From a candidate division FCPU426 bacterium (lineage in GTDB: Bacteria > Oederibacteriota > PGYV01 > Palsa-1178): DNA of 64,000 bases. Below the pieces are notes generated by a model that was not told where the DNA came from, made no database searches, and was given only the letters and a program-made list of their open reading frames with translations. Where the stretch lies: the NCBI GenBank assembly GCA_963840035.1, contig CAWIXE010000002.1, positions 1,184,001 to 1,248,000 on the forward strand, written 5' to 3'. Every line of letters starts with the position of its first letter. Position 1 is the stretch's first letter. Position numbers and translations under genes: made by a program. Shown in pieces: positions 1 to 64,000 of the stretch.

Positions 1-1578
1 GAGCATGGTTTCAGTTTCATAAAGTATGTTGTCGGCAAGCATAGCCGCGATGATTAAAGGCGCGTACAGCACCGGAATCAGGCAATGATCATGGCTCCTG
101 CCGTTGTAATAAGCGAATATTGTGACGCCTAGCGCGGAGACCAGAAACATTACGGTATGCATGTAGCTGCTCATATCGCTTTTTTTCCGGAACAGACCTC
201 CGAGCGATACGGCAAATCCAGCGGCAATCATAACAGCCGCGAGGTTCCACTGGTGGAAAAGCGGCATTTTAATGGATAAGAAGTCATTAAAGTAGAACAT
301 TTGCTGGTACTTAAGCAGCTCCATGAAATTCGGGAATATTCCCCTCCTTAAAAAAACCAGGGCCCCGAAGATCACAAATGCCAGAACCGCAATTACGGCG
401 AAATTCAGCGCGTGAAACGCGAATTGCCTGAGCACGCTTTTATAAAAGTCGCGGGTTTTAATGTATTTCTGGATGTCTGAGAATACAAGCGCCGCGCCCC
501 ATGAAAAAAGCGCCATAATTCCGGTATCGGGATTCCACAGTATGCCGAATGACAGCAGGACCGTAATAACATAATACAAAGAAGTCTTCCTGTTCTTAAA
601 GTATATGGCGCCGAGGAACAATAACAGGACAGGAACAATAACCCTCAGCGGCAAATACTGAAAATATTCAGCTCCGGCAAAATCAACCGCGAAAGCCACG
701 TAACTGTAGAAAAATACCGACATGGCGGCAATGAACGCCAGCAGCCTGTTTTTGAGGACGCCGCGCAAAAAATAATATATCAGTATAAAGCACGCGCATA
801 TCAATGAATGCATTACAAATTCAAGGTTCCACAGCTGCTCATTGCCCATGAGCCGGAATATCGGCTCAAGAAAATGGCCGTATAACCCGTACTGGACGGG
901 AAAATCCACAAGGGCCGCCCGCCCGTTCATAATCTGCGTAATGGAATAAAAGAACGCGTTTAAATTACCCGGGGCGCCGACAACGGTAAATTTCTCATAG
1001 GAAGCCCCCACAATAATTATAATGGCAAGAAAATCAAGAAAATAACCGAAGTACTTCATTTTTATCCTGGAAATTACCGACTTTATCTCATCAACAAAAG
1101 CCGTAAAAAACACAAGCGAAAAAAGGCACGCTATTGGCACAAAAACAAGCGGGTGCAAATGCAGCTCGGTGCCGTATATATAGTTATATTCCGAATCCCG
1201 CATCTTCAGGCCAAATACCTTTATGGTTAATATGATCACCACGGCCGCAGTCAAACCGGCGGCAATCTGCGCGAGGAGGTTATACCTGGCGCCGCTTATC
1301 TTATCCGAAAACTTATCGGCAGCCGACCTGAATGCCAGAAAAAACGCGGGTATAAAAAAAGCGCTTAAAATATAGATCGTCTTATCCGACGCGTCGGAAT
1401 TAAAAAAAGCTGCCGACGGGTTTGACTTTAAGATGACTACAAACAGCAGGTATGACAGCGCCCATGCCAGAACCACAAGGGAAACAGCAAGAAATATGGA
1501 AACCGCGTCGAGAAAATAATATTTTTTCAGTACGTCCGCTTCTTTTTGCGCCATCACCGGCTTTTCGATTTTATTCAT
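1..1578 (-). CDS. Polytopic membrane protein, possibly GT-C glycosyltransferase/polymerase-like; runs off the window's left edge
   Basis: Absent from the ORF track. ATG at 1576-1578 with GGAGGA RBS at 1581-1586. Manual translation MNKIEKPVMAQKEADVLKKYYFLDAVSIFLAVSLVVLAWALSYLLF..., frame open in the segments checked including bases 1-60 (PLIIAAMLADNILYETETML). Many hydrophobic segments; lies in the glycan locus. Confidence 0.7.
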   Translation of the reverse strand, partial: MNKIEKPVMAQKEADVLKKYYFLDAVSIFLAVSLVVLAWALSYLLFVVILKSNPSAAFFNSDASDKTIYILSAFFIPAFFLAFRSAADKFSDKISGARYNLLAQIAAGLTAAVVIILTIKVFGLKMRDSEYNYIYGTELHLHPLVFVPIACLFSLVFFTAFVDEIKSVISRIKMKYFGYFLDFLAIIIIVGASYEKFTVVGAPGNLNAFFYSITQIMNGRAALVDFPVQYGLYGHFLEPIFRLMGNEQLWNLEFVMHSLICACFILIYYFLRGVLKNRLLAFIAAMSVFFYSYVAFAVDFAGAEYFQYLPLRVIVPVLLLFLGAIYFKNRKTSLYYVITVLLSFGILWNPDTGIMALFSWGAALVFSDIQKYIKTRDFYKSVLRQFAFHALNFAVIAVLAFVIFGALVFLRRGIFPNFMELLKYQQMFYFNDFLSIKMPLFHQWNLAAVMIAAGFAVSLGGLFRKKSDMSSYMHTVMFLVSALGVTIFAYYNGRSHDHCLIPVLYAPLIIAAMLADNILYETETML

Positions 1579-1743
1579 GGTCCTCCCGAAAACAAACATC
1601 AATTTTATTTGAAACATTCATCCGCTTAAACGGCACGGCTTTTACACGCGCAATTGCCTGATATATACCTATAAAGTATGGTAATTATCTCATTTTTGCT
1701 TTTTTATATCAAGCCAATATTAAACCCGGGAGGGGCCTCTTTT

Positions 1744-3540
1744 TTACCGGAATTTGTTCTCTTCCATTTCTTTTTCCGGCAGGAACGGATACATATCGTG
1801 CAATGGCGCTGACTGCATCTTACCGTCCGGCAGGATCTTTGAGGATGACTTTGGCGCGAAATTCTGCCTTCCGTCCACAACCACCTCGCATAATACCGGC
1901 CCTTTTTCGCCCAACGCCGCCTCTATTTCCGCTTCCATGGCTGTTTCAGAGCTGATTTTTATATACTTCATGGAGTTTGCTGCGGCAATAAGCGAAAAAT
2001 CAGGGAAACCGAGCCCGCTTTCCCTGCCAATGCCGGCAAACCTTTTATTAAAAAAGTTCTCCTGTGTCTGCCTTATGGACAGGTAGCCGCCGTTATTTAT
2101 GATAAAAACCTTCACCGGAAAACGGTTGTACGACAGCGTCTGAAGTTCCTGGATGTTCATCATGATACTTCCATCCCCTTCCACGCATATCACCTGCCTG
2201 CCGTCTCCTGCCGCGCACGCGCCTATGGACGCCGGCAGGCCATAGCCCATGGAAGCGCACCCGCTGTTCGTAAAAAGCCGCTGGCCCTTTTTTATTACAG
2301 CGGTCTGAAATGAAATTACGCAGGCGGAGCCGTTTGCCGTAACCGTCACCTGCCCCTCGGGGAGCCTGCGGTATAATTTATCAAGGAAAATATAGGGATT
2401 TAGGGCATTTTCATGCCTTACCGCCTCATTTATAACCGGGTATTTTTTATTTATGGCGCCGCACCAGCTGAGCCACCTGTCGTGTCCCGGCGACGCTTTC
2501 CTGTATCCGCTGGCTATCATCTTTGAGAGGAAATCCCCGCAGTCGCACAATACCGGCATGTCAACTGGAAAAGTTTGCTTTTTAAGTTCAGCTTCGTCTA
2601 TGTCTATCATTATCTTATAGGCCCCTGGCGCTATCTGCCCTTTGGCGTAACCGATCTGCCTTAAGTTCATCCTGCAGCCGATAACGAGCAGGAGGTCCGC
2701 ATTCTGAAAAACAAAATTCCCGCCCCTTGTCCCCACCGTCCCGGGCCGCCCGGCGTAAAGCGGGTTAGAATCTTCCACAAGGTCATTGGAGTTCCACGCC
2801 GTCATGACCGGTATGTTTGAGAGCCTGACGAATTCGTTGAACTTGTTAAATGCGCCGCTTAACCTCACGCCCGCGCCGGCTATAATGGCAGGGCGCTTCG
2901 CGGCGTCCAGTTTTTTTATGATCTCATCCAGGCGCTCCCGCGTGAGCTCCGCCGGCACCTGTGAAGAATCTTCAGCACGGTCATATGCCGCAAGCGCGCC
3001 GGTTTCCACCGGAGCTGCCTGCACATCCAGCGGGATATCCACCCACACCGGGCCCGGCCTGCCGTTTTTGGCAATAAACAGCGCTTTTTCAAGGTGGTAT
3101 CCTATGGTTATAGGGTCGGTAACCATTACGGAATATTTTGTCATGGTCTTAACCGTGTCAGTGATGTTAAATTCCTGGTCGCCCAGCTGCCTTAATCCGA
3201 TTTCCGGGACAGACTTTATGGTTGCCTCAAATTTCACCTGACCAGAAATTACCAGCATGGGCACTGAATCCAGCCACGCCCCCAGAACTCCGGTTAAAGC
3301 ATTTGTCCCGCCCGGCCCCGTGGTCACGCACACAAGAGGCATAATGCCCGAAGCTTTATAATAACCTTCCGCCGCGATTGCCGCGGCCTGTTCATGATGG
3401 GTATATACGCATTTTAACCCCGGATGGTTTCCCAGCGCGTCATTTAAGTGCATGGCGCCGCCCCCGGTTACCGTAAAAACATGTTTAATACCTTTTTCGA
3501 CGCACCATTGCGCTATGTAATCAGCGGTCTTAATTTTCAT
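1744..3540 (-). CDS. Thiamine-diphosphate-dependent acetolactate-synthase-like enzyme (YerE-like sugar C-branching candidate)
   Basis: HHEQAAAIAAEGY, VTTGPGGTN, GQV and the ThDP motif GDGSIMMNIQELQT...NN; located in a CDP-sugar cluster. Confidence 0.85.
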   Translation of the reverse strand: MKIKTADYIAQWCVEKGIKHVFTVTGGGAMHLNDALGNHPGLKCVYTHHEQAAAIAAEGYYKASGIMPLVCVTTGPGGTNALTGVLGAWLDSVPMLVISGQVKFEATIKSVPEIGLRQLGDQEFNITDTVKTMTKYSVMVTDPITIGYHLEKALFIAKNGRPGPVWVDIPLDVQAAPVETGALAAYDRAEDSSQVPAELTRERLDEIIKKLDAAKRPAIIAGAGVRLSGAFNKFNEFVRLSNIPVMTAWNSNDLVEDSNPLYAGRPGTVGTRGGNFVFQNADLLLVIGCRMNLRQIGYAKGQIAPGAYKIMIDIDEAELKKQTFPVDMPVLCDCGDFLSKMIASGYRKASPGHDRWLSWCGAINKKYPVINEAVRHENALNPYIFLDKLYRRLPEGQVTVTANGSACVISFQTAVIKKGQRLFTNSGCASMGYGLPASIGACAAGDGRQVICVEGDGSIMMNIQELQTLSYNRFPVKVFIINNGGYLSIRQTQENFFNKRFAGIGRESGLGFPDFSLIAAANSMKYIKISSETAMEAEIEAALGEKGPVLCEVVVDGRQNFAPKSSSKILPDGKMQSAPLHDMYPFLPEKEMEENKFR

Positions 3541-3569
3541 TTAATTATCTCCTCATTAAAAATTCGGGT

Positions 3570-5264
3570 TCAGGATTTTGCCCGGGGTTTTTCCTTGCCC
3601 GTGATGCCTGACGCCATAAGCAGCAACAGGAATACGGTCATGAGCACAGGCCGGACTATGCCGTCCTGCCCGACTACAGCCCTTAAGATGTAATATCTGC
3701 CGGGAATCATTATCAATGCGAATAATAAAGCGTAAAATATATCAAGCCGGCTTTTCCCTTTATGCGCCACGAACAATAAAAGCGGTAAAACAAGGGCGAT
3801 GAGCCCGCAATCGTTTGAAATAAACGGCAGCAGTATCGCCGCGAGCAAAAAAACCGTTATTTTCTCCCAGACCGGGCGCGAAGCGGCCCTGAAGGCATAT
3901 ATCAGTACCATGGCAAAAAGGCAAACCGCGATGTATGGATAAGCGGTAAAAAGAGACATGACCGGGATTTTGGCCCCGGACAATATCAGTAATTCTTTCA
4001 AAGCGCTGTAAAGGCTGGAGCTGTAATACCCTCCCTGGTCGCCTATGACAGACCGTACATTGTAAGCAAGCGCGGGGTTCAGGTAATTATCATAAACGGC
4101 TTTATAAAGCGCCCCGCCCTTAGCGGCCAGAAGTATCAGGGCCGCGGCCGCGGGCAGATATTTTAAATATTTTCCGTATTTTTTTAATAAGGTATTTTTC
4201 CAGTTTTCAAGCGCTGCAAAAAAAGCCTCCGCGTCCTTCTTTTCATAAACAACGGCCTCAACCAGGCGCCGGAAAAAGAAAAACAGGGCAATACAGGCCG
4301 CAAAAAACAAAAGCAGCAGCAGATTAAAGCCGTCTGTCGCCGTGCCTGCCGTCGGATAAATGATCCGCTTTAAAACGGCGCCCAGCTGCCAGCCGGCGCC
4401 TATAAAAAGAGCCAGTGAAAAAACTTCCCTGTACTTCTTTTCGCTTAAAAACAGCAGTATGGGGACGATTGCATAAACAGGCTGACAGAGGGCCGCAACC
4501 GCGAAAACAGCGGAGCTTAAAATAAATTTTTTGCCCATAAAGAGCATCATGGCAAGCGTCAGCAGGATGAAGGCATACATTTCATGATTTCCCCTGTCTA
4601 TGTTAAAAAGGAACGGGTAAGTAAAGAAAGATATTATCAGGGCATGAATAAAAGCCTCATTTTTCAGACCTTCAATCCCCTTTATAAATGAATACGCAAA
4701 AACAAGAAGCCCAATAGCAAAGACAAGCCCGTATACCGCATAAGCGGCGCCGGCGTTATTACGGAAAAACTGCCATAAGACTGCGTAAATAAGATTGTCA
4801 GGGTTGTTCATCCAAGGCTGGTATTCCCCCCGGAAATTAACGGTAAAAGCCATATAATAGTTGTTAAAATCGCTGAACTTCTCAGCCGGGTTGGATAAAA
4901 AAGTGCTGTCCGGGTAAGGTTTTGGCCAGTATATAAAAGCGCAGTAAGTATATGCTGCGGCAGCGATAAACCCAATAAGCACAATCGCGCTAATCACGCG
5001 CGCTTTATCAGCGCCAGTGATTATCTTATTATGATAAGACGCGTACACATATAAAATAAAAAGACAAACCAGGTATATAAGATTGATTCTCACAACGCCC
5101 GAAAAAACAATGGAACCCGGAATCAATGAATTAATAACGAGGAGGGCTGATATCCCGGCAATTACGACCCCCCATTTTATATCAAAATCGGGTATAAACC
5201 AGCCCGGAGTTTTCTTGATTGGCGCCTGTGTTTTTATAGCTTTTTTATTTTTTGCGATAGCCAT
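3570..5264 (-). CDS. GT-C fold membrane glycosyltransferase (GT87/DUF2029-like)
   Basis: More than 10 hydrophobic segments; KFSDF and NIDRGNHE motifs; clear paralog of 15619..17277. Confidence 0.65.
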   Translation of the reverse strand: MAIAKNKKAIKTQAPIKKTPGWFIPDFDIKWGVVIAGISALLVINSLIPGSIVFSGVVRINLIYLVCLFILYVYASYHNKIITGADKARVISAIVLIGFIAAAAYTYCAFIYWPKPYPDSTFLSNPAEKFSDFNNYYMAFTVNFRGEYQPWMNNPDNLIYAVLWQFFRNNAGAAYAVYGLVFAIGLLVFAYSFIKGIEGLKNEAFIHALIISFFTYPFLFNIDRGNHEMYAFILLTLAMMLFMGKKFILSSAVFAVAALCQPVYAIVPILLFLSEKKYREVFSLALFIGAGWQLGAVLKRIIYPTAGTATDGFNLLLLLFFAACIALFFFFRRLVEAVVYEKKDAEAFFAALENWKNTLLKKYGKYLKYLPAAAALILLAAKGGALYKAVYDNYLNPALAYNVRSVIGDQGGYYSSSLYSALKELLILSGAKIPVMSLFTAYPYIAVCLFAMVLIYAFRAASRPVWEKITVFLLAAILLPFISNDCGLIALVLPLLLFVAHKGKSRLDIFYALLFALIMIPGRYYILRAVVGQDGIVRPVLMTVFLLLLMASGITGKEKPRAKS

Positions 5265-5465
5265 ATCACTCCCGTTAGTTTATTGCGTGTTTAATCAAAA
5301 AAAACTGCGGCAAAACGCGCCATAAATCAATACATTTTATAATAACGCCTGATTAATATCAACCGCAAACAAAACCGCATAAATCGCGGCCTTATGGGGA
5401 TATCAGGGCGCGTATAAGCGCAAAACATAAAAATCAAAAATAAAAATCACCGGGCACATTTCGCC

Positions 5466-6473
5466 CTAAATTTTATCCTTACCTGAAGACCTTATCCATT
5501 CAACAAATTTCCCCAAACCGGTTTCAATGGCCGTGGAAGGTTTAAACCCAGTGTCTTTTACAAGGTCATCTATGTCAGCAAAAGTCTTATACACATCGCC
5601 TTTCTGCATTGGGCAGAACTCAATTACCGCTTTTTTCCCAAGACAAACCTCAAGGATGCCGATAAAGTCAGTCAATTTTACAGGCTTGTTATTCCCTATG
5701 TTATAAATCTTGTATGGTATATCCTGTTTGGAAAGCGCGGCTGACTTTTCAATAACCGCAAGAACGCCGGATACTATATCATCGATATACGTGAAATCCC
5801 TGTACATATCGCCGTTATTAAAGACCCTGATAGGCTTGCCCTTTAAAATATCCATGGTGAAATTATAATAAGCCATGTCGGGCCTGCCATATGGCCCGTA
5901 AACCGTAAAAAAACGCAACCCGGTTGAAGGAAACTTGAAAAGGCTGCTGTAGGCGTGCGCCATTAACTCATCAGCTTTTTTTGTGGCGCCATACAGGCTG
6001 ACCGGAGAATCTGTCTTATCCCCGGTGGAGAATGGCACCTTAGTGTTTGCCCCATAGACCGAACTTGAGGAAGCGAAAACAAGGTGCTTAACCGCGTTAT
6101 GCCTGCAGGCTTCCAGTATGTTAAGAAATCCGTTTATGTTTGAATTAACATATAGGTCCGGATTATCAAGGCTGTGCCTGACCCCTGCCTGTGCCGCAAG
6201 ATGCACAACAATATCCGTTTTATGTTTTTTTATAACTCCGAATAATTTTGTCTTATCCTCCAGGCTTCCCTTATAAAAAGTAAAATTCGGGTATGTTTTA
6301 AGTATTTTTAACCTGCTTATTTTAAGTCCGGTGTCATAGTAATCGTTGATATTATCGAAGCCAATTACATCAGCGCCCTTTTCAAGCAGCGCCTTTGAGA
6401 CGTGCATCCCGATAAATCCCGCAGCCCCTGTAACGAGGTAACCTGAACCTGCCGACTTCAGTTTTTTTCCCAA
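5466..6473 (-). CDS. NAD-dependent epimerase, UDP-glucuronate 4-epimerase-like
   Basis: GAAGFIG, HLAAQAGVR, YGATK (YxxxK), LRFFTVYGPYGRPDMA. TTG start. Confidence 0.9.
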   Translation of the reverse strand: MGKKLKSAGSGYLVTGAAGFIGMHVSKALLEKGADVIGFDNINDYYDTGLKISRLKILKTYPNFTFYKGSLEDKTKLFGVIKKHKTDIVVHLAAQAGVRHSLDNPDLYVNSNINGFLNILEACRHNAVKHLVFASSSSVYGANTKVPFSTGDKTDSPVSLYGATKKADELMAHAYSSLFKFPSTGLRFFTVYGPYGRPDMAYYNFTMDILKGKPIRVFNNGDMYRDFTYIDDIVSGVLAVIEKSAALSKQDIPYKIYNIGNNKPVKLTDFIGILEVCLGKKAVIEFCPMQKGDVYKTFADIDDLVKDTGFKPSTAIETGLGKFVEWIRSSGKDKI

Positions 6474-6513
6474 TTCGCCTGCCCCCGCTGTATTTTTTTT
6501 ATTATATCATAAA

Positions 6514-7524
6514 CTATAGTACTTTTCCCCTCCGGCCGGATCCCCTTTGCGTCTGATTCTTAATTATTACCGTATCCAAAAACCATCCCGACAAAGCGCC
6601 TGTGAGCTGTAGCGCAAACACTACAAGCGATAAGGCCAGGGCTTTTTCGCCCGGTATTCCAAAAAAGCCAAGCAGGCCGACTATGCCGCCTTCCCTTAAG
6701 CCAAGCCCCCCGACGGTTATCGGCAGCAGGAGAAGCAACGACACCGACCCATATATCCAGCACCAGTCAAAAATGGCAATATCAAATCCGGCGGCCGCCG
6801 ATATAAAAACATAGATCAGCACGCACAACAGATGAAAAACAAGACCAATTGCCATGCTTGCAAATATGCGTGACAGGTTTTTTGAGTATTCTTTATATGA
6901 AGACATTATAAGATTAATGCTGGAAAAAAAACCGGGCATTACCTTTCCTTTACCCCGGGCCGCGTCAACAAACCTTACGGCCGAACCGTATACAGCCGGA
7001 ATCCTGAGCAAAAATAAAATCAAGGTCATGACAAAAAACAGCGCAATAAATGAGGCCGTTATTAATACAGGCACTTTTGCCTTAGATACCGCTATACCGG
7101 CCAGCGCAAGGGCTATCAGCGGTATGATTGCGGTAAGTTTATCTACAACTACGGACGCGGCTATTAGTTCCGCATCCTTTTTGCCTTTTCCCAGCTTGTA
7201 TGCTTTTACAACATCACCTGCCAGCTGACCCGGAAGCGCCAGTGAATAATACAGCCCTATCAGGCTGTATTTTAAAAGGCTGGCATAAGGATATCGGGGT
7301 ATGAGAATCTTCCATTTTAATACCATTATCAATATGGCGGCAGTATAGATAACCGTGGATAACACAAAATAATTAATGTTAATTGCCCTTAAAAACTCGG
7401 TCAGCGCGCCAAAATTCATCCTTGAAAACACTAAAAACAAAAACACTGCAGTGACGGCTATTTTTGCCGCGGTAACGGCATATTGCCTTAATTTATTTTT
7501 ATCTGCCATTTTCAGCCTGCTCAT
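6514..7524 (-). CDS. Lysylphosphatidylglycerol-synthase-TM/UPF0104 flippase-like membrane protein
   Basis: LPGQLAGDVVK, SVVVDK and LPITVGGLGLREG motifs; multi-TM. Alternative start at 7509. Confidence 0.8.
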   Translation of the reverse strand: MSRLKMADKNKLRQYAVTAAKIAVTAVFLFLVFSRMNFGALTEFLRAININYFVLSTVIYTAAILIMVLKWKILIPRYPYASLLKYSLIGLYYSLALPGQLAGDVVKAYKLGKGKKDAELIAASVVVDKLTAIIPLIALALAGIAVSKAKVPVLITASFIALFFVMTLILFLLRIPAVYGSAVRFVDAARGKGKVMPGFFSSINLIMSSYKEYSKNLSRIFASMAIGLVFHLLCVLIYVFISAAAGFDIAIFDWCWIYGSVSLLLLLPITVGGLGLREGGIVGLLGFFGIPGEKALALSLVVFALQLTGALSGWFLDTVIIKNQTQRGSGRRGKVL

Positions 7525-8404
7525 TTGATTTCCTGATGGTTAATATTATAGGATCAAAAACCCCTGTCAAAACACATATTTTAGCGGCCAGGCCGTTTAT
7601 TTTGAGCGTTTTTAATAAATTCACCGCCTTTTTCACGATAGACAACCCGCCCCAGGCTTCAAAATCAAGGTTAAGCATGCGCTCGTAGAACGTCCCTTCC
7701 CCAAAAGAAAGAACCTCGAACTTATATTTTCGCGATAATTGTTTAAGGTTTTTTTTAGTCCAGCCCATATTTAATTCAGTCCTTATGGTTTTTGCGAATG
7801 AATTATCCCTTCCGCAAACATGCTTTATGTACCACGGGAAGAAAGCCTTGAAAAAAACAGGCGGATGGAATACGGCATAGTGCCCGTCAAAAAAGGAATG
7901 GTAATTCGGGTAAACAAACTGAAGCAGCCCGCCGGGTTTTAAGACCCGCATTGATTCCGCAAGGACCAATGCCGGGTCAGTTGTATGTTCAAGGGCATTT
8001 GTAGAATATACTATATCAAAGGAATTATCATCAAACGGTATTTTCTCGCCAACAGCGTTCACTATTCTTCCCGGGTCTATGCCGTTTACTTCAAATAATT
8101 TTTTTGATATTTTAAGGGATGCCTTAAAACCTTCAGAATCCGGTTCTATGCCATAGCCATCTGCTTGATAGTCTTTAATCCATCCGGCCAGATTCACGCC
8201 CAGCCCCGACCCCACTTCAAGCAGCTTCATGCCCTTTAGGCTCTGGAATTTGGATAATATCCCGTATTGCCTGGCAGATTTAACAGGATTAATGCTGTCT
8301 TTTGCTGCCTGCTCAACCGATATGCCTTTCATCTGCAGCATGGGCATAAGTTCAAGCCACTGCGCATGCACCATTTTTTGTATTTCATCATTAATCAGGA
8401 TCAT
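7499..8404 (-). CDS. Class I SAM-dependent methyltransferase
   Basis: LLEVGSGLG, IPFDDNSFDIV, LEH, RVLKPGG. Confidence 0.85.
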   Translation of the reverse strand: MILINDEIQKMVHAQWLELMPMLQMKGISVEQAAKDSINPVKSARQYGILSKFQSLKGMKLLEVGSGLGVNLAGWIKDYQADGYGIEPDSEGFKASLKISKKLFEVNGIDPGRIVNAVGEKIPFDDNSFDIVYSTNALEHTTDPALVLAESMRVLKPGGLLQFVYPNYHSFFDGHYAVFHPPVFFKAFFPWYIKHVCGRDNSFAKTIRTELNMGWTKKNLKQLSRKYKFEVLSFGEGTFYERMLNLDFEAWGGLSIVKKAVNLLKTLKINGLAAKICVLTGVFDPIILTIRKSNEQAENGR

Positions 8405-9171
8405 GCATGCCTCTTTTTTATATCCCTGATAAAAAGCCCTATAAATTCGTCGCCAAAATGCCTCTTTGTCGAGAAATACCTGAAAGTAATGTATATGATA
8501 AAAGATATCATTTTTTTAAACGCGCTGTATTTTCCAAGAGAAAAACCGTCATTGCCCATATTAACAACGTTGCATAAGTCCCTGTAAATCGGCGAATAAA
8601 ACGGGAACCCGGCATAATACAATGTTACCGGGACAAACCCAAACTTTTTCATTTGCTCTTCAACCTGCCCTTTGGCAAAATTCCTGGCATGACCCACATT
8701 TTTTTCAAACGGCCTCATTCTTCCTGTCGGGAAAGAAATCATAACATATTTTTTTGACGACTTACAAATTTTTCCTAACAAAGTCTCCCATTTCCCCACA
8801 TGCTCAAGCACTTCAAAACAGGTTATCAGATCATATTTTTTTATCATTAATGAAATATTTCTATTATCCAGCGCAAATTCCAAATTAGACAGTTTATAAT
8901 TCATTTTTCCGCACTTAATTCCTGTGTTGCTGAAATCAACGCCTTTTATCTGTGCCTGTGGAAAAGCTTTTGCAAGGTTATACGCAATTGTGCCCTCCCC
9001 GCATCCCACATCAAGAATATGTTTTATGCCGCTATCATATATGATCATTTTTAAAATGTTAAAAACAAGGCTTCTGTGCCAATGTGAAGCAGGACCGTAT
9101 ATCTTCTGATCCACAAAACGCGCCCAGTTCGTATCATAAAATTCCTTATTTTTTTTTGTTGCTTTATCCAT
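8401..9171 (-). CDS. Class I SAM-dependent methyltransferase
   Basis: ILDVGCGEG, GVDFS, YDLITCFEVLEHV. Confidence 0.85.
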   Translation of the reverse strand: MDKATKKNKEFYDTNWARFVDQKIYGPASHWHRSLVFNILKMIIYDSGIKHILDVGCGEGTIAYNLAKAFPQAQIKGVDFSNTGIKCGKMNYKLSNLEFALDNRNISLMIKKYDLITCFEVLEHVGKWETLLGKICKSSKKYVMISFPTGRMRPFEKNVGHARNFAKGQVEEQMKKFGFVPVTLYYAGFPFYSPIYRDLCNVVNMGNDGFSLGKYSAFKKMISFIIYITFRYFSTKRHFGDEFIGLFIRDIKKRHA

Positions 9172-10303
9172 TTACCCCGCCTCTAAAAATACCGGCATAT
9201 TGTGAAGCCGTGTACTTCCAAGAAAAATTTTTAACGGCAATATCACGTGAAACTCTTCCCATTTCAGCAGCTTTCTTCCTGTCGAATAGAAATGCAGTCA
9301 ATTTTTCCAGCATTTCCTCGGGTTTATCAAGGTCAAACAACAGCCCGTTTTTACCATTTTTTACAAGTTCGTTATTTCCCTCTATATTACTTGCTATAAT
9401 CGGCAGGCCACACGACATCGCCTCCAGTACGGCGTTGGGCATGCCTTCATATACAGAAGGATTTATAAAGCAATCAGCCTTTTGATATTCATTACGTAAT
9501 TCATCTTTTGTTTTCCAGTCAAGTACAAATACAGAATTACTAAGCCCATTCTGAATTATAAATGCTTCAATTTTGGCTTTTAATGGTCCTCCACCTATCA
9601 AAGTTAACATGAAAGACGGTGTTCCCTTCAAATTGACTTTCTTAATGCTATTTAGCAGGAATAATAGATTCTTTTGCTTATGAAACCTACCTACAAACAA
9701 AAAATTGAAAATTTTATCAGGTTTTCTTTCCGAAGGGCAGTAAAAATCCGTATCTACCCCATTTGGAATAACCCTTACTTCAAAAGGATCAGCTATTTCA
9801 GATTTAAGCTTAAGGCCATCAGAATTTGCAACAATAGCCGCCGCATTTTTTAAGACATTACGCCTGATTGGAGATAAAAGGAAATATATCAAGCCGAGCT
9901 CCTTTTCAGTGCCAGGTACATCGCCACCGCGCAGGGATATTATGTAATTTATACGCATCTTGTTTTTTATATATAGCGCAATAGGTCCGCACGGAATTGA
10001 AAAAAAAGAAATAACTCCGTTTATTTTTTCCTTTTGTACTATCTGTATGGAACTAAGAAAAGCCGACAGCACAAATGCTGCCATTTCGAAAATATTGCTC
10101 CTATCGAGTCTTGCGCGCATCGATGGAATCCTGTATATATTTACACCCTTTTCACTTGAAAAGCCTTTTAATTTTTTAAAAGCAGATGTTATAACAGTAA
10201 CATTATGTCCGAGTTTTACAAGCGACTCAGCGATATAATATGTAGCATTTGACGCCCCACCGCCCGTGGGCGGATATTCATAATTAATTAAAAGTATATT
10301 CAT
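9164..10303 (-). CDS. GT4 family glycosyltransferase
   Basis: YEYPPTGGG, IPNGVD, VGRFHKQK, EGMPNAVLEAMSCGLP. Confidence 0.9.
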   Translation of the reverse strand: MNILLINYEYPPTGGGASNATYYIAESLVKLGHNVTVITSAFKKLKGFSSEKGVNIYRIPSMRARLDRSNIFEMAAFVLSAFLSSIQIVQKEKINGVISFFSIPCGPIALYIKNKMRINYIISLRGGDVPGTEKELGLIYFLLSPIRRNVLKNAAAIVANSDGLKLKSEIADPFEVRVIPNGVDTDFYCPSERKPDKIFNFLFVGRFHKQKNLLFLLNSIKKVNLKGTPSFMLTLIGGGPLKAKIEAFIIQNGLSNSVFVLDWKTKDELRNEYQKADCFINPSVYEGMPNAVLEAMSCGLPIIASNIEGNNELVKNGKNGLLFDLDKPEEMLEKLTAFLFDRKKAAEMGRVSRDIAVKNFSWKYTASQYAGIFRGGVNG

Positions 10304-10323
10304 CTCGCCTCATATTCTAAGAT

Positions 10324-11421
10324 CTATTTTTTATTTTTCTTTTCTTCATTGATATACCAGCTAAAACTGTCTCCTCGCAAATAAGCAAAAAAACTGCGTA
10401 AAGGATACGTGAAATGCCTCCTGAAGATGTCGCTCCAGAGTATTTTTACAACAAACTTATACTTCATCAAGTTGTTTTCGAACCTAAGATACAAATTTTG
10501 TTTAGCTCTTAAAAATTTTCTTTTTATATCATTAACCTTCACAGGTCCTGTAAAATTAATATCCCCATAAACTACTTTCGTCATTCTATTGAAATAATTT
10601 ATATATTTTATTTCGCCTTGATTAAACCCTATTATTTCCGATGCTACAATATCATTGACTAAAGGGCTGTTTGCAAAACCTATAAGATTCATTTCAACCA
10701 TATTTCCACTGAGTGGCCCCTGACCTTCCATACACTTTATGGCATCAAGAACAACTACTGTTCTTTCAGCATATACAGAATTAATATCCGCTACAGCCTT
10801 ATCAATATTTTTATGATAAATAACCCTGTACGGATCAGGAATGAGTCCAAACATATTCTTCATGGCACAAGTCATTAAAGCAAATTTATGTGTTTTTAAT
10901 TTTGGCATATTGATAATCAAATCAGCAGCCAGCGACTTTTCTGAAAGATTTATCTCTTTAATCAGTAATCCATTATCAATTTTTACTGGCACTTGTTTGT
11001 CATGGCTGCAGTTAACTATTTCAAATCCGTACTTATCTTGTAGTTGCTTAACACCCATCAATTCCAGAGTACGCTCCAATTTTCTGCCTTTCATTCTGGA
11101 ACCGGTTTCACTTTCACCGATTAAAATCCGAATATTGAACTCAGATAAGTATTTAACCACTGCCTCAATCATCCTGATGTCGGTATTACTTCCCTTCTCG
11201 ATGTACTCTTCTACATCCGAGACCAAATTAGGTTTAATAAATACAGACCTTGCGGTTTTGATCCTATCAGCAATTCCCGACCGCATTATGCCCTGATTAA
11301 TTATTTGATCAATGTTCGTGCCATCAAATGCATATAAAGCAAATTTAGCTTCCATAGCGCTCCTCATATAAATATTGTATTTAAAACTTCTTGGTATATT
11401 ATCATTTATCTTATATCTCAC
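10324..11421 (-). CDS. DUF362 domain protein
   Basis: VFIKPNLV, INMPKLKTH, MKNMFG, DAIKCMEGQGP. Confidence 0.8.
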   Translation of the reverse strand: MRYKINDNIPRSFKYNIYMRSAMEAKFALYAFDGTNIDQIINQGIMRSGIADRIKTARSVFIKPNLVSDVEEYIEKGSNTDIRMIEAVVKYLSEFNIRILIGESETGSRMKGRKLERTLELMGVKQLQDKYGFEIVNCSHDKQVPVKIDNGLLIKEINLSEKSLAADLIINMPKLKTHKFALMTCAMKNMFGLIPDPYRVIYHKNIDKAVADINSVYAERTVVVLDAIKCMEGQGPLSGNMVEMNLIGFANSPLVNDIVASEIIGFNQGEIKYINYFNRMTKVVYGDINFTGPVKVNDIKRKFLRAKQNLYLRFENNLMKYKFVVKILWSDIFRRHFTYPLRSFFAYLRGDSFSWYINEEKKNKK

Positions 11422-12745
11422 TTACCACATAAAGGTATTTTCCATTTTTATTTGGTAAAATATCATTTACGACCTCAATGCCCACCTCGCACTTATCATC
11501 CATTACTTTTTTAACAATAAGCTCGACTTTTTCCCTTATTTTTTCCGGGTTAATATTTTCACCGAGTACCAGCTTAATCAGTATATAATCATAACTTTTT
11601 TGTATAACCTGGAATTTTTTTATACCTCCTGTATTAAAAACAACACCGATAAAATGAATGAATAAAAGTGGTGAAATAGTCTCTCCGTTACGTTTCTTTA
11701 TTGATTCCACATACCGACCTACCACATTTTTAAACATAATCGTAGGCCTTCCACACGGGCATTGTTCGTATGTAAGTGATCCGTAATCGCCTATTTCATA
11801 TCTTATTAACGGCATTGAATAGTTAGTAAGTGTAGTAACAACTATCCTTCCCGTTTTGCCTGCTTCTAGAGGCTGACAGTTTTCATCGATTATTTCGACT
11901 TTATTTCTCCATTCGCTTATATGAAGACCTTGTTGCTGAGCACAACTACACGCCACACCGCCTAGTTCCCTTGATCCATACCGATTGTATACCTTTGTCC
12001 TGAATACTTTTGATATTAATTCATGCATTTCCGGGAAAAGTGTACCCGCACCCGTTACGATTCCTGCAGGAGAATGAACTACAATTTTATTTTTTTCAAT
12101 AAACTTTGAGAGTTCATAGATAGAATCAGCATACGCTTCTATCCATCTCGGTTTGAATCTATTAATCTGCAAAATATATTTGTTCATCTTATCATGGTCC
12201 ATCATGAAGGCGTTGAGGTCTATCCTGTTGTAGAAATAATTTCTTATTGATATATCATAACGTTGATTAGGAAGCAAGTCTCTCTCCGACCCCCATAGCC
12301 GGAGTTCCTTTTGCCCGGGAATTTGGCCCCCAAAAGTTTTGAAATACATCATATTAGCAACATCGCATTCATAATAACCCTGATCCTGTATAAATTCAAT
12401 TGGGATACCAGTTGTACCTCCGGTGTGATTTTTGAAACTTCCATATTTGTCATGTTGATCCGAGTACAAATCCATACCTGCTCTCCCTATTATTTCCTTC
12501 GTAAGTAGCGGTACTTTACTAAAATTCATCATATTAACAACACCTTTGTTAACAAGCCCCGCCTCTATAAAACACCTCTTATAAAACGGAACATGTTCAT
12601 ACGCATATAATATTGTCTCACGCAGCTTATTTTCGCATATATCTTTCAACTGCGCCGGTTTCAAGTCATCAAAAGCAATCATGCTTTTCAATTGACTGTT
12701 TATTTTGTGCATTCCTATTTTAAAAAATAAATTACGCCAATTCAA
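11411..12745 (-). CDS. Phenylacetate-CoA ligase family / CapK-like adenylate-forming enzyme
   Basis: YAYEHVPFY, TGGTTG, YGSRE, MPLIRYEIGD, CPCGR. Confidence 0.85.
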   Translation of the reverse strand: MNWRNLFFKIGMHKINSQLKSMIAFDDLKPAQLKDICENKLRETILYAYEHVPFYKRCFIEAGLVNKGVVNMMNFSKVPLLTKEIIGRAGMDLYSDQHDKYGSFKNHTGGTTGIPIEFIQDQGYYECDVANMMYFKTFGGQIPGQKELRLWGSERDLLPNQRYDISIRNYFYNRIDLNAFMMDHDKMNKYILQINRFKPRWIEAYADSIYELSKFIEKNKIVVHSPAGIVTGAGTLFPEMHELISKVFRTKVYNRYGSRELGGVACSCAQQQGLHISEWRNKVEIIDENCQPLEAGKTGRIVVTTLTNYSMPLIRYEIGDYGSLTYEQCPCGRPTIMFKNVVGRYVESIKKRNGETISPLLFIHFIGVVFNTGGIKKFQVIQKSYDYILIKLVLGENINPEKIREKVELIVKKVMDDKCEVGIEVVNDILPNKNGKYLYVVSEI

Positions 12746-12813
12746 TCATCCGCTCCTTTTTACAGTTAATTTTAAGTACCGGCACATACCACAAAATATC
12801 TCCGTAACACACC

Positions 12814-14670
12814 CTATATTCTCATTTCATAAAATGCATTTAATTGCGCACAATTATATAAAAACAGCCTATTGTCCGCCTTTCCGTGTTTATGAGCCGC
12901 AGAATAACTTCCTATATTCCTAATATATTTCAAATTAATGTCCTCAATATTAAGAAAATCGTCTTCACAAAACCACTTTCCTACAGGTATACCAAAGCCT
13001 TTCTTTTTACGGCTAGTAATCTCCGGTGGCAGTATTCCCATCGCTGCCGATTTCAGGATGTATTTTGTCGTATTTCCCCTAAACTTGAACTGCCATGGTA
13101 TTTTGCGTACAAAATCAACCAATTCATTATCCAAAAACGGTGCACGCACTTCCAGCGAATTCATCATACTTGCCCTGTCTATTTTAACAAGTATATCATC
13201 TTGAAGATATAATTTTGTATAAAAGGCCAGTGTTTTATCGACAATATTCAATTGTTTTGTATTATCCCAGCACTCTATTGCTTCAGAATATATATCTTCA
13301 GCGTCCGTTGGTTCATTAAATATGTCATCCATTTCATGCGGACTTAACGCTCCGCCCCAAACAGGCAGCCATATTTTTTCCTGATATAATAGACCTCTCA
13401 AAGCCCTCTTAATTTTGAAATCTAGACTCATATTTACATGCGATGTCGGCATTTTTGATGCAAGCATTAGTATTACCTGGTGAATTGGCTTTGGCACTAT
13501 TTTTGAATACAATTCTGCAAGCGCCAGTGCTTTAAACGGGTCATACCCGGCAAATAGTTCATCTGCTCCATCACCGCCAATGGCAACAGTAACATGCTTT
13601 CTCGTTTCTCTGCAAAGCATGTAAGTAGGAAGCAACGAACTGTCACCCATCGGTTCGTCAAGATTGCTCATAACCTCTCCCATAAGCATTTTGGCCTTAT
13701 CAAGTGAAAAAACTTCTGTATGATGTTCAGTTTCAAAAAAACTTGATACTTTGTTGAAATACTTTGATTCATCAAAACTTTCTTCATTAAACCCGATAGA
13801 AAAAGTCTTCAAGCCGCCAATCGGAAAATATCTGCTTGCAAACGCTGTAATCAAAGATGAGTCTATACCACCGCTTAAAAATACGCCGAGTGGTACATCT
13901 GCAATAAGCCTTCTTTTTACAGCCGCATTAAGCAGGCTCATTAACTCTTCGCCCCAGACCTTTTCAGGATTTTTCGGTGTTTTTTCAAACGGTTCAATTA
14001 CAAAATCCCAGTATTTTTTGATTTTAATGGCATTGTCACGAAGGTTGAACAACATGTTATACCCGCCGGGAAGCTTATATATTTGTTCATATAATGAATT
14101 CGGCGAAGGAATATATCCATAAGCAAAATATTTTTTTAGGCTTCTTTTTGAAATGGACGCTTGTATTTCCGGATGCTGTATAAGCGAGGACAATTCCGAA
14201 GAAAACGCGAATACCCCCTTCTGAAAAGAATAAAACAACGGTTTCTTTCCAAACCTGTCCCTGCTTAGGAATATCTGTTTTTTTCTCTTGTCATAAACAG
14301 CAAAAGCCCACATGCCGTTTAATTTAGGGACTATACCCTCTCCCCATTCATAATAACCGTGCAGCAGTGTCTCTGTATCAGAGTGGTCAGTTTTGAATAC
14401 ATGCCCAAGGGAGGTAAGTTCTTTTCTGATGTCCGCGTGGTTGTAGATTTCGCCGTTAAAAACTAATCCAAGCATATTATCTGAAGTCCACATGGGCTGC
14501 CTCCCGCCCATAATGTCTATTATTGAAAGTCGTCTGTGTCCCAAATAAAGATTTTCTTTTTTATCAGAATAATATCCTTCCTCATCAGGCCCACGGTGTA
14601 CTAGTTTATCGGTCATCCTTTTTATATCTTCATCACTTCCGTGTCCGACAAAACCGCAAATACCGCACAT
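12814..14670 (-). CDS. asnB: Asparagine synthase (glutamine-hydrolysing) family amidotransferase, probably sugar-amidating
   Basis: MCGICG N-terminus, HRGPD, HRRLSIID, FNGEIYN, LSGGIDSS, GDGADELFAGY. Confidence 0.92.
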   Translation of the reverse strand: MCGICGFVGHGSDEDIKRMTDKLVHRGPDEEGYYSDKKENLYLGHRRLSIIDIMGGRQPMWTSDNMLGLVFNGEIYNHADIRKELTSLGHVFKTDHSDTETLLHGYYEWGEGIVPKLNGMWAFAVYDKRKKQIFLSRDRFGKKPLFYSFQKGVFAFSSELSSLIQHPEIQASISKRSLKKYFAYGYIPSPNSLYEQIYKLPGGYNMLFNLRDNAIKIKKYWDFVIEPFEKTPKNPEKVWGEELMSLLNAAVKRRLIADVPLGVFLSGGIDSSLITAFASRYFPIGGLKTFSIGFNEESFDESKYFNKVSSFFETEHHTEVFSLDKAKMLMGEVMSNLDEPMGDSSLLPTYMLCRETRKHVTVAIGGDGADELFAGYDPFKALALAELYSKIVPKPIHQVILMLASKMPTSHVNMSLDFKIKRALRGLLYQEKIWLPVWGGALSPHEMDDIFNEPTDAEDIYSEAIECWDNTKQLNIVDKTLAFYTKLYLQDDILVKIDRASMMNSLEVRAPFLDNELVDFVRKIPWQFKFRGNTTKYILKSAAMGILPPEITSRKKKGFGIPVGKWFCEDDFLNIEDINLKYIRNIGSYSAAHKHGKADNRLFLYNCAQLNAFYEMRI

Positions 14671-14683
14671 TGTTATCTTCCCA

Positions 14684-15622
14684 TCATATGTTTTTCTTCT
14701 CTTTTATAACATAAACCTGCTTATCCTGGGCTTCATGGTAGGTCCTGTTTTGTATTTCAGCTAAGAGGCCAAAAAAAAGCGAAACAAATCCGATTAAACC
14801 GAAAAGTACCACAAGCATTGGAAGCGGCGTCTGTATGAATGATTTGCCTCCCCAGTATTTGAAATATATCATAAAGCCAATCGACAGTATCGACGCGAAA
14901 AAATTATAGAACGCGAATTGCCCAAAAAAATGCATGGGTTTCTGGGAATATTTCCTGAGAAAAACGAGCACCAGCAGATCAAGCAGGACCTTAAATACCC
15001 TTTTAAGCCCGTATTTGGACTTGCCGTATTTACGCGGATAATGAGCGACAGGAATTTCCGCTATTTTAGCGCCATGCCAGCTTGCATATACCGGTATGAA
15101 CCTGTGCATTTCACCGTATAATTTAATATTTTTAATTATAGTTTTTTTATACGCTTTAAGCGAACATCCGTAGTCGTGCAGCGCTACGCCGGTAATCCAT
15201 GAAATGAGGATATTCGCAATCCTGCTGGGAAAGTTCCTTAAAAGCACATTGTCTTTTCTGTCTTTCCTCCATCCCGATACCACATCATACCCTTCATTCA
15301 TTTTATCGAGCATTTTTTTAATATCTGCCGGGTCATTTTGCAGGTCGCCGTCAAGCGGGATTATTATTTCCCCCCGGGATTGGTTAAACCCGGCCATGAT
15401 AGCGGCAGTTTGTCCATAATTTGTATCAAAACTGATAAATTTTACCTTTTTATCCTTGCCGGCAAGCGCGCGTAAAACATCCGGGGTTCCGTCATTACTG
15501 CCGTCATTAATGAAAATCAGCTCATATTTGTATCCTATCTTTTTCATTTCAGAAACGACTTTATCATAAAGCGGATTAATGTTGTCCTTTTCATTATAAA
15601 CCGGGACGATTATGGATATCAT
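14684..15622 (-). CDS. GT2 polyprenol-phosphate glycosyltransferase (GtrB/ArnC-like)
   Basis: IIVPVYNE, NDGSND, DGDLQNDP, GEMHRFIP and two C-terminal TM helices. Confidence 0.88.
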   Translation of the reverse strand: MISIIVPVYNEKDNINPLYDKVVSEMKKIGYKYELIFINDGSNDGTPDVLRALAGKDKKVKFISFDTNYGQTAAIMAGFNQSRGEIIIPLDGDLQNDPADIKKMLDKMNEGYDVVSGWRKDRKDNVLLRNFPSRIANILISWITGVALHDYGCSLKAYKKTIIKNIKLYGEMHRFIPVYASWHGAKIAEIPVAHYPRKYGKSKYGLKRVFKVLLDLLVLVFLRKYSQKPMHFFGQFAFYNFFASILSIGFMIYFKYWGGKSFIQTPLPMLVVLFGLIGFVSLFFGLLAEIQNRTYHEAQDKQVYVIKEKKNI

Positions 15623-17277
15623 ATCGCGCTCCTTTGGGCCTTTTTGTTCAGGCCTTCATAAATTAACAATAGTAAAAAGACAAGTATTATAAGCGGATGT
15701 GTTATCGTGCTTTCAGCGGAATCAGCCCTCAAAACAAAATAACGGTTCGGGACAAGAAGAAGCCCGAAAAGCAGGGCATATGGCAGGTCAAACCTGCCGC
15801 GTTCCTTTGAAATTATAAACATACACATGGGTATGAGTATATGTATAAGCCTGTAATCCGCCGTTATAAAAGGAAACAGAAATATCGACAGTACAAGCAC
15901 AGCAGCATTTTTCCATAATAATGCGCCTGACTTAAACACATAGAACAAGACTAAAAGTATAAGCGGAGCAACCACCAACGGATAAACATTAAAAATCTGG
16001 GTTGTTGTAAATTTCAGTTTTAGCATTATAGCGACTTCCTTTAAAGCCCCGTATAAACTGCTGCAGTTAAATGAGCCCTTATCATCTATGGCATATTCAT
16101 GGTTATATCCCTGGTTCGGGCTTAATAAGCTATTATATACTCCGGTAATGAACTTGCGGGCCGTCCCGTTTAAATCTCCGGTATATATTTGGATACCCGT
16201 CAAAAAAATGCCGAGCAGTGATAAAGCAGCCAAAACGCCAATCATTTTTGACCTCATAATACCTTTTTTCAGTTTTTTCACATTTATCCCTGCTGATCCC
16301 CTATAAAAAACCAGGACTGACAGCAGAACCGACAGCAGGATAAACGCAGGGACACTGGCGACGGTATGGCCCGCGAGATTTGCATGCGCATAAAGGATCT
16401 TATCAAAAAACGTCATAATCTGTTGCCCCAATAATACCGCAACAAAAAAGATCAGGACTTCCCTGTACATCTTCTTCTGAATAAACAGCAAAAGGAAGAT
16501 CGCAAAATAAACTTTTTGCATTAACACTATCATGGCGATTAAAATAACGCTTCCGGCAAATTTGCCCTTCTCAAAGCACAGCATTGATAACGATAATATA
16601 ATAAAAACCAACATTTCGGGATTACCCCTGTCAAGATTGAATAGCATAGGATACGTCAGCAGGGTTAAAATAACGACATGGTAAAACAAGCCGTTTTGTA
16701 ATTCCTTATTTTGTCCCAAATACAAACGGATAAAATACATCACGTAAAACACGAACGCGAGCGCGTATAACACATATGCCCCAAACCAGTTCTCCCTGAA
16801 AAAAAATGAAAACACGCTGAGGATGTAATTATTTGGCGACGAAGCAAAAGAACTATAAGGGCCTGATTTTTTTAGTGTTAATTGATTATAGCTGTTAAGA
16901 AAATCATTGAATTTATCCTCAGCGCCGTATAAAAAAGTGTTATATGGAAAATGGCCTATCATATATACATTAACAAAATACAGATACAATACTGCCGACG
17001 CGAAACCGGCTATGACCACCGATGATATTATGCTTAATTTATCGGCGGGATCAACCGTACGGGACCGGTATTTGGCCGCAAGCATGGCGCAAAAAAGTAT
17101 ATATAGATAGAGGATATTGAATTTGACAAGGTCTACTATCGCCGCGTTCCTGCCAAAAAACAGGTCAGCAGCTAACAGCAGCAGTAATGCGGCAACAAAA
17201 ATCATGCGGATGGCGCGCGGAAATAACTCTTTTTGCAAAACTCCAGCGTCAGGCTGAGGCACAGATGCCTTTCTCAC
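15619..17277 (-). CDS. GT-C fold membrane glycosyltransferase (GT87/DUF2029-like)
   Basis: KFNDF, NLDRGNPE, SSLYGALKE, PFITADY; multi-TM; lies between gtrA-like and GT2 genes. Confidence 0.65.
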   Translation of the reverse strand: MRKASVPQPDAGVLQKELFPRAIRMIFVAALLLLLAADLFFGRNAAIVDLVKFNILYLYILFCAMLAAKYRSRTVDPADKLSIISSVVIAGFASAVLYLYFVNVYMIGHFPYNTFLYGAEDKFNDFLNSYNQLTLKKSGPYSSFASSPNNYILSVFSFFFRENWFGAYVLYALAFVFYVMYFIRLYLGQNKELQNGLFYHVVILTLLTYPMLFNLDRGNPEMLVFIILSLSMLCFEKGKFAGSVILIAMIVLMQKVYFAIFLLLFIQKKMYREVLIFFVAVLLGQQIMTFFDKILYAHANLAGHTVASVPAFILLSVLLSVLVFYRGSAGINVKKLKKGIMRSKMIGVLAALSLLGIFLTGIQIYTGDLNGTARKFITGVYNSLLSPNQGYNHEYAIDDKGSFNCSSLYGALKEVAIMLKLKFTTTQIFNVYPLVVAPLILLVLFYVFKSGALLWKNAAVLVLSIFLFPFITADYRLIHILIPMCMFIISKERGRFDLPYALLFGLLLVPNRYFVLRADSAESTITHPLIILVFLLLLIYEGLNKKAQRSAI

Positions 17278-17700
17278 CTAAACACGCTCCTTGGCCTTAT
17301 GTGTTTTAAAACTGAACGTTTTATGGCCGAAATAACTCAGCAAAGTCGTAACAGCCAGCCCTAAAATTCCGCCCAAATATGAGTTCATCTTAAGCAGGGT
17401 TATGCAGATAAAAAGTATGAGCAAATTAAGCAGATAACCGGCCAGGTATACCGCCAGGAACCTGAATAATTCCTTCATGGACTTATCCGGGGTCCTGAAA
17501 GTGAAATACTTGTTCCACAAATAACTGTGCGCTATCGCTATGACGCTTGAAACCAGCTGGGCGAGCGCGTAATGCATCCCCATGTATATGCATAGCGCGT
17601 ATAGCCCGTAACCCACCGCGGTATTTAATACCCCTACAAAAAGGAACCGCACTTTCATGTCGGCAAAGGCAGGCTTTAAGGCCTCCTTTATTTTTTGCAT
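17278..17700 (-). CDS. GtrA family polyprenol-P-sugar flippase
   Basis: 140 aa with 4 TM segments; RFLFVGVLNT, SYLWNKYFTF, SYFGHKTFSF. Confidence 0.88.
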   Translation of the reverse strand: MQKIKEALKPAFADMKVRFLFVGVLNTAVGYGLYALCIYMGMHYALAQLVSSVIAIAHSYLWNKYFTFRTPDKSMKELFRFLAVYLAGYLLNLLILFICITLLKMNSYLGGILGLAVTTLLSYFGHKTFSFKTHKAKERV

Positions 17701-19031
17701 ATTGCCGTTATCTCGGAGGCGATTGTATCGAGCATGTCTTCATCCATCCCGGGATAAACCCCGACCCAGAACGTGTCATTCATTATCCTGTCAGTATTTA
17801 CAAGTTTCCCTACGACGCGGTAACCCCTGCCGCTTTCGCGCATTTCGTCAAAACAGGGGTGTTTTATGATATTCCCGGCAAAAAGCATACGGGTCTGTAT
17901 TGATTTTGCCTCGAGGTGCCTGACTATATCATCCCTTTTTACGGCTGATTTTTCCCTTACTGTCATTAAAAAGCCAAACCAGCTCGGCTTAGATTCGGGC
18001 GCCGGCTCCGGCAGTATTATCATCTCTTTTACCGCGGCAAGTTTTTTCCTGAGGTATTCCCAGTTTGCCCTTCTCTTTTCCACAAACCCGGGCAGCTTAT
18101 CCAGCTGGGCGCAGCCGATGGCCGCCTGCATCTCAGTGGCTTTAAGGTTATACCCGAAATGCGAGTAAACGTATTTGTGGTCATAGCCGCGCGGAAGCTC
18201 ACCGAACTGTCCGTCAAACCTGCGGCCGCATGTATTATCCTTCCCCGACGGGCAGAAGCATTCCCTGCCCCAGTCCCTCATGGATAAAGCGATCCTGAAA
18301 AGCTTCGGGTCAGAGGTGTAAACCGCTCCGCCTTCACCCATGGTCATGTGGTGCGGCGGATAAAAACTCGACGTGCCTATGTCCCCCATGGACCCGGTAT
18401 ATTTCCACGCGCCGTCCATGCGGTATTGCGAGCCCAGGGCGTCGCAGTTATCTTCTATCATCCACAGGCTGTTCTTATCGCAGAACTCCCGCACCGCTTT
18501 GAGGTCGAACGGGTTGCCGAGGGTATGCGCTATCATGACAGCTTTTGTTTTGCGGCTCATGGCCTTTTTTAAGCTGCTTATGTCAATATTATACTGCGGT
18601 ATGGTAACATCCACAAAAACCGGCACAGCGCCATACTGTATGATGGGCGCCACAGTGGTCGGAAATCCCGCCGCGACAGTTATGACTTCGTCGCCCCTTT
18701 TTATGGCCCGTTCCTTTAATAGCGGGGACGTGAGCGTCATGAATGCCAGGAGGTTGGCAGAAGAGCCTGAATTTACCAGCAGCGCGTGCTTTACGCCGAG
18801 GAAATCCGCGAATGACCTTTCAAACTTTTCAGCGTACCGCCCTGCCGTGAGCCAGAAATCCAGCGAAGCGTCCACAAGGTTCGTCATTTCCTTTTCATCA
18901 TAGACCCTGGCCGCGTAATTGATCCTGCCGCCCTTTTTATACGGGGGCTTCTTGTGGAAGGCCCTGTAATACCCTGCCGTACTTTTAAGTATCCCCTGCC
19001 TGACCCTGTTTTCCTTTTTGTCCGCGGCCAT
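17688..19031 (-). CDS. rfbH: CDP-4-keto-6-deoxy-D-glucose 3-dehydrase (E1, RfbH/DdhC)
   Basis: VNSGSSANL, IEDNCDALG, SFYPPHHMTMGEGG (His in place of the aminotransferase Lys), RDWGRECFC...DNTC Fe-S cysteines, YDHKY. Confidence 0.93.
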   Translation of the reverse strand: MAADKKENRVRQGILKSTAGYYRAFHKKPPYKKGGRINYAARVYDEKEMTNLVDASLDFWLTAGRYAEKFERSFADFLGVKHALLVNSGSSANLLAFMTLTSPLLKERAIKRGDEVITVAAGFPTTVAPIIQYGAVPVFVDVTIPQYNIDISSLKKAMSRKTKAVMIAHTLGNPFDLKAVREFCDKNSLWMIEDNCDALGSQYRMDGAWKYTGSMGDIGTSSFYPPHHMTMGEGGAVYTSDPKLFRIALSMRDWGRECFCPSGKDNTCGRRFDGQFGELPRGYDHKYVYSHFGYNLKATEMQAAIGCAQLDKLPGFVEKRRANWEYLRKKLAAVKEMIILPEPAPESKPSWFGFLMTVREKSAVKRDDIVRHLEAKSIQTRMLFAGNIIKHPCFDEMRESGRGYRVVGKLVNTDRIMNDTFWVGVYPGMDEDMLDTIASEITAICKK

Positions 19032-20086
19032 TATTTACCCTTCCCGAAATATGAATTTATCTGGCTGTCCATGCAGGCGAGCATATCGCCCTTATCCGCG
19101 TATACTTTGGACCACTCCACTGTCATTTCCACAGCTTTTTCAAGGCTTATTGCCGGCTTCCATCCGAGCATCTTTTTGGCCTTGGCGCAGTTAAGCTTCA
19201 GGAATTTTGCCTCGTGCGGCCCGCCGTCGCTTTTATTATGGCTTTTCATGCCGCAGCCCCATTTCTCGCAGAATATGTCCACAAGGGCGCCGTTGTTTAC
19301 AACCTCATCCTCATCCGGCCCGAAGTTATAGCTGCCGGCCAATTTTTTATCGTATTGTCTTTTCGCAAGCAGAAGGTATCCTGACAGGCAGTCAAGCACA
19401 TGCTGGTAAGGCCTTGTGGAGCGCGGGTTTCTGATTATTACAGGCCTGCCTTTCATGGCCGCCCTCACGCAGTCGGGCAATATCCTGTCCGCGGAAAAAT
19501 CTCCGCCGCCTATTACATTTCCGGAGCGCGCCGTTGATATCGCAGGAGCGCCTTTCCCCCCGAAAAAGCTGTTCCTGTAGCCTGTCGTGAGTATGTCAGA
19601 GCATGATTTTGAATTTGAATACGGGTCATATCCGCATAATATCTCGTGTTCCATGTAACCCCTGTCATGCTCCCTGTTCTGGTAGACCTTGTCCGTAGTA
19701 ACGTTTACCACTGACTTTATGGAGGCGGTGTGCCTGCATGCCTCCAGCAGATTTACCGTTCCCATGACATTGGTATGGTATGTGTATACGGGATTTTCGT
19801 ATGATTCCCTGACAAGCGGCTGGGCCGCCATATGAAAGACTATTTCCGGCTTAAAATCCATGACCTCGGCTGATAACGTTTTTAAGTTCCTTATGTCAGC
19901 CGTGGCCGAAACAACTTTTTTTCCGATACCCGCGAGCTCATACAGGCTCGGTTTTGTCGGCGGCTTAAGGGCGTAACCCCTGACCTTTGCACCGGCTAAA
20001 ACAAGCGCGCGGGCCAGCCATGCCCCCTTAAACCCGGTATGGCCGGTTATGAATACCTTTTTATTCCTGTAAAATGAAAGGTTCAT
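19031..20086 (-). CDS. rfbG: CDP-glucose 4,6-dehydratase
   Basis: TGHTGFKG, HMAAQPLVR, TTDKVY, DPYSNSK, GNVIGGGD, RPYQHVL. Start at 20086 preferred because it follows the rfbF stop; 20104 is the alternative. Confidence 0.93.
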   Translation of the reverse strand: MNLSFYRNKKVFITGHTGFKGAWLARALVLAGAKVRGYALKPPTKPSLYELAGIGKKVVSATADIRNLKTLSAEVMDFKPEIVFHMAAQPLVRESYENPVYTYHTNVMGTVNLLEACRHTASIKSVVNVTTDKVYQNREHDRGYMEHEILCGYDPYSNSKSCSDILTTGYRNSFFGGKGAPAISTARSGNVIGGGDFSADRILPDCVRAAMKGRPVIIRNPRSTRPYQHVLDCLSGYLLLAKRQYDKKLAGSYNFGPDEDEVVNNGALVDIFCEKWGCGMKSHNKSDGGPHEAKFLKLNCAKAKKMLGWKPAISLEKAVEMTVEWSKVYADKGDMLACMDSQINSYFGKGK

Positions 20087-20088
20087 CT

Positions 20089-20856
20089 TTACCATACCAT
20101 CCATGGCGCTTTATTGCCCTCGACCAGGCCTTCAAGATATGACCTGTCGCGCATGGTGTCCATGCACTGCCAGAATCCCCTGTGTTTAAACGCGCTCAGT
20201 TCATTATCCACGCCGAGTTTTTCGAGGACGTGCTTCTCAAGTATGGTGCTGTCATCTTTTATATAATCAAATATCTCCGGTTCAAGCATCATGAATCCCC
20301 CGTTTATCCAGCCGCCGTCTTCCTTGCGTTTTTCGGAGAACACGGTCTTTTTTCCCTTTATCTCCACGGTCCCGAACCTGCCTCCGGGCTGAACAGCCGT
20401 CACACTCGCTATTTTTTTGGATTTTTTGTGAAAAACAGAAAGTTTTTCCAGGTTCACGTCGGATACCCCGTCGCCGTAAGTCAGCATGAAAGTCTCATCC
20501 CCCACATATTCCCTTATGCGCCCCACCCTGCCGCCTGTCATGGTCTTTAAGCCGGTGTCAACAAGGGTTACCTTCCACGGCTCGGCTATGTTATTGTGTA
20601 TCACCATGCGGTTGTTGTCGGAAAAATCAAAGGTAACGTCGGAGCGGTGTAAAAAATAATTGCTGAAATATTCCTTTATCATGTACCCCTTATAGCCGCA
20701 GCAGATCACAAAATCATTATGGCCGAAATGCGAATAGTATTTCATGATATGCCACAGTATGGGCATGGTGCCTATCTCAATCATGGGCTTTGGCTTTATT
20801 CCGCTTTCTTCGCTTATGCGCGTTCCTGCCCCGCCCGCGAGTATTACAGTTTTCAT
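20089..20856 (-). CDS. rfbF: Glucose-1-phosphate cytidylyltransferase
   Basis: ILAGGAGTRISEE, KPM, DTGLKTMTGGR, TYGDGV, FWQCMDT. Confidence 0.95.
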   Translation of the reverse strand: MKTVILAGGAGTRISEESGIKPKPMIEIGTMPILWHIMKYYSHFGHNDFVICCGYKGYMIKEYFSNYFLHRSDVTFDFSDNNRMVIHNNIAEPWKVTLVDTGLKTMTGGRVGRIREYVGDETFMLTYGDGVSDVNLEKLSVFHKKSKKIASVTAVQPGGRFGTVEIKGKKTVFSEKRKEDGGWINGGFMMLEPEIFDYIKDDSTILEKHVLEKLGVDNELSAFKHRGFWQCMDTMRDRSYLEGLVEGNKAPWMVW

Positions 20857-21058
20857 ATAGCCCTCCTGATATCATTATTATCACACCATATTTATTAATA
20901 ATAACATAATACCGCTTTGTTTTAAAGCGTTTTTTGGGGAAGTAACTTTCCGGGCAGGCATCAATGCCATTGTTTAAAAAGGCCGGGGCCGTGAAAAAAC
21001 AGTTTATTTTAAAGGCGTTTTATATTATAATCAATTATCAAAAATTGAGGAGAAACAT

Positions 21059-21757
21059 ATGAAGCCCAAAAAACTTTCAATAATTATGCCGGTATATAAC
21101 GAGAAAAAGACCATAGAACAGATGGTAAAAACCGTTGAAGACACCCCGCTTAAGGGCTACTTAAAAGAGTTAATAATAGTGGATGACGGTTCGACTGACG
21201 GCACCAGGGACATAATTAAAAAAATGAAAACCCGCTATAAGAACATAAAATTCATACTCAAGGAAAAGAATGAGGGCAAGGGCTCTGCTGTGCGCGAAGG
21301 GATAAAACACGTGACCGGAGACTACGCGGTCATACAGGACGCCGACTTAGAATACGACCCGGCTGATTACACCCGCCTTCTCGGCCCTCTTGAAAAAGGC
21401 TTCGCCGACGTGGTATACGGCTCGCGTTTTATCGGAGGCTCTCACAGGTCCTTCCTGTTCTGGAACTATGTGGCCAACAAGATATTGAATATCGTGACAA
21501 ACATACTGTATAACACCCTTTTAACCGACATGGAGACATGCTACAAAATGTTCAAAGCCGGAATCTTAAAATCACTGGTCCTGCATTCAAATGGTTTTGA
21601 GATAGAGCCGGAAATCACCGCTAAAATCTTAAAAAAGAAATATAAAATTTATGAAACCCCGATAAACTTTTATGGCAGGGGTTACGAAGAAGGCAAAAAG
21701 ATAAAAGCCAGCGACGGTTTTATCGCTTTATGGACTTTAATAAAAAACAGGTTTTAA
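21059..21757 (+). CDS. GT2 glycosyltransferase (DPM1-like polyprenol-phosphate glycosyltransferase)
   Basis: IMPVYNE, VDDGSTDGT, QDADLEYDP, YGSRF, TDMETCYK, EPEIT; GAGGAG RBS upstream. Confidence 0.9.
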   Translation: MKPKKLSIIMPVYNEKKTIEQMVKTVEDTPLKGYLKELIIVDDGSTDGTRDIIKKMKTRYKNIKFILKEKNEGKGSAVREGIKHVTGDYAVIQDADLEYDPADYTRLLGPLEKGFADVVYGSRFIGGSHRSFLFWNYVANKILNIVTNILYNTLLTDMETCYKMFKAGILKSLVLHSNGFEIEPEITAKILKKKYKIYETPINFYGRGYEEGKKIKASDGFIALWTLIKNRF

Positions 21758-21794
21758 CCTCTTACTGACAAAACCGGCCGTACGATATGCGGCC

Positions 21795-21834
21795 GCAACA
21801 AAAAAAGCCGCTTTTAAGCGGCTTTTTTTGTTGC
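21795..21834. terminator. Bidirectional intrinsic terminator
   Basis: GCAACAAAAAAAGCCGC-ttttaa-GCGGCTTTTTTTGTTGC between two convergent genes. Confidence 0.85.
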
Positions 21835-21854
21835 ATAAATTTTACTCTTTTATA

Positions 21855-24215
21855 TCATGGTGTAACATTCGTATTGTTGTCAAACTGGGGCATTATCGCG
21901 AACTTTTGCGTTTTGCGCTCAAGCCTTCCTTCTGAATTCTTCGACTCGATTACCGCTATGTAGTAACCCGCGCCTATCGTATCCCCGTTGCTGGCCTTGA
22001 CATCCCAGGCCACCATGCCGTCTTCAAGTTTTGCCTTGAATTTCTTGACCTGCTCGCCGTTGATATTATATATGTAAACTGTAACCCATCCTGTGCCCAC
22101 ATATGTCCAGCCGATGATGATATGGTCCACCTTTGAGACTTCAGGGCCTTTATACGGGTTTGGCATGACCTTTATCTCGCCAAGCGTAGAAACCGCGGTT
22201 TCATTCAGGACTATGATAGTCCTGGAATCAACGCTGGTCCTGCCGGATGAATCCTTAAGTATAAACTGCAGCTCATAAGTTCCGTTGCCCACCCTTATGC
22301 CCTGGCTGTTCTTGCCGTCCCAATAAAGGTAATCAGGCCCTTTGCCGTATTGTATGGCAATCGGCGAAGCAACCTTGTCAAAACCAAGGACAGGGTTATC
22401 GTTATAAAGTTTTACGCTCAGTTTGTCCACTACGGGATTATCGATCCTGATAATCCTTACTGTCTCTCCCGCACTGTTGAAAATGGACATCTCAAGGTAA
22501 TGGTCCATCGTAATGACGTTAATGTCCTTTATTAATACAGTTGTATGGTCATATGTGTCCGTCTGTTCTATCTGTATGTAATACTTGCCCGGCGAGACTG
22601 TCTGCAGCGCCGAATTATCCGCCTGCCAGAACCATGATGTAGACCCGTTGCCAAGCGTGGAAGGGGTTCCGAGCCCCGGGAATTTCAGCTCAAGCGCCTG
22701 GCCCGGCCCGACTATATTTTTCGAATCCGTACCGACATACAGGCTTACGTCCTGCATGAGCTTATTGCATACATCCTGTGCTATCACCTTAACAAGCTCC
22801 CCTGCCTCGTTATATACGCCTATCTTTATGGTGTAAGGGAACGGGGGCCTGGTGGGCGTTATCGTCGGCGTGCTGGTTACGGTGTTAGTCACGGTAAATG
22901 TGGGCGTGGCAGTCCTTGTCGGGGTATCGGTGGGCGTCGCAGTCATCGTATCGGTGCTTGTGTAAGTCGGGGTTGCCGTCGAGGTATCCGTGGCCGTGTA
23001 GGTAAAAGTCACCGTCTGGGTGGCTGTATATGTCGGTGTAGCCGTATAGGTAAATGACTGGGTCGGGGTAGCAGTATATGTGTTGGTGTCGGTATATGTG
23101 GGCGTGGCCGTCCTTGTAGCCGTATATGTCGGAGTGTAGGTCGGGGTATAAATGGGCGTATCCGTAAATGTCGGTGTGGCTGTATATGTGGAAGTGTATG
23201 TCGGCGTCGCGGTGGATGTGTTTGTCGCGGTAAATGTGGGGGTATGCGTCGGCGTATTTGTCGGGGTGTACTGCGGCGTATTAGTAGATGTAAGCGTGTA
23301 TGTCGAAGTTTGCGTGTAAGTCGAGGTATAAGTGCTTGTGGAAGTATAGGTGTTTGTATATGTATAGGTGGACGTCATGGTATATGTCGAAGTGGACGTC
23401 CTTGTGCTCGTCGACGTGGGCGTATAGGTCACGCTCGGGGTATTTGTCGATGTGGGTGTAAATGACGGGGTGCTCATCAAAATCGGCACAAAAGCGCAGC
23501 TGGTGGAGCCTTTGGAATCATAAACGCAGTTCAGCTTCCCCACGGTCGTAGGCGACGCTGTCGCTGTAGGTATGGAACATGGCAATTTGCCCCTTTGTGA
23601 ATCAATTGTCCCGAGAGCATCAGTCCATTCCATCTCAAGTACTCCGCCCCTGAATAGCGCCACGTTGGCATAATTTGACATGACGGCCGGAGCCCTTGTA
23701 TAATCGTCGCAGGCCGGGTCCATGGGATTGAGCCATCCAGTGACAGCTAAATTCATGGTAACCGACGTCCATCCGCCGGGAGGTATGGCTGCCGCAGGCG
23801 TATAATCCTGTGTAAACTGCCATGTTGCCCCTTCGATGGCGCACGAGAACGCGCTTGCTGAAGCAGCGCCTATGCTGCCGCCATTTCCCTGATATCCCGC
23901 GGTCGAAGGATAAGCTGCCGAATAAATACCGCCTATCTGCGGTGAATTATTAAAAGGCGCGGCTGAAGAGTTTGTCCAGACCGCTATGGTAAAAGGGCCG
24001 GCAACGGGTGCCGCCGTATTATTTATGATGACGCAGCTTATATTCTGGCTCTGGTTGGTACAGCCGCTCTGGGTCTGCACGCACATAAGGTTAAGCCCGG
24101 CCGCTGCAAACAATGAAGACGACATGGCGCAGAAAACAGAGACAATCAGCGCAGCCTTCAGCTGAGTACGTGAGATAAAGCCTCTTTTACTGTTTGCCAA
24201 TTCCTGACTTTTCAT
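21855..24215 (-). CDS. Secreted stalk protein B1: signal peptide, CBM3-like domain, Cys-bracketed Asn hairpin, Thr/Pro stalk, C-terminal FlgD-Ig/sorting-like domains
   Basis: ATG 24215 with GGGAGA RBS (ORF-track start 24233 is TTG); signal ending SSLFA; long T-x alternating tract; YNEAGELVK, WDGKN, PNPYKG, IYNINGEQVK motifs. Confidence 0.8.
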   Translation of the reverse strand: MKSQELANSKRGFISRTQLKAALIVSVFCAMSSSLFAAAGLNLMCVQTQSGCTNQSQNISCVIINNTAAPVAGPFTIAVWTNSSAAPFNNSPQIGGIYSAAYPSTAGYQGNGGSIGAASASAFSCAIEGATWQFTQDYTPAAAIPPGGWTSVTMNLAVTGWLNPMDPACDDYTRAPAVMSNYANVALFRGGVLEMEWTDALGTIDSQRGKLPCSIPTATASPTTVGKLNCVYDSKGSTSCAFVPILMSTPSFTPTSTNTPSVTYTPTSTSTRTSTSTYTMTSTYTYTNTYTSTSTYTSTYTQTSTYTLTSTNTPQYTPTNTPTHTPTFTATNTSTATPTYTSTYTATPTFTDTPIYTPTYTPTYTATRTATPTYTDTNTYTATPTQSFTYTATPTYTATQTVTFTYTATDTSTATPTYTSTDTMTATPTDTPTRTATPTFTVTNTVTSTPTITPTRPPFPYTIKIGVYNEAGELVKVIAQDVCNKLMQDVSLYVGTDSKNIVGPGQALELKFPGLGTPSTLGNGSTSWFWQADNSALQTVSPGKYYIQIEQTDTYDHTTVLIKDINVITMDHYLEMSIFNSAGETVRIIRIDNPVVDKLSVKLYNDNPVLGFDKVASPIAIQYGKGPDYLYWDGKNSQGIRVGNGTYELQFILKDSSGRTSVDSRTIIVLNETAVSTLGEIKVMPNPYKGPEVSKVDHIIIGWTYVGTGWVTVYIYNINGEQVKKFKAKLEDGMVAWDVKASNGDTIGAGYYIAVIESKNSEGRLERKTQKFAIMPQFDNNTNVTP

Positions 24216-24269
24216 GTTTTTCTCCCGGGACAATCCCGTTTTTCTTTTGATATAACGGCAGACTTTTTT

Positions 24270-26621
24270 TTACGGTACCGCAGTCACCTTGCCGACCCAT
24301 GTGACGCTCTGGTTGCAAGTTCCTTTGGGGATATCCCCGAGGCTCCACGATACCGTACCTGTGCCGGGGCATCCCGTACAGCCGCCTGTGCAGCTTGTAC
24401 ACTGTACCCCTGCCGGAACAGGATCTGTTATCACATAATTATGAAGCACTCCTACGCTGTCGTTACAGTATGTTATGATCCATGTAATATTGTCGCCATT
24501 TAAAACAGGTGTTAAAGGTAACGCGGTTTTCGTTAAACCGGTTATTTCAGCGCAGATCGGGCTTGCGATTACCCTGTTCGACTTCTGCGCGATTATGCCC
24601 GTGCCGCCAATCCAGCTTTCATTGGTTATGGGGTTGCATGATTTGACCTTGCCCCACCAGGTAAGCGAACCGCCTTCATCCTGCAGATTGCCGAGGTTAA
24701 AAGTAACAACTCCGCCCGCGAACGACCCTGATTTCGGCGCGGCAGGCGTGTTCATTCCCGTATAAACGACTGATCCGTCGTTGTTATTAGGAAGCGTGTC
24801 CCATACAGTGGTTGTGGCCGCGGTAAAAGGGTTGTACACCACAAAATTATTATATGAATCCTTTGCATATTTCGTGGCATCGTCCCCGCCCTGCTCGGCT
24901 ATACCCGGCCTCCAGTTGGAGCCGTTATTGCAGTTAAGCGCTGTCCTTCTTGCCGCGTCCGTATCGTTCCATTCTATCTGGTATCCGCTCGGTTCCGGGT
25001 CGCCCTTTGGCCACGCCTTTGCCATGAAATGGTACTGGTTCGCCGGGTCAATCCAGATCTTCACGCGCCACCATTTGTTCGCGGTAATTGTCGGGTCCGG
25101 CTGGCCCGGTATGGCCACCGCTGGAGGCCAATAACATCCCGGCCCCGCGGTACAAGCCTGGAATTCTATATGGCCGGCGGTATACCCGCCGATGTTTTTA
25201 TCCACGGATATTGCCAGGCCGTACGCATTGCCGCTGGCAAGCCCGTCGTTCCTGATAAATATCATCGCGTCGGAACCTTCGTAACCGTTCGGGTCTATCA
25301 ACACATCCGTTTCTATGATGCCGCTGCACATTTTGGAAGTTGCTGGAAGGCCGTTAAACAATAACGCGGGATACTGTTTTGTGGCGCTTACCGAACCTGT
25401 TATGACCCTGTCCCCGGTGTTGCAGTTGTCCGCGACTTCCCACTGCCCTTCAGTCCCGTTTTGAGGAACAAAACTCCATCCGGGTACGGCGGGGCCACCT
25501 ATGCCGTATTTGCCGTATATGCCGTTTGGTATGTCGTCAAAAGGCTGGTATCCGACAAGCTCCATTCCGTTTACATTATATGTGAGTATGTAAGTGATGT
25601 TATCATCGTATGACGGGTTTGATTCGCTCTGGTCCTTTATAATGGATACAGCGGCCTGGCCGACCGTGTTTGTGGCATCAGCGGGCACGCTTCCAACCAA
25701 TGGCATGGTGCCTGTCGCGCTGTTTTTGTATTTTGTGTTGAATACCGGCGCTGTAGCCTGCCTGTATAGCATCCAGACAGTACCGCTGGCAGTACCCGCC
25801 ATACCTGTCCTGTCATACATGGTCCAGGAAAAATTCCCGGTGGACGCGCCGACGGCAGGCCCCGTAGCCGGCACGCCGGCTATGGATGTAGGGCCGAAAG
25901 AAACGAGCTGCAGCGCGCCGCCGTTAGGAGGCACAATATCGGTTATGGAAAACGGCCCGTTCCAGTATTCATAATCTATTGAAAATAAAACGAGGTCCCC
26001 GATTATCTGTACAGCGCCCACGGTCCTTTTGCTTATTGAAAAGCCCCTGGGTATTGTGCCTATGTTCCATGATAACGCCGGCGGGTCCAGTGCGCATACG
26101 GACGAACCGATCCATTCAGGGGCGTTAAGGTTTTGGTCTTTCATTCCGACATACAGGTAGAGTTTTGTGACGTTGCATCCTGGATAATAAGATGCCGGGG
26201 GGACATGCACGGTATATGTGACTGTGCGTATGGTGCTCTGGACATTATTATTGCAATCTGTGCAGTTGCCTGTGCCCGGCCCGTTCGGGTTCGCATTTGC
26301 AAGCCAACCTATCTCTCCGCCGGTCGTCGCCTGCGGCTGGGAAGTGGCCACATCTATCCCCGCCCTGCTCACCACAAAAACCTGGCCGTTTCCCGAGAGT
26401 TCAGCGCTGGTCTTAGTCGGCTGTGAACTGATGGCTATGTCTATCATGGCTGCGTTATAGTTTTGGGAGCAGTATCTTACGGTGATATCCACCGCATCCC
26501 CGAAAGTCGGGGTTGAGGGGTTCATGGTGACGCTTATGACCTTAGGACCTGCAGCAAGAAAAGCTGCAAACAGCATGAACGCCATCATAAAAACTGTATT
26601 TTTAAGGAAATTTCCGCTCAT
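24270..26621 (-). CDS. Secreted Cys-rich protein A1: N-domain, DUF11-like domain 1, DUF11-like domain 2 with inserted ConA/LamG-like module, C-terminally truncated DUF11-like domain 3
   Basis: Signal peptide; repeated (S/T)(I/L)xK...GDxxT(Y/W)xxxY...TDxxP...W...N pattern; KWWRVKI module; no C-terminal sorting domain. Confidence 0.75.
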   Translation of the reverse strand: MSGNFLKNTVFMMAFMLFAAFLAAGPKVISVTMNPSTPTFGDAVDITVRYCSQNYNAAMIDIAISSQPTKTSAELSGNGQVFVVSRAGIDVATSQPQATTGGEIGWLANANPNGPGTGNCTDCNNNVQSTIRTVTYTVHVPPASYYPGCNVTKLYLYVGMKDQNLNAPEWIGSSVCALDPPALSWNIGTIPRGFSISKRTVGAVQIIGDLVLFSIDYEYWNGPFSITDIVPPNGGALQLVSFGPTSIAGVPATGPAVGASTGNFSWTMYDRTGMAGTASGTVWMLYRQATAPVFNTKYKNSATGTMPLVGSVPADATNTVGQAAVSIIKDQSESNPSYDDNITYILTYNVNGMELVGYQPFDDIPNGIYGKYGIGGPAVPGWSFVPQNGTEGQWEVADNCNTGDRVITGSVSATKQYPALLFNGLPATSKMCSGIIETDVLIDPNGYEGSDAMIFIRNDGLASGNAYGLAISVDKNIGGYTAGHIEFQACTAGPGCYWPPAVAIPGQPDPTITANKWWRVKIWIDPANQYHFMAKAWPKGDPEPSGYQIEWNDTDAARRTALNCNNGSNWRPGIAEQGGDDATKYAKDSYNNFVVYNPFTAATTTVWDTLPNNNDGSVVYTGMNTPAAPKSGSFAGGVVTFNLGNLQDEGGSLTWWGKVKSCNPITNESWIGGTGIIAQKSNRVIASPICAEITGLTKTALPLTPVLNGDNITWIITYCNDSVGVLHNYVITDPVPAGVQCTSCTGGCTGCPGTGTVSWSLGDIPKGTCNQSVTWVGKVTAVP

Positions 26622-26724
26622 ATATTTCCTCCAAATTTTACTTCATAAATTAGACATCGAAAACTATATATAGTTTCGGTAATTTTAAGGAAAACTTTAC
26701 ACATTTCTTATAAAACAACACCTT

Positions 26725-26753
26725 ATTTTATACAATTATAGGAATTATGTCAA
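26725..26753 (-). promoter_or_regulatory. Sigma70-type promoter for the A1-B1 pair
   Basis: TTGACA (26748-26753), 17 nt spacer, TAAAAT (26725-26730). Confidence 0.65.
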
Positions 26754-26770
26754 ATATTATTAAGGGAGGT

Positions 26771-26969
26771 ATTTTCAATTTTAAATTTTCTATTTTCAAT
26801 TAAAATCCAGTACAGAAAACGCCATATTTTATTGATATTTTCTGTTTTACAGCACAAGATTTCACCCCTGTAGCGGCCGCATTTAATGCGGCCTCTGCAA
26901 AAACAACAAAACGCCAGTTTCCCGGCGTCTTGTTGTTTAATTGAAAATTGAAAATATAAAATTGAAAAT
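26771..26969. repeat. Intergenic inverted repeat built from ATTTTCA-like heptamers, enclosing a REP-like hairpin and a terminator-like hairpin
   Basis: Arms 26771-26804 and 26936-26969 match at 32/34. Interior has GTAGCGGCCGCATTTAATGCGGCC (26870-26893) and an imperfect AACAAAACGCC...GGCGTCTTGTT hairpin. Confidence 0.75.
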
Positions 26970-26973
26970 CGCC

Positions 26974-29900
26974 CTAATACACATTCCCCAAATTCCCGTT
27001 TTGCATCATGACGGCTATCTTTGCCGTTTTCCTCTCGAGCAGACCCTCTGAATTCCTGGAATTAATTACAGCCACATAGTATCCAGCCGCTATTGGTTCT
27101 TCCCCGTTGCTTGCCATGAGATTCCATGCCACACCGCCGTCCTCAAGCCTGGCTTTAAATTTCTTTACCTGCTCGCCTTGCAGGTTATAAATATATACAG
27201 TAACCCATCCTGTCCCGGTAAATGACCAGCCTATGTCTATGTGGTCTACCTTTGAAACCACAGGGCCCCTGTAAGGGTTTGGCATTATTTTCACATCGCC
27301 AAGCGAAGAGTCTATTCTTTCATTTAATATATTCACTGTCCTTGAACCCTGTATCATCCTTCCCGAGTGGTTGGTAAGGACGAATTGTATCTCATAAACG
27401 CCGTTGCCCACCCTGACCCCGAGGTCATTTTTCCCGTCCCAGTCTATAAAACTTCCGGGCGCGTATTCAATTGATACCGGATTGTCATTTTTACCAAAAC
27501 TTATATCTTCCTCAATCTTTAGCGTAAGTTCATCAGCAGCCGGATTATTCACCCTGATAGTCCTGACCGCCTCGCCTGCCGTGTTAAACACCTTCATCTC
27601 GACATATCTGTCAAGATGCAGCACGGTTATGTCTTTTATAAGGACCGTCACATGGTCATAAGTGTCTTTTTGCGATATCTGTATGTAATATTTTCCCTGC
27701 GACACCGGCTGGTTTGCTGTATTATCCGCCGCCCAGGTGAAAACGGTAAAACCGTCCTGTATGGTATCAGGCGTGCAAAGCCCCGGGAAATTTATCGAGA
27801 GCACTCCGCCGGGCCCGATTATGCTGTCAGCGGCCCCGCCGGTTGACATCCAGACGTTCTTCATGGCCGCGGTGCATGGCTCTTCGGCTATGAATTTAAC
27901 CAATTCCCCCGCCTCGTTATAGACGCCGATCTTTATCATGTACGGAAATGGCGGCTCAGTCGGCGTGATAGTCGGCGTATTAGTCACTGTCCTTGTGGCA
28001 GTCAGCGTGGGCGTATGCGTCCTTGTATCTGTCGGCGTCGCTGTTTCAGTCACGGTCTGGGTCGATGTCTTTGACATAGTCTGCGTGAATGTGAAAGACT
28101 CGGTAGGCGACGCGGTAAGCGTCGGCGTGGCGGTAAAAGTCGGCGTCATGGTTTTTGTATTTGTATCAGTCGGGGTCGACGTGCGCGTAAACTCGGGCGT
28201 ATGGGTAAATGTCGGCGTGTGGGTGGACGTGGACGTATATGTCGGCGTATCCGTGTTTGTGGGCGTGGGTGTGGCTGTATCGGTATATGTGGAAGTGGCG
28301 GTCCTGGTAGGCGTGGCAGTGCTTGTCGGTGAATATGTAGGGGTCACTGTGGGCGTGAATTCCGGCGAATTAGTATACGTAGGCGTCACCGACGGTGTGG
28401 CTGTCCTCGTGGCTGTCGCGGTATATGTGTCCGTGGCAGTCGGCGTGGCCGTCCTTGTGGCCGTGTCGGTGCTTGTCGGCGTATGCGTAGACGTTGCCGT
28501 AAATGTGAATATCACCGACTGCGTAAATGTCGGGGTCGCTGTCATGGTCGCGGTCTTAGTCGGCGTCGATGTCTTCGTGTCCGTGGCTGTATAAGTGTCT
28601 GAAGGCGTGGAAGTCAGCGTGTATGTCGAAGTTGCCGTCCTGGACGGCGTAGCCGTAAGAGTGTTTGTGTACGTGGAAGAAGGCGTATATGTCGGCGTAT
28701 TTGTCCTCGTTGAAGTGTATGTGGACGTCGGCGTATTTGTCTTCGTTGCCGTGGATGTGGGGGTATTGGTAGGCGTGCTGCAGAGCACTTTGAGCGATAC
28801 GATGTTTGAGTACACAGGCTGGCCTGAAGCGCCGTCTATGTACGCGCTGTTGGTTATGGCGGCCGGGTCCTGTGTGCAATCCACCCTGCCCCACCATGTA
28901 AGCGAACCCGTCTGGTTTGTAAGCGAACCCATATCCCATTTCACAGTCTGATTAGGCGCCGTGCCTGCCACAGTTGCCGCGCCTCCGGGGCCCGTTCCTG
29001 AACCAAGATACGTGATTCCCAGCGGCACAGTGTCCAGTACCACGGTATTCTCGCTTGAAGACCTTTCCTTATATATAGTAAAGTTATCGTATGAGTCCTT
29101 TACATCCTTTGAATTTCCTGTCTGCTCATTTACTCCCGGACGCCAGTCTTTATATGTCCCTGTCCCGTCGCAAATCCACGCGGCGTCTGAATTTAACAGG
29201 GGGTCTGTATAATCTATGTCCCAATTTGTCGGCTCAGAATCGCCCCTGGGCCATATCCTCGCCCTTATCCTCTGCCCTCCGCCGGAATTAGTAACCCAAA
29301 TCCTTACCCTGTACCATTTATTTGCCGACGGGTAGCCAATTGACGGCGCCGGACCGCCCGGAGTCACGCCGATGTAGGTACACGTCGTCCCGGCGCACTT
29401 CTGATACATTAAAAAACCGGGGGTTGGGGCTTCATCAATGGATACCACAATGCCTATTCCCTGCGCTGCTCCGCCGCTTTGCCCGTTATTCCTGATGACG
29501 ATCTGCCCGTCAGCCCCCGGGAACGTGCCCGGGTCGATCTTTATGTCAGAAACTATGATGCCTGTGCAGAACTGGTCGCTGTCAGCCGGAAGGTGCGGGG
29601 CCGCGCTGCCGTCATTTAAAAGCATTCCAGGATACATATCCGAAGCTCCGGTAAATACCCTGTCGCCGGTGCTAAAACCCGTGCACGGGTCTCCGACAGT
29701 CCAGGTTGTCGCGGCAGTGCCGCCCACCGGCATCCATCCGGCCGGCGCCCCTGACGGGCCGATATAATTACCCGCGGCTATGTCGTCAAACCCGCTGAAA
29801 CTTTTTAATATGTAACCATTAATGTCGTATGAAAGCGTATAAGTTATGGTGTCGCCGCTGTTTAAAACCGGGGCGCTTTCTGATTTTGTCAGGCTGACAG

Positions 29901-30864
29901 CCGTGGCGCCCGTTGTGACCGTGGCCGGAGGCGTGTCATAATTTGGCTGGCCGTTCATGGAGCCGTGGGCTATATTTGAATATGAACCCGATGGAACTCC
30001 TGTAACCGCGCACAGCATCCACACCGTGCCTTTTACAGAGCCATTGATGCCTGTCCTGTCCGGGAAAGTCCACGTGATAGTCCCCGCTGAATTCACAGCG
30101 CTTCCCGCAGGCGGCCCGGGGATTGTCTGCGGCCCCCATGAAATAAGTGTGAAGCCTGCCGGTACCGAGTCAACTATCTTAAAATTGCTGCCGTTTGCAT
30201 ATTCGTAATCCACCGAAAAGAGCACTTTGTCCCCTGCTGCCTGAAGCACTCCCTCATACCTTTTTGCTATCTTAAAATATGTCGGGAAGGTCGGGACATC
30301 CCAGCTTATTGCTTTTGCCTGGCATGCCGCAAGCGGCTGCGAACCCACAGGATCCCAGCTCTGCGCGCCTGAGAGGTAAGAATTTTTGGCGGCTGCGTGG
30401 ACATACAGTTTTGTCAGGTTACAGTTTGGGAAATTATCGGCATTGGGTATTTTTATGGTGTAATGAAGCCTGACCGTCCTTGACGGGTCTCCCGCGTTGC
30501 AGCCATTCGTGCATGGGGTGGGAGTAAGCGCCGGCAGCGACGAGAGCTGTACGAGGTTAGGGTCCTTGTATCCTATCTCGTCCTCGGATGATAAAAATGT
30601 AATCTTTTCCTTATTTACCCCATACTTGGTCACCATGAAAACCTGCCCGCCGCTGCCCGGGGTTGTCCTTACAGGAGATTGGCTTATGGCAAGGGCTATC
30701 TGAGCCTCATTATAATTATTCGTGCACATGTCAACATAGACATCGACAATCTGTCCGAACACAGGCTGGGCCGGGACCATTGTAATCCCTATTATCTCAG
30801 GTTCGGCAAATACAAATGCCGCCATAAGAAGGGACATAATTAAAAGCACAAGTTTTCTCAGCAT
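26974..30864 (-). CDS. Secreted protein C: one-gene fusion of an A-type head (N-domain, two DUF11-like domains, ConA-like insert) with a B-type Thr/Pro stalk and FlgD-Ig/sorting-like C-terminus
   Basis: N-half collinear with 24270..26621 and 33937..36243; C-half collinear with 21855..24215 and 31150..33879 (PPFPY.IKIGVYNEAGELV, PNPY). Confidence 0.8.
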   Translation of the reverse strand: MLRKLVLLIMSLLMAAFVFAEPEIIGITMVPAQPVFGQIVDVYVDMCTNNYNEAQIALAISQSPVRTTPGSGGQVFMVTKYGVNKEKITFLSSEDEIGYKDPNLVQLSSLPALTPTPCTNGCNAGDPSRTVRLHYTIKIPNADNFPNCNLTKLYVHAAAKNSYLSGAQSWDPVGSQPLAACQAKAISWDVPTFPTYFKIAKRYEGVLQAAGDKVLFSVDYEYANGSNFKIVDSVPAGFTLISWGPQTIPGPPAGSAVNSAGTITWTFPDRTGINGSVKGTVWMLCAVTGVPSGSYSNIAHGSMNGQPNYDTPPATVTTGATAVSLTKSESAPVLNSGDTITYTLSYDINGYILKSFSGFDDIAAGNYIGPSGAPAGWMPVGGTAATTWTVGDPCTGFSTGDRVFTGASDMYPGMLLNDGSAAPHLPADSDQFCTGIIVSDIKIDPGTFPGADGQIVIRNNGQSGGAAQGIGIVVSIDEAPTPGFLMYQKCAGTTCTYIGVTPGGPAPSIGYPSANKWYRVRIWVTNSGGGQRIRARIWPRGDSEPTNWDIDYTDPLLNSDAAWICDGTGTYKDWRPGVNEQTGNSKDVKDSYDNFTIYKERSSSENTVVLDTVPLGITYLGSGTGPGGAATVAGTAPNQTVKWDMGSLTNQTGSLTWWGRVDCTQDPAAITNSAYIDGASGQPVYSNIVSLKVLCSTPTNTPTSTATKTNTPTSTYTSTRTNTPTYTPSSTYTNTLTATPSRTATSTYTLTSTPSDTYTATDTKTSTPTKTATMTATPTFTQSVIFTFTATSTHTPTSTDTATRTATPTATDTYTATATRTATPSVTPTYTNSPEFTPTVTPTYSPTSTATPTRTATSTYTDTATPTPTNTDTPTYTSTSTHTPTFTHTPEFTRTSTPTDTNTKTMTPTFTATPTLTASPTESFTFTQTMSKTSTQTVTETATPTDTRTHTPTLTATRTVTNTPTITPTEPPFPYMIKIGVYNEAGELVKFIAEEPCTAAMKNVWMSTGGAADSIIGPGGVLSINFPGLCTPDTIQDGFTVFTWAADNTANQPVSQGKYYIQISQKDTYDHVTVLIKDITVLHLDRYVEMKVFNTAGEAVRTIRVNNPAADELTLKIEEDISFGKNDNPVSIEYAPGSFIDWDGKNDLGVRVGNGVYEIQFVLTNHSGRMIQGSRTVNILNERIDSSLGDVKIMPNPYRGPVVSKVDHIDIGWSFTGTGWVTVYIYNLQGEQVKKFKARLEDGGVAWNLMASNGEEPIAAGYYVAVINSRNSEGLLERKTAKIAVMMQNGNLGNVY

Positions 30865-30934
30865 GTTCTCCCTTTCGTTGTTAACCGTTTAAATATATGG
30901 ACAAAAAAAATGAGGTTTAGTTCCTCACCAAAAT

Positions 30935-30963
30935 AGTATATTTTACAATTATAAACGTGTCAA
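30935..30963 (-). promoter_or_regulatory. Sigma70-type promoter for gene C
   Basis: TTGACA (30958-30963), 17 nt spacer, TATACT (30935-30940). Confidence 0.65.
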
Positions 30964-31023
30964 TTGGTATAAACCGAATGGTTTCTCAATGCGGAACAAA
31001 AAATTGAAAGGGTTCAATGAAGG

Positions 31024-31149
31024 CGAATTTTCGATTTTCAATTTTAAATTTTCAATTAAAGTCAAAATGCCGTACTTATAAACCAAAAACGCCCGCATCC
31101 GGGCGTTTTTGGTTTATATAATTGAAAATCGAAAATTCAAAATTGGAAA
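31024..31149. repeat. Heptamer-based intergenic inverted repeat enclosing a terminator
   Basis: Left arm CGAATTTTCGATTTTCAATTTTAAATTTTCAAT; right arm ATTGAAAATCGAAAATTCAAAATTGGAAA. Confidence 0.7.
31081..31114 (-). terminator. Intrinsic terminator after B2
   Basis: AACCAAAAACGCCCG-catc-CGGGCGTTTTTGGTT. Confidence 0.75.
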
Positions 31150-33879
31150 TTATTTCTTACTCACTATCGCCATCTTCAGGGTCTTCATTTCTATGACGCC
31201 CTTTTCATTTTTGGATTCAAATAACACGACATATTTGCCGTCTGCCGCCTTTTCACCGCTTACGGTCTTTAAGTCCCAGCGGACAAATGTCTCTGAGAGC
31301 CTGCACTTGAACTCCTTGACTTTTTCGCCTGCCATGTTATATATCGCTATTTTTATTTCACCGGGGGATGCCGTTATCCAGCTGAAAGTTATCACCTTGT
31401 TAACGGATTTGCCCTTGAAATACGGGTTTGGCGATATCATGATGCTGTTGAGGAATTTGTCCTTTACATGCAGCACGGTAACGGCTTTTGACTCCACCTT
31501 AGTCCTGCCCTGGTTATTCACAAGGTTAACCTGTATCTCGTATACGCCGTTATCCACCGCGATCCCCTGCTCGTTATTCCCGTCCCACTTGACATAATCT
31601 GTGAGGTTGTTTCCATATGTAATGGTTACATCGGTGTACACCTTGTCAAAACCATAGTAAGTCGGAACTTTTAGCGAGATATTTGACGGCGAGAGCGTCT
31701 TATACTCTTTCATCAGCTTTACCAGTTCGCCCGCGCTGTTATAAATGTCTATCTCAACATATTCCCTGACGTCAATGGTGGTTATGGTCTTTATCAGCAC
31801 GTTAGTATGCGCATATTTGTCCACCTGCTCGAACTTGATGTAATACAGTCCGTTCCCCGTGGGCTGGTTGGCGTCGGTTATGGAATCCCATGTGAAAGTG
31901 GTGCCGCCGACGCCCTGTCCTATGTTCTCAGGCGTCAGTACGCCGGGCAGGTATATGCTCAGAGGATTATCGCTTGATATCATATTTACGTTATTTACGC
32001 CGCCGGAGCTGAATAATATATCCCCGATGGGCATGTTAGTGGCGGTTAACCCAATTTCCCTGACGAGTTCGCCTGCCTCGTTGTATACCCCGATCTTTAT
32101 TATATATGGAAACGGCGGCGGAGTGGGCGTGACCGTGGGCGAATCAGTGACTGTAAACGTCGGGGTGGCAGTGGGCGTGTGCGTGAATGTAACGGTATAT
32201 GTAGGGCTGTCCGTCATGGTGTACGTCGGAGTATATGTGGGGGTCGCCGTGTATGTCGATGTGGGCGATGACGTGGCTGTGAAAGTCGGGGTTCCCGTGC
32301 TCGTCGGCGTCGCGGTATATGAGCTTGTCGGCGACATAGTGCTTGTATAAGAAGGCGTCGCGGTAAATGAAGGCGTGGCAGTATACGTAAATGAAGGCGT
32401 TTGCGTTCCGGTATATGTCGAGGTTGCCGTAAATGAAGGCGTGGCAGTATAAGTAAATGAAGGGGTTTGTGTGGCAGTATATGTCGACGTTGACGTAAAT
32501 GTAGGCGTGGGTGTGTATGTAAATGAAGGCGTCGGGGTGGCGGTATATGTCGAAGTGGGCGTAAATGTCGGTGTGTCCGTCGGCGTAAATGTCGGCGAGA
32601 AGACCATGGTCAGCGTGAATGTCGGGGTCGCGGTGTAAGTACTGGTCATGGTAGGGGTATCAGTCTTGGTGGATGTCATGGTATAAGTGCTTGTCGCGGT
32701 AAATGACGGCGTGGCTGTCGGCGTATAAGTGGCTGACGTAGTATCTGTCTTTGTGGATGTGGCCGTATATGTGGGTGTGGCGGTATAAGTATTTGTGGGC
32801 GACGTTGTATCCGTCCTTGTCGCTGTCGCGGTATATGTAGGCGTCGGCGTGGACGTGTTTGTGGATGTGGACGTGTAAGTCCTTGTGGAAGTGGCTGTAT
32901 AAGTCGGAGTCGGCGTGGACGTGTCTGTGGAAGTGGCGGTATATGTCCTTGTGGAAGTGGCGGTATATGTCGGCGTAGGCGTGGACGTGTCTGTGGATGT
33001 CGGGGTATTAGTCCTTGTGGCAGTCATCGTGTAGGTTGAGGTCGGCGTGTAGGTGTTTGTGGAAGTGGGAGTATTTGTAAAAGTCGGCGTGCTCGTCCTT
33101 GTGTAAGTATATGTGGACGTAGGCGTTATAGTCCTGGTGGCCGTATATGTCGGGGTAAATGTCGGGGTGGAAAGCTGAATTTCCACGAACGCGCAGCTCG
33201 TATTCCCTGTTTTATCTATCGCGCAGTTCATTATGCCGACCGTTGTCGGCGTAACTGTGGCCGAAGGAATAGAACATGGAATCGTGCCATAAACCGCGTC
33301 ATTTACTGCTCCCGCCTCAAAAATCACCCAATTAGGATCCGCATGAAGCGTAGTAGAACCCGGCTTCGAATAATCATCGCAGGCAGAATCAAATGGGGCT
33401 GCGTACCCATCCCTATATATCTGTATATTCGGGTTACTTGAGCCGTCTGCTTTGCCATAATAACCGCCGGGGGGAATTGTGGCCGCGCCGCTTGAAAAAG
33501 TCATGTCTATGACATAATTTGCGTCTGGGCACGTGCCTGCCATATAAGCGGTCGGACCAGAGTACGATACAGTTCCATAATAACCCAGATCTACTCCGGC
33601 CGAATTATATATGTTTGTGCCATAAAAACCCTGAACCGTCATCACTTGTGCCGCTGCCATTTTCAGGTAGATACGCACATGCAAATCAGATAAAGTCACA
33701 GGCACAACGTCATTATTGATAATCCTATAACCCGCGTCAAAGGTATTGCCTGTACACGGGTCAGTACCCCTGTTTCTTACTTCCAGGGACAGGTTATGCG
33801 CAAAAATGACGGAATAAAGGAATACGGCAAGAACAACAAAGACAACTCTTTTTGCCATCCCTCTCTTCTTAATATCCAT
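31150..33879 (-). CDS. Secreted stalk protein B2: signal peptide, CBM3-like domain, Cys-bracketed Asn hairpin, long Thr/Pro stalk, FlgD-Ig/sorting-like C-terminus
   Basis: AGGAG RBS; signal ending SVIFA; LSDLHVRIY, ANYVIDMTFSSGAATIPPG, DDYS, VYGTIP; SPNPYF. Confidence 0.8.
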   Translation of the reverse strand: MDIKKRGMAKRVVFVVLAVFLYSVIFAHNLSLEVRNRGTDPCTGNTFDAGYRIINNDVVPVTLSDLHVRIYLKMAAAQVMTVQGFYGTNIYNSAGVDLGYYGTVSYSGPTAYMAGTCPDANYVIDMTFSSGAATIPPGGYYGKADGSSNPNIQIYRDGYAAPFDSACDDYSKPGSTTLHADPNWVIFEAGAVNDAVYGTIPCSIPSATVTPTTVGIMNCAIDKTGNTSCAFVEIQLSTPTFTPTYTATRTITPTSTYTYTRTSTPTFTNTPTSTNTYTPTSTYTMTATRTNTPTSTDTSTPTPTYTATSTRTYTATSTDTSTPTPTYTATSTRTYTSTSTNTSTPTPTYTATATRTDTTSPTNTYTATPTYTATSTKTDTTSATYTPTATPSFTATSTYTMTSTKTDTPTMTSTYTATPTFTLTMVFSPTFTPTDTPTFTPTSTYTATPTPSFTYTPTPTFTSTSTYTATQTPSFTYTATPSFTATSTYTGTQTPSFTYTATPSFTATPSYTSTMSPTSSYTATPTSTGTPTFTATSSPTSTYTATPTYTPTYTMTDSPTYTVTFTHTPTATPTFTVTDSPTVTPTPPPFPYIIKIGVYNEAGELVREIGLTATNMPIGDILFSSGGVNNVNMISSDNPLSIYLPGVLTPENIGQGVGGTTFTWDSITDANQPTGNGLYYIKFEQVDKYAHTNVLIKTITTIDVREYVEIDIYNSAGELVKLMKEYKTLSPSNISLKVPTYYGFDKVYTDVTITYGNNLTDYVKWDGNNEQGIAVDNGVYEIQVNLVNNQGRTKVESKAVTVLHVKDKFLNSIMISPNPYFKGKSVNKVITFSWITASPGEIKIAIYNMAGEKVKEFKCRLSETFVRWDLKTVSGEKAADGKYVVLFESKNEKGVIEMKTLKMAIVSKK
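32350..33000. repeat. 66-nt (22-aa) period tandem duplications inside the Thr/Pro stalk of B2
   Basis: GGCGTGGACGTGT recurs at 32846, 32912 and 32978; GTAAATGAAGGCGTGGCAGTAT recurs at 32363 and 32429. Confidence 0.75.
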
Positions 33880-33936
33880 TTTCGCATCTCCTAATGATAC
33901 ATTACAATTTATATTTCACCGCGTATACCGTGCCTC

Positions 33937-36243
33937 TTACGGATATGTTACCCTGCCCCACCACGTGAATATGCCGGAAGCTCCCGGCGCCAGCAATGGT
34001 ATGGTTAATTTCACCGGATTGCCGAATGTACAGCTTCCCGCAGGCGCGAGGCATCCAAGCGCGTTCATGTACGGCGGCCATGTGTCGGTTATTGTGTAAT
34101 TAGTGATATTGGCCAGACCATTATTTTTGTAAGCAATATACCATGTAACCGTGTCCCCCGACACAACCAGCGGAACATTTGCCGTCTTTGTTATGCTGGA
34201 TATTTCCGGGCATACCGGATATATCACCACTTCATTTGACCTGACGCCCGCAGCTGTCGCCGAAATAAGGTCACCCGTGTTGGTTATCGGGTCGCAGGTC
34301 GTTACCCTTGCCCACCATGTAAACGATCCGCTTTCATTTGTAATAGGGGCCAGGTCAGCAAGGTTCCAGTCCAATACAGGCGGCCCGCCAACAAGCGTGT
34401 GCGGCCCGCTCTGCCCGAGGTAAGTCAGCGGAAGCGGCACTGTATCATAAAGATGCACTGACGCGGACGTGCGCGGCGCCGTTATGATGAAATTATTGTA
34501 TATGTCCTCTGTTACGCCTTTTGCCCCGCCCTGCTCGCCAAAACCGGAATAAAACGGCCCTGATGGGTCCGTGCACGGAATGCATGTCGCGGCGGTATAT
34601 GTTTTCTGCCAGCCCGGTTCAGCGTCGCCTTTGGGCCACACTTTATACCTGAATGTGCAGTCAGATGTCGCTTCGATCTTTGCCACATACCATTTATTCG
34701 CCACTATGTCAAATGGCGGGTCAAAAACAGAAGTAGCTGCCCATGTACAGCCCGGCACGCATTCCTGTATGGACATGTTACCGCCTGCTACTCCGCCGGG
34801 ATTTTCGTCAATTGATATAACAAGGCCATATGCCCTGCCGTCTCCGGGCGCGGTCTTCCCGTTATCCCTTATGATGACAAGCGCGTCAGAGCCCTCGTAT
34901 CCCTGCGATGACGCCTCATTGCCCGGGTTTATCATGACATCTGTCGTGATGGTGCCGAGGCAGAAATTATAGCCGCTGTATAAAAGCCCCGGATAATTCG
35001 TGGAACCCATAGTTCCCCTTATGGCCCTGTCGCCTGTGCCGCACTGGTCCTCTATGGTCCATGTCCCTGTCTTTCCGCCTTCGGACCTGAACTGCCATCC
35101 TGTCGGGGGCGTGGGGTCTGTGTATGAAGTTTTCGGGAAGTTATCAAATGGCTGGAACGCTTTCAGCACGTCTCCGTTTATGGAGTAATCAAGGTAATAC
35201 GTGACATCAGTTCCCACCGGCACATTTATCTGCTCAGCGGATTTTTTAAGCGTCATGACAGACGATCCGATCTTCACGTTTGTCGAAGCCGGCTTTGTAG
35301 TCGCCCCCATCTTTCCCTGCGCGGTATTATTTATCACAACGCCGTCGCCCGGGTCGGTGTTTAAGCTGTAAAGCATCCATACAGAGCCGCTTGCAGGCGT
35401 TGGGTCGCCTGACCTGTCCTTAAATGTCCATGTAAAAGCATTTGCCAGCGGACCCACTGTCCCGATTACGGGGCCGGTCGCCGTCACATAAGGCGCGTCC
35501 GTAGTAGGCCCGTATGCAACGAGCTTCAAGTATGGGGGCATGGAGTCGGTCAACTGAAGTATGCCCTTCTGGTATGTGAAATCTATGGCAAAAACAACAA
35601 GGTCGCCCACGTCCTGCAGGACGCCTTCAGCCCTTTTGCGTATGGAAAAACCAGGCTGCAAAGGGGGCATGGCCCAGGTAAGCGATTCGGAAGTGCAAGC
35701 GTCCCTTGTGGCCCATTCGCTTTCATTTAAGTTCGCGTCTTTCATGCCGACGTGAAGGTATAGATTGGCTATGGTGCATCCCGGGAAATTTTCAGCATCA
35801 GGGACACGAACCGTGTATTCCCTGTAATATAGATTTCCGCTGCCGGACGGGCATACAGTGCACTGCCCGAGGTCAGCGTTTAACTTGACATTTGCCAGGC
35901 AACCTATCTCGCCGCCGGGCGATGAGGAAGGCTGTGATGTCGGAGGCATTGGCGCGCAGTTCCCGGTTTTAGTTCCGTATACCACAAATACCTGTCCAAT
36001 CCCGGTCAATGCGGCAGACTGAAGGCCCGCGTTTGAACTTACCGCTATATCCATCATAGCATCATTATATCCCTGGGCGCAGTATGTAACTTTAACAACA
36101 AACGAGTCGCCAAAACCCGGGTTAGGAGGTACCATACTTACGCTTACAACACGCGGGTCTGCAAACGCGAAAGACGCAAAAATGAATAATATGGAAAATA
36201 TGGAAAAGAATAATTTGTTTTTATTTAGGAAGGTCCCGCTCAT
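33937..36243 (-). CDS. Secreted Cys-rich protein A2, paralog of A1, ending in a truncated DUF11-like domain
   Basis: Signal ending SFAFA; GGAGG RBS; same domain order as A1; ends ...FTWWGRVTYP*. Confidence 0.75.
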   Translation of the reverse strand: MSGTFLNKNKLFFSIFSILFIFASFAFADPRVVSVSMVPPNPGFGDSFVVKVTYCAQGYNDAMMDIAVSSNAGLQSAALTGIGQVFVVYGTKTGNCAPMPPTSQPSSSPGGEIGCLANVKLNADLGQCTVCPSGSGNLYYREYTVRVPDAENFPGCTIANLYLHVGMKDANLNESEWATRDACTSESLTWAMPPLQPGFSIRKRAEGVLQDVGDLVVFAIDFTYQKGILQLTDSMPPYLKLVAYGPTTDAPYVTATGPVIGTVGPLANAFTWTFKDRSGDPTPASGSVWMLYSLNTDPGDGVVINNTAQGKMGATTKPASTNVKIGSSVMTLKKSAEQINVPVGTDVTYYLDYSINGDVLKAFQPFDNFPKTSYTDPTPPTGWQFRSEGGKTGTWTIEDQCGTGDRAIRGTMGSTNYPGLLYSGYNFCLGTITTDVMINPGNEASSQGYEGSDALVIIRDNGKTAPGDGRAYGLVISIDENPGGVAGGNMSIQECVPGCTWAATSVFDPPFDIVANKWYVAKIEATSDCTFRYKVWPKGDAEPGWQKTYTAATCIPCTDPSGPFYSGFGEQGGAKGVTEDIYNNFIITAPRTSASVHLYDTVPLPLTYLGQSGPHTLVGGPPVLDWNLADLAPITNESGSFTWWARVTTCDPITNTGDLISATAAGVRSNEVVIYPVCPEISSITKTANVPLVVSGDTVTWYIAYKNNGLANITNYTITDTWPPYMNALGCLAPAGSCTFGNPVKLTIPLLAPGASGIFTWWGRVTYP

Positions 36244-36318
36244 AACTTCCTCCAGGCTTTATTTTTTATATACTTTCGACAATTCTTTCGCATTAAAGTT
36301 CCTGTCTATTTGAACATA

Positions 36319-36348
36319 ATTTTACCATACAGAACACCCTTATGTCAA
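36319..36348 (-). promoter_or_regulatory. Sigma70-type promoter for the A2-B2 pair
   Basis: TTGACA (36343-36348), 18 nt spacer, extended -10 TGGTAAAAT. Confidence 0.55.
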
Positions 36349-36475
36349 AGCAAAGAATAACCCCAGTTTTAACGAATAAACCCTGGTTTTCACCTGAAAA
36401 TAAGCGAAATTCAACTGGATTTGAAAATGTGTATAATTACCTAAATCACCAGGTTGTTTTATACAGCAAAATACC

Positions 36476-36552
36476 GCAGCGGGCGGATTATATCAGCCCG
36501 CGCACTTTCCGGTTCAAGCCCCGTTGTCGGCAGGATATAATCCCGCCGCTAC
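36476..36552. repeat. REP-like inverted doublet (GTAG-type)
   Basis: GCAGCGGGCGGATTATATCAGCCCG (36476-36500) and the reverse complement of GTAGCGGCGGGATTATATCCTGCCGAC (36526-36552). Confidence 0.5.
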
Positions 36553-36842
36553 AAAATCAAAAACACTCTACATCCTTATAAACAAAAAGGCGGGCTTTGC
36601 AGCCCGTATTTTATCCTGCTGAAACTTATTATCCCACTATCGTAAGAGGCATAAATAAAGTCGTCTGGGACGGAAAAAATGGCGCTGGCAGGAAGTGTCA
36701 AACGGCGTTATGGAATACGGTTATTAGCGCAGAAGCGACTGTATTGCCCCTTTTTAACGCTGCATAAGGCATATGGGACATACAAGGATGCCGAAGAATT
36801 ATTGTATCATTCCGATTCTATCATAGACATAACCGGTAAAAA

Positions 36843-36866
36843 ATACAAAAGCGGGCTTTCGCCCGC
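36843..36866 (-). terminator. Intrinsic terminator after 36905..38608
   Basis: Minus strand GCGGGC-GAAA-GCCCGC followed by TTTTGTATTTT. Confidence 0.7.
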
Positions 36867-36904
36867 CTTTGCTTCATATAAAATGAAAAATTCAGAATAT
36901 AAAA

Positions 36905-38608
36905 TTATTTTCTCACAGCTATCTTCCTTGTCAGCGTGTATTTTCCCGCGTTTCCCGATATGTTTACCTTCAATATATATACGCCCGCCGGCACCATCAT
37001 TCCCCTGTCTGTTGTGCCGTCCCATATATACTGATTGTAACCCGGCCTGCCTCCGGCTTCTGATGAACTTATATTTTTTGTCCACACTTTCGAGCCTGAA
37101 ACGGTATATAGCGCGAACTCAATGTCCGAAGCCGATTCCAGGTAATAATCTATGCGGGTGCTTTCCTTGCCCGCGATGAACGGGTTCGGGAAGTTTCCTA
37201 TTTTTTTCTTATCAAGTATCCTCGCCACTTCAGCGGTAAAAGTCACGGTCTTTGCCAGCCCTTCAAGGATAACTGTCGCGCATATGTTTGTAACCGTAAA
37301 ATCAGCGGACGCAAAATTCGCCGTAGAAACGCCGGCGTAAGAAGTGGCCACCTGCTTAAATTTCGTTCCGGGCGTGTCCAGGTAGCCTGTGCCGTAAACC
37401 ACATAATTAACCGCTGTATTTGATACCGGGTTGCCGTATGTATCAAATAACGCCACTGATAACTCCGCCTTTTCATCGCGGAAGAGCTTGGTTTTTGATA
37501 TAGACGCGGTATATGTGACAGGTTCCGCCGAAAACACCTGTATGTTATATGAGTACCTGCTGGGCAGGTCCTTATTTAACGCCTCATGGTCGCCGTCGGA
37601 AGCCGCCAGGTTTATCATCCCGCGCTTGTCGCATCTGACCGTGAATGACGCGACGCCGTCTGCCGTGTCATGGTCGGCCGTGCGCGTAAGGGGCTGGCTT
37701 AATTCAAGCCCTGTTGCCGAATCAATCCCCTTAATGCTCACATAATCCTCAAGCCCGATTATCGGCTCGCCGTTCCTGGGCTGTTCGTGCGACACTGTTA
37801 CTGTCGCTGTAAAATCCTGGCCGGCAGTAACTTCAGCCGGCGCGTCGGCCCATATGTAATAATCGTTATTGCTGTTAAAAAGTATGTACGGCGAAGTCCT
37901 GAACACGGCGTTATTATGAGTCTCCCAGAGCGTGATGGGATAGCTGCCCGTCAAATTCGTGCTGGGGTTAAATGAAAGTTCAAAAACAGCGCTCGCGCTT
38001 GCTGCCGCGGAGAGCGTAACAGAACCGGGGGACACAATCAGAGTATCACCTGGATTGCACGAAAATTCTATCTCCGGAAGCGATGACGTATCTTCCACCT
38101 GATTATAATAAGTATCGCACGCGTAAGCAGTCACGCTGAAAGGCACCGCAATTACCTGCGCCGCAGGGGTTCCTGTATAACCTACGCCGGTGGTGCCCGG
38201 GGCGTATGTCATGCCTTTTGCGATAAATAATAATTTCGTATAAGGTCCCGCTGTTATTTTTCTTTCGGCTATTCCGGTGGCTGAAGTATAAGTAATATCA
38301 GTGGCCGTAAGCGTTACAGGGTCAGCAGCCCCAAGAAGCAGCACATTACCGCTCCAAACACCATTTACAAAACTTATAGTGCCCGGTACGACCCTGCCCA
38401 CGCTGGCCGTTAATGAAACGCTTCCTGAGTATCCGAATATTGGTATATCCGCGGAGTTGCAGGCGTATACTTCAAGCGGTATCACAGCCCCCGCCGCTTC
38501 CCCTGCCGCATTTCCGCCCAAATTAAGGTTAAGATGGTCCGGACCGGGAGCCGCAAACGCGGTTAACGCGGAAACCAGCATCAATATAAGTATGTATGTT
38601 TTTTTCAT
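36905..38608 (-). CDS. Secreted Ig-like (Big-1/invasin-type) repeat protein with C-terminal FlgD-Ig/sorting-like domain
   Basis: Signal MKKTYILILMLVSALTAFA; DTYGNPVSN; NFPNPF...WDG...AGVYIL...RKIAVRK. Confidence 0.75.
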   Translation of the reverse strand: MKKTYILILMLVSALTAFAAPGPDHLNLNLGGNAAGEAAGAVIPLEVYACNSADIPIFGYSGSVSLTASVGRVVPGTISFVNGVWSGNVLLLGAADPVTLTATDITYTSATGIAERKITAGPYTKLLFIAKGMTYAPGTTGVGYTGTPAAQVIAVPFSVTAYACDTYYNQVEDTSSLPEIEFSCNPGDTLIVSPGSVTLSAAASASAVFELSFNPSTNLTGSYPITLWETHNNAVFRTSPYILFNSNNDYYIWADAPAEVTAGQDFTATVTVSHEQPRNGEPIIGLEDYVSIKGIDSATGLELSQPLTRTADHDTADGVASFTVRCDKRGMINLAASDGDHEALNKDLPSRYSYNIQVFSAEPVTYTASISKTKLFRDEKAELSVALFDTYGNPVSNTAVNYVVYGTGYLDTPGTKFKQVATSYAGVSTANFASADFTVTNICATVILEGLAKTVTFTAEVARILDKKKIGNFPNPFIAGKESTRIDYYLESASDIEFALYTVSGSKVWTKNISSSEAGGRPGYNQYIWDGTTDRGMMVPAGVYILKVNISGNAGKYTLTRKIAVRK

Positions 38609-38622
38609 ATAACACCCCGTGA

Positions 38623-38725
38623 TGAATTTTCAATTCTAAATTTCAATTTTCAATTAGAATCTAATACAGTACAAAAACTTCTTTATGCTTTAATTGAAAA
38701 TTTAAAATAGAAAATTGAAAATTCG
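38623..38725. repeat. Heptamer-based intergenic inverted repeat
   Basis: GAATTTTCAATTCTAAATTTCAATTTTCAATTA ... TAATTGAAAATTTAAAATAGAAAATTGAAAATTCG. Confidence 0.7.
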
Positions 38726-38728
38726 TAT

Positions 38729-40675
38729 TTAACTCAGCTTCATATACTCCTCTATCGAAGTAGTACCCTGCAGTACTTTTAAAAGCGCGTCTTCCTTTAA
38801 GGAATTCATGCCCGCTTTTTTATTCTCTTCCTTTACCTTTTTAACAGGCTCACCTGATACGAGCAGGTCCTTTATCTTTTCAGATATGGGCAGGAGCTCA
38901 AATACGGCGGTTCTTCCCTTATAGCCGGTTCCGGCGCACGCCTGGCAGCCGTTGCCTTTATGCAGCATTACCTGTTTGTTCGCGGTTGTTCCGCCCAGAG
39001 CTTTTACTATGTCAGGCGGCGCCTCATATGATACCCTGCACCTGTCGCAGACTTTCCTTATAAGGCGCTGGGTTAAAACAGCCATGGTGCTTGAATAAAC
39101 CACGTATGGCTCTATGCCGAAATTCACTATGGTCTGGAGCGCCTGATAAGGGTCATTGGCGCGGATACCGGCAATAACAAGATGCCCGCTTGATATCATG
39201 TCAAAGACCGCCTCTGCTGTTTCCTTATTGGGTATGTCCCCGACCGATATGACGTCGCAATCCTGCTCAGCCAGATAGCGCAGCACCTGTCCGTAGCTCT
39301 TGCTTGAAACCTTGGTCTGGTTTATTCCCGGTATAATATAGTTTGATGTCGTGTCGTCTATGGTAAATATGTTCACGCTGGGAGTATTCAGCTCAGACAA
39401 CGTGGAATACATGGTGGTGGCTTTTCCGCTGTTCGTCGGCCCCGATATAAGTATAAGCCCGTATGGAAGTTTTATTTCCTTCCTGAACAGGTCAAGGACC
39501 GGGTCGTCCATGCCCAGCGACGCGAGCGGTATTATGGTGGAGTCCTGCCTCATGATGCGCAGCACTATTTTCTCGCCAAACACCGTCGGAAATGTATAAA
39601 CAGCCATATTAATTTCCTTGCCCGCAACCCTTATCTTCAGTTTTGATTCCTGCGGCGCGTTCTTTTCAGCCACGTTCATCTGCGCCAGTTCTTTTATTTT
39701 GTTTAACAGCCCGGTGTATAAAGTCTTCGGCGGCGAATCCACTTCGTAAAGCGCTCCGTCTATCCTGCGCCTGATCCTGCACCTGTCCGGGAACGGCTCC
39801 ACGTGAATATCAGTGGCGTTCGCGTCATAGGCGTCAGATATGAGTGTCGTTAAAAATGAATTAACCGGGGTATCCGCGGACATCGATGACGGCGCCGGCT
39901 GCGGAGCCGAGTATTGCGGCGCTGGCGGCTGGTACTGCGGCTGCTCGATAGGCGGAAGCGGGTCATTGCGCTGGGCCTGGGCGTACGCGGGCTGAGGCGG
40001 CGGGTTATAAGCCGGCTGCGGCGCCTGGTACTGCGGCTGAGGCGGCGGGTTGTAAGAAGGCTGCGGCGCCTGCTGCTGCGGCCTCGGCGCTTCTTCCCTG
40101 CGCTGCTCATTGCCGTAAGGCGAGCGTGATATTTTTAAAGCCGGCTCTTCATGGTGCTGTCTGCCCATGGGCGCCGAAAGTATGTCGTCAAGTTCGTCCA
40201 CTTTTGCCCTTGCTATCTCGCCGGTCTCCTCTTCCTTGAAACCGAAATATTTATCCAGGTTCTTTTTAATATCCTCGGGCGGCGCGAGCCTCGTGTCTAT
40301 CTCGCTGCGCGTAGTTGCTTTTAAGTCATCCACAACCAAAAAGTTAAGAGGGTCTGCCATGGCAACGGTTATTACCCGTCCCTGTTTTGACACGGGGATT
40401 AAGCGCTCATTTCTCATTAACTGCTCCGGCAGCGTCCTTAAAACGTCCTGCTTTATATCATGAACTTCATCAAGATTAATAAAAGGCACTCCCATCTGAT
40501 AGCCGAGGAAGGTCCATAAAATCTCCTTGGAAATATACCTCATTTTTATAAGGATTTGCCCTATCTTATCCCCCGACCGCTTCTGTTCTTCGAGGGCATC
40601 CTTTAACTGTTCTTTAGTAATAATCCCCTCTTCAAGGAGCATTTCGCCTATGAGCATGTTCTTTGGTTTGTTCAT
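38729..40675 (-). CDS. GspE/PilB-family secretion ATPase homolog with MshEN-like N-terminus; catalytic motifs degenerate
   Basis: IGEMLLEEG..., AMADP, DIHVEP, RRRIDG, GEKIVLR, tetra-Cys CDRC/CQAC, GYKGRTAVFE; Walker A reads GPTNSGKA. Confidence 0.85.
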   Translation of the reverse strand: MNKPKNMLIGEMLLEEGIITKEQLKDALEEQKRSGDKIGQILIKMRYISKEILWTFLGYQMGVPFINLDEVHDIKQDVLRTLPEQLMRNERLIPVSKQGRVITVAMADPLNFLVVDDLKATTRSEIDTRLAPPEDIKKNLDKYFGFKEEETGEIARAKVDELDDILSAPMGRQHHEEPALKISRSPYGNEQRREEAPRPQQQAPQPSYNPPPQPQYQAPQPAYNPPPQPAYAQAQRNDPLPPIEQPQYQPPAPQYSAPQPAPSSMSADTPVNSFLTTLISDAYDANATDIHVEPFPDRCRIRRRIDGALYEVDSPPKTLYTGLLNKIKELAQMNVAEKNAPQESKLKIRVAGKEINMAVYTFPTVFGEKIVLRIMRQDSTIIPLASLGMDDPVLDLFRKEIKLPYGLILISGPTNSGKATTMYSTLSELNTPSVNIFTIDDTTSNYIIPGINQTKVSSKSYGQVLRYLAEQDCDVISVGDIPNKETAEAVFDMISSGHLVIAGIRANDPYQALQTIVNFGIEPYVVYSSTMAVLTQRLIRKVCDRCRVSYEAPPDIVKALGGTTANKQVMLHKGNGCQACAGTGYKGRTAVFELLPISEKIKDLLVSGEPVKKVKEENKKAGMNSLKEDALLKVLQGTTSIEEYMKLS

Positions 40676-40678
40676 TTT

Positions 40679-42382
40679 TTACCTCTCTTTTTTCTTGAAT
40701 ATGTCGAAAATTGAGGATTTCTTTTTCGGGTCAGAGCCCTCTCCGGGCAGCCCCTCTTCGCCGCGTGATTCTTCCTCTTTGTACTCCTGATTTGCCTGCG
40801 CCGGTTTTCCCGATGATATTTTCTTTGCAAACTCGTCGCCGATGTCTTTTTTCATCTTGTCAACTTCGCTGCCCGAGAGACCGGAGTCCGGAGTTATCTT
40901 GATGGCCTGTTCCTTGCCTGTTGACTGGTCCTTTGCAGTAACCCGCAGCATCCCGTTCGCGTCTATGTCAAATATGACATCTATCTTCGCTGTGCCTTTT
41001 TTGCCGGGAGGTATTCCCACCAGGTCAAAAGTTCCAATCATTTTATTATCAGCGGCCATGGGTTTCTCGCCCTGGTATACTTCTATGCGCACAAAGGACT
41101 GGTCATCCTTTGTCGTGGTATAGTTCTCGCTTTTCCTCGTGGGGATGGATGAGTTCTTTTCGATTATCTTTGAAAATATGCCGCCCTCTGTCTTGATGCC
41201 CAGCGAAAAAGCCGTGACATCCAGCAGCAATATATCCCTTATGTCCCCTTTTAATACGGACGCCTGGTGCGCCGCGCCCGCGGCTACAGCCTCATCGGGA
41301 TTTAAGCCGGTATAAGGCTCTTTTTTAAATATCCTCGCGACAACGCTCCTGACAAGGGGCATTTTTGTCTGGCCGCCTACAAGAACGACTTCATCAATGT
41401 CTGAAGGCCTGAGCCCCGCGCCGACAAGCGCTTTCTCGCACGGGCCGGCGGTCCTCTCCGCGATGTCCGAAGTAATCTGCTCGAGCTGTTCCCTGGTGAG
41501 TATGGCCTGAAGGTGCTTGGGGCCGTCCTTTGATACCGCGATAAACTGCAGTGTTATCTCGACTGAATCAAGGGTGGAGAGGTTTATCTTTGCCTTTTCC
41601 GCCGCGTCTTTTAAGCGCTGCAGGGCAACCCTGTCGTTCCTTAAGTCTATCCCTTCCTTATTATAAAAATCATCTATGAGGAAGTCTATGACTGCCTGGT
41701 CAAAATCATCCCCGCCTAAGTGCGTATCGCCTGAAGTGGACATGACCTCAAATATGCCCTGGCCGAGCTTTAAGATGGACACATCGAACGTGCCTCCGCC
41801 AAGGTCATAAATTACGACTTTCATTTTGTTTTTGGAATCAAAGCCCGAGGCGAGCGCCGCCGCCGTGGGTTCATTGATGATCCTGACCACATCAAGCCCG
41901 GCTATCTTTCCGGCATCCTTGGTGGCCTGTCTCTGGGAATCATTAAAATACGCCGGCACGGTTATGACCGCTTTTTCCACCGGTTCGTGAAGGTAATTTT
42001 CCGCGTCCCTTTTAAGCTTCATGAGGGTCATGGCTGATATTTCAGGGGGCGAATACAGCTTTCCTAAAACTTCCACGCGCACATCGCCGTTATCAGCCGG
42101 CTTTAAGGCGTACGGTATGAGCTTTATGTCATTTGCCACTACCCGGTCATTGTATTTCATACCCATAAAACGCTTTATGGAAAAAACCGTGTTTTCAGGG
42201 TTCATTACCTGCTGCCTTTTGGCGGCGTTGCCGACCAAAATGGTGCCTTCCTTTGTAAAGGCCACAACCGAAGGAGTTGTCTTAAAGCCCTCGTCATTCG
42301 GGACTATTAAGAGCCGCCCGTCCTCCATGATGCCCACGCACGAATTGGTCGTGCCAAGGTCTATGCCGATTATCTTTGCCAT
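40679..42382 (-). CDS. dnaK: Hsp70/DnaK-family chaperone paralog lacking most of the helical lid
   Basis: [39 protein letters not shown] linker and SBD-beta; only 567 aa. Confidence 0.85.
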
Positions 42383-42401
42383 TAAATATTTCTCCCCTTT
42401 A

Positions 42402-42965
42402 CTATGTTTTTCTTATCTTATCGAGTTCCTTTATAAGTTCCGCAAGTTTGTCGATGGCCCTTAAAAACTGCTGGTTTTCCGGGGCAAGTTTATTTGCCTC
42501 CCTGAAAGCCCTCATGGCCTCAGGAAGCTTGTTCGTGGCAAAATAAATAACCCCCATGTTATAAACAGCCTCGGGCAGCTGGTATATGCCGAATGCCTGC
42601 TGAAATTTCAAAAGCGCGGCGGCTTTCTGCGCCTCAAAGAGCTCGACGCCTTCCGCGAAACACGCGCAGGCTTCCTCGAACTTCTTCTTGTCGCCCATCT
42701 GAAATATATTAAACTTGATCTCAGCCGGCTTTTCCCTGAGCGTGGCGAATATCAGGAAATTATAGATCTTCCTGCGCATGGGGTCCGTGAGTATCTTATA
42801 CGCGGCCACCACTTCCGAAGTCTTCTCATGCGCCCAGTCAGGCCTGTCCGGATTATGGTCAGGATGATACTTATACAGCATGTTCCGGAAAGCGCCTTCT
42901 ATCTCATCCTGCGTCGCCGCCGGAAAAACCTCTAGGATCTCGTAGTAGTTCAGTTTCTTCGCCAT
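42402..42965 (-). CDS. J-domain co-chaperone with C-terminal TPR
   Basis: [27 protein letters not shown]-like AVYNMGVIY...A...LAPEN. Confidence 0.85.
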
Positions 42966-43030
42966 TTGACCTTTTCCTTTTGACCTTTGTTCTATGACTT
43001 CATTTTAAGTTTTCAGCTTTAAGCTTTAAG

Positions 43031-44482
43031 TTAGAATTTCGTCCCTTTCAATTTCATAAGCTCCACAGTCCCGCCTTCGGGCATGGCGACCGTGTCTACC
43101 CTGTCATACATGGCCAGCGTAGCCGTGCCTTCGGCAATATCGTGCGTGGCATATATGTCCGTGGCATACTGTTTTTTTCCGCCGTATTTGGCGGCAAATG
43201 CCAGGTAATCCTTTATGACGTTAAATTTCTCAATTGAAACCTTGTCGGCAAAATTCTTGGCGACATTGCCGCCGACCATTATGAAATTTACCGAGAAATC
43301 CTCTACCGCGTATCCAAGGGTAAGTTTCGCCTTTACCATCTGAACGAGTTCTTTCCTGATCTCAACAGTGGAAATAAGCGCCCTTCTCATGTCATCCTTA
43401 TGCTTGAAAGGATACCCGAAGCTTAAAAGTATAAACCTCTCCGTTACTTTGAACACTGCCCCCTGGTACTCAAGCGCGGTCATGGAGATGCGGTCCACAA
43501 GCTTTTCGATGATGGACTTCATTTCCTCGCTCATTAGTTCGTATGTGAAATTCATGAAGGCCGATGTGTCTATGAAAATAAAGATCGTCCTGTTTTCGTC
43601 GCCTTTTGACGGCGGCGCGTATCCCCTTGTAAGCTTATCTGTCATTTCCTGGTATGTCAGGACCTTATACGCTTTCTTTATATCATCCATGTCCTTTAAC
43701 CCGTCAGCCACTGTTTCAAAGGCCTCTTTTATCCTTACCTTTTCCTTAAGTTCCACTATCATCCTGTTAAAATCATCAGCCAAAACCCCGACTTCGTCGT
43801 TTGCCGGCACCGACACTTCCACCTGCAGGTCGCCTTCCGCGACTTTCCTCATGCCCGCGGCTATTATATTAAAATTGGTGGTTATGAACTTGGCCAGGTA
43901 CCAGGCGCCGAGCCAACCGACAACAAGCACCAGCAGGGCTAAAAGCACGGTATTTAAGACCATTATGTTCTGCTTGTGATAAAGGTCATATTTGGAATAT
44001 TTGATTACCAGTGTGGCCAGCTGCACATCCTTGCCTTTTGTTTTGAATTTTCCGACAAGTTTTAAGACATCATTGACTTTAGTATCCAGGAGCTCTTTCG
44101 CCGCCTTGTTCTTATCCGGCGCAATCTTTACTGACTTGAACTTATTCTTTATCAGTTCATCATTTATAATGGACGCCGTAACATTATCCCTGCCGTCGAC
44201 TATGGCCATAAAGAGTATGGACTTTTCCACAGCCGCTATCTGCTTCATGTAACTTTCATAAAGCGTCCAGTTGGTGCCGTCTTTTGTGTAAGCAAAGCGC
44301 CACATGGCCCCCAGTATCTTGGTGGCGCGCATGGCTGAGACCTTCATCTCGGATATGGACTGCCGCCAGTTCATGGCCATATAGTAACCGACTATGGTGG
44401 ACAAACTTATGATCAGCAAAGTGAATATAAGAATGGTTATCTTATACTGCAGGCTGAACTTAATTTTCCTTCTTGTCGCCAT
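43031..44482 (-). CDS. Membrane sensor with HAMP and a degenerate class III nucleotide cyclase-like domain
   Basis: Two TM segments; HAMP (DEVGVLADDFNRM); IFIDTSAF and YQGAVFKVTERFILLSFGYP align with the cyclase fold but the GD motif is lost. Confidence 0.65.
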   Translation of the reverse strand: MATRRKIKFSLQYKITILIFTLLIISLSTIVGYYMAMNWRQSISEMKVSAMRATKILGAMWRFAYTKDGTNWTLYESYMKQIAAVEKSILFMAIVDGRDNVTASIINDELIKNKFKSVKIAPDKNKAAKELLDTKVNDVLKLVGKFKTKGKDVQLATLVIKYSKYDLYHKQNIMVLNTVLLALLVLVVGWLGAWYLAKFITTNFNIIAAGMRKVAEGDLQVEVSVPANDEVGVLADDFNRMIVELKEKVRIKEAFETVADGLKDMDDIKKAYKVLTYQEMTDKLTRGYAPPSKGDENRTIFIFIDTSAFMNFTYELMSEEMKSIIEKLVDRISMTALEYQGAVFKVTERFILLSFGYPFKHKDDMRRALISTVEIRKELVQMVKAKLTLGYAVEDFSVNFIMVGGNVAKNFADKVSIEKFNVIKDYLAFAAKYGGKKQYATDIYATHDIAEGTATLAMYDRVDTVAMPEGGTVELMKLKGTKF

Positions 44483-44497
44483 TTATTCTGTTTCCCC

Positions 44498-45862
44498 TTA
44501 TTTGGCTACGGATTCAAGGGCGTAAAAAGAACTTTCCGTATCGCCAAAATATATGATGCTGTCTTCCCCGATTATGGAGCACGCTATGGAATAATCATAT
44601 TTCTGCGACCACTTCTTCTCGCCTGACTTGGTATCAAACGCGCAGACTTCCTTGCCTGCCGCCATATATATCAGGTTATTGACTATGAACGGGGCTGTCA
44701 GGACTTTGCCTTCAACCGGGGTCTTCCACAGGAGTTTTCCGGCGTCCGCGCTTATAGCGTAGACGTTCCTGTCGTTTGACCCGGCAAAGAAAACGCCGTC
44801 TTTGACCGCGCCTGTGGTAATCCAGCCTTCGGCCTGAAAGGCCCACTTAATCGCGCCGCTTAACGAATCAACTGCGTATATTTTTTTGTCGTCAGACCCG
44901 AAATACAGGGTGCCTTCATTTTCAACAGGGCTTGATGCCACAGCTTTTAAGGTCGTATATTGCCACGCCACTTTTCCGTCCTCCGCGCTTAATGCGTACA
45001 TGTTGCCGTCGGTGCATCCTATGTATACCATGCCGTTTGCCACGCAAGGCGACGAAACTATGGGCGCGCCCGCGGCGGCTTTCCATACCTGCTCGCCGGT
45101 CTGCCTGTTTAAAGCCACGATGTTATTATCAAACGTCCCCACTATGACCTTGCCGGAGAAAAGCGCCGGCGAAGAGCCCTGGATGCTTGCCCCGATTTTT
45201 TTGGACCACAAGGCTTTTCCGGTGGATGCTGACACGGCGTAAACCATGCCAGTTTCAGTGCCGAAATAAAGCGTGCCTCCGTAAAGGGCTGCCGAGGATG
45301 ATATGAGGCCCTGTACCGGCAATTTCCATGCTGCCTGTCCCGTGGCTTTGTCTATGGCGTAAAAAGTATTGTCAGTCCCGCCTATATAAATATTATCAGC
45401 GTCCATAACAGGCGAAGCTTTAAATCCGCCGGCCGTGGCCTTGAACTTCCACTTAAAATCAAGGGGCGGCATAATATTATAACCGCTATAAAAATCATGG
45501 CTGGCTGTGCCCCGGAACATGGACCAGACATATTTGCCTTTATCAGCCTTGGTCTCCGTAACTTTTTTTGAGGCCTGGACTATTTCCTTCTGCTGTACGG
45601 CTATCTGCTGTTCGAGTTTCTTTACCTCTTCAGAGGCGCCGCCTGTCTTTGAGGCCTTCTTTGCCGCTTTTACCTGCTGCTGCATTTTTACAAGCTGCTG
45701 GGTCTGTTCGCTTATTTTTTTCTGCGCGGATTCAATGGCTTTGATGTCCTCGCTGACATTAATATCTATGCTTGCGGTCTCCTCAGGCTGGCCGCCGAAA
45801 CACCCTGATAAAATCAGCATAAGGCCTGCGGCAAATCCGATAACAATGTGGTTAAATCGCAT
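44498..45862 (-). CDS. Lipoprotein with coiled coil and PQQ-like (BamB-type) beta-propeller repeats
   Basis: Lipobox LSGC; repeated SSP...YxG..D..xYA.DA..G...W units. Confidence 0.85.
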   Translation of the reverse strand: MRFNHIVIGFAAGLMLILSGCFGGQPEETASIDINVSEDIKAIESAQKKISEQTQQLVKMQQQVKAAKKASKTGGASEEVKKLEQQIAVQQKEIVQASKKVTETKADKGKYVWSMFRGTASHDFYSGYNIMPPLDFKWKFKATAGGFKASPVMDADNIYIGGTDNTFYAIDKATGQAAWKLPVQGLISSSAALYGGTLYFGTETGMVYAVSASTGKALWSKKIGASIQGSSPALFSGKVIVGTFDNNIVALNRQTGEQVWKAAAGAPIVSSPCVANGMVYIGCTDGNMYALSAEDGKVAWQYTTLKAVASSPVENEGTLYFGSDDKKIYAVDSLSGAIKWAFQAEGWITTGAVKDGVFFAGSNDRNVYAISADAGKLLWKTPVEGKVLTAPFIVNNLIYMAAGKEVCAFDTKSGEKKWSQKYDYSIACSIIGEDSIIYFGDTESSFYALESVAK

Positions 45863-45980
45863 AAAAACCCCTTTCCGGGCATATTTATATATTTTTTAAC
45901 GGAAATGCATATAGGTATACCGTTAAAAAACAAAAAAGCCTTTGTTTTAATAGAATTTTCTCTATTTTAACTGCTGATAT

Positions 45981-46009
45981 ATAATAGCAAAATAATGGCG
46001 GGGTGTCAA
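45981..46009 (-). promoter_or_regulatory. Sigma70-type promoter for the lipoprotein-cyclase-J-Hsp70-PilB operon
   Basis: TTGACA (46004-46009), 17 nt spacer, TATTAT (45981-45986) preceded by TG. Confidence 0.6.
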
Positions 46010-46022
46010 TTGGACAAAAGGG

Positions 46023-46208
46023 CGAATTTTCTATTTTGAATTTTCAATTTTCTATCAGGAAATACAGGGATTTTAAGTAAAGACCTTATAATTGTTAGCA
46101 TTTATAGTTCTATTTAGATTTATGTCCAGAAGCAAAAACGGGCGGATAAAATCCGCCCGTTTTTGCTTTTTATAATCCAAAATTGAAAATTGAAAATATA
46201 AAATTGTA
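46023..46208. repeat. Heptamer-based intergenic inverted repeat enclosing a terminator
   Basis: CGAATTTTCTATTTTGAATTTTCAATTTT ... AAAATTGAAAATTGAAAATATAAAATTG. Confidence 0.7.
46130..46168 (-). terminator. Intrinsic terminator after the PilZ gene
   Basis: AAGCAAAAACGGGCGGAT-aaa-ATCCGCCCGTTTTTGCTT. Confidence 0.8.
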
Positions 46209-46209
46209 T

Positions 46210-46572
46210 TTACGAAAGTATTTCCTCTATAAGCGCCTTATCCGCGTCCTTAAGTATGAGAAATTCCAGTCCAAAGGTCTTCATATCCCCTTCGCCCCTG
46301 ACCCATTTGATCTCGGCAAAAGTGGTAATCGGTTCCGGCCTTGTATCGAGCACGACTTCAAGCCTTATAATCTCGCCCGGCATTCCCGACATGGCTCCGG
46401 CAGCCCTGATACCGCCCAGGCTTATATCAAAACTTTCGCCCTCAAGCTTTGTAGCTGAAATTTTTATTTCGCGGGCTTCGTCTTCGCCCGAGATAACCTT
46501 GTATGTGACTTTGCATTTTTTATCGACCCTTTTATGCCTTCTTCTCTCTATGTATAAATCCGCGTTTTCCAT
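46210..46572 (-). CDS. PilZ domain protein (c-di-GMP receptor)
   Basis: ERRRHKR (RxxxR) and DISLGG (DxSxxG) motifs, GLEF. Confidence 0.88.
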   Translation of the reverse strand: MENADLYIERRRHKRVDKKCKVTYKVISGEDEAREIKISATKLEGESFDISLGGIRAAGAMSGMPGEIIRLEVVLDTRPEPITTFAEIKWVRGEGDMKTFGLEFLILKDADKALIEEILS

Positions 46573-46577
46573 GATTA

Positions 46578-47807
46578 TTAACCCCCCGGTTTGATTTGCT
46601 GTTCAAACTCGCGGGATTTCTCCGCAAGCCTTGTAACAGTCGACATGTTCTCCCTTATCCTGCCAAAGACCACGTCAATATTTGTGTTTAACAACTTCAG
46701 CCTGTCGCTCACCTTTACGGTGAGCACCTTAAGAAGGTCATTATCTATCCTATATTCCTCAGCGGCCGAGTAAACATCGCCCAGCATCCTTGAATTCTCG
46801 GCAAGCGAAGTGACAATGTTGACAAATGAATCACTGGCCTTATAAACCACATTAACGGCATCCTCGATCTTTGACTGGCCGCTTATTACATTTACCGCTT
46901 CCCTTGCGAGCTCCTCAGTGCTGGTTAAAAACACCGTCATTTCCTGTGTGGCCATGGTGGCCGCTTCGGCAAGCTCCCTTATCTGCTGGGCTACCACCGC
47001 GAAACTTTTCCCGGCCTCTCCGGCCCTGGCCGCCTCAATGGCCGCGTTTAAAGAAAGCAGGTTCGTCTTCTTCGCGATATCCGCGACAGTATCCACAATC
47101 TTTTTTGTTTCCTTGGAATTAACCCTGAGCTTGCTTATGACCACGGACGATTCGGAAACCGCCTCCCTTATGTTGCCCATGGCCTGTATTTCCGCCCCGG
47201 TATCGCGGCTGCCCGCCTTTGCGATGGACACAATGGACTTCGTCGCGTCAGATATCCTCTTTATGTCGCCGATCATGGCATTTAATGCGGCCGTGACGTT
47301 ATTGATTATAGTGGCTGCTTTTTTTATGGAATCGGAATTGTCATTCACTTCTTTTTTTGCAACGGACATTTCCGTCAGCAAAGACTCGTTTTCCTTATTG
47401 ATGCGGTCAATGCCGGAAAAAATATTATCAACGCCCGTCGCGCAGGCCGTCATAAAAGCATTTCTTTCAGTCCTGGATTTGGCCACCTCAGCGGCGCTCA
47501 TGGCCACAAGGTCGTCAAAAGCCTTGAAACCCGAAGGCTCAAAAACCTGTTTTTTTATATTTTCAGCGGCTGTCTTATATAACTGTTTAATGCGGCTATC
47601 AACCAAATATACAAAAAGAGCCCCCATGCCGATTGCCAGGATTATGAGTACAAATATAAGGGCAATAAACTGCCTCAGATTTACGCCGACACCGGCCATG
47701 ATAATAACGCCGGTAACAAGCGTGCATATTGCGGGTATGGATACATAGGTTATAATTTCCGAATCTGAAAAAGACACCCTGAATAACTTTTGAAGGCTGT
47801 TTTTCAT
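46578..47807 (-). CDS. Methyl-accepting chemotaxis protein
   Basis: [37 protein letters not shown]; two closely spaced N-terminal TM segments. Confidence 0.9.
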
Positions 47808-47949
47808 GAATCCTCTTATACGCGTATTTTATAGGATAATTATAATATAAGGTGTTGGAAAAAACAATGTTTAAAGTGTTATACGAAAATCAAGTGATGC
47901 CGGCACATTATCTTATCTTCTCTTTTTATCCATTTTTCGTGCTGGCCAC

Positions 47950-48016
47950 CGCAGCCTTTAGGCTGCGCTATGCGGTTTTCTGTCCTGCGTTTCGCAACCT
48001 GAAGGCTGCGGCTGCC
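47950..48016. repeat. REP-like inverted doublet
   Basis: CGCAGCCTTTAGGCTGCG (47950-47967) and CGCAACCTGAAGGCTGCGGCTGCC (47993-48016). Confidence 0.55.
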
Positions 48017-48036
48017 AAAGCTTTGCCTTACGGAAC

Positions 48037-48477
48037 TTAACCGACAACTTTCTTCCCTGTCCCCGCGTACTTTACAAGTATGGTCTTATTCTTGTTTTTC
48101 AGCCTTCTGTAATATATCTTATCGCAGACAGTCTTTATCATCCTGATACCCAGTTTTCCTTTTATGCCCTTATCCACAAGCGTTTCTTTTGAAACAGGGT
48201 CATACTCAAGTATATTGTGCGGCAAACCCTTATCTATTATGACAGCGCTCACCCTGTCTTCTTCCACCACAATTTTAAGGAGTATCCTTCCAACCTTGTC
48301 CTTATACCCGTACCTTATAATGTTCTCGCAGAACTCATTAATAGCCAGCTCAAGGTAAATGACATCGTCATGGCTGACCGCCGCCCCGCTCCATTTGACG
48401 GACTGGGTAAAAAAAGCCCTTATGGTTGTAAGGTATTTCTCATCCGCAAGCATGTCTATCAGAAATATTCTTCTCAT
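48037..48477 (-). CDS. RsbW/SpoIIAB-like anti-sigma factor (HATPase_c_2)
   Basis: LELAINEFCENIIRYGY N-box, IIDKG, GKLGIRMIKTVCD. Confidence 0.82.
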   Translation of the reverse strand: MRRIFLIDMLADEKYLTTIRAFFTQSVKWSGAAVSHDDVIYLELAINEFCENIIRYGYKDKVGRILLKIVVEEDRVSAVIIDKGLPHNILEYDPVSKETLVDKGIKGKLGIRMIKTVCDKIYYRRLKNKNKTILVKYAGTGKKVVG

Positions 48478-48498
48478 TTGATAACCGCCTTTTTAGCT

Positions 48499-48840
48499 TT
48501 ACGAAAAACTTTTTACGGCCGCGTTCTCATCAGGGTACGAATCAATAAGGCTGTCAAATTCCATGAGAGTAAATATCTTCTCAACCTTTTCAATCATTGA
48601 CGAGAGCCTGATGTCGCCGCCTTTTTCCCGCAGTTTCCTTAAGTACGCCACAAATATTCCCCAGCCGGCTGAGCTTATGAACTCCACGCCGCCGAGGTTT
48701 ACCACCACCTTGTACTTGCCTTCGGTGTAGACTTTCTTGATCTTCTCTTCCATGGCCGACGCGGTTGACGTATCTATGAACCCGCAGGCCGTAAGGATGC
48801 ATACATCCCCGTTCTTTTTCTCGTCAATTGTAATGCTCAT
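48499..48840 (-). CDS. STAS anti-sigma-factor antagonist (RsbV/SpoIIAA-like)
   Basis: GFIDTSTA; VNLGGVEFISSAGW with the phospho-acceptor Ser. Confidence 0.9.
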   Translation of the reverse strand: MSITIDEKKNGDVCILTACGFIDTSTASAMEEKIKKVYTEGKYKVVVNLGGVEFISSAGWGIFVAYLRKLREKGGDIRLSSMIEKVEKIFTLMEFDSLIDSYPDENAAVKSFS

Positions 48841-48861
48841 GCTTTCCTCCCGGTATTTGTA

Positions 48862-50349
48862 TTATTTTCTTTTTATCACAAGTATTGATATGTCGTCGCT
48901 CTGATCCGCCCCGCCGGCAAACGCGCTTACATCTTTTACCACCGCATCCACGAGTTCAGCGGCGCTTTTGCCCGAAGACGCCTTTATTATTGCCACGAAG
49001 CGGTCGTCCCCATATTCCTGCTTTTCCCTGTTCATGGCTTCCGTAATACCGTCAGTAAAGGCAACAAGAACCTGCCCTTTTTCAATTGTAAATTTGTCAT
49101 TCTTTATGACCTTGTCAAAACGCGGCCCCGGGTCTGTCCCTATCGGGAAGCCCTTTGGGTTATGCGAAACAATCTCCCCGTTGCCCTCCACATAAGTGTC
49201 GTTATGGCCCGCTGATGCCATGTCAATCCTGCCGGATTCAGGGTCCAGCACGGCGTAAAACACCGTGATAAACATGCCTTCCCTCATATCCGGAAATAGC
49301 TTTTGATTCAGCCTCTGCAACGTTACATGCGACTCGTAAAAGGAGTCCGCTTCGGCATGAAGTATCGACCTTGCCATAGTCATGATCAGAGCCGCCGGAA
49401 CGCCTTTTCCGGAAACATCACCCACCACAAATCCGAACTTGCCGTTATCCAGCGGCATAACATCGTAATAGTCCCCGCTTACTTCCTTTGCCGGCGAATA
49501 ATACGCGGATACATCATAGCCTTCTATGGCCGCGATATCCTTCGGGATAAGCGAAAGCTGTATTTCCTTTGCGACTTCAAGCTCCCTTTCAAGGCGCTGC
49601 TGCTTTACCATGACTTCCTGCGCTTTTTTCAGGTCATGGGTCATCATGTTAAACACCCCTGCCAGAGCGCCGAGTTCATTGTTGCTTTTTACCTTTATCT
49701 TAAAATCGAGGTTTCCCGCGCCGATTGTCTTCGCGCCTTTTGCAAGGACATTTATGGGGCTGGCTATGCCTATACCCATGGCAAACGCGCCTATGATGCC
49801 GAGCGCGATGGCAATGATTGAAATCACAAGCACGTTAATGAAAGCCCTGTTCAAAACATCCTCAACAACGCTGTAAGATATGCCGACATGGGCCGTGCCA
49901 AGCTTAAGTTTGCCCTTCGCGACTACGGGCGATGAAAAATCAAGCATGCGCCCCAGTTTTTCGTCCGTATATATTATAATCCTGTTTTCGCCGGCTTCAA
50001 TTTCCGAGGCATTTTGAGGTTCCAGGTACTTTGACCCCATCTTTTCCATGTCGTCGCAGGCTTTTATCTTTCCAGCCTCATCCACCACCTCGGCATACTT
50101 GACGCCTTTGTTGGCGGCCGCGTCAGTTAAAAGCCTCATGGAAGTCAGTTCGTCCTCGGTGAGCATTGCGTCAGCGATATTGTTCGAAAGGTTCTTCGCC
50201 ACTGAAAGGCCGCGCAGCTTTACCTCTTCTGTCAGCGATTTTTTCTGCGAATCAAGGACAAAATAACTTAAGGAGCCTATGACCGCCACAAGAAGCGCAA
50301 CTATAAAAAATGTTATTTCCCACTTGATGCTTGAATGCTTTTTCGCCAT
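48862..50349 (-). CDS. Membrane PP2C/SpoIIE-family phosphatase with HAMP (RsbU-like)
   Basis: Two TM segments, HAMP, EVSGDYYD, GDVSGKG, SAGH, FTDGITEA, QSDDIS. Confidence 0.92.
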   Translation of the reverse strand: MAKKHSSIKWEITFFIVALLVAVIGSLSYFVLDSQKKSLTEEVKLRGLSVAKNLSNNIADAMLTEDELTSMRLLTDAAANKGVKYAEVVDEAGKIKACDDMEKMGSKYLEPQNASEIEAGENRIIIYTDEKLGRMLDFSSPVVAKGKLKLGTAHVGISYSVVEDVLNRAFINVLVISIIAIALGIIGAFAMGIGIASPINVLAKGAKTIGAGNLDFKIKVKSNNELGALAGVFNMMTHDLKKAQEVMVKQQRLERELEVAKEIQLSLIPKDIAAIEGYDVSAYYSPAKEVSGDYYDVMPLDNGKFGFVVGDVSGKGVPAALIMTMARSILHAEADSFYESHVTLQRLNQKLFPDMREGMFITVFYAVLDPESGRIDMASAGHNDTYVEGNGEIVSHNPKGFPIGTDPGPRFDKVIKNDKFTIEKGQVLVAFTDGITEAMNREKQEYGDDRFVAIIKASSGKSAAELVDAVVKDVSAFAGGADQSDDISILVIKRK

Positions 50350-50787
50350 TTATTTTCCCCTGTATTTCACAATTTTAACCTGATGCCCTTTTTTCTTTGA
50401 GGACGTGTAGCTCACTTCGTCCGCGTTTGATTCTATCAGGTAGTTGCCGATCTTTGCTTTTACAGACTCTATTATGACCTGTTCCTCGGAATACGACTTG
50501 AAATACCCTTTCAATTCCATGGAACCTTTGTGATGAAGCGTAACTATTATTTTTTTTGGGGTAACCCTGGCTTTAACGCTGATCTTCACATCCTTGAATT
50601 TATCCCCTTCTTCACGGAGCAGCTTGTCGCAAGCCTCATTTACGGCCATGATTATCTGTTCTTTTTCATTCTCGGATATTTTTTCGACACCGAGGATATT
50701 TTCCAAAAATTTCCTTACCAGAAAGAAATACTTGTCCTGTCTCGGTATCTCTATCGAGTACTCTATGCTGTTCTTTTTCTTTGCCAT
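50350..50787 (-). CDS. Degenerate RsbW-like (HATPase_c_2) protein
   Basis: IIMAVNEACDKLL (N-box Asn lost), IGNYLIESNADEVSY. Start set at 50787 with GGAGG RBS; the longer ORF-track N-terminus is a translated heptamer repeat. Confidence 0.65.
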   Translation of the reverse strand: MAKKKNSIEYSIEIPRQDKYFFLVRKFLENILGVEKISENEKEQIIMAVNEACDKLLREEGDKFKDVKISVKARVTPKKIIVTLHHKGSMELKGYFKSYSEEQVIIESVKAKIGNYLIESNADEVSYTSSKKKGHQVKIVKYRGK

Positions 50788-50863
50788 ATTTGCCTCCAAA
50801 TTTTCAATTTTCAATTCTAAATTTTCAATCAGCCGCATTCAACCGTTAATCGTCCGTCGTCAA

Positions 50864-52585
50864 TTATTTAATGCCCCTCTTTTGCAGCTCCGCCTGTTCT
50901 GCCTGCGCTTTTTCTATGGACTTCATAACCTTAATGTCGTCCGGGTTTATCTCTATGGCTTCCTTCCAAGACCTTAAAGCGCCTTTTAAATCTCCGGCCG
51001 TATACATCTTTAACCCGGCATAATAAAGTTTTTTCACCTTATCCGCCTGTTCGTCCGTTAACGCCCTGCCGCCTGAAGCCCTCTTCATCTGCGCCTTTGC
51101 CTTGTCAATATACGTCTTTATGACTTTGTTGCCCGGTTCCATTTTTTGGGCGCGCTCGAAGAAGTCTATGGCGTCATCATACTGCTTGGCTACAAAACTC
51201 TCGATACCTTTTGTAAAGACTTCCCTGGCGCTGTCTTTCATGTCAAGTTTCTGGTTGATCCTGCCTATATATTCGGATACATCCCTGAAGCCTTTGTCTA
51301 TGGCGTAAACATTTTTGAAGCCTTCAAGCGCGCCTATCAGGTCCGAATTCTTGTATGATTTTAAAGCCCTGTCATAATAGCCCGAGATCAATTTTTTTCC
51401 TATAATGGACTTAAGCGTTTTAGCGTCGCTGTAGTCCTTTGCCCAGGTGAGCGCTTTTTCAATCTCATCCATGGCGTCGTCATATTTTTCATTTTTATAC
51501 AGCGCGTAAGCCTTATCAAGGTAAACCTTTGCCTTTTCAACCTCTTTTTTCTTGAACTCCTGCTCGATTAACTGCTTTACCTGTTCTTTCAGCGCGTTTT
51601 CCCTGGCAATCTTCTGTTCGCCCAGCGTCATCCCGAAGTTATAAGACACCGCAAAACGCGAAAGCGCGCCCATGTAGCTGTCCATGGAGTATACATAATC
51701 AACTGACGCGTCAAAAAGTTTTATCCCGCCGCCGAAGGTTATGCGTCCGTCGTCATAGCCCGCCCTTATGCTTAATATCCTGTACCCGGTCACTTCAGCC
51801 CCGGCTTTAAGCCTTATTCCGTTTACAAGCTCGGCTTTCACCGCGTCCACAGCCGCGTTTATCGCGAAGTTTCCCGCCTTAAACCTGTAGGCTACGCCAG
51901 CCGAATACGACTGGGGTATCTCCTCTTTTACCTCGGTTAAGGTAAGCTCCGGTTTTATGATGTTATGCAGCATAAGCCCGACCGCAAGGAAATCAAAAGG
52001 TTCGTAAAGCAGCCCGACATCGGCGCCAAATGCCATGGCATTTACTTTCTGAAAAGCCAGGGTAAACATATTTATGTTTCCCGCAGCCGTAAATTCTTCG
52101 CTTAGCTTCCTCGCGTAGGAAAAAGTTGCCTTATACTCTTCAAGGTAGGTTGTTCCCGTGTATATGTCCAATGAATCGTAAACAAGTATGCCATCAGTCC
52201 TGAGCCTGTAAACCGCCAGTCCTACAGTTCCGAAATCAAGGATAGGCTGCGCGTATGATACCGAGTTATACAGGGTGTCAGCGTGCATGGGGTAATGCAT
52301 TAAAAGCAGCTGCTGTTTCTCGAGGTTTATCAGGCCCGCGGGGTTATAATACGTGCCTGAAGCGTCATCGGATATAGCTGTAAACGCGCCGCCCATTGCC
52401 GACGCGCGCGACCCGCTGCCGGAAGTAAATACGGACTCAGCCCCGTAGTTGTCAACGGCAAACGTTTTTAACGGCATTAAAAATAATAAAATACAAACGA
52501 TTTTCAATTTTAAATTTTCAATTTTAAATTGAAATCCATAAGCTCTATAGGTGCTGTTTACAGCAAACTTGTCGGTCATGTCCAC
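50864..52585 (-). CDS. PorV/PorQ-family outer-membrane beta-barrel fused to C-terminal TPR repeats
   Basis: GSRASAMGGAFTAISDDASGTYYNPAGL (FadL/PorV N-terminal signature), ADVGLLY, IRAGY, VDYVY; then TPR helices. Start uncertain (52585 or 52579). Confidence 0.8.
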   Translation of the reverse strand: MDMTDKFAVNSTYRAYGFQFKIENLKLKIVCILLFLMPLKTFAVDNYGAESVFTSGSGSRASAMGGAFTAISDDASGTYYNPAGLINLEKQQLLLMHYPMHADTLYNSVSYAQPILDFGTVGLAVYRLRTDGILVYDSLDIYTGTTYLEEYKATFSYARKLSEEFTAAGNINMFTLAFQKVNAMAFGADVGLLYEPFDFLAVGLMLHNIIKPELTLTEVKEEIPQSYSAGVAYRFKAGNFAINAAVDAVKAELVNGIRLKAGAEVTGYRILSIRAGYDDGRITFGGGIKLFDASVDYVYSMDSYMGALSRFAVSYNFGMTLGEQKIARENALKEQVKQLIEQEFKKKEVEKAKVYLDKAYALYKNEKYDDAMDEIEKALTWAKDYSDAKTLKSIIGKKLISGYYDRALKSYKNSDLIGALEGFKNVYAIDKGFRDVSEYIGRINQKLDMKDSAREVFTKGIESFVAKQYDDAIDFFERAQKMEPGNKVIKTYIDKAKAQMKRASGGRALTDEQADKVKKLYYAGLKMYTAGDLKGALRSWKEAIEINPDDIKVMKSIEKAQAEQAELQKRGIK

Positions 52586-52717
52586 CTTCGTATAATTCCA
52601 ATCTCTTATTCCTGATTTTTAATTGAAACTATTCCTAAATCATCCGCTCCGGGTTTCATTCCTATCTCCAGTCTCCTGTCTCACATTCCCTAAACCAACC
52701 ACACACCGCCCACTGCC

Positions 52718-55700
52718 TTACCTTAAAACCATTATCTTCCTTATTAACTTCTTTGTCTTCCCTGTGGTTTTATCATTTATTTCAAGAACACACAGGTATA
52801 CGCCGGAACGCACATCGGCTTTATCCCCGTTTTTCCCGTCCCAGGAATCTTCAGAATGCAGGCCCGCTGTTTTTACTGTTTTTTCAATTATTGCTTTTAC
52901 CTTCCTGCCTTCAAGCGTAAATACAGCTACGGTTACTTCCGAGGCATTCGGCAGGTAATACTCAATATTTGTGGAGCCAAGCGACGGATTAAACGGGTTC
53001 GGGTAAGAGTGATATGAGTCCTCTGTAATTGCCGCCTGTATGGAAGCGGCTCCCGACTTCATGTTTCCGAAATAATCCCCCGCTTTTGCCTGGACATTTG
53101 TAAGCGGGGTTGTTATGACATCACCCGCTGAAACAAGCTCAATTCCAAAATCACGGGCGCAGGAATCCGAAACTTCCACTGATACCGTTATGGTCTTCGT
53201 GGTATTATTCGCCACTGTAAGCGACGTGAATTCCACATACATCTGCGGGACGGCTGTCGCCGTTATTGACTTTAATACAGCCGTTCCTTCTTTAAACGTA
53301 ATAAGCCTCAACACTGAAGAGGCCGGTATGGCCGCGCCATCCCTGGATATGGCCGTTATCGTAATGCCCGCTATGTCGACGTTTGTATTATTGCTGTTTG
53401 TAAATGTTATATCCAGCGCGTCAGTGTCTTTCTGCCCTTTTACGGCCGAGACCGGCATACGCGCGCTGTGTCCAACTTCCATGAAATACGTAACCGCGGT
53501 TATGGTGGTTGTATTTGACAAAAATTCAAATGAATCGCCGTTCTTAGCCGTGATGGTCACATACCCTGCCGGGTAATTGTGCGCGATAATATTCCCTGCT
53601 GAGGCGACTTTGAACCTTACATCGCCGGTCGCGGCGCTGTCGGCTATGTTTGCCACGGCGTATACGGTCACTGTATTGGATGCCTGCACCGCCATCGGGT
53701 TAAAGAACTTTACATATATGGGTCCTGCCGCGGAGAATGCCGATCCCGTGACATATCCATATGTGGTAATTCCGAAGTAATCGGTGAATTTCAAACCCTC
53801 CAGCATGGATGAAGGCGTCAATATGACATTTGAAGTATCCACGGCCGTTATTGATATACCCTCAACCATTACGTCCGCGGAACCGGCCGCGCCGGGGTTC
53901 ATCAGGTTCAGCGCCATCAGTTTCACATCATCCTGCCCTTTTCCTACAAGCGCCGGGATAAGCGTCCCGTCGTGCCATGTATACAGGTCTGTGGCCGGAG
54001 CGTTATTAACGCTTACCTGGCCGGTGTGCCACGGCAGGCTTCCTGAAGTTATATTTTTTGTCACTTCATATCCTGAATTTGTATCCTTTACCCAGACCTC
54101 ATTTGACGACTCAAGGTATACAGAGAAATTAAACGCCGTGGCCAGCGGAAGTATGTCGGCAAAAACCGTTACATATTTGTAACCTGACGGGGAAAGCGCC
54201 ACAGGCGCGCTGAATTTAACCGGTATCTTAAAGGCGGCTCCGGGAGCCACGCTTGCCATAGTGGCGGAAGCGCTGTCCACTATGTAAATGTTTTCAATGC
54301 ATGAATTAGCGGCGATGTCAGCCGTACCGGCGCCGTTCTTTACCGTGATGGTAAGGCCGCTCCATATTTCCTGAGCAGTGCCGGCGGCCAGGTTGTCGCT
54401 TACCTTAAAGGCAAACAACGCCACCCTTTTCTGCGCTTTTACAACAGCAGGCTGCGCGTCCACAACAGGATCAAAACCGCCTATATCAACTGATGATGCC
54501 TTATCCTGCATTACCGCAAGCCCTGACGCCATGGGGAAAACATCCGGGGCCTTGTTTGATATTGACACGGAATTAAAACTGTTCGCGTCAACCGCGTAAA
54601 CATCGGGAGCCGACACCAGCGCCGCCTTAAATGAAGGGCTGGCAAACGATGAAGCAGCATCAACCCTGACAGTGGCTGTTACGTTATTCGCGGTTGATAC
54701 TATTATAGGCGCTGTCAGATTAATGGTTATCTTATTGCCGGTAAATGACGCTGTTTCACCGTATACTATCGAACCATCCTCGCTGCATATCCTGACGGCT
54801 TTTGCCACATCCGCAGGCGCTATAGCTGTGTTTGTATTATCCTCCAGGTAAATATTTACCCTTGTGACCATGATACTTGCCGTACGTGTGTCTCCTGTGT
54901 CCGTGAATATGATTTTCATAGCCGGTGCATTCAGCTGGTCAGTACTTAATACAGCCGGCATGGTATCCGAGTGTGATACTTTAAGCAAGGTAGGCTGTTT
55001 TTGAAGCGCCGCCACTGAGGACTCCATGGCAAAAACTCCCGTAACAACAACAGGCAGCTGCCCTGAATTATAATCCACAGCCGTAAGCGCCGCGGCCGAT
55101 GACAGGACAAACTTAAAACCAGATACGGCGTTATATGTATTTGGCGTTATGTCAGCCACTATATAAACATATTTAAACTCGCCGGCAGCCAGGGTAACAG
55201 GCTGCGGGAAAGTAAAATCGATGAATTCCGACGATGTGATTGCCGTTGTGTTTAAGTAGTCATCAAATAAATCAGTCGCCTTTATGCGGGATACTGCCAT
55301 GTTTGCCGCCACTGTATTTGAGGCCGCGTCCCTGACAGTAAGCGAAATTCCCGTGATTAATACCGGCGAAAAACCGGCGCCTCCGGTATTGCTCAGCGTA
55401 AGCATCATGGCAAACACATCTCCCTGCCCGGTTGAAACCGAAGGCGGCATCAGGTCTGTTAAAACCGCGGATACCGAAACTGTCCGGCGCTGCAGCAGGA
55501 AATTGCCCGAGGACATGGGGAATATTTCAGCGCCGTCCGCGGAAACAGCGGCCGTGACCGAAACATCCTGCGCCTGCGCCAGCGATATGTAATATGATGC
55601 CGAGAAAGTCGCGGCTTTAGCGTCAGCGTAAAGCGAAAGCGACGCGCTTGACTGCGGAAGGGCGAAAAACGGCGAAGAGGACATATCCAGTATCACCGTA

Positions 55701-58700
55701 TGCAGCGGCCCCGATACCGCGGCAGTCGCTTTTGTATTTCCGGCGTCGTCCACAAGGTACATGTTGGTGAATATCTCGGATGCGGCGACATTATTACCCA
55801 AACCGTCTTTTACCGTCACGGTTAAATACCTTATATATTCGGTGAAGGAACCTATATTCCTGGATGTAAAATTTATAAGCCCGAAATTCTGCTCCCCCGC
55901 TGTTACCTGCGGCGGCGCCAGGGCAGCATGGCTGATTTTCAGGCCGGGCGTGGAAAGAATTGTCGATACAGCCGAACGCAGCGGGTATGCCGCGGTAATT
56001 GCGGTGATTGCCGTGGAGCTGTTTATTTCTGAAACTTTTATATCCTGTTGTTTTTCAATGCCCAGCATGACATATATTTCCGTTGATGCCGGCGCTATGT
56101 CAGCGTAGAGCGTAAGCCCCTTTGCCGAACCTGCGGCTAAGGAAACATTCGTGGTAAATGGTACATAAACGGCACTGCCGGATACCGGCATGGATGTCTG
56201 ACTGCCGTATTCTGTCACGCCGTCGGATACTGCCAGCCTGGCGATTACGGACGACGGTATCAAAGGCGAAGCGCCGGAGCTCAGCACCGTGACTGTCACG
56301 CCTGTCAATTCCACGGATGAATAGCCGGCGGGGTTATTATTGCGCGGTTCAAAATAAAGGGCCGCGACATTTGCCTGGCCTTTGTTTACGGTTGCGGGCA
56401 TTAAGCTCGACGATACCGCGGCTATGGAAGATGATTTTTGCTGTATAAGGGCGTAATCCGAGCGCATCGGAAACGCGTCTGCCTGGGCAATTACAGGAAG
56501 TATTTCATATGAGTTCGCGTCCCTGGCAATAATGGCTGCCGCTGATTTTAAATTAACCTTAAATCCGGCTGTTGCCGGCGAGGAATTAATATCCCCCGCG
56601 ATGAATACCTGCTTTGTCGCGCCCGGCTGGACAGTAATGGGCGTTGTAAGCCCTATGGAAACATTATCCCCGTAATCAGCCACAGAAGGCACATCTCCGT
56701 ATATGGTGCCCAGGCTGTCAGTCACATACATGCGCGTAAGCGCGCTGTATGGAGTAATCCCTGCGTTTGAAAGGTCCTCAGTTGTAATTACGATCCTTGT
56801 TATTGCCATGTTAGCGCCGCTTATCCCGCCCGGATTTGTGAAGTTAAGCGCCATGAGTTTCGCGCCAGTCTGCCCCCTGTTATACGCAGCCTGTATAACG
56901 CCGGTATGCGACATCCGGCAGTCAGCCACCTGCTGCTGAATGATGACAGTGGATGTTGTCATCGGGAAAGTATCGCCGTTTATTGCCGAGGTCGTAATTG
57001 TAACGCCTGAATTTGCGTCCTCAAACCTTATGTCATTATTTATTTTTAAGTTTACCCTGAACGTACCGGCCTGCAGCGTATCAACTATATCCACATAAAG
57101 TTTTAAGTCGTCAGATACGCCCGGCGAGACTGATGCGGGAATGGTAAAAGGCACATAGAATGAGCCGGTTGAATTAGGTATGGCTGTATAAAAAGTGTTA
57201 ACAACCGTTGCGCCGCGCACCATTATTTTTTTAATGGCTGTTGAAGGGTTGATGGCCGTGTTTGTATCATCCTCAACCGTTATTGTTAAGCCGGTCAGCA
57301 TTATTGACGCGCTGTCAGCCGGGTTAGGGTTTTGTATGGTAAGAATCTCGGCGAATATGTCAGTCTGTCCGGTGGAAACCGTCGTGGGTATGACATCGCT
57401 GTGGGCGATGCCGCCTGAAGCGGGCTTTAACTGTACTTTTACGGCATTGCTTCTCATGGGGAATGAATCGCCAGAATCCGCCTCAACCAGTATGGTATTG
57501 GGCATGGCGTCAACCGCGCCAATATCGGCATTAAGTTTCATGTATGAGATAACAGCGTTGTCCTTCAGGTCAAAATAAATATCCGCGGTATTATAAGAGG
57601 AAGTCGCTATATCAACCACGGTTGTAAAAGGGATATAAACAATCGAGCCCGAGGACGGTATGGACGACACTATTCCATTCGTGTTTCCTGCCCCGTCAAC
57701 CGCGTATATTTTTGTAATTTCAGAGGAAGGTATGATGGGCGTGTTTGAGCCGTCTTCCACTGTTATGGTAACGCCCCGGACAGAGATGGGTCTGTCAGTG
57801 GTATTGGAGAATTTTAACTGCATGGCCTTAACGCCCTGCTGGCCGTTAGTCGCGGCCGCGGGCATGAGGCTTGTATGAAGCACCTTCATTTTATTTGAAG
57901 ACTGTATTGTATACAGGAACGACCTCATGTCAGGGAAACTATCGGCAATGTTCGCGGTAACAGAAACAGGAAGCAGCTGGTTTGAATCCACCGCGGATAA
58001 ATTCTGCGCGCCGGAAAGATTAATCCTGAATTCCGCCGCTGACGCGAAAGATGATATGTCCGCTGAAACCGTGACTGTTATGTTTCCCGGCGACGCTGAC
58101 GGTGTAAGCATTATAGGGTTTGTAAAATTAATATATATATTCTGCCCTGCCGGAATCGCTGAAACTGAGCCAAGTTCGTTTGCGGGGTTGATCGTCTCAA
58201 AAACCGACATTTTAGAGAACGCCGTATTGGCGCCTATGAATCCGGAGCTGTTTTCGGCAGTTAATGTAATGCCCCTTATTATAACCGATGACGTCATGGT
58301 ATTGCCCGGCACCTCAAAAGCCAGGTTCATCAACTGTACGCCGACCGCGCCTTTTTCATACGGGCCGCCGGCAATCGGGGTATGAAGGACATTTATGGTA
58401 AGCGCCCGCGCTTCTATGTGAGACGCGGAACTTGTCATGGGGTACGAGTCCCCGGCAAAAGCACCGGCTGTCAAAGAATTTCCCAGGTTATTATCTTTTG
58501 CGGTTATATTGCCCGCAGCCGCAAGCTGTATCCTGAAGTAACTCTTATTTGGATTTGCGCTCATGTTAAACTTTACAGATGCTGTCACAGGTACAGCCGA
58601 GTTATAACCGATGATAATCGGCTGAGCCAGGGCAATATCAAGCACAGAACTGGTGGTTGTGACAGAAGCGCCGGCATAGACATTTGAAGTATTGACAAAC

Positions 58701-60904
58701 TCATCAATACGCACGCCGCTGACAACATCAGCCGCGGGTATTGCCGCGCCAAGGTTATCCTGAATGGTAACCCTAATCCTGTCTATAGACACGACGCCTG
58801 ACGTATTATTTAAGAACGCCAGCGACATGGCCGCGACTCCCTGCTGCCCGGCATTGCACTTAAGGGGCATTGTATCAACATGCCTGACTTTAATGTCAGT
58901 GGCAGCGTTTACTATCTGCGCTGAAGATGTCTTCATGGGAAAAGAATCGGAAACATCGGCCGATACAGCCACGGCCGCTTTTGAATAATAGTCCACGGAA
59001 TTTATGGCTGTCGCCGCGCCAAGGCTTAGTTTCAGGTTAGTATCAGATGTCGTTCCCGTGACATCAAGATAGAATTTCAGGGTATTGGAACCTGCCGGGG
59101 GTATAATCAGCGGCGACGAGAAATCCACATAAAGTTTTGACGCTGTTGATGCCATTGAAGAATATGAAACAAGGGTGTTATTTAAGGAGTCCAAAACCGT
59201 CAGTTTTGCCAGCACACTGTTTGGTGTGTTTGTCCCCGCGTCATTTTCCACGGTGAGTGTAACCCCTTTAATCTCAATGGGCGCGTAACCAGCGCCATTG
59301 GCATGCGTCAGCGTCACATCCTGCGCATACACCCACTTCTGCAATTTTGCCACATAAGCCGGCATTTTGTTTGCGTGTTGGACGCTGACTCCCGTCGCGG
59401 CGTTTATGATGGACGCTGCGGTGGACGAAAGCGACGATGCCATCACAACATTCAGCGTATTTCCGGAGGATCCGCTTACCGCCCACACATCAGCGGACTT
59501 AGAAAGACTCATGTAAAAATTTGCGCTTGTAATTGATGATTTTATATCCGCTAAGGCTGTCACTTCCCTATATGTATTTGCCGTAATAGTTATGTACTGC
59601 GCAAACGGTATCCAGGCTAACCCGGAAACAGCGCTTAAAACTGGCGTGCCTGAAAAAACAGTCACACCATCAGAAATCCTCATACCTGAAAACATGGAGT
59701 CCGCGCTCGCGCCGTCATTAGATATGGCGGTTATAGTTACTCCCTTTATGATGCAGTCTGCATAGGTTGTGACTGTCTGCGGGTGGGTAAACCGGATTAC
59801 AAAAGGTTTTATATTTGACTGCCCTTTCGAAACAACTGCCGGCATCAAGGTGGTGTGCGAGGCGTTTACGGTATTATTTGCCTGAGTAATAATAACCCTG
59901 GTTGACGAGAACGGAAAAGCATACCCGTCCGAAGCCATTATTGTAATTCTTGTGGAATTTGTGGTATCAGAAGCCTGTGGCACCCGCAGACCCAGGTCGT
60001 ATGCGTTTATCGTATTGGTAATGTCTATATATATGTCCACTGATTTTGTCGTTCCTGCCGGTACTGCTAAACTGGTTGTAAATGGGACATTGACAGTAGT
60101 CGTCGCACCCACCGCAGTATAATTAGCGTATGTTGTCACGCCGTCGCTGAATTTTATCCCGGTCAGTACCGCGTTTAACAACACACCTCCGGCATAGTTT
60201 ACAGTTTGAAGCCTTTCCGCGTTAACCTGCGCCGTAAAAGTAGCTGTATTATAAAACGACACCTGCATGGCATCTATATTAGCCTGCCCCAAATCAGCTT
60301 TTGCAGGCATTCTATCAATGTATGATGCAAAAATAAATTTTGGGGTTATTATGGTCTGGGTGGATGTGTTGTATAAAGCGGAAGCCGGGAACTGCCCTCC
60401 CGAACTGAAATCCAATTTGTTATTGCTCATCGATGGCCCGAATTTGCACAAAGCGCCGTTCGTCGGGGTTGCGGAAACATCTACTGTAACATAAAGGCAG
60501 CTTCCGTTTATCACGGCCTGGCTAACAGAGGATTTTGTCCAGTTTTTAGCGCTGCTTCTGGTAAGAGTTCCAAGTGATAAAGCACTCCCTGCGTTAAAAA
60601 CACCGCCAGTAGCCTGATACCACAATTTTACAGCTGATATATCAACTGTCTGGTCCGCGCCATTGGCCCCGGCACTGTTTACTATTTCCACAGATTTTAG
60701 TGTGTCTCCGGATCCATTTGCCGCTATATTAACCTGAAGTACTAACCTATTTGTCTCAAGCGGGTTGAAATTTGCGGCCGGGACATCTGTAAGGGATATT
60801 CCCGTTGCTTTAGCAAACGCGGATGAAAATATAGTAAGCGCAAAAAAAATCACAAGTACGGTTTTGTATATAAAGGTCTTGCCGACAAAATACGACTTTT
60901 TCAT
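52718..60904 (-). CDS. Giant secreted protein with about 16 tandem ~160-aa Ig-like repeats and a C-terminal FlgD-Ig/sorting-like domain
   Basis: Signal MKKSYF...SSAFA; ATG 60904 overlaps the upstream TGA; repeats run from V.H..MP....GQ to DSFPM.S; ends HSYPNPFNP...WDGKN...SGVYL...RKIMVLR. Confidence 0.85.
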   Translation of the reverse strand: MKKSYFVGKTFIYKTVLVIFFALTIFSSAFAKATGISLTDVPAANFNPLETNRLVLQVNIAANGSGDTLKSVEIVNSAGANGADQTVDISAVKLWYQATGGVFNAGSALSLGTLTRSSAKNWTKSSVSQAVINGSCLYVTVDVSATPTNGALCKFGPSMSNNKLDFSSGGQFPASALYNTSTQTIITPKFIFASYIDRMPAKADLGQANIDAMQVSFYNTATFTAQVNAERLQTVNYAGGVLLNAVLTGIKFSDGVTTYANYTAVGATTTVNVPFTTSLAVPAGTTKSVDIYIDITNTINAYDLGLRVPQASDTTNSTRITIMASDGYAFPFSSTRVIITQANNTVNASHTTLMPAVVSKGQSNIKPFVIRFTHPQTVTTYADCIIKGVTITAISNDGASADSMFSGMRISDGVTVFSGTPVLSAVSGLAWIPFAQYITITANTYREVTALADIKSSITSANFYMSLSKSADVWAVSGSSGNTLNVVMASSLSSTAASIINAATGVSVQHANKMPAYVAKLQKWVYAQDVTLTHANGAGYAPIEIKGVTLTVENDAGTNTPNSVLAKLTVLDSLNNTLVSYSSMASTASKLYVDFSSPLIIPPAGSNTLKFYLDVTGTTSDTNLKLSLGAATAINSVDYYSKAAVAVSADVSDSFPMKTSSAQIVNAATDIKVRHVDTMPLKCNAGQQGVAAMSLAFLNNTSGVVSIDRIRVTIQDNLGAAIPAADVVSGVRIDEFVNTSNVYAGASVTTTSSVLDIALAQPIIIGYNSAVPVTASVKFNMSANPNKSYFRIQLAAAGNITAKDNNLGNSLTAGAFAGDSYPMTSSASHIEARALTINVLHTPIAGGPYEKGAVGVQLMNLAFEVPGNTMTSSVIIRGITLTAENSSGFIGANTAFSKMSVFETINPANELGSVSAIPAGQNIYINFTNPIMLTPSASPGNITVTVSADISSFASAAEFRINLSGAQNLSAVDSNQLLPVSVTANIADSFPDMRSFLYTIQSSNKMKVLHTSLMPAAATNGQQGVKAMQLKFSNTTDRPISVRGVTITVEDGSNTPIIPSSEITKIYAVDGAGNTNGIVSSIPSSGSIVYIPFTTVVDIATSSYNTADIYFDLKDNAVISYMKLNADIGAVDAMPNTILVEADSGDSFPMRSNAVKVQLKPASGGIAHSDVIPTTVSTGQTDIFAEILTIQNPNPADSASIMLTGLTITVEDDTNTAINPSTAIKKIMVRGATVVNTFYTAIPNSTGSFYVPFTIPASVSPGVSDDLKLYVDIVDTLQAGTFRVNLKINNDIRFEDANSGVTITTSAINGDTFPMTTSTVIIQQQVADCRMSHTGVIQAAYNRGQTGAKLMALNFTNPGGISGANMAITRIVITTEDLSNAGITPYSALTRMYVTDSLGTIYGDVPSVADYGDNVSIGLTTPITVQPGATKQVFIAGDINSSPATAGFKVNLKSAAAIIARDANSYEILPVIAQADAFPMRSDYALIQQKSSSIAAVSSSLMPATVNKGQANVAALYFEPRNNNPAGYSSVELTGVTVTVLSSGASPLIPSSVIARLAVSDGVTEYGSQTSMPVSGSAVYVPFTTNVSLAAGSAKGLTLYADIAPASTEIYVMLGIEKQQDIKVSEINSSTAITAITAAYPLRSAVSTILSTPGLKISHAALAPPQVTAGEQNFGLINFTSRNIGSFTEYIRYLTVTVKDGLGNNVAASEIFTNMYLVDDAGNTKATAAVSGPLHTVILDMSSSPFFALPQSSASLSLYADAKAATFSASYYISLAQAQDVSVTAAVSADGAEIFPMSSGNFLLQRRTVSVSAVLTDLMPPSVSTGQGDVFAMMLTLSNTGGAGFSPVLITGISLTVRDAASNTVAANMAVSRIKATDLFDDYLNTTAITSSEFIDFTFPQPVTLAAGEFKYVYIVADITPNTYNAVSGFKFVLSSAAALTAVDYNSGQLPVVVTGVFAMESSVAALQKQPTLLKVSHSDTMPAVLSTDQLNAPAMKIIFTDTGDTRTASIMVTRVNIYLEDNTNTAIAPADVAKAVRICSEDGSIVYGETASFTGNKITINLTAPIIVSTANNVTATVRVDAASSFASPSFKAALVSAPDVYAVDANSFNSVSISNKAPDVFPMASGLAVMQDKASSVDIGGFDPVVDAQPAVVKAQKRVALFAFKVSDNLAAGTAQEIWSGLTITVKNGAGTADIAANSCIENIYIVDSASATMASVAPGAAFKIPVKFSAPVALSPSGYKYVTVFADILPLATAFNFSVYLESSNEVWVKDTNSGYEVTKNITSGSLPWHTGQVSVNNAPATDLYTWHDGTLIPALVGKGQDDVKLMALNLMNPGAAGSADVMVEGISITAVDTSNVILTPSSMLEGLKFTDYFGITTYGYVTGSAFSAAGPIYVKFFNPMAVQASNTVTVYAVANIADSAATGDVRFKVASAGNIIAHNYPAGYVTITAKNGDSFEFLSNTTTITAVTYFMEVGHSARMPVSAVKGQKDTDALDITFTNSNNTNVDIAGITITAISRDGAAIPASSVLRLITFKEGTAVLKSITATAVPQMYVEFTSLTVANNTTKTITVSVEVSDSCARDFGIELVSAGDVITTPLTNVQAKAGDYFGNMKSGAASIQAAITEDSYHSYPNPFNPSLGSTNIEYYLPNASEVTVAVFTLEGRKVKAIIEKTVKTAGLHSEDSWDGKNGDKADVRSGVYLCVLEINDKTTGKTKKLIRKIMVLR

Positions 60905-61149
60905 AATGGCCATTCGATAGAAGACTTATCCGTCTGCGGTTTTCCCTTATACGGCAGCGTCAACTTATAAACCATCTCTATCTTATCATCTTCATCATTA
61001 TATACCATGGCCGCTATGTCGCCTTTTGTTGGGTATACCGGGAATGTTTTGCCCTTATTCGGCCCGGCCTGGATTGTGTAGTATTTACCGGTGTGTTCAC
61101 ACCCGTTTTTGATTAATTCGAGTAATTTTTCCTTTTCGGTTTTTGCCAT
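60901..61149 (-). CDS. Small hypothetical protein
   Basis: GAGG RBS upstream of ATG 61149; stop overlaps the start of the giant gene (ATGA coupling). Confidence 0.6.
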   Translation of the reverse strand: MAKTEKEKLLELIKNGCEHTGKYYTIQAGPNKGKTFPVYPTKGDIAAMVYNDEDDKIEMVYKLTLPYKGKPQTDKSSIEWPL

Positions 61150-61483
61150 ACGCACCTCAAAATCTCATTTTTTGCAATTATCGATTTTTTGGTTTTTTCA
61201 CTTTTCCCGCTTTTGTAAATTTTATTATGTTTTCCTCTTTTAGTCAATATAAATTAGCGATTTATTCCGGCACATTACAGCATTAAATTAGATTATAATT
61301 AATTATAATAATCTATATTACAGCTAATTATATTGTAGTTGGGCTTTATGTCATTAGATTTTATTAAAACACATCAAATTATAACATATGATATTATATC
61401 ATCGCTTTGTTTTGCTGATTGTTAATACAAAACCCCATATTTAATTGGGGTATTCTTTTACGCAACACGTCAAATCCCATGCC

Positions 61484-63337
61484 CTATTCCAGCTCAGGAT
61501 GGCTGGATATGTACCTTTTTGCCGCTTCCAGATTTTTTTGAGCCTGTTTTTGCATGCCCAAGATGGCATAACACCTGTAGAGTTTTAGATTTACATCCGC
61601 CGTGACCGGATTAACAGCGGAGTTTTCCTCATATACCCTTATGGCTGCCGGAATATTTCCTTCATCCAGGAAAATGTCCGCCACAAGCATTTTAACAAGA
61701 AGATTATATACCTCCGCGTCCCTGCCCGGCCTGTATGCCGCGCTCAAATACGCAAGGTTCTCTTCCCGTGAATGGCCCTTCATATAATCACGGGCCTGTT
61801 TCAGCAGCCCGTCAAATTGCCTGTACCTTGCCGCGGATTTCGAGCCGGATTTTAAAACCACCAGCAAATACGGGTAGCGCTTGCGCGGTCCTGAAATATC
61901 GCTGTAGAAAATTTTTATCTCCGCCGTGTCGGACGCGTCAACAGTCCTTAAAAACCGTTCTTTCCAGAAAGCATTTACGGTAAAGGCCGTGTATTCCTTA
62001 TTTTCGGCCCCGTTATAAAAACTCTTAAGCCTGATTAAAGTCCTGTCAGGCTGGTCAAGGTCAATATGCTGCAGGTACTCGTACTTATCCCCGTAAACCG
62101 AATTAACATATTTAATGAATGTTTTTTTTACATATGGCCGGGGCGTTATCTTTTCATAGTTAAGCAGGAACAACCCTGTCCAGATGCCGCAGAACATTAT
62201 AAAGAGGCCAAATCCGGCGGCAATAACGGGCTTCTTCATTCCAAATAGCCGCGCAAGGCCCGCGGCCGTTATTATATTTACAGGCAGCAGCGCCTGGACA
62301 AAACGCGACTGCTGGACTCCGTGGGTCAGGACAGGCAGCATGAAAAACAGGAACATTGCAAGGACGGCTTTATTCGCGTTGTCTTTTATGTTCACGGCAA
62401 TATACACGATCCCCGCGGAAAAAAACAGGGTTTCAATCGGGTTTAGGAGCGCGAGCATGGAGAACTGCATTTCCGGATACGCGTTGTTCGCAACAAACAG
62501 GTACCTGATATTCGCCGCATTCAACAGCAGGCTTACAATGGCGTTCGGCGCGCCCGGCTTTTTATCGCTTAAAACCTCGACCATGCGGATGAGCATGTCG
62601 GAGCTTAAGAATATGTAGCACAGGACCGCGATTCCCGAAAACAGGAAAGCCGTGGAAATGTAAAAATATTTCCTTTTCCCCATCCGGTTTTCCCGGTAAC
62701 CGTTGTGGAGTATAACAAGCACAACGGGGATAATAAGAAGGAATGAAAGGTACGTATTAAAGCCGAGCAGGTAAGTTACCGCGGCCGGGATGTAGTACCA
62801 CCCATTTTTCCTGACAGCCATGACAATAAAATAAAGGCAGAATACCGTAAACAGCGGCAGGAGCATATTTGCCTGGTAGCTCCTCGCCGTAAAATAACTC
62901 CAGGACGAGAGGCTTGCGGCAAAAGCAGCCAGTATGCCTGTCTTTTTGTCATAAAGCTCCCCTGCCAGCAGGTACGCGCCGTATATATATATGCCGTTTA
63001 AAACAACCGCGAAAACATGGTAATAACCGATATTTTCCCTTATTGCGGGGGTCAGGAATGATGTCATCTGCGCCAATAATGTGCCGTGCGCGCCAAAGAG
63101 CGCCTGCCAGGAGAAAAAACCCTGCAAGCCCAGGTGCCTTAAGATGCCGTTATAAAGGGAGTACATTTCGTCATTTGTATAATCCGAGGGGAAATCAAGT
63201 ATATTTATGAACCTGGCCGCGAAAAAAAACAGGGTTATTATTACAAGGGCGGCTCCGGCCTTATCAGAATAATTGTAACCCGGCGCATTTGCCGCGTCCC
63301 GTATTTTTTTTGTTAAAACATCCAGCAGGACTTTCAC
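61484..63337 (-). CDS. GT39/ArnT(PMT)-like GT-C glycosyltransferase with C-terminal TPR-like region
   Basis: First-loop TNDE motif, YLLAGELYDKKTGILAAF, SWSYFTARS; multi-TM; GTG start with GGGAGGT RBS. Confidence 0.75.
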   Translation of the reverse strand: MKVLLDVLTKKIRDAANAPGYNYSDKAGAALVIITLFFFAARFINILDFPSDYTNDEMYSLYNGILRHLGLQGFFSWQALFGAHGTLLAQMTSFLTPAIRENIGYYHVFAVVLNGIYIYGAYLLAGELYDKKTGILAAFAASLSSWSYFTARSYQANMLLPLFTVFCLYFIVMAVRKNGWYYIPAAVTYLLGFNTYLSFLLIIPVVLVILHNGYRENRMGKRKYFYISTAFLFSGIAVLCYIFLSSDMLIRMVEVLSDKKPGAPNAIVSLLLNAANIRYLFVANNAYPEMQFSMLALLNPIETLFFSAGIVYIAVNIKDNANKAVLAMFLFFMLPVLTHGVQQSRFVQALLPVNIITAAGLARLFGMKKPVIAAGFGLFIMFCGIWTGLFLLNYEKITPRPYVKKTFIKYVNSVYGDKYEYLQHIDLDQPDRTLIRLKSFYNGAENKEYTAFTVNAFWKERFLRTVDASDTAEIKIFYSDISGPRKRYPYLLVVLKSGSKSAARYRQFDGLLKQARDYMKGHSREENLAYLSAAYRPGRDAEVYNLLVKMLVADIFLDEGNIPAAIRVYEENSAVNPVTADVNLKLYRCYAILGMQKQAQKNLEAAKRYISSHPELE

Positions 63338-63493
63338 AAAACCTCCCTGAATTTTCGTCTATAAAACAGGATGTTATTTTACAATTATTCAGGTTTTTTT
63401 GCAACTGACGATTGCCTTGCGTTATTGTAAATAATAGTGTGTAAACTCACTTTGGCCTTTAAATATCTTTGTTTTCATTAGAAACGGCTTTCA

Positions 63494-63581
63494 CCCCTCT
63501 CCTCTTAGGAGAGGGGCAGGGGTGAGGTGAAACCAATTGTCTTATTCCCCTCACCCTACCCTCTCCCAAATGGGAGAGGGA
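63494..63581. repeat. Inverted pair of CCCTCTCC...GGAGAGGG palindromic repeats
   Basis: CCCCTCTCCTCTTAGGAGAGGGGCAGGGGTGAGG and CCCCTCACCCTACCCTCTCCCAAATGGGAGAGGGA. Confidence 0.7.
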
Positions 63582-63663
63582 TAAAAGAACAAATCAATTT
63601 ACACACAATTAATGACAGTATCTTGCCGTGCGGGTACAAGCTCTTTCAGGCGGTCCGCGCCCG

Positions 63664-64000
63664 TCAGTCGATGTATTTTATGAGCTCTGTTTCGTTTATA
63701 TTGTTTTTTCTTGTATATATTATCCTGTCGCACATGGAAAAGATGACCTTTAACCCCACATTGTCCTCATCAAATGCCCCATGCCTGTCTTTTGCAAGGC
63801 GGGCGTATTTCGTAATGTCAAAAGGATGCGATTTGTCTATTATCGTGACTGCAACGCGGGTTAAATACACGGCTGTTATGAGAAGCAGCCTGCCATGACC
63901 GTTCCTGTAACCATGCCTTATTACGTTATCGCAGAATTCGGAAACAGCCGCCTCCAGCGGAAATATCGCCCTTCCGGCGTTTTTAATTCCGGAACGAAAG
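63664..64000 (-). CDS. RsbW-like anti-sigma factor, 5'-truncated by the window edge
   Basis: Extending the 63664..63870 frame upstream gives FRSGIKNAGRAIFPLEAAVSEFCDNVIRHGYRNGHGRLLLITAVYLTRVAVTIIDKSHPF, a paralog of 48037..48477. Confidence 0.8.
   Translation of the reverse strand, partial: FRSGIKNAGRAIFPLEAAVSEFCDNVIRHGYRNGHGRLLLITAVYLTRVAVTIIDKSHPFDITKYARLAKDRHGAFDEDNVGLKVIFSMCDRIIYTRKNNINETELIKYID

Follow-up and report, generated by a model that had tools for sequence, protein, structure and literature searches.

The window analysed here, a stretch of 64,000 nucleotides from a candidate division FCPU426 bacterium, carries two pairs of head and stalk genes, A1/B1 and A2/B2, and a related gene, C, all on the minus strand. 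A1 (24270..26621, 783 aa) comprises a signal peptide, an N-terminal domain, two complete CLIPPER-like domains and a C-terminal truncated CLIPPER domain, here called the catcher (24273..24560, residues 688-783), which has six strands with Lys698 (codon 24528-24530) and Asp733 (codon 24423-24425) and lacks the Asn strand. It has neither a stalk nor a C-terminal sorting domain, and its second CLIPPER-like domain contains an insert (24825..25568) that language-model features likened to LamG, DUF6645 and 3-keto-disaccharide hydrolase, a likeness to be taken as a lead only. A2 (33937..36243, 768 aa), the second head protein, is 42% identical to A1 and also has a catcher at its C-terminal end (33940..34218, residues 676-768; Lys686 codon 34186-34188, Asp720 codon 34084-34086). 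C (26974..30864, 1,296 aa) is a paralogue of the A heads fused to its own stalk and C-terminal domain; it represents the unsplit architecture, without a third CLIPPER domain.

B1 (21855..24215, 786 aa), which most likely starts at the ATG at 24215 rather than at the TTG at 24233, consists of a signal peptide, a CBM3-like head (23562..24104), a short linker, a 22-aa hairpin here called the tag (23478..23543; Asn229 codon 23529-23531), a Thr/Pro stalk and a FlgD_ig-type C-terminal domain. The CBM3 likeness of the head (Atlas score 0.94, 191/256 features shared) has a low recognition value and is likewise a lead only. B2 (31150..33879, 909 aa) has a signal peptide, a head related to that of B1, a 23-aa tag (33172..33240; Asn218 codon 33226-33228), a Thr/Pro stalk and a FlgD_ig-type C-terminal domain. 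Both tags are flanked by Thr/Pro linkers, and a purine-rich ribosome-binding site, an ATG and a hydrophobic N-terminus were found for each B gene, as an earlier note on this DNA had described. FlgD_ig scored above the cut-off in B1, B2 and C, and Por_Secre_tail weakly, below the cut-off, in B2. In the source genome 71 ORFs end in a related C-terminal domain, which was present at the end of 17/17 proteins containing intact domains only and of 4/4 tag scaffolds. It may be a sorting signal of the T9SS type.

The earlier note had proposed that the terminal domain of A1 and A2 is a DUF11 domain cut at its C-terminal side, and that the hairpin of the B protein is the missing piece. All six Lys, Asp and Asn codons, the protein ends (...WVGKVTAVP* in A1, ...WWGRVTYP* in A2) and the Lys, Asp and Asn motifs in both complete domains of A1, A2 and C were as it had given them, and a search for in-frame continuation beyond the stop codons of A1 and A2 found none. 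Pfam DUF11 (PF01345) matched the terminal domains with 26.7 bits in A1 and 44.9 bits in A2 (cut-off 24.6), the match being restricted to profile positions 4-83 and 3-83 of 114, respectively, and the terminal-domain Lys and Asp aligned to K10 and D44 of the CLIPPER structure 9IFR. The A1 catcher modelled alone with AlphaFold2 gave six strands (pLDDT 92) with 9IFR as the best structural match (Z 9.9, rmsd 2.2, 91 aligned), covering entry residues 18-113 of 18-140; an intact relative covered residues 18-140 (Z 13.9, rmsd 2.5, 112 aligned) and had two extra strands. The bond-forming Asn806 of 9IFR is at chain position 101 (entry number 118). A complete domain is a sandwich of seven to nine strands whose own chain carries the Asn in its penultimate strand; the catcher, with six strands, ends before the Asn. 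The terminal domain of A1 and A2 is a truncated member of the CLIPPER/DUF11 family, rather than a complete one, that has kept the isopeptide Lys and Asp. Foldseek gave no match to the catcher at E <= 0.001, with 9IFR at rank 16, and integrin and adaptin Ig folds scored within about 1 Z of 9IFR against the model, so that the fold match alone is insufficient to name the family.

Seven catchers and six tags were identified in the source genome, and 86 further catchers in 26 related genomes, all of which are kin. Lys and Asp were each present in 86/86 of these catchers, and an Asn-strand motif followed 39/53 intact domains versus 4/86 terminal ones. The earlier note had taken a terminal domain stable on its own as an argument against the split; the outcome was ambiguous, because AlphaFold2 was confident in the lone catcher, which nevertheless had just six strands. 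It was also noticed that 72/86 catchers carry a conserved C-terminal tail (P-aromatic...E-aromatic-aromatic-A) that is not accounted for by strand complementation. This tail, the confident lone fold and the existence of orphan halves would fit a catcher that is completed by its own tail, by a second copy of itself or by another partner, with the tag binding a different protein. We regard such a completion as highly unlikely, because the tail is without an Asn strand and because in A1, A2 and 14/86 other catchers it is absent or nearly so while the tag still adjoins; a profile of the tail alone matched nothing in the genome, missing even the genome's own tails, and is therefore uninformative.

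Completion by the tag was examined with an Asn-blind search, in which islands were sought in the stalk genes without use of the Asn. Tag islands were found in 51/62 stalk genes following a catcher versus 1/34 controls among the related genomes and, among the 94 Thr-rich stalk ORFs of the source genome, in 4/4 ORFs after a catcher versus 1/90 others (Fisher p = 1.6e-6). The most conserved column of these islands was the Asn (54/57). A leave-one-genome-out tag profile detected 40/62 stalk genes after a catcher, 0/34 controls and 0/90 own-genome controls. A loose regular expression was dropped in favour of these tests as too permissive (13/90 own controls; 7/35 locus controls, including one genuine tag), and the Asn of one alignment (A5), invariant by construction, was excluded as evidence. 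The internal tags sit 200-700 residues into the partner protein. The two Cys, which the earlier note had placed as bracketing the hairpin, lie instead within it at Asn+1 and Asn+11 in both B1 and B2; this pair occurs in just 10/51 tags. Of the 19 Cys-bearing tags, 18 contain a single Cys pair, placed at +1/+11, -1/+13 or -3/+15; these pairs slide in antiparallel register, which indicates a hairpin. The proposal that the hairpin corresponds to the missing piece held against the controls. Evidence for homology of the tag to the last two strands was mixed: a tag profile matched the end of an intact domain with E 0.0016 in one search and 10.7 bits in another, and the hairpin register fits, but hhalign detected no similarity between tags and intact domains (the C-terminal part of the alignment being poorly aligned), and Pfam DUF11 matched 0/51 tags.

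These counts also bear out the claim that the two halves are genomically coupled. About 8/86 catchers are followed by an unrelated or tag-less gene, and two tag scaffolds have no upstream catcher; both carry tags that are the same as, or differ little from, a paired tag of their own genome, which, like the parallel variation of catchers and tags in number and subtype, argues against a partner other than the tag. A catcher-tag Mantel correlation (rho 0.59) was not taken as co-evolution, because neighbouring genes are inherited together. A scan of genome contigs with the catcher as sole query gave no match, and a search of 1.84 billion representatives returned multi-repeat giants only.

The system had been described as present twice. 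Both pairs in the window are real, but this scope is too small, as the lineage also has scaffolds with several tags, chains in series and unpaired halves. Catcher and tag counts were equal in 8/12 multi-catcher clusters, with three of each at G000:C3:405121-426015 and in L033 and two of each in L037 and L040; in one cluster, three heads precede a single 5,421-aa scaffold with three tags. At C3 the predicted partners are the 243-aa head and tag 1, the 443-aa head (and likewise the orphan at C1:911489) and tag 2, and the 633-aa head and tag 3. Two catchers with one tag seen were found in L123, L038 and L039, and the second catcher of L063 is a remnant. A particular subtype of catcher and a particular subtype of tag occurred together in G000 and L033 and were both absent from L037 and L063. 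Serial chains were found in L032, L034, L035 and L036, all four from one family.

An unsplit A-family protein in one relative (L155) has a third domain that is intact and closes with a hairpin of tag length, followed by a stalk and a sorting domain; this form speaks for the tag as the missing part of the catcher. The gene at C3:265958 in the source genome resembled a catcher but is a true frameshifted paralogue and was rejected. The fused form and the frameshift could also suggest that the split is a broken fusion gene or an assembly error that left functionless strands behind. This is most improbable, since each B gene has its own RBS and encodes a signal peptide and a complete head ahead of the tag, the break lies at the same point in 26 other genomes, the tags have multiplied to match the catchers and the Cys pairs move in register; such conservation effectively refutes it already. 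In a tree built by a quick method (141 rows, 93 columns), which does not tell how many splits took place or in what order, the catchers cluster (8 changes versus 42.9 shuffled).

The truncation, the division of the triad over two genes, their adjacency and, in most clusters, the equal numbers of tags and catchers are observed in the sequence. We consider it probable that the tag hairpin completes the catcher fold, itself a likely step, and that a predicted autocatalytic Lys-Asn isopeptide then fixes the unanchored head to the stalk scaffold. After export from the cytoplasm, the hairpin would dock at the catcher's open edge, its positions -2, 0 (the Asn), +2, +12, +14 and +16 pointing into the core. 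The buried Asp would then catalyse the loss of NH3 between Lys698 of A1 and Asn229 of B1, or Lys686 of A2 and Asn218 of B2, and the bond would form by itself, without an enzyme. As the heads have no C-terminal sorting domain, they would rely on that of the scaffold for surface retention and possibly for export too. The module occurs in three arrangements: as a single pair, in parallel, with one multi-tag scaffold for several heads, and in series, where a head is followed by a tag-plus-catcher protein and this by a scaffold. Assembly would yield a surface fibre with branches and several heads, glycan binding being its most likely role.

The covalent bond is predicted on the grounds that the split triad is conserved and that 9IFR has a proven bond of this type within one chain. 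Alternatively, the hairpin might complete the fold by donor-strand complementation without an isopeptide, the Lys, Asp and Asn forming a buried polar network. This is unlikely, yet all the genomic evidence tests pairing rather than chemistry. The bond is absent from some CLIPPER domains (PMC12617251), and bond-less oligomers of BsaA N35A resist SDS until heated (10.1101/2024.11.04.621531). Against a non-covalent joint stand the invariance of the catcher Lys and Asp and the top rank of the Asn among the tag columns, most other positions being widely variable. An aromatic residue also precedes the Asp in 75/86 catchers; aromatic caps are described as common in CnaA-type bonds (PMC12617251), and a role as such a cap is our own suggestion for this residue.

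The split with its predicted covalent bond may be compared with several known systems. CLIPPER/DUF11 domains (PF01345, 9IFR; PMC12617251) share the fold and family, the first-strand Lys, catalytic Asp and penultimate-strand Asn, and the occurrence in stalked surface proteins; the published bond is intramolecular, within one chain, whereas here the Asn hairpin comes from another gene. The words "split" and "truncated" are absent from the main text of that paper, although its supplementary Table S2, which covers CLIPPER domains without the bond, may include truncated examples. In DogTag/DogCatcher, similarly, the Lys and a catalytic acid lie in the catcher; the tag, a 23-residue C-terminal beta-hairpin, contributes the reactive Asn and also works at internal positions (PMC8878318). 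Engineered pairs, however, were obtained by splitting either RrgA domain 4, in which the catalyst is a Glu, or designed proteins (PMC8878318; 10.64898/2026.08.13.744004), and designed pairs can bind well yet react slowly (10.64898/2026.08.13.744004). The present split is natural and CLIPPER-based, with 9IFR as the closest structure, the Asp in 86/86 catchers and several tag subtypes.

Clostridium perfringens BsaA is a natural case in which a strand is donated and a Lys-Asn bond between molecules then forms autocatalytically, as mutagenesis supports, but it is a TasA-family homopolymer with a single N-terminal donor strand, a Glu catalyst and a SipW operon (10.1101/2024.11.04.621531). In the archaeal thread protein Saci_0406 and in chaperone-usher pili, an incomplete Ig-like fold is also completed by a strand from another subunit, and the thread apparently has intermolecular isopeptides too; however, the donors are single N-terminal strands, the filaments are linear, the thread bond joins an Asn to an N-terminal amine, and the pili require a chaperone and an usher (PMC9715654). 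The present system, unlike BsaA, involves two different proteins and a putative internal two-strand donor and would give finite branched assemblies. Our literature searches found no published natural two-gene Tag/Catcher pair, the closest being the intramolecular CLIPPER bond, engineered DogTag/DogCatcher and the BsaA homopolymer. Tag/Catcher ligation is familiar from protein engineering, and those natural isopeptide links by strand donation that were found in print are homopolymers.

In the cellulosome, modules from separate genes attach through a terminal docking domain to an anchored scaffold on which the docking sites are repeated. Cohesin and dockerin have folds unrelated to CLIPPER, and their binding is non-covalent and calcium-dependent. 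Neither cohesin nor dockerin Pfam families were found in six window and 24 locus proteins, nor glycoside hydrolase families on 24 scanned of 93 catcher proteins, most heads being without any Pfam match. We give an even chance to the wider reading that the clusters are a natural, covalent counterpart of the cellulosome scaffold that needs no enzyme, in which several mutually selective subtypes of a lineage-wide split-CLIPPER family let one mucin-like stalk with a putative sorting signal gather a particular set of heads made from other genes, side by side or in chains, and carry them as surface passengers. Heads might then be swapped in from orphan genes at other sites in the genome, and the subtypes would constitute a ready library of orthogonal hairpin Tag/Catcher pairs.

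If true, the split would be a new bacterial route to branched surface structures with repeated docking sites that needs neither sortase nor usher, and it would explain how many anchor-less signal-peptide proteins of this lineage are retained. Together with their divergent tags, which naturally lie at internal positions, the 90-odd catchers are candidates for orthogonal protein glues, and the minimal system, a 95-residue protein and a 22-residue peptide, is directly testable. It was also noticed that the named relatives include Candidatus Goldbacteria, reported to be cellulose-binding degraders (PMC7031533).

Reading of the ORFs revealed five genes on the minus strand of the window, in the order A2 (33937..36243), B2 (31150..33879), C (26974..30864), A1 (24270..26621) and B1 (21855..24215), A1 and A2 being head proteins and B1 and B2 stalk proteins. 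The six codons that the earlier note had assigned to the Lys and Asp of A1 and A2 and to the Asn of the putative tags in B1 and B2 were all correctly positioned on re-reading, and the Lys, Asp and Asn motifs were found, as claimed, in both complete domains of A1, A2 and C. A1 and A2 did end right after the W-x-G-x-V strand, with no in-frame continuation past either stop, and B1 and B2 proved to be separate genes, each having its own RBS, start and hydrophobic leader. Directly downstream of B1 (14684-21757) are genes that, from ORF reading, we take to be for glycosyltransferases and nucleotide-sugar synthesis; given this neighborhood, it is possible that the Thr-rich stalks are glycosylated. 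The region upstream of A2 (36905-42382, minus strand) includes a 567-aa Ig-like protein sharing the C-terminal domain of the stalk proteins, as well as what are presumably a PilB/GspE-like ATPase and a DnaK-like protein.

In Pfam searches, the DUF11 match of the terminal domains was limited to profile positions 4-83 (A1) and 3-83 (A2) of 114. DUF11 has been renamed CLIPPER, for which crystallography revealed a CnaA-like fold in which Lys715 is bonded to Asn806 and an Asp lies nearby (PMC12617251). The profile alignment of the terminal domains (catchers) placed their Lys and Asp on those of the CLIPPER structure 9IFR, and both residues were kept in all 86 catchers of related genomes. An AlphaFold2 model of the A1 catcher had six strands (pLDDT 92) and matched 9IFR best (Z 9.9, entry residues 18-113), whereas that of an intact relative had two strands more and spanned residues 18-140 (Z 13.9); by the numbering derived here, Asn806 is entry residue 118. 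Since other Ig folds closely trailed 9IFR in score, assignment to the family is based on Pfam and sequence; what the structure contributes is the end point. By these criteria, the terminal domain of A1 and A2 is identified as a truncated CLIPPER. It was also noticed that the offset fitting Lys715, Asn806, Cys818 and Cys821 puts the conserved Asp (chain position 44) at 749, while PMC12617251 has Asp-748. In 72 of the 86 catchers of relatives (e.g., those at loci L002, L004 and L018), a conserved tail of 15-57 aa, lacking in A1 and A2, follows the last catcher strand, with the pattern P-aromatic-x-P...K/R-E-Y/F-F/L-A and variable thereafter; it may occupy the empty groove as a placeholder, or be cleaved off.

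The Cys pair had been thought to bracket the tag, but both Cys lie inside the hairpin and the pair is optional: among 51 tags, 18 of the 19 bearing Cys have exactly two, at offsets from the Asn of +1/+11 (10 tags), -1/+13 (7 tags) and -3/+15 (1 tag). These offsets always total 12, as expected of cross-strand neighbors, which argues for a hairpin. In the same 51 tags, hydrophobic residues occupy positions -2, +14 and +16 in 89-100%, and position +2 has a small residue, all on the face of the Asn; as judged from these patterns, the tag forms a hairpin, one face of which is buried. At locus L155, an A-family protein has an intact third domain with a tag-length hairpin at the domain end, followed by a stalk and a sorting domain, and by its sequence corresponds to A and B combined, without the split. 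An intact-domain end of this kind was matched by the tag profile (E 0.0016; 10.7 bits in another search), but neither hhalign nor Pfam detected tag homology to intact CLIPPER/DUF11 domains.

Loci of related genomes were selected by catcher-profile matches and cover part of the matches listed. Their 139 distinct domains were sorted by what comes after them into 86 terminal ones (26 genomes) and 53 with >75 residues beyond. The Asn-strand motif followed 39 of the 53 intact domains versus 4 of the 86 terminal ones, three of the latter being chance matches in tails and one a different split. By a loose pattern, the gene after the catcher carried a tag in 61 of 86 cases; in the others it was another tag-less catcher (5), a stalk gene without the pattern (4), or unrelated or unresolved (9), or too little DNA remained (7). 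As the background of this pattern is near 15%, two stricter tests were applied. Of 62 stalk genes following a catcher, 51 had islands between Thr/Pro runs, sought without regard to Asn, versus 1 of 34 other stalk genes at the same loci, bearing out the genomic coupling claimed earlier. Unanchored alignment of 57 islands gave Asn as the most conserved column (54/57); in a few rows it is a second Asn that is aligned, or the island is no tag. When the test genome was withheld from training, a tag profile detected, at 10 bits, 40 of the 62 versus none of the 34. In the source genome, both tests agreed on 4 of 94 stalk genes, each after a catcher, and the island test gave one additional match, a non-tag. 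A genome-wide search yielded 68 tag matches in 21 of 24 genomes, mostly profile training rows and hence not independent: 63 in genes after catchers, 1 at an intact domain end, 2 in orphan scaffolds and 2 cut by contig ends. The catcher-then-tag order also extends to further classes of the phylum (L117, L118, L120, L122, L123, L125). Catcher-tag pairing is thus strongly supported by genomics, and our verdict from these sequences is that the naturally split CLIPPER module is real and conserved and probably serves modular head-to-scaffold assembly.

We propose that the tag hairpin would complete the catcher fold, that the catcher Asp would catalyze formation of the Lys-Asn bond, and that the bonded head would thereby be displayed on the scaffold. 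Strand complementation of the catcher by the tag is highly probable, and the predicted covalent bond is likely. An FlgD_ig-type C-terminal domain ends all 17 proteins of the source genome whose CLIPPER-like domains are all intact, as well as the four tag scaffolds, and is absent from its seven catchers (partly true by definition); from weak matches to T9SS tails and general knowledge, we infer that it may serve as a sorting and anchoring signal. In this genome, 94 ORFs have Thr-rich stalks and 71 end in a related sorting-like domain. Because protein C has an A head on its own stalk, A plus B would amount to C plus an extra head. The heads look like binding modules: leads include a CBM3-like head in B1 and a LamG-like insert in A1, malectin occurs on one scaffold, and no hydrolase family was found on the 24 of 93 catcher proteins scanned.

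Cohesin-dockerin scaffolds follow a comparable assembly logic; Pfam found neither domain among the scanned window and locus proteins. The chemistry, here predicted from sequence, is shared with CLIPPER, and the geometry with the engineered DogTag/DogCatcher, in which a 23-residue Asn hairpin reacts at internal sites (PMC8878318). The nearest natural mechanisms are the archaeal thread (PMC9715654) and BsaA, whose homopolymer is locked by N-terminal strand donation together with an autocatalytic bond (10.1101/2024.11.04.621531). No natural two-gene Tag/Catcher pair was found in the main texts of the openly readable papers searched. We regard the split CLIPPER module as a new form of isopeptide assembly by strand donation; that it amounts to a new type of selective covalent scaffolding is as likely as not. 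The source lineage probably belongs to Goldbacteria, for which PMC7031533 describes binding and degradation of cellulose.

The source genome has seven catchers and six tags in total. Besides both window pairs, it has a third pair (contig C2:1657782-1665045) and, directly behind three catcher genes, a gene (C3:409750-426015, plus strand) for a 5,421-aa scaffold. The three tags of this scaffold lie within residues 1-660; TQTV/TETA-type repeats make up the next ~4,500 residues, and a sorting-like domain forms the C-terminus. An orphan catcher gene (C1:911489-912832, plus strand), whose catcher is 82% identical to that of the C3 443-aa head, may provide the tag of that head with an alternative partner. 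Catcher and tag counts were equal in 8 of 12 assessable multi-catcher clusters (L041 and L080 left out), comprising parallel clusters (3:3 in C3 and L033; 2:2 in L037 and L040) and serial 2:2 chains of one family, in which the protein in the middle carries a tag as well as a catcher (L032, L034, L035, L036). At L063, one head is intact and one a remnant (5040-5454), versus a scaffold keeping two tags; L123, L038 and L039 have two catchers with one tag seen, and in L038 and L039 the extra and the paired catcher share a subtype in the tree. In the source genome and L033, tag 1 occurs together with the smallest C3 head, and L037 and L063 lack both; this joint presence and absence suggests that pairing is subtype-specific.

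Two orphan scaffolds (L137 and L138, in different genomes) carry tags that differ little, or not at all, from a paired tag at another site of the genome concerned. At L156 (5988-8280), an in-frame stop splits the head gene into 498 and 265 aa, with catcher and tag intact. At L132 (1609-5919), the break falls one strand later: the Asn strand stays with the upstream protein, whose C-terminus is a stub containing Cys, and what the following gene supplies is the last strand alone, also with a Cys. This domain nests among intact domains in the tree (support 97), which suggests a separate origin of the split. An A-family gene of the source genome (C3:265958-268770, plus strand), in which a frameshift disrupts the last strands of a domain that is otherwise intact, was rejected as a pseudogene or assembly error.
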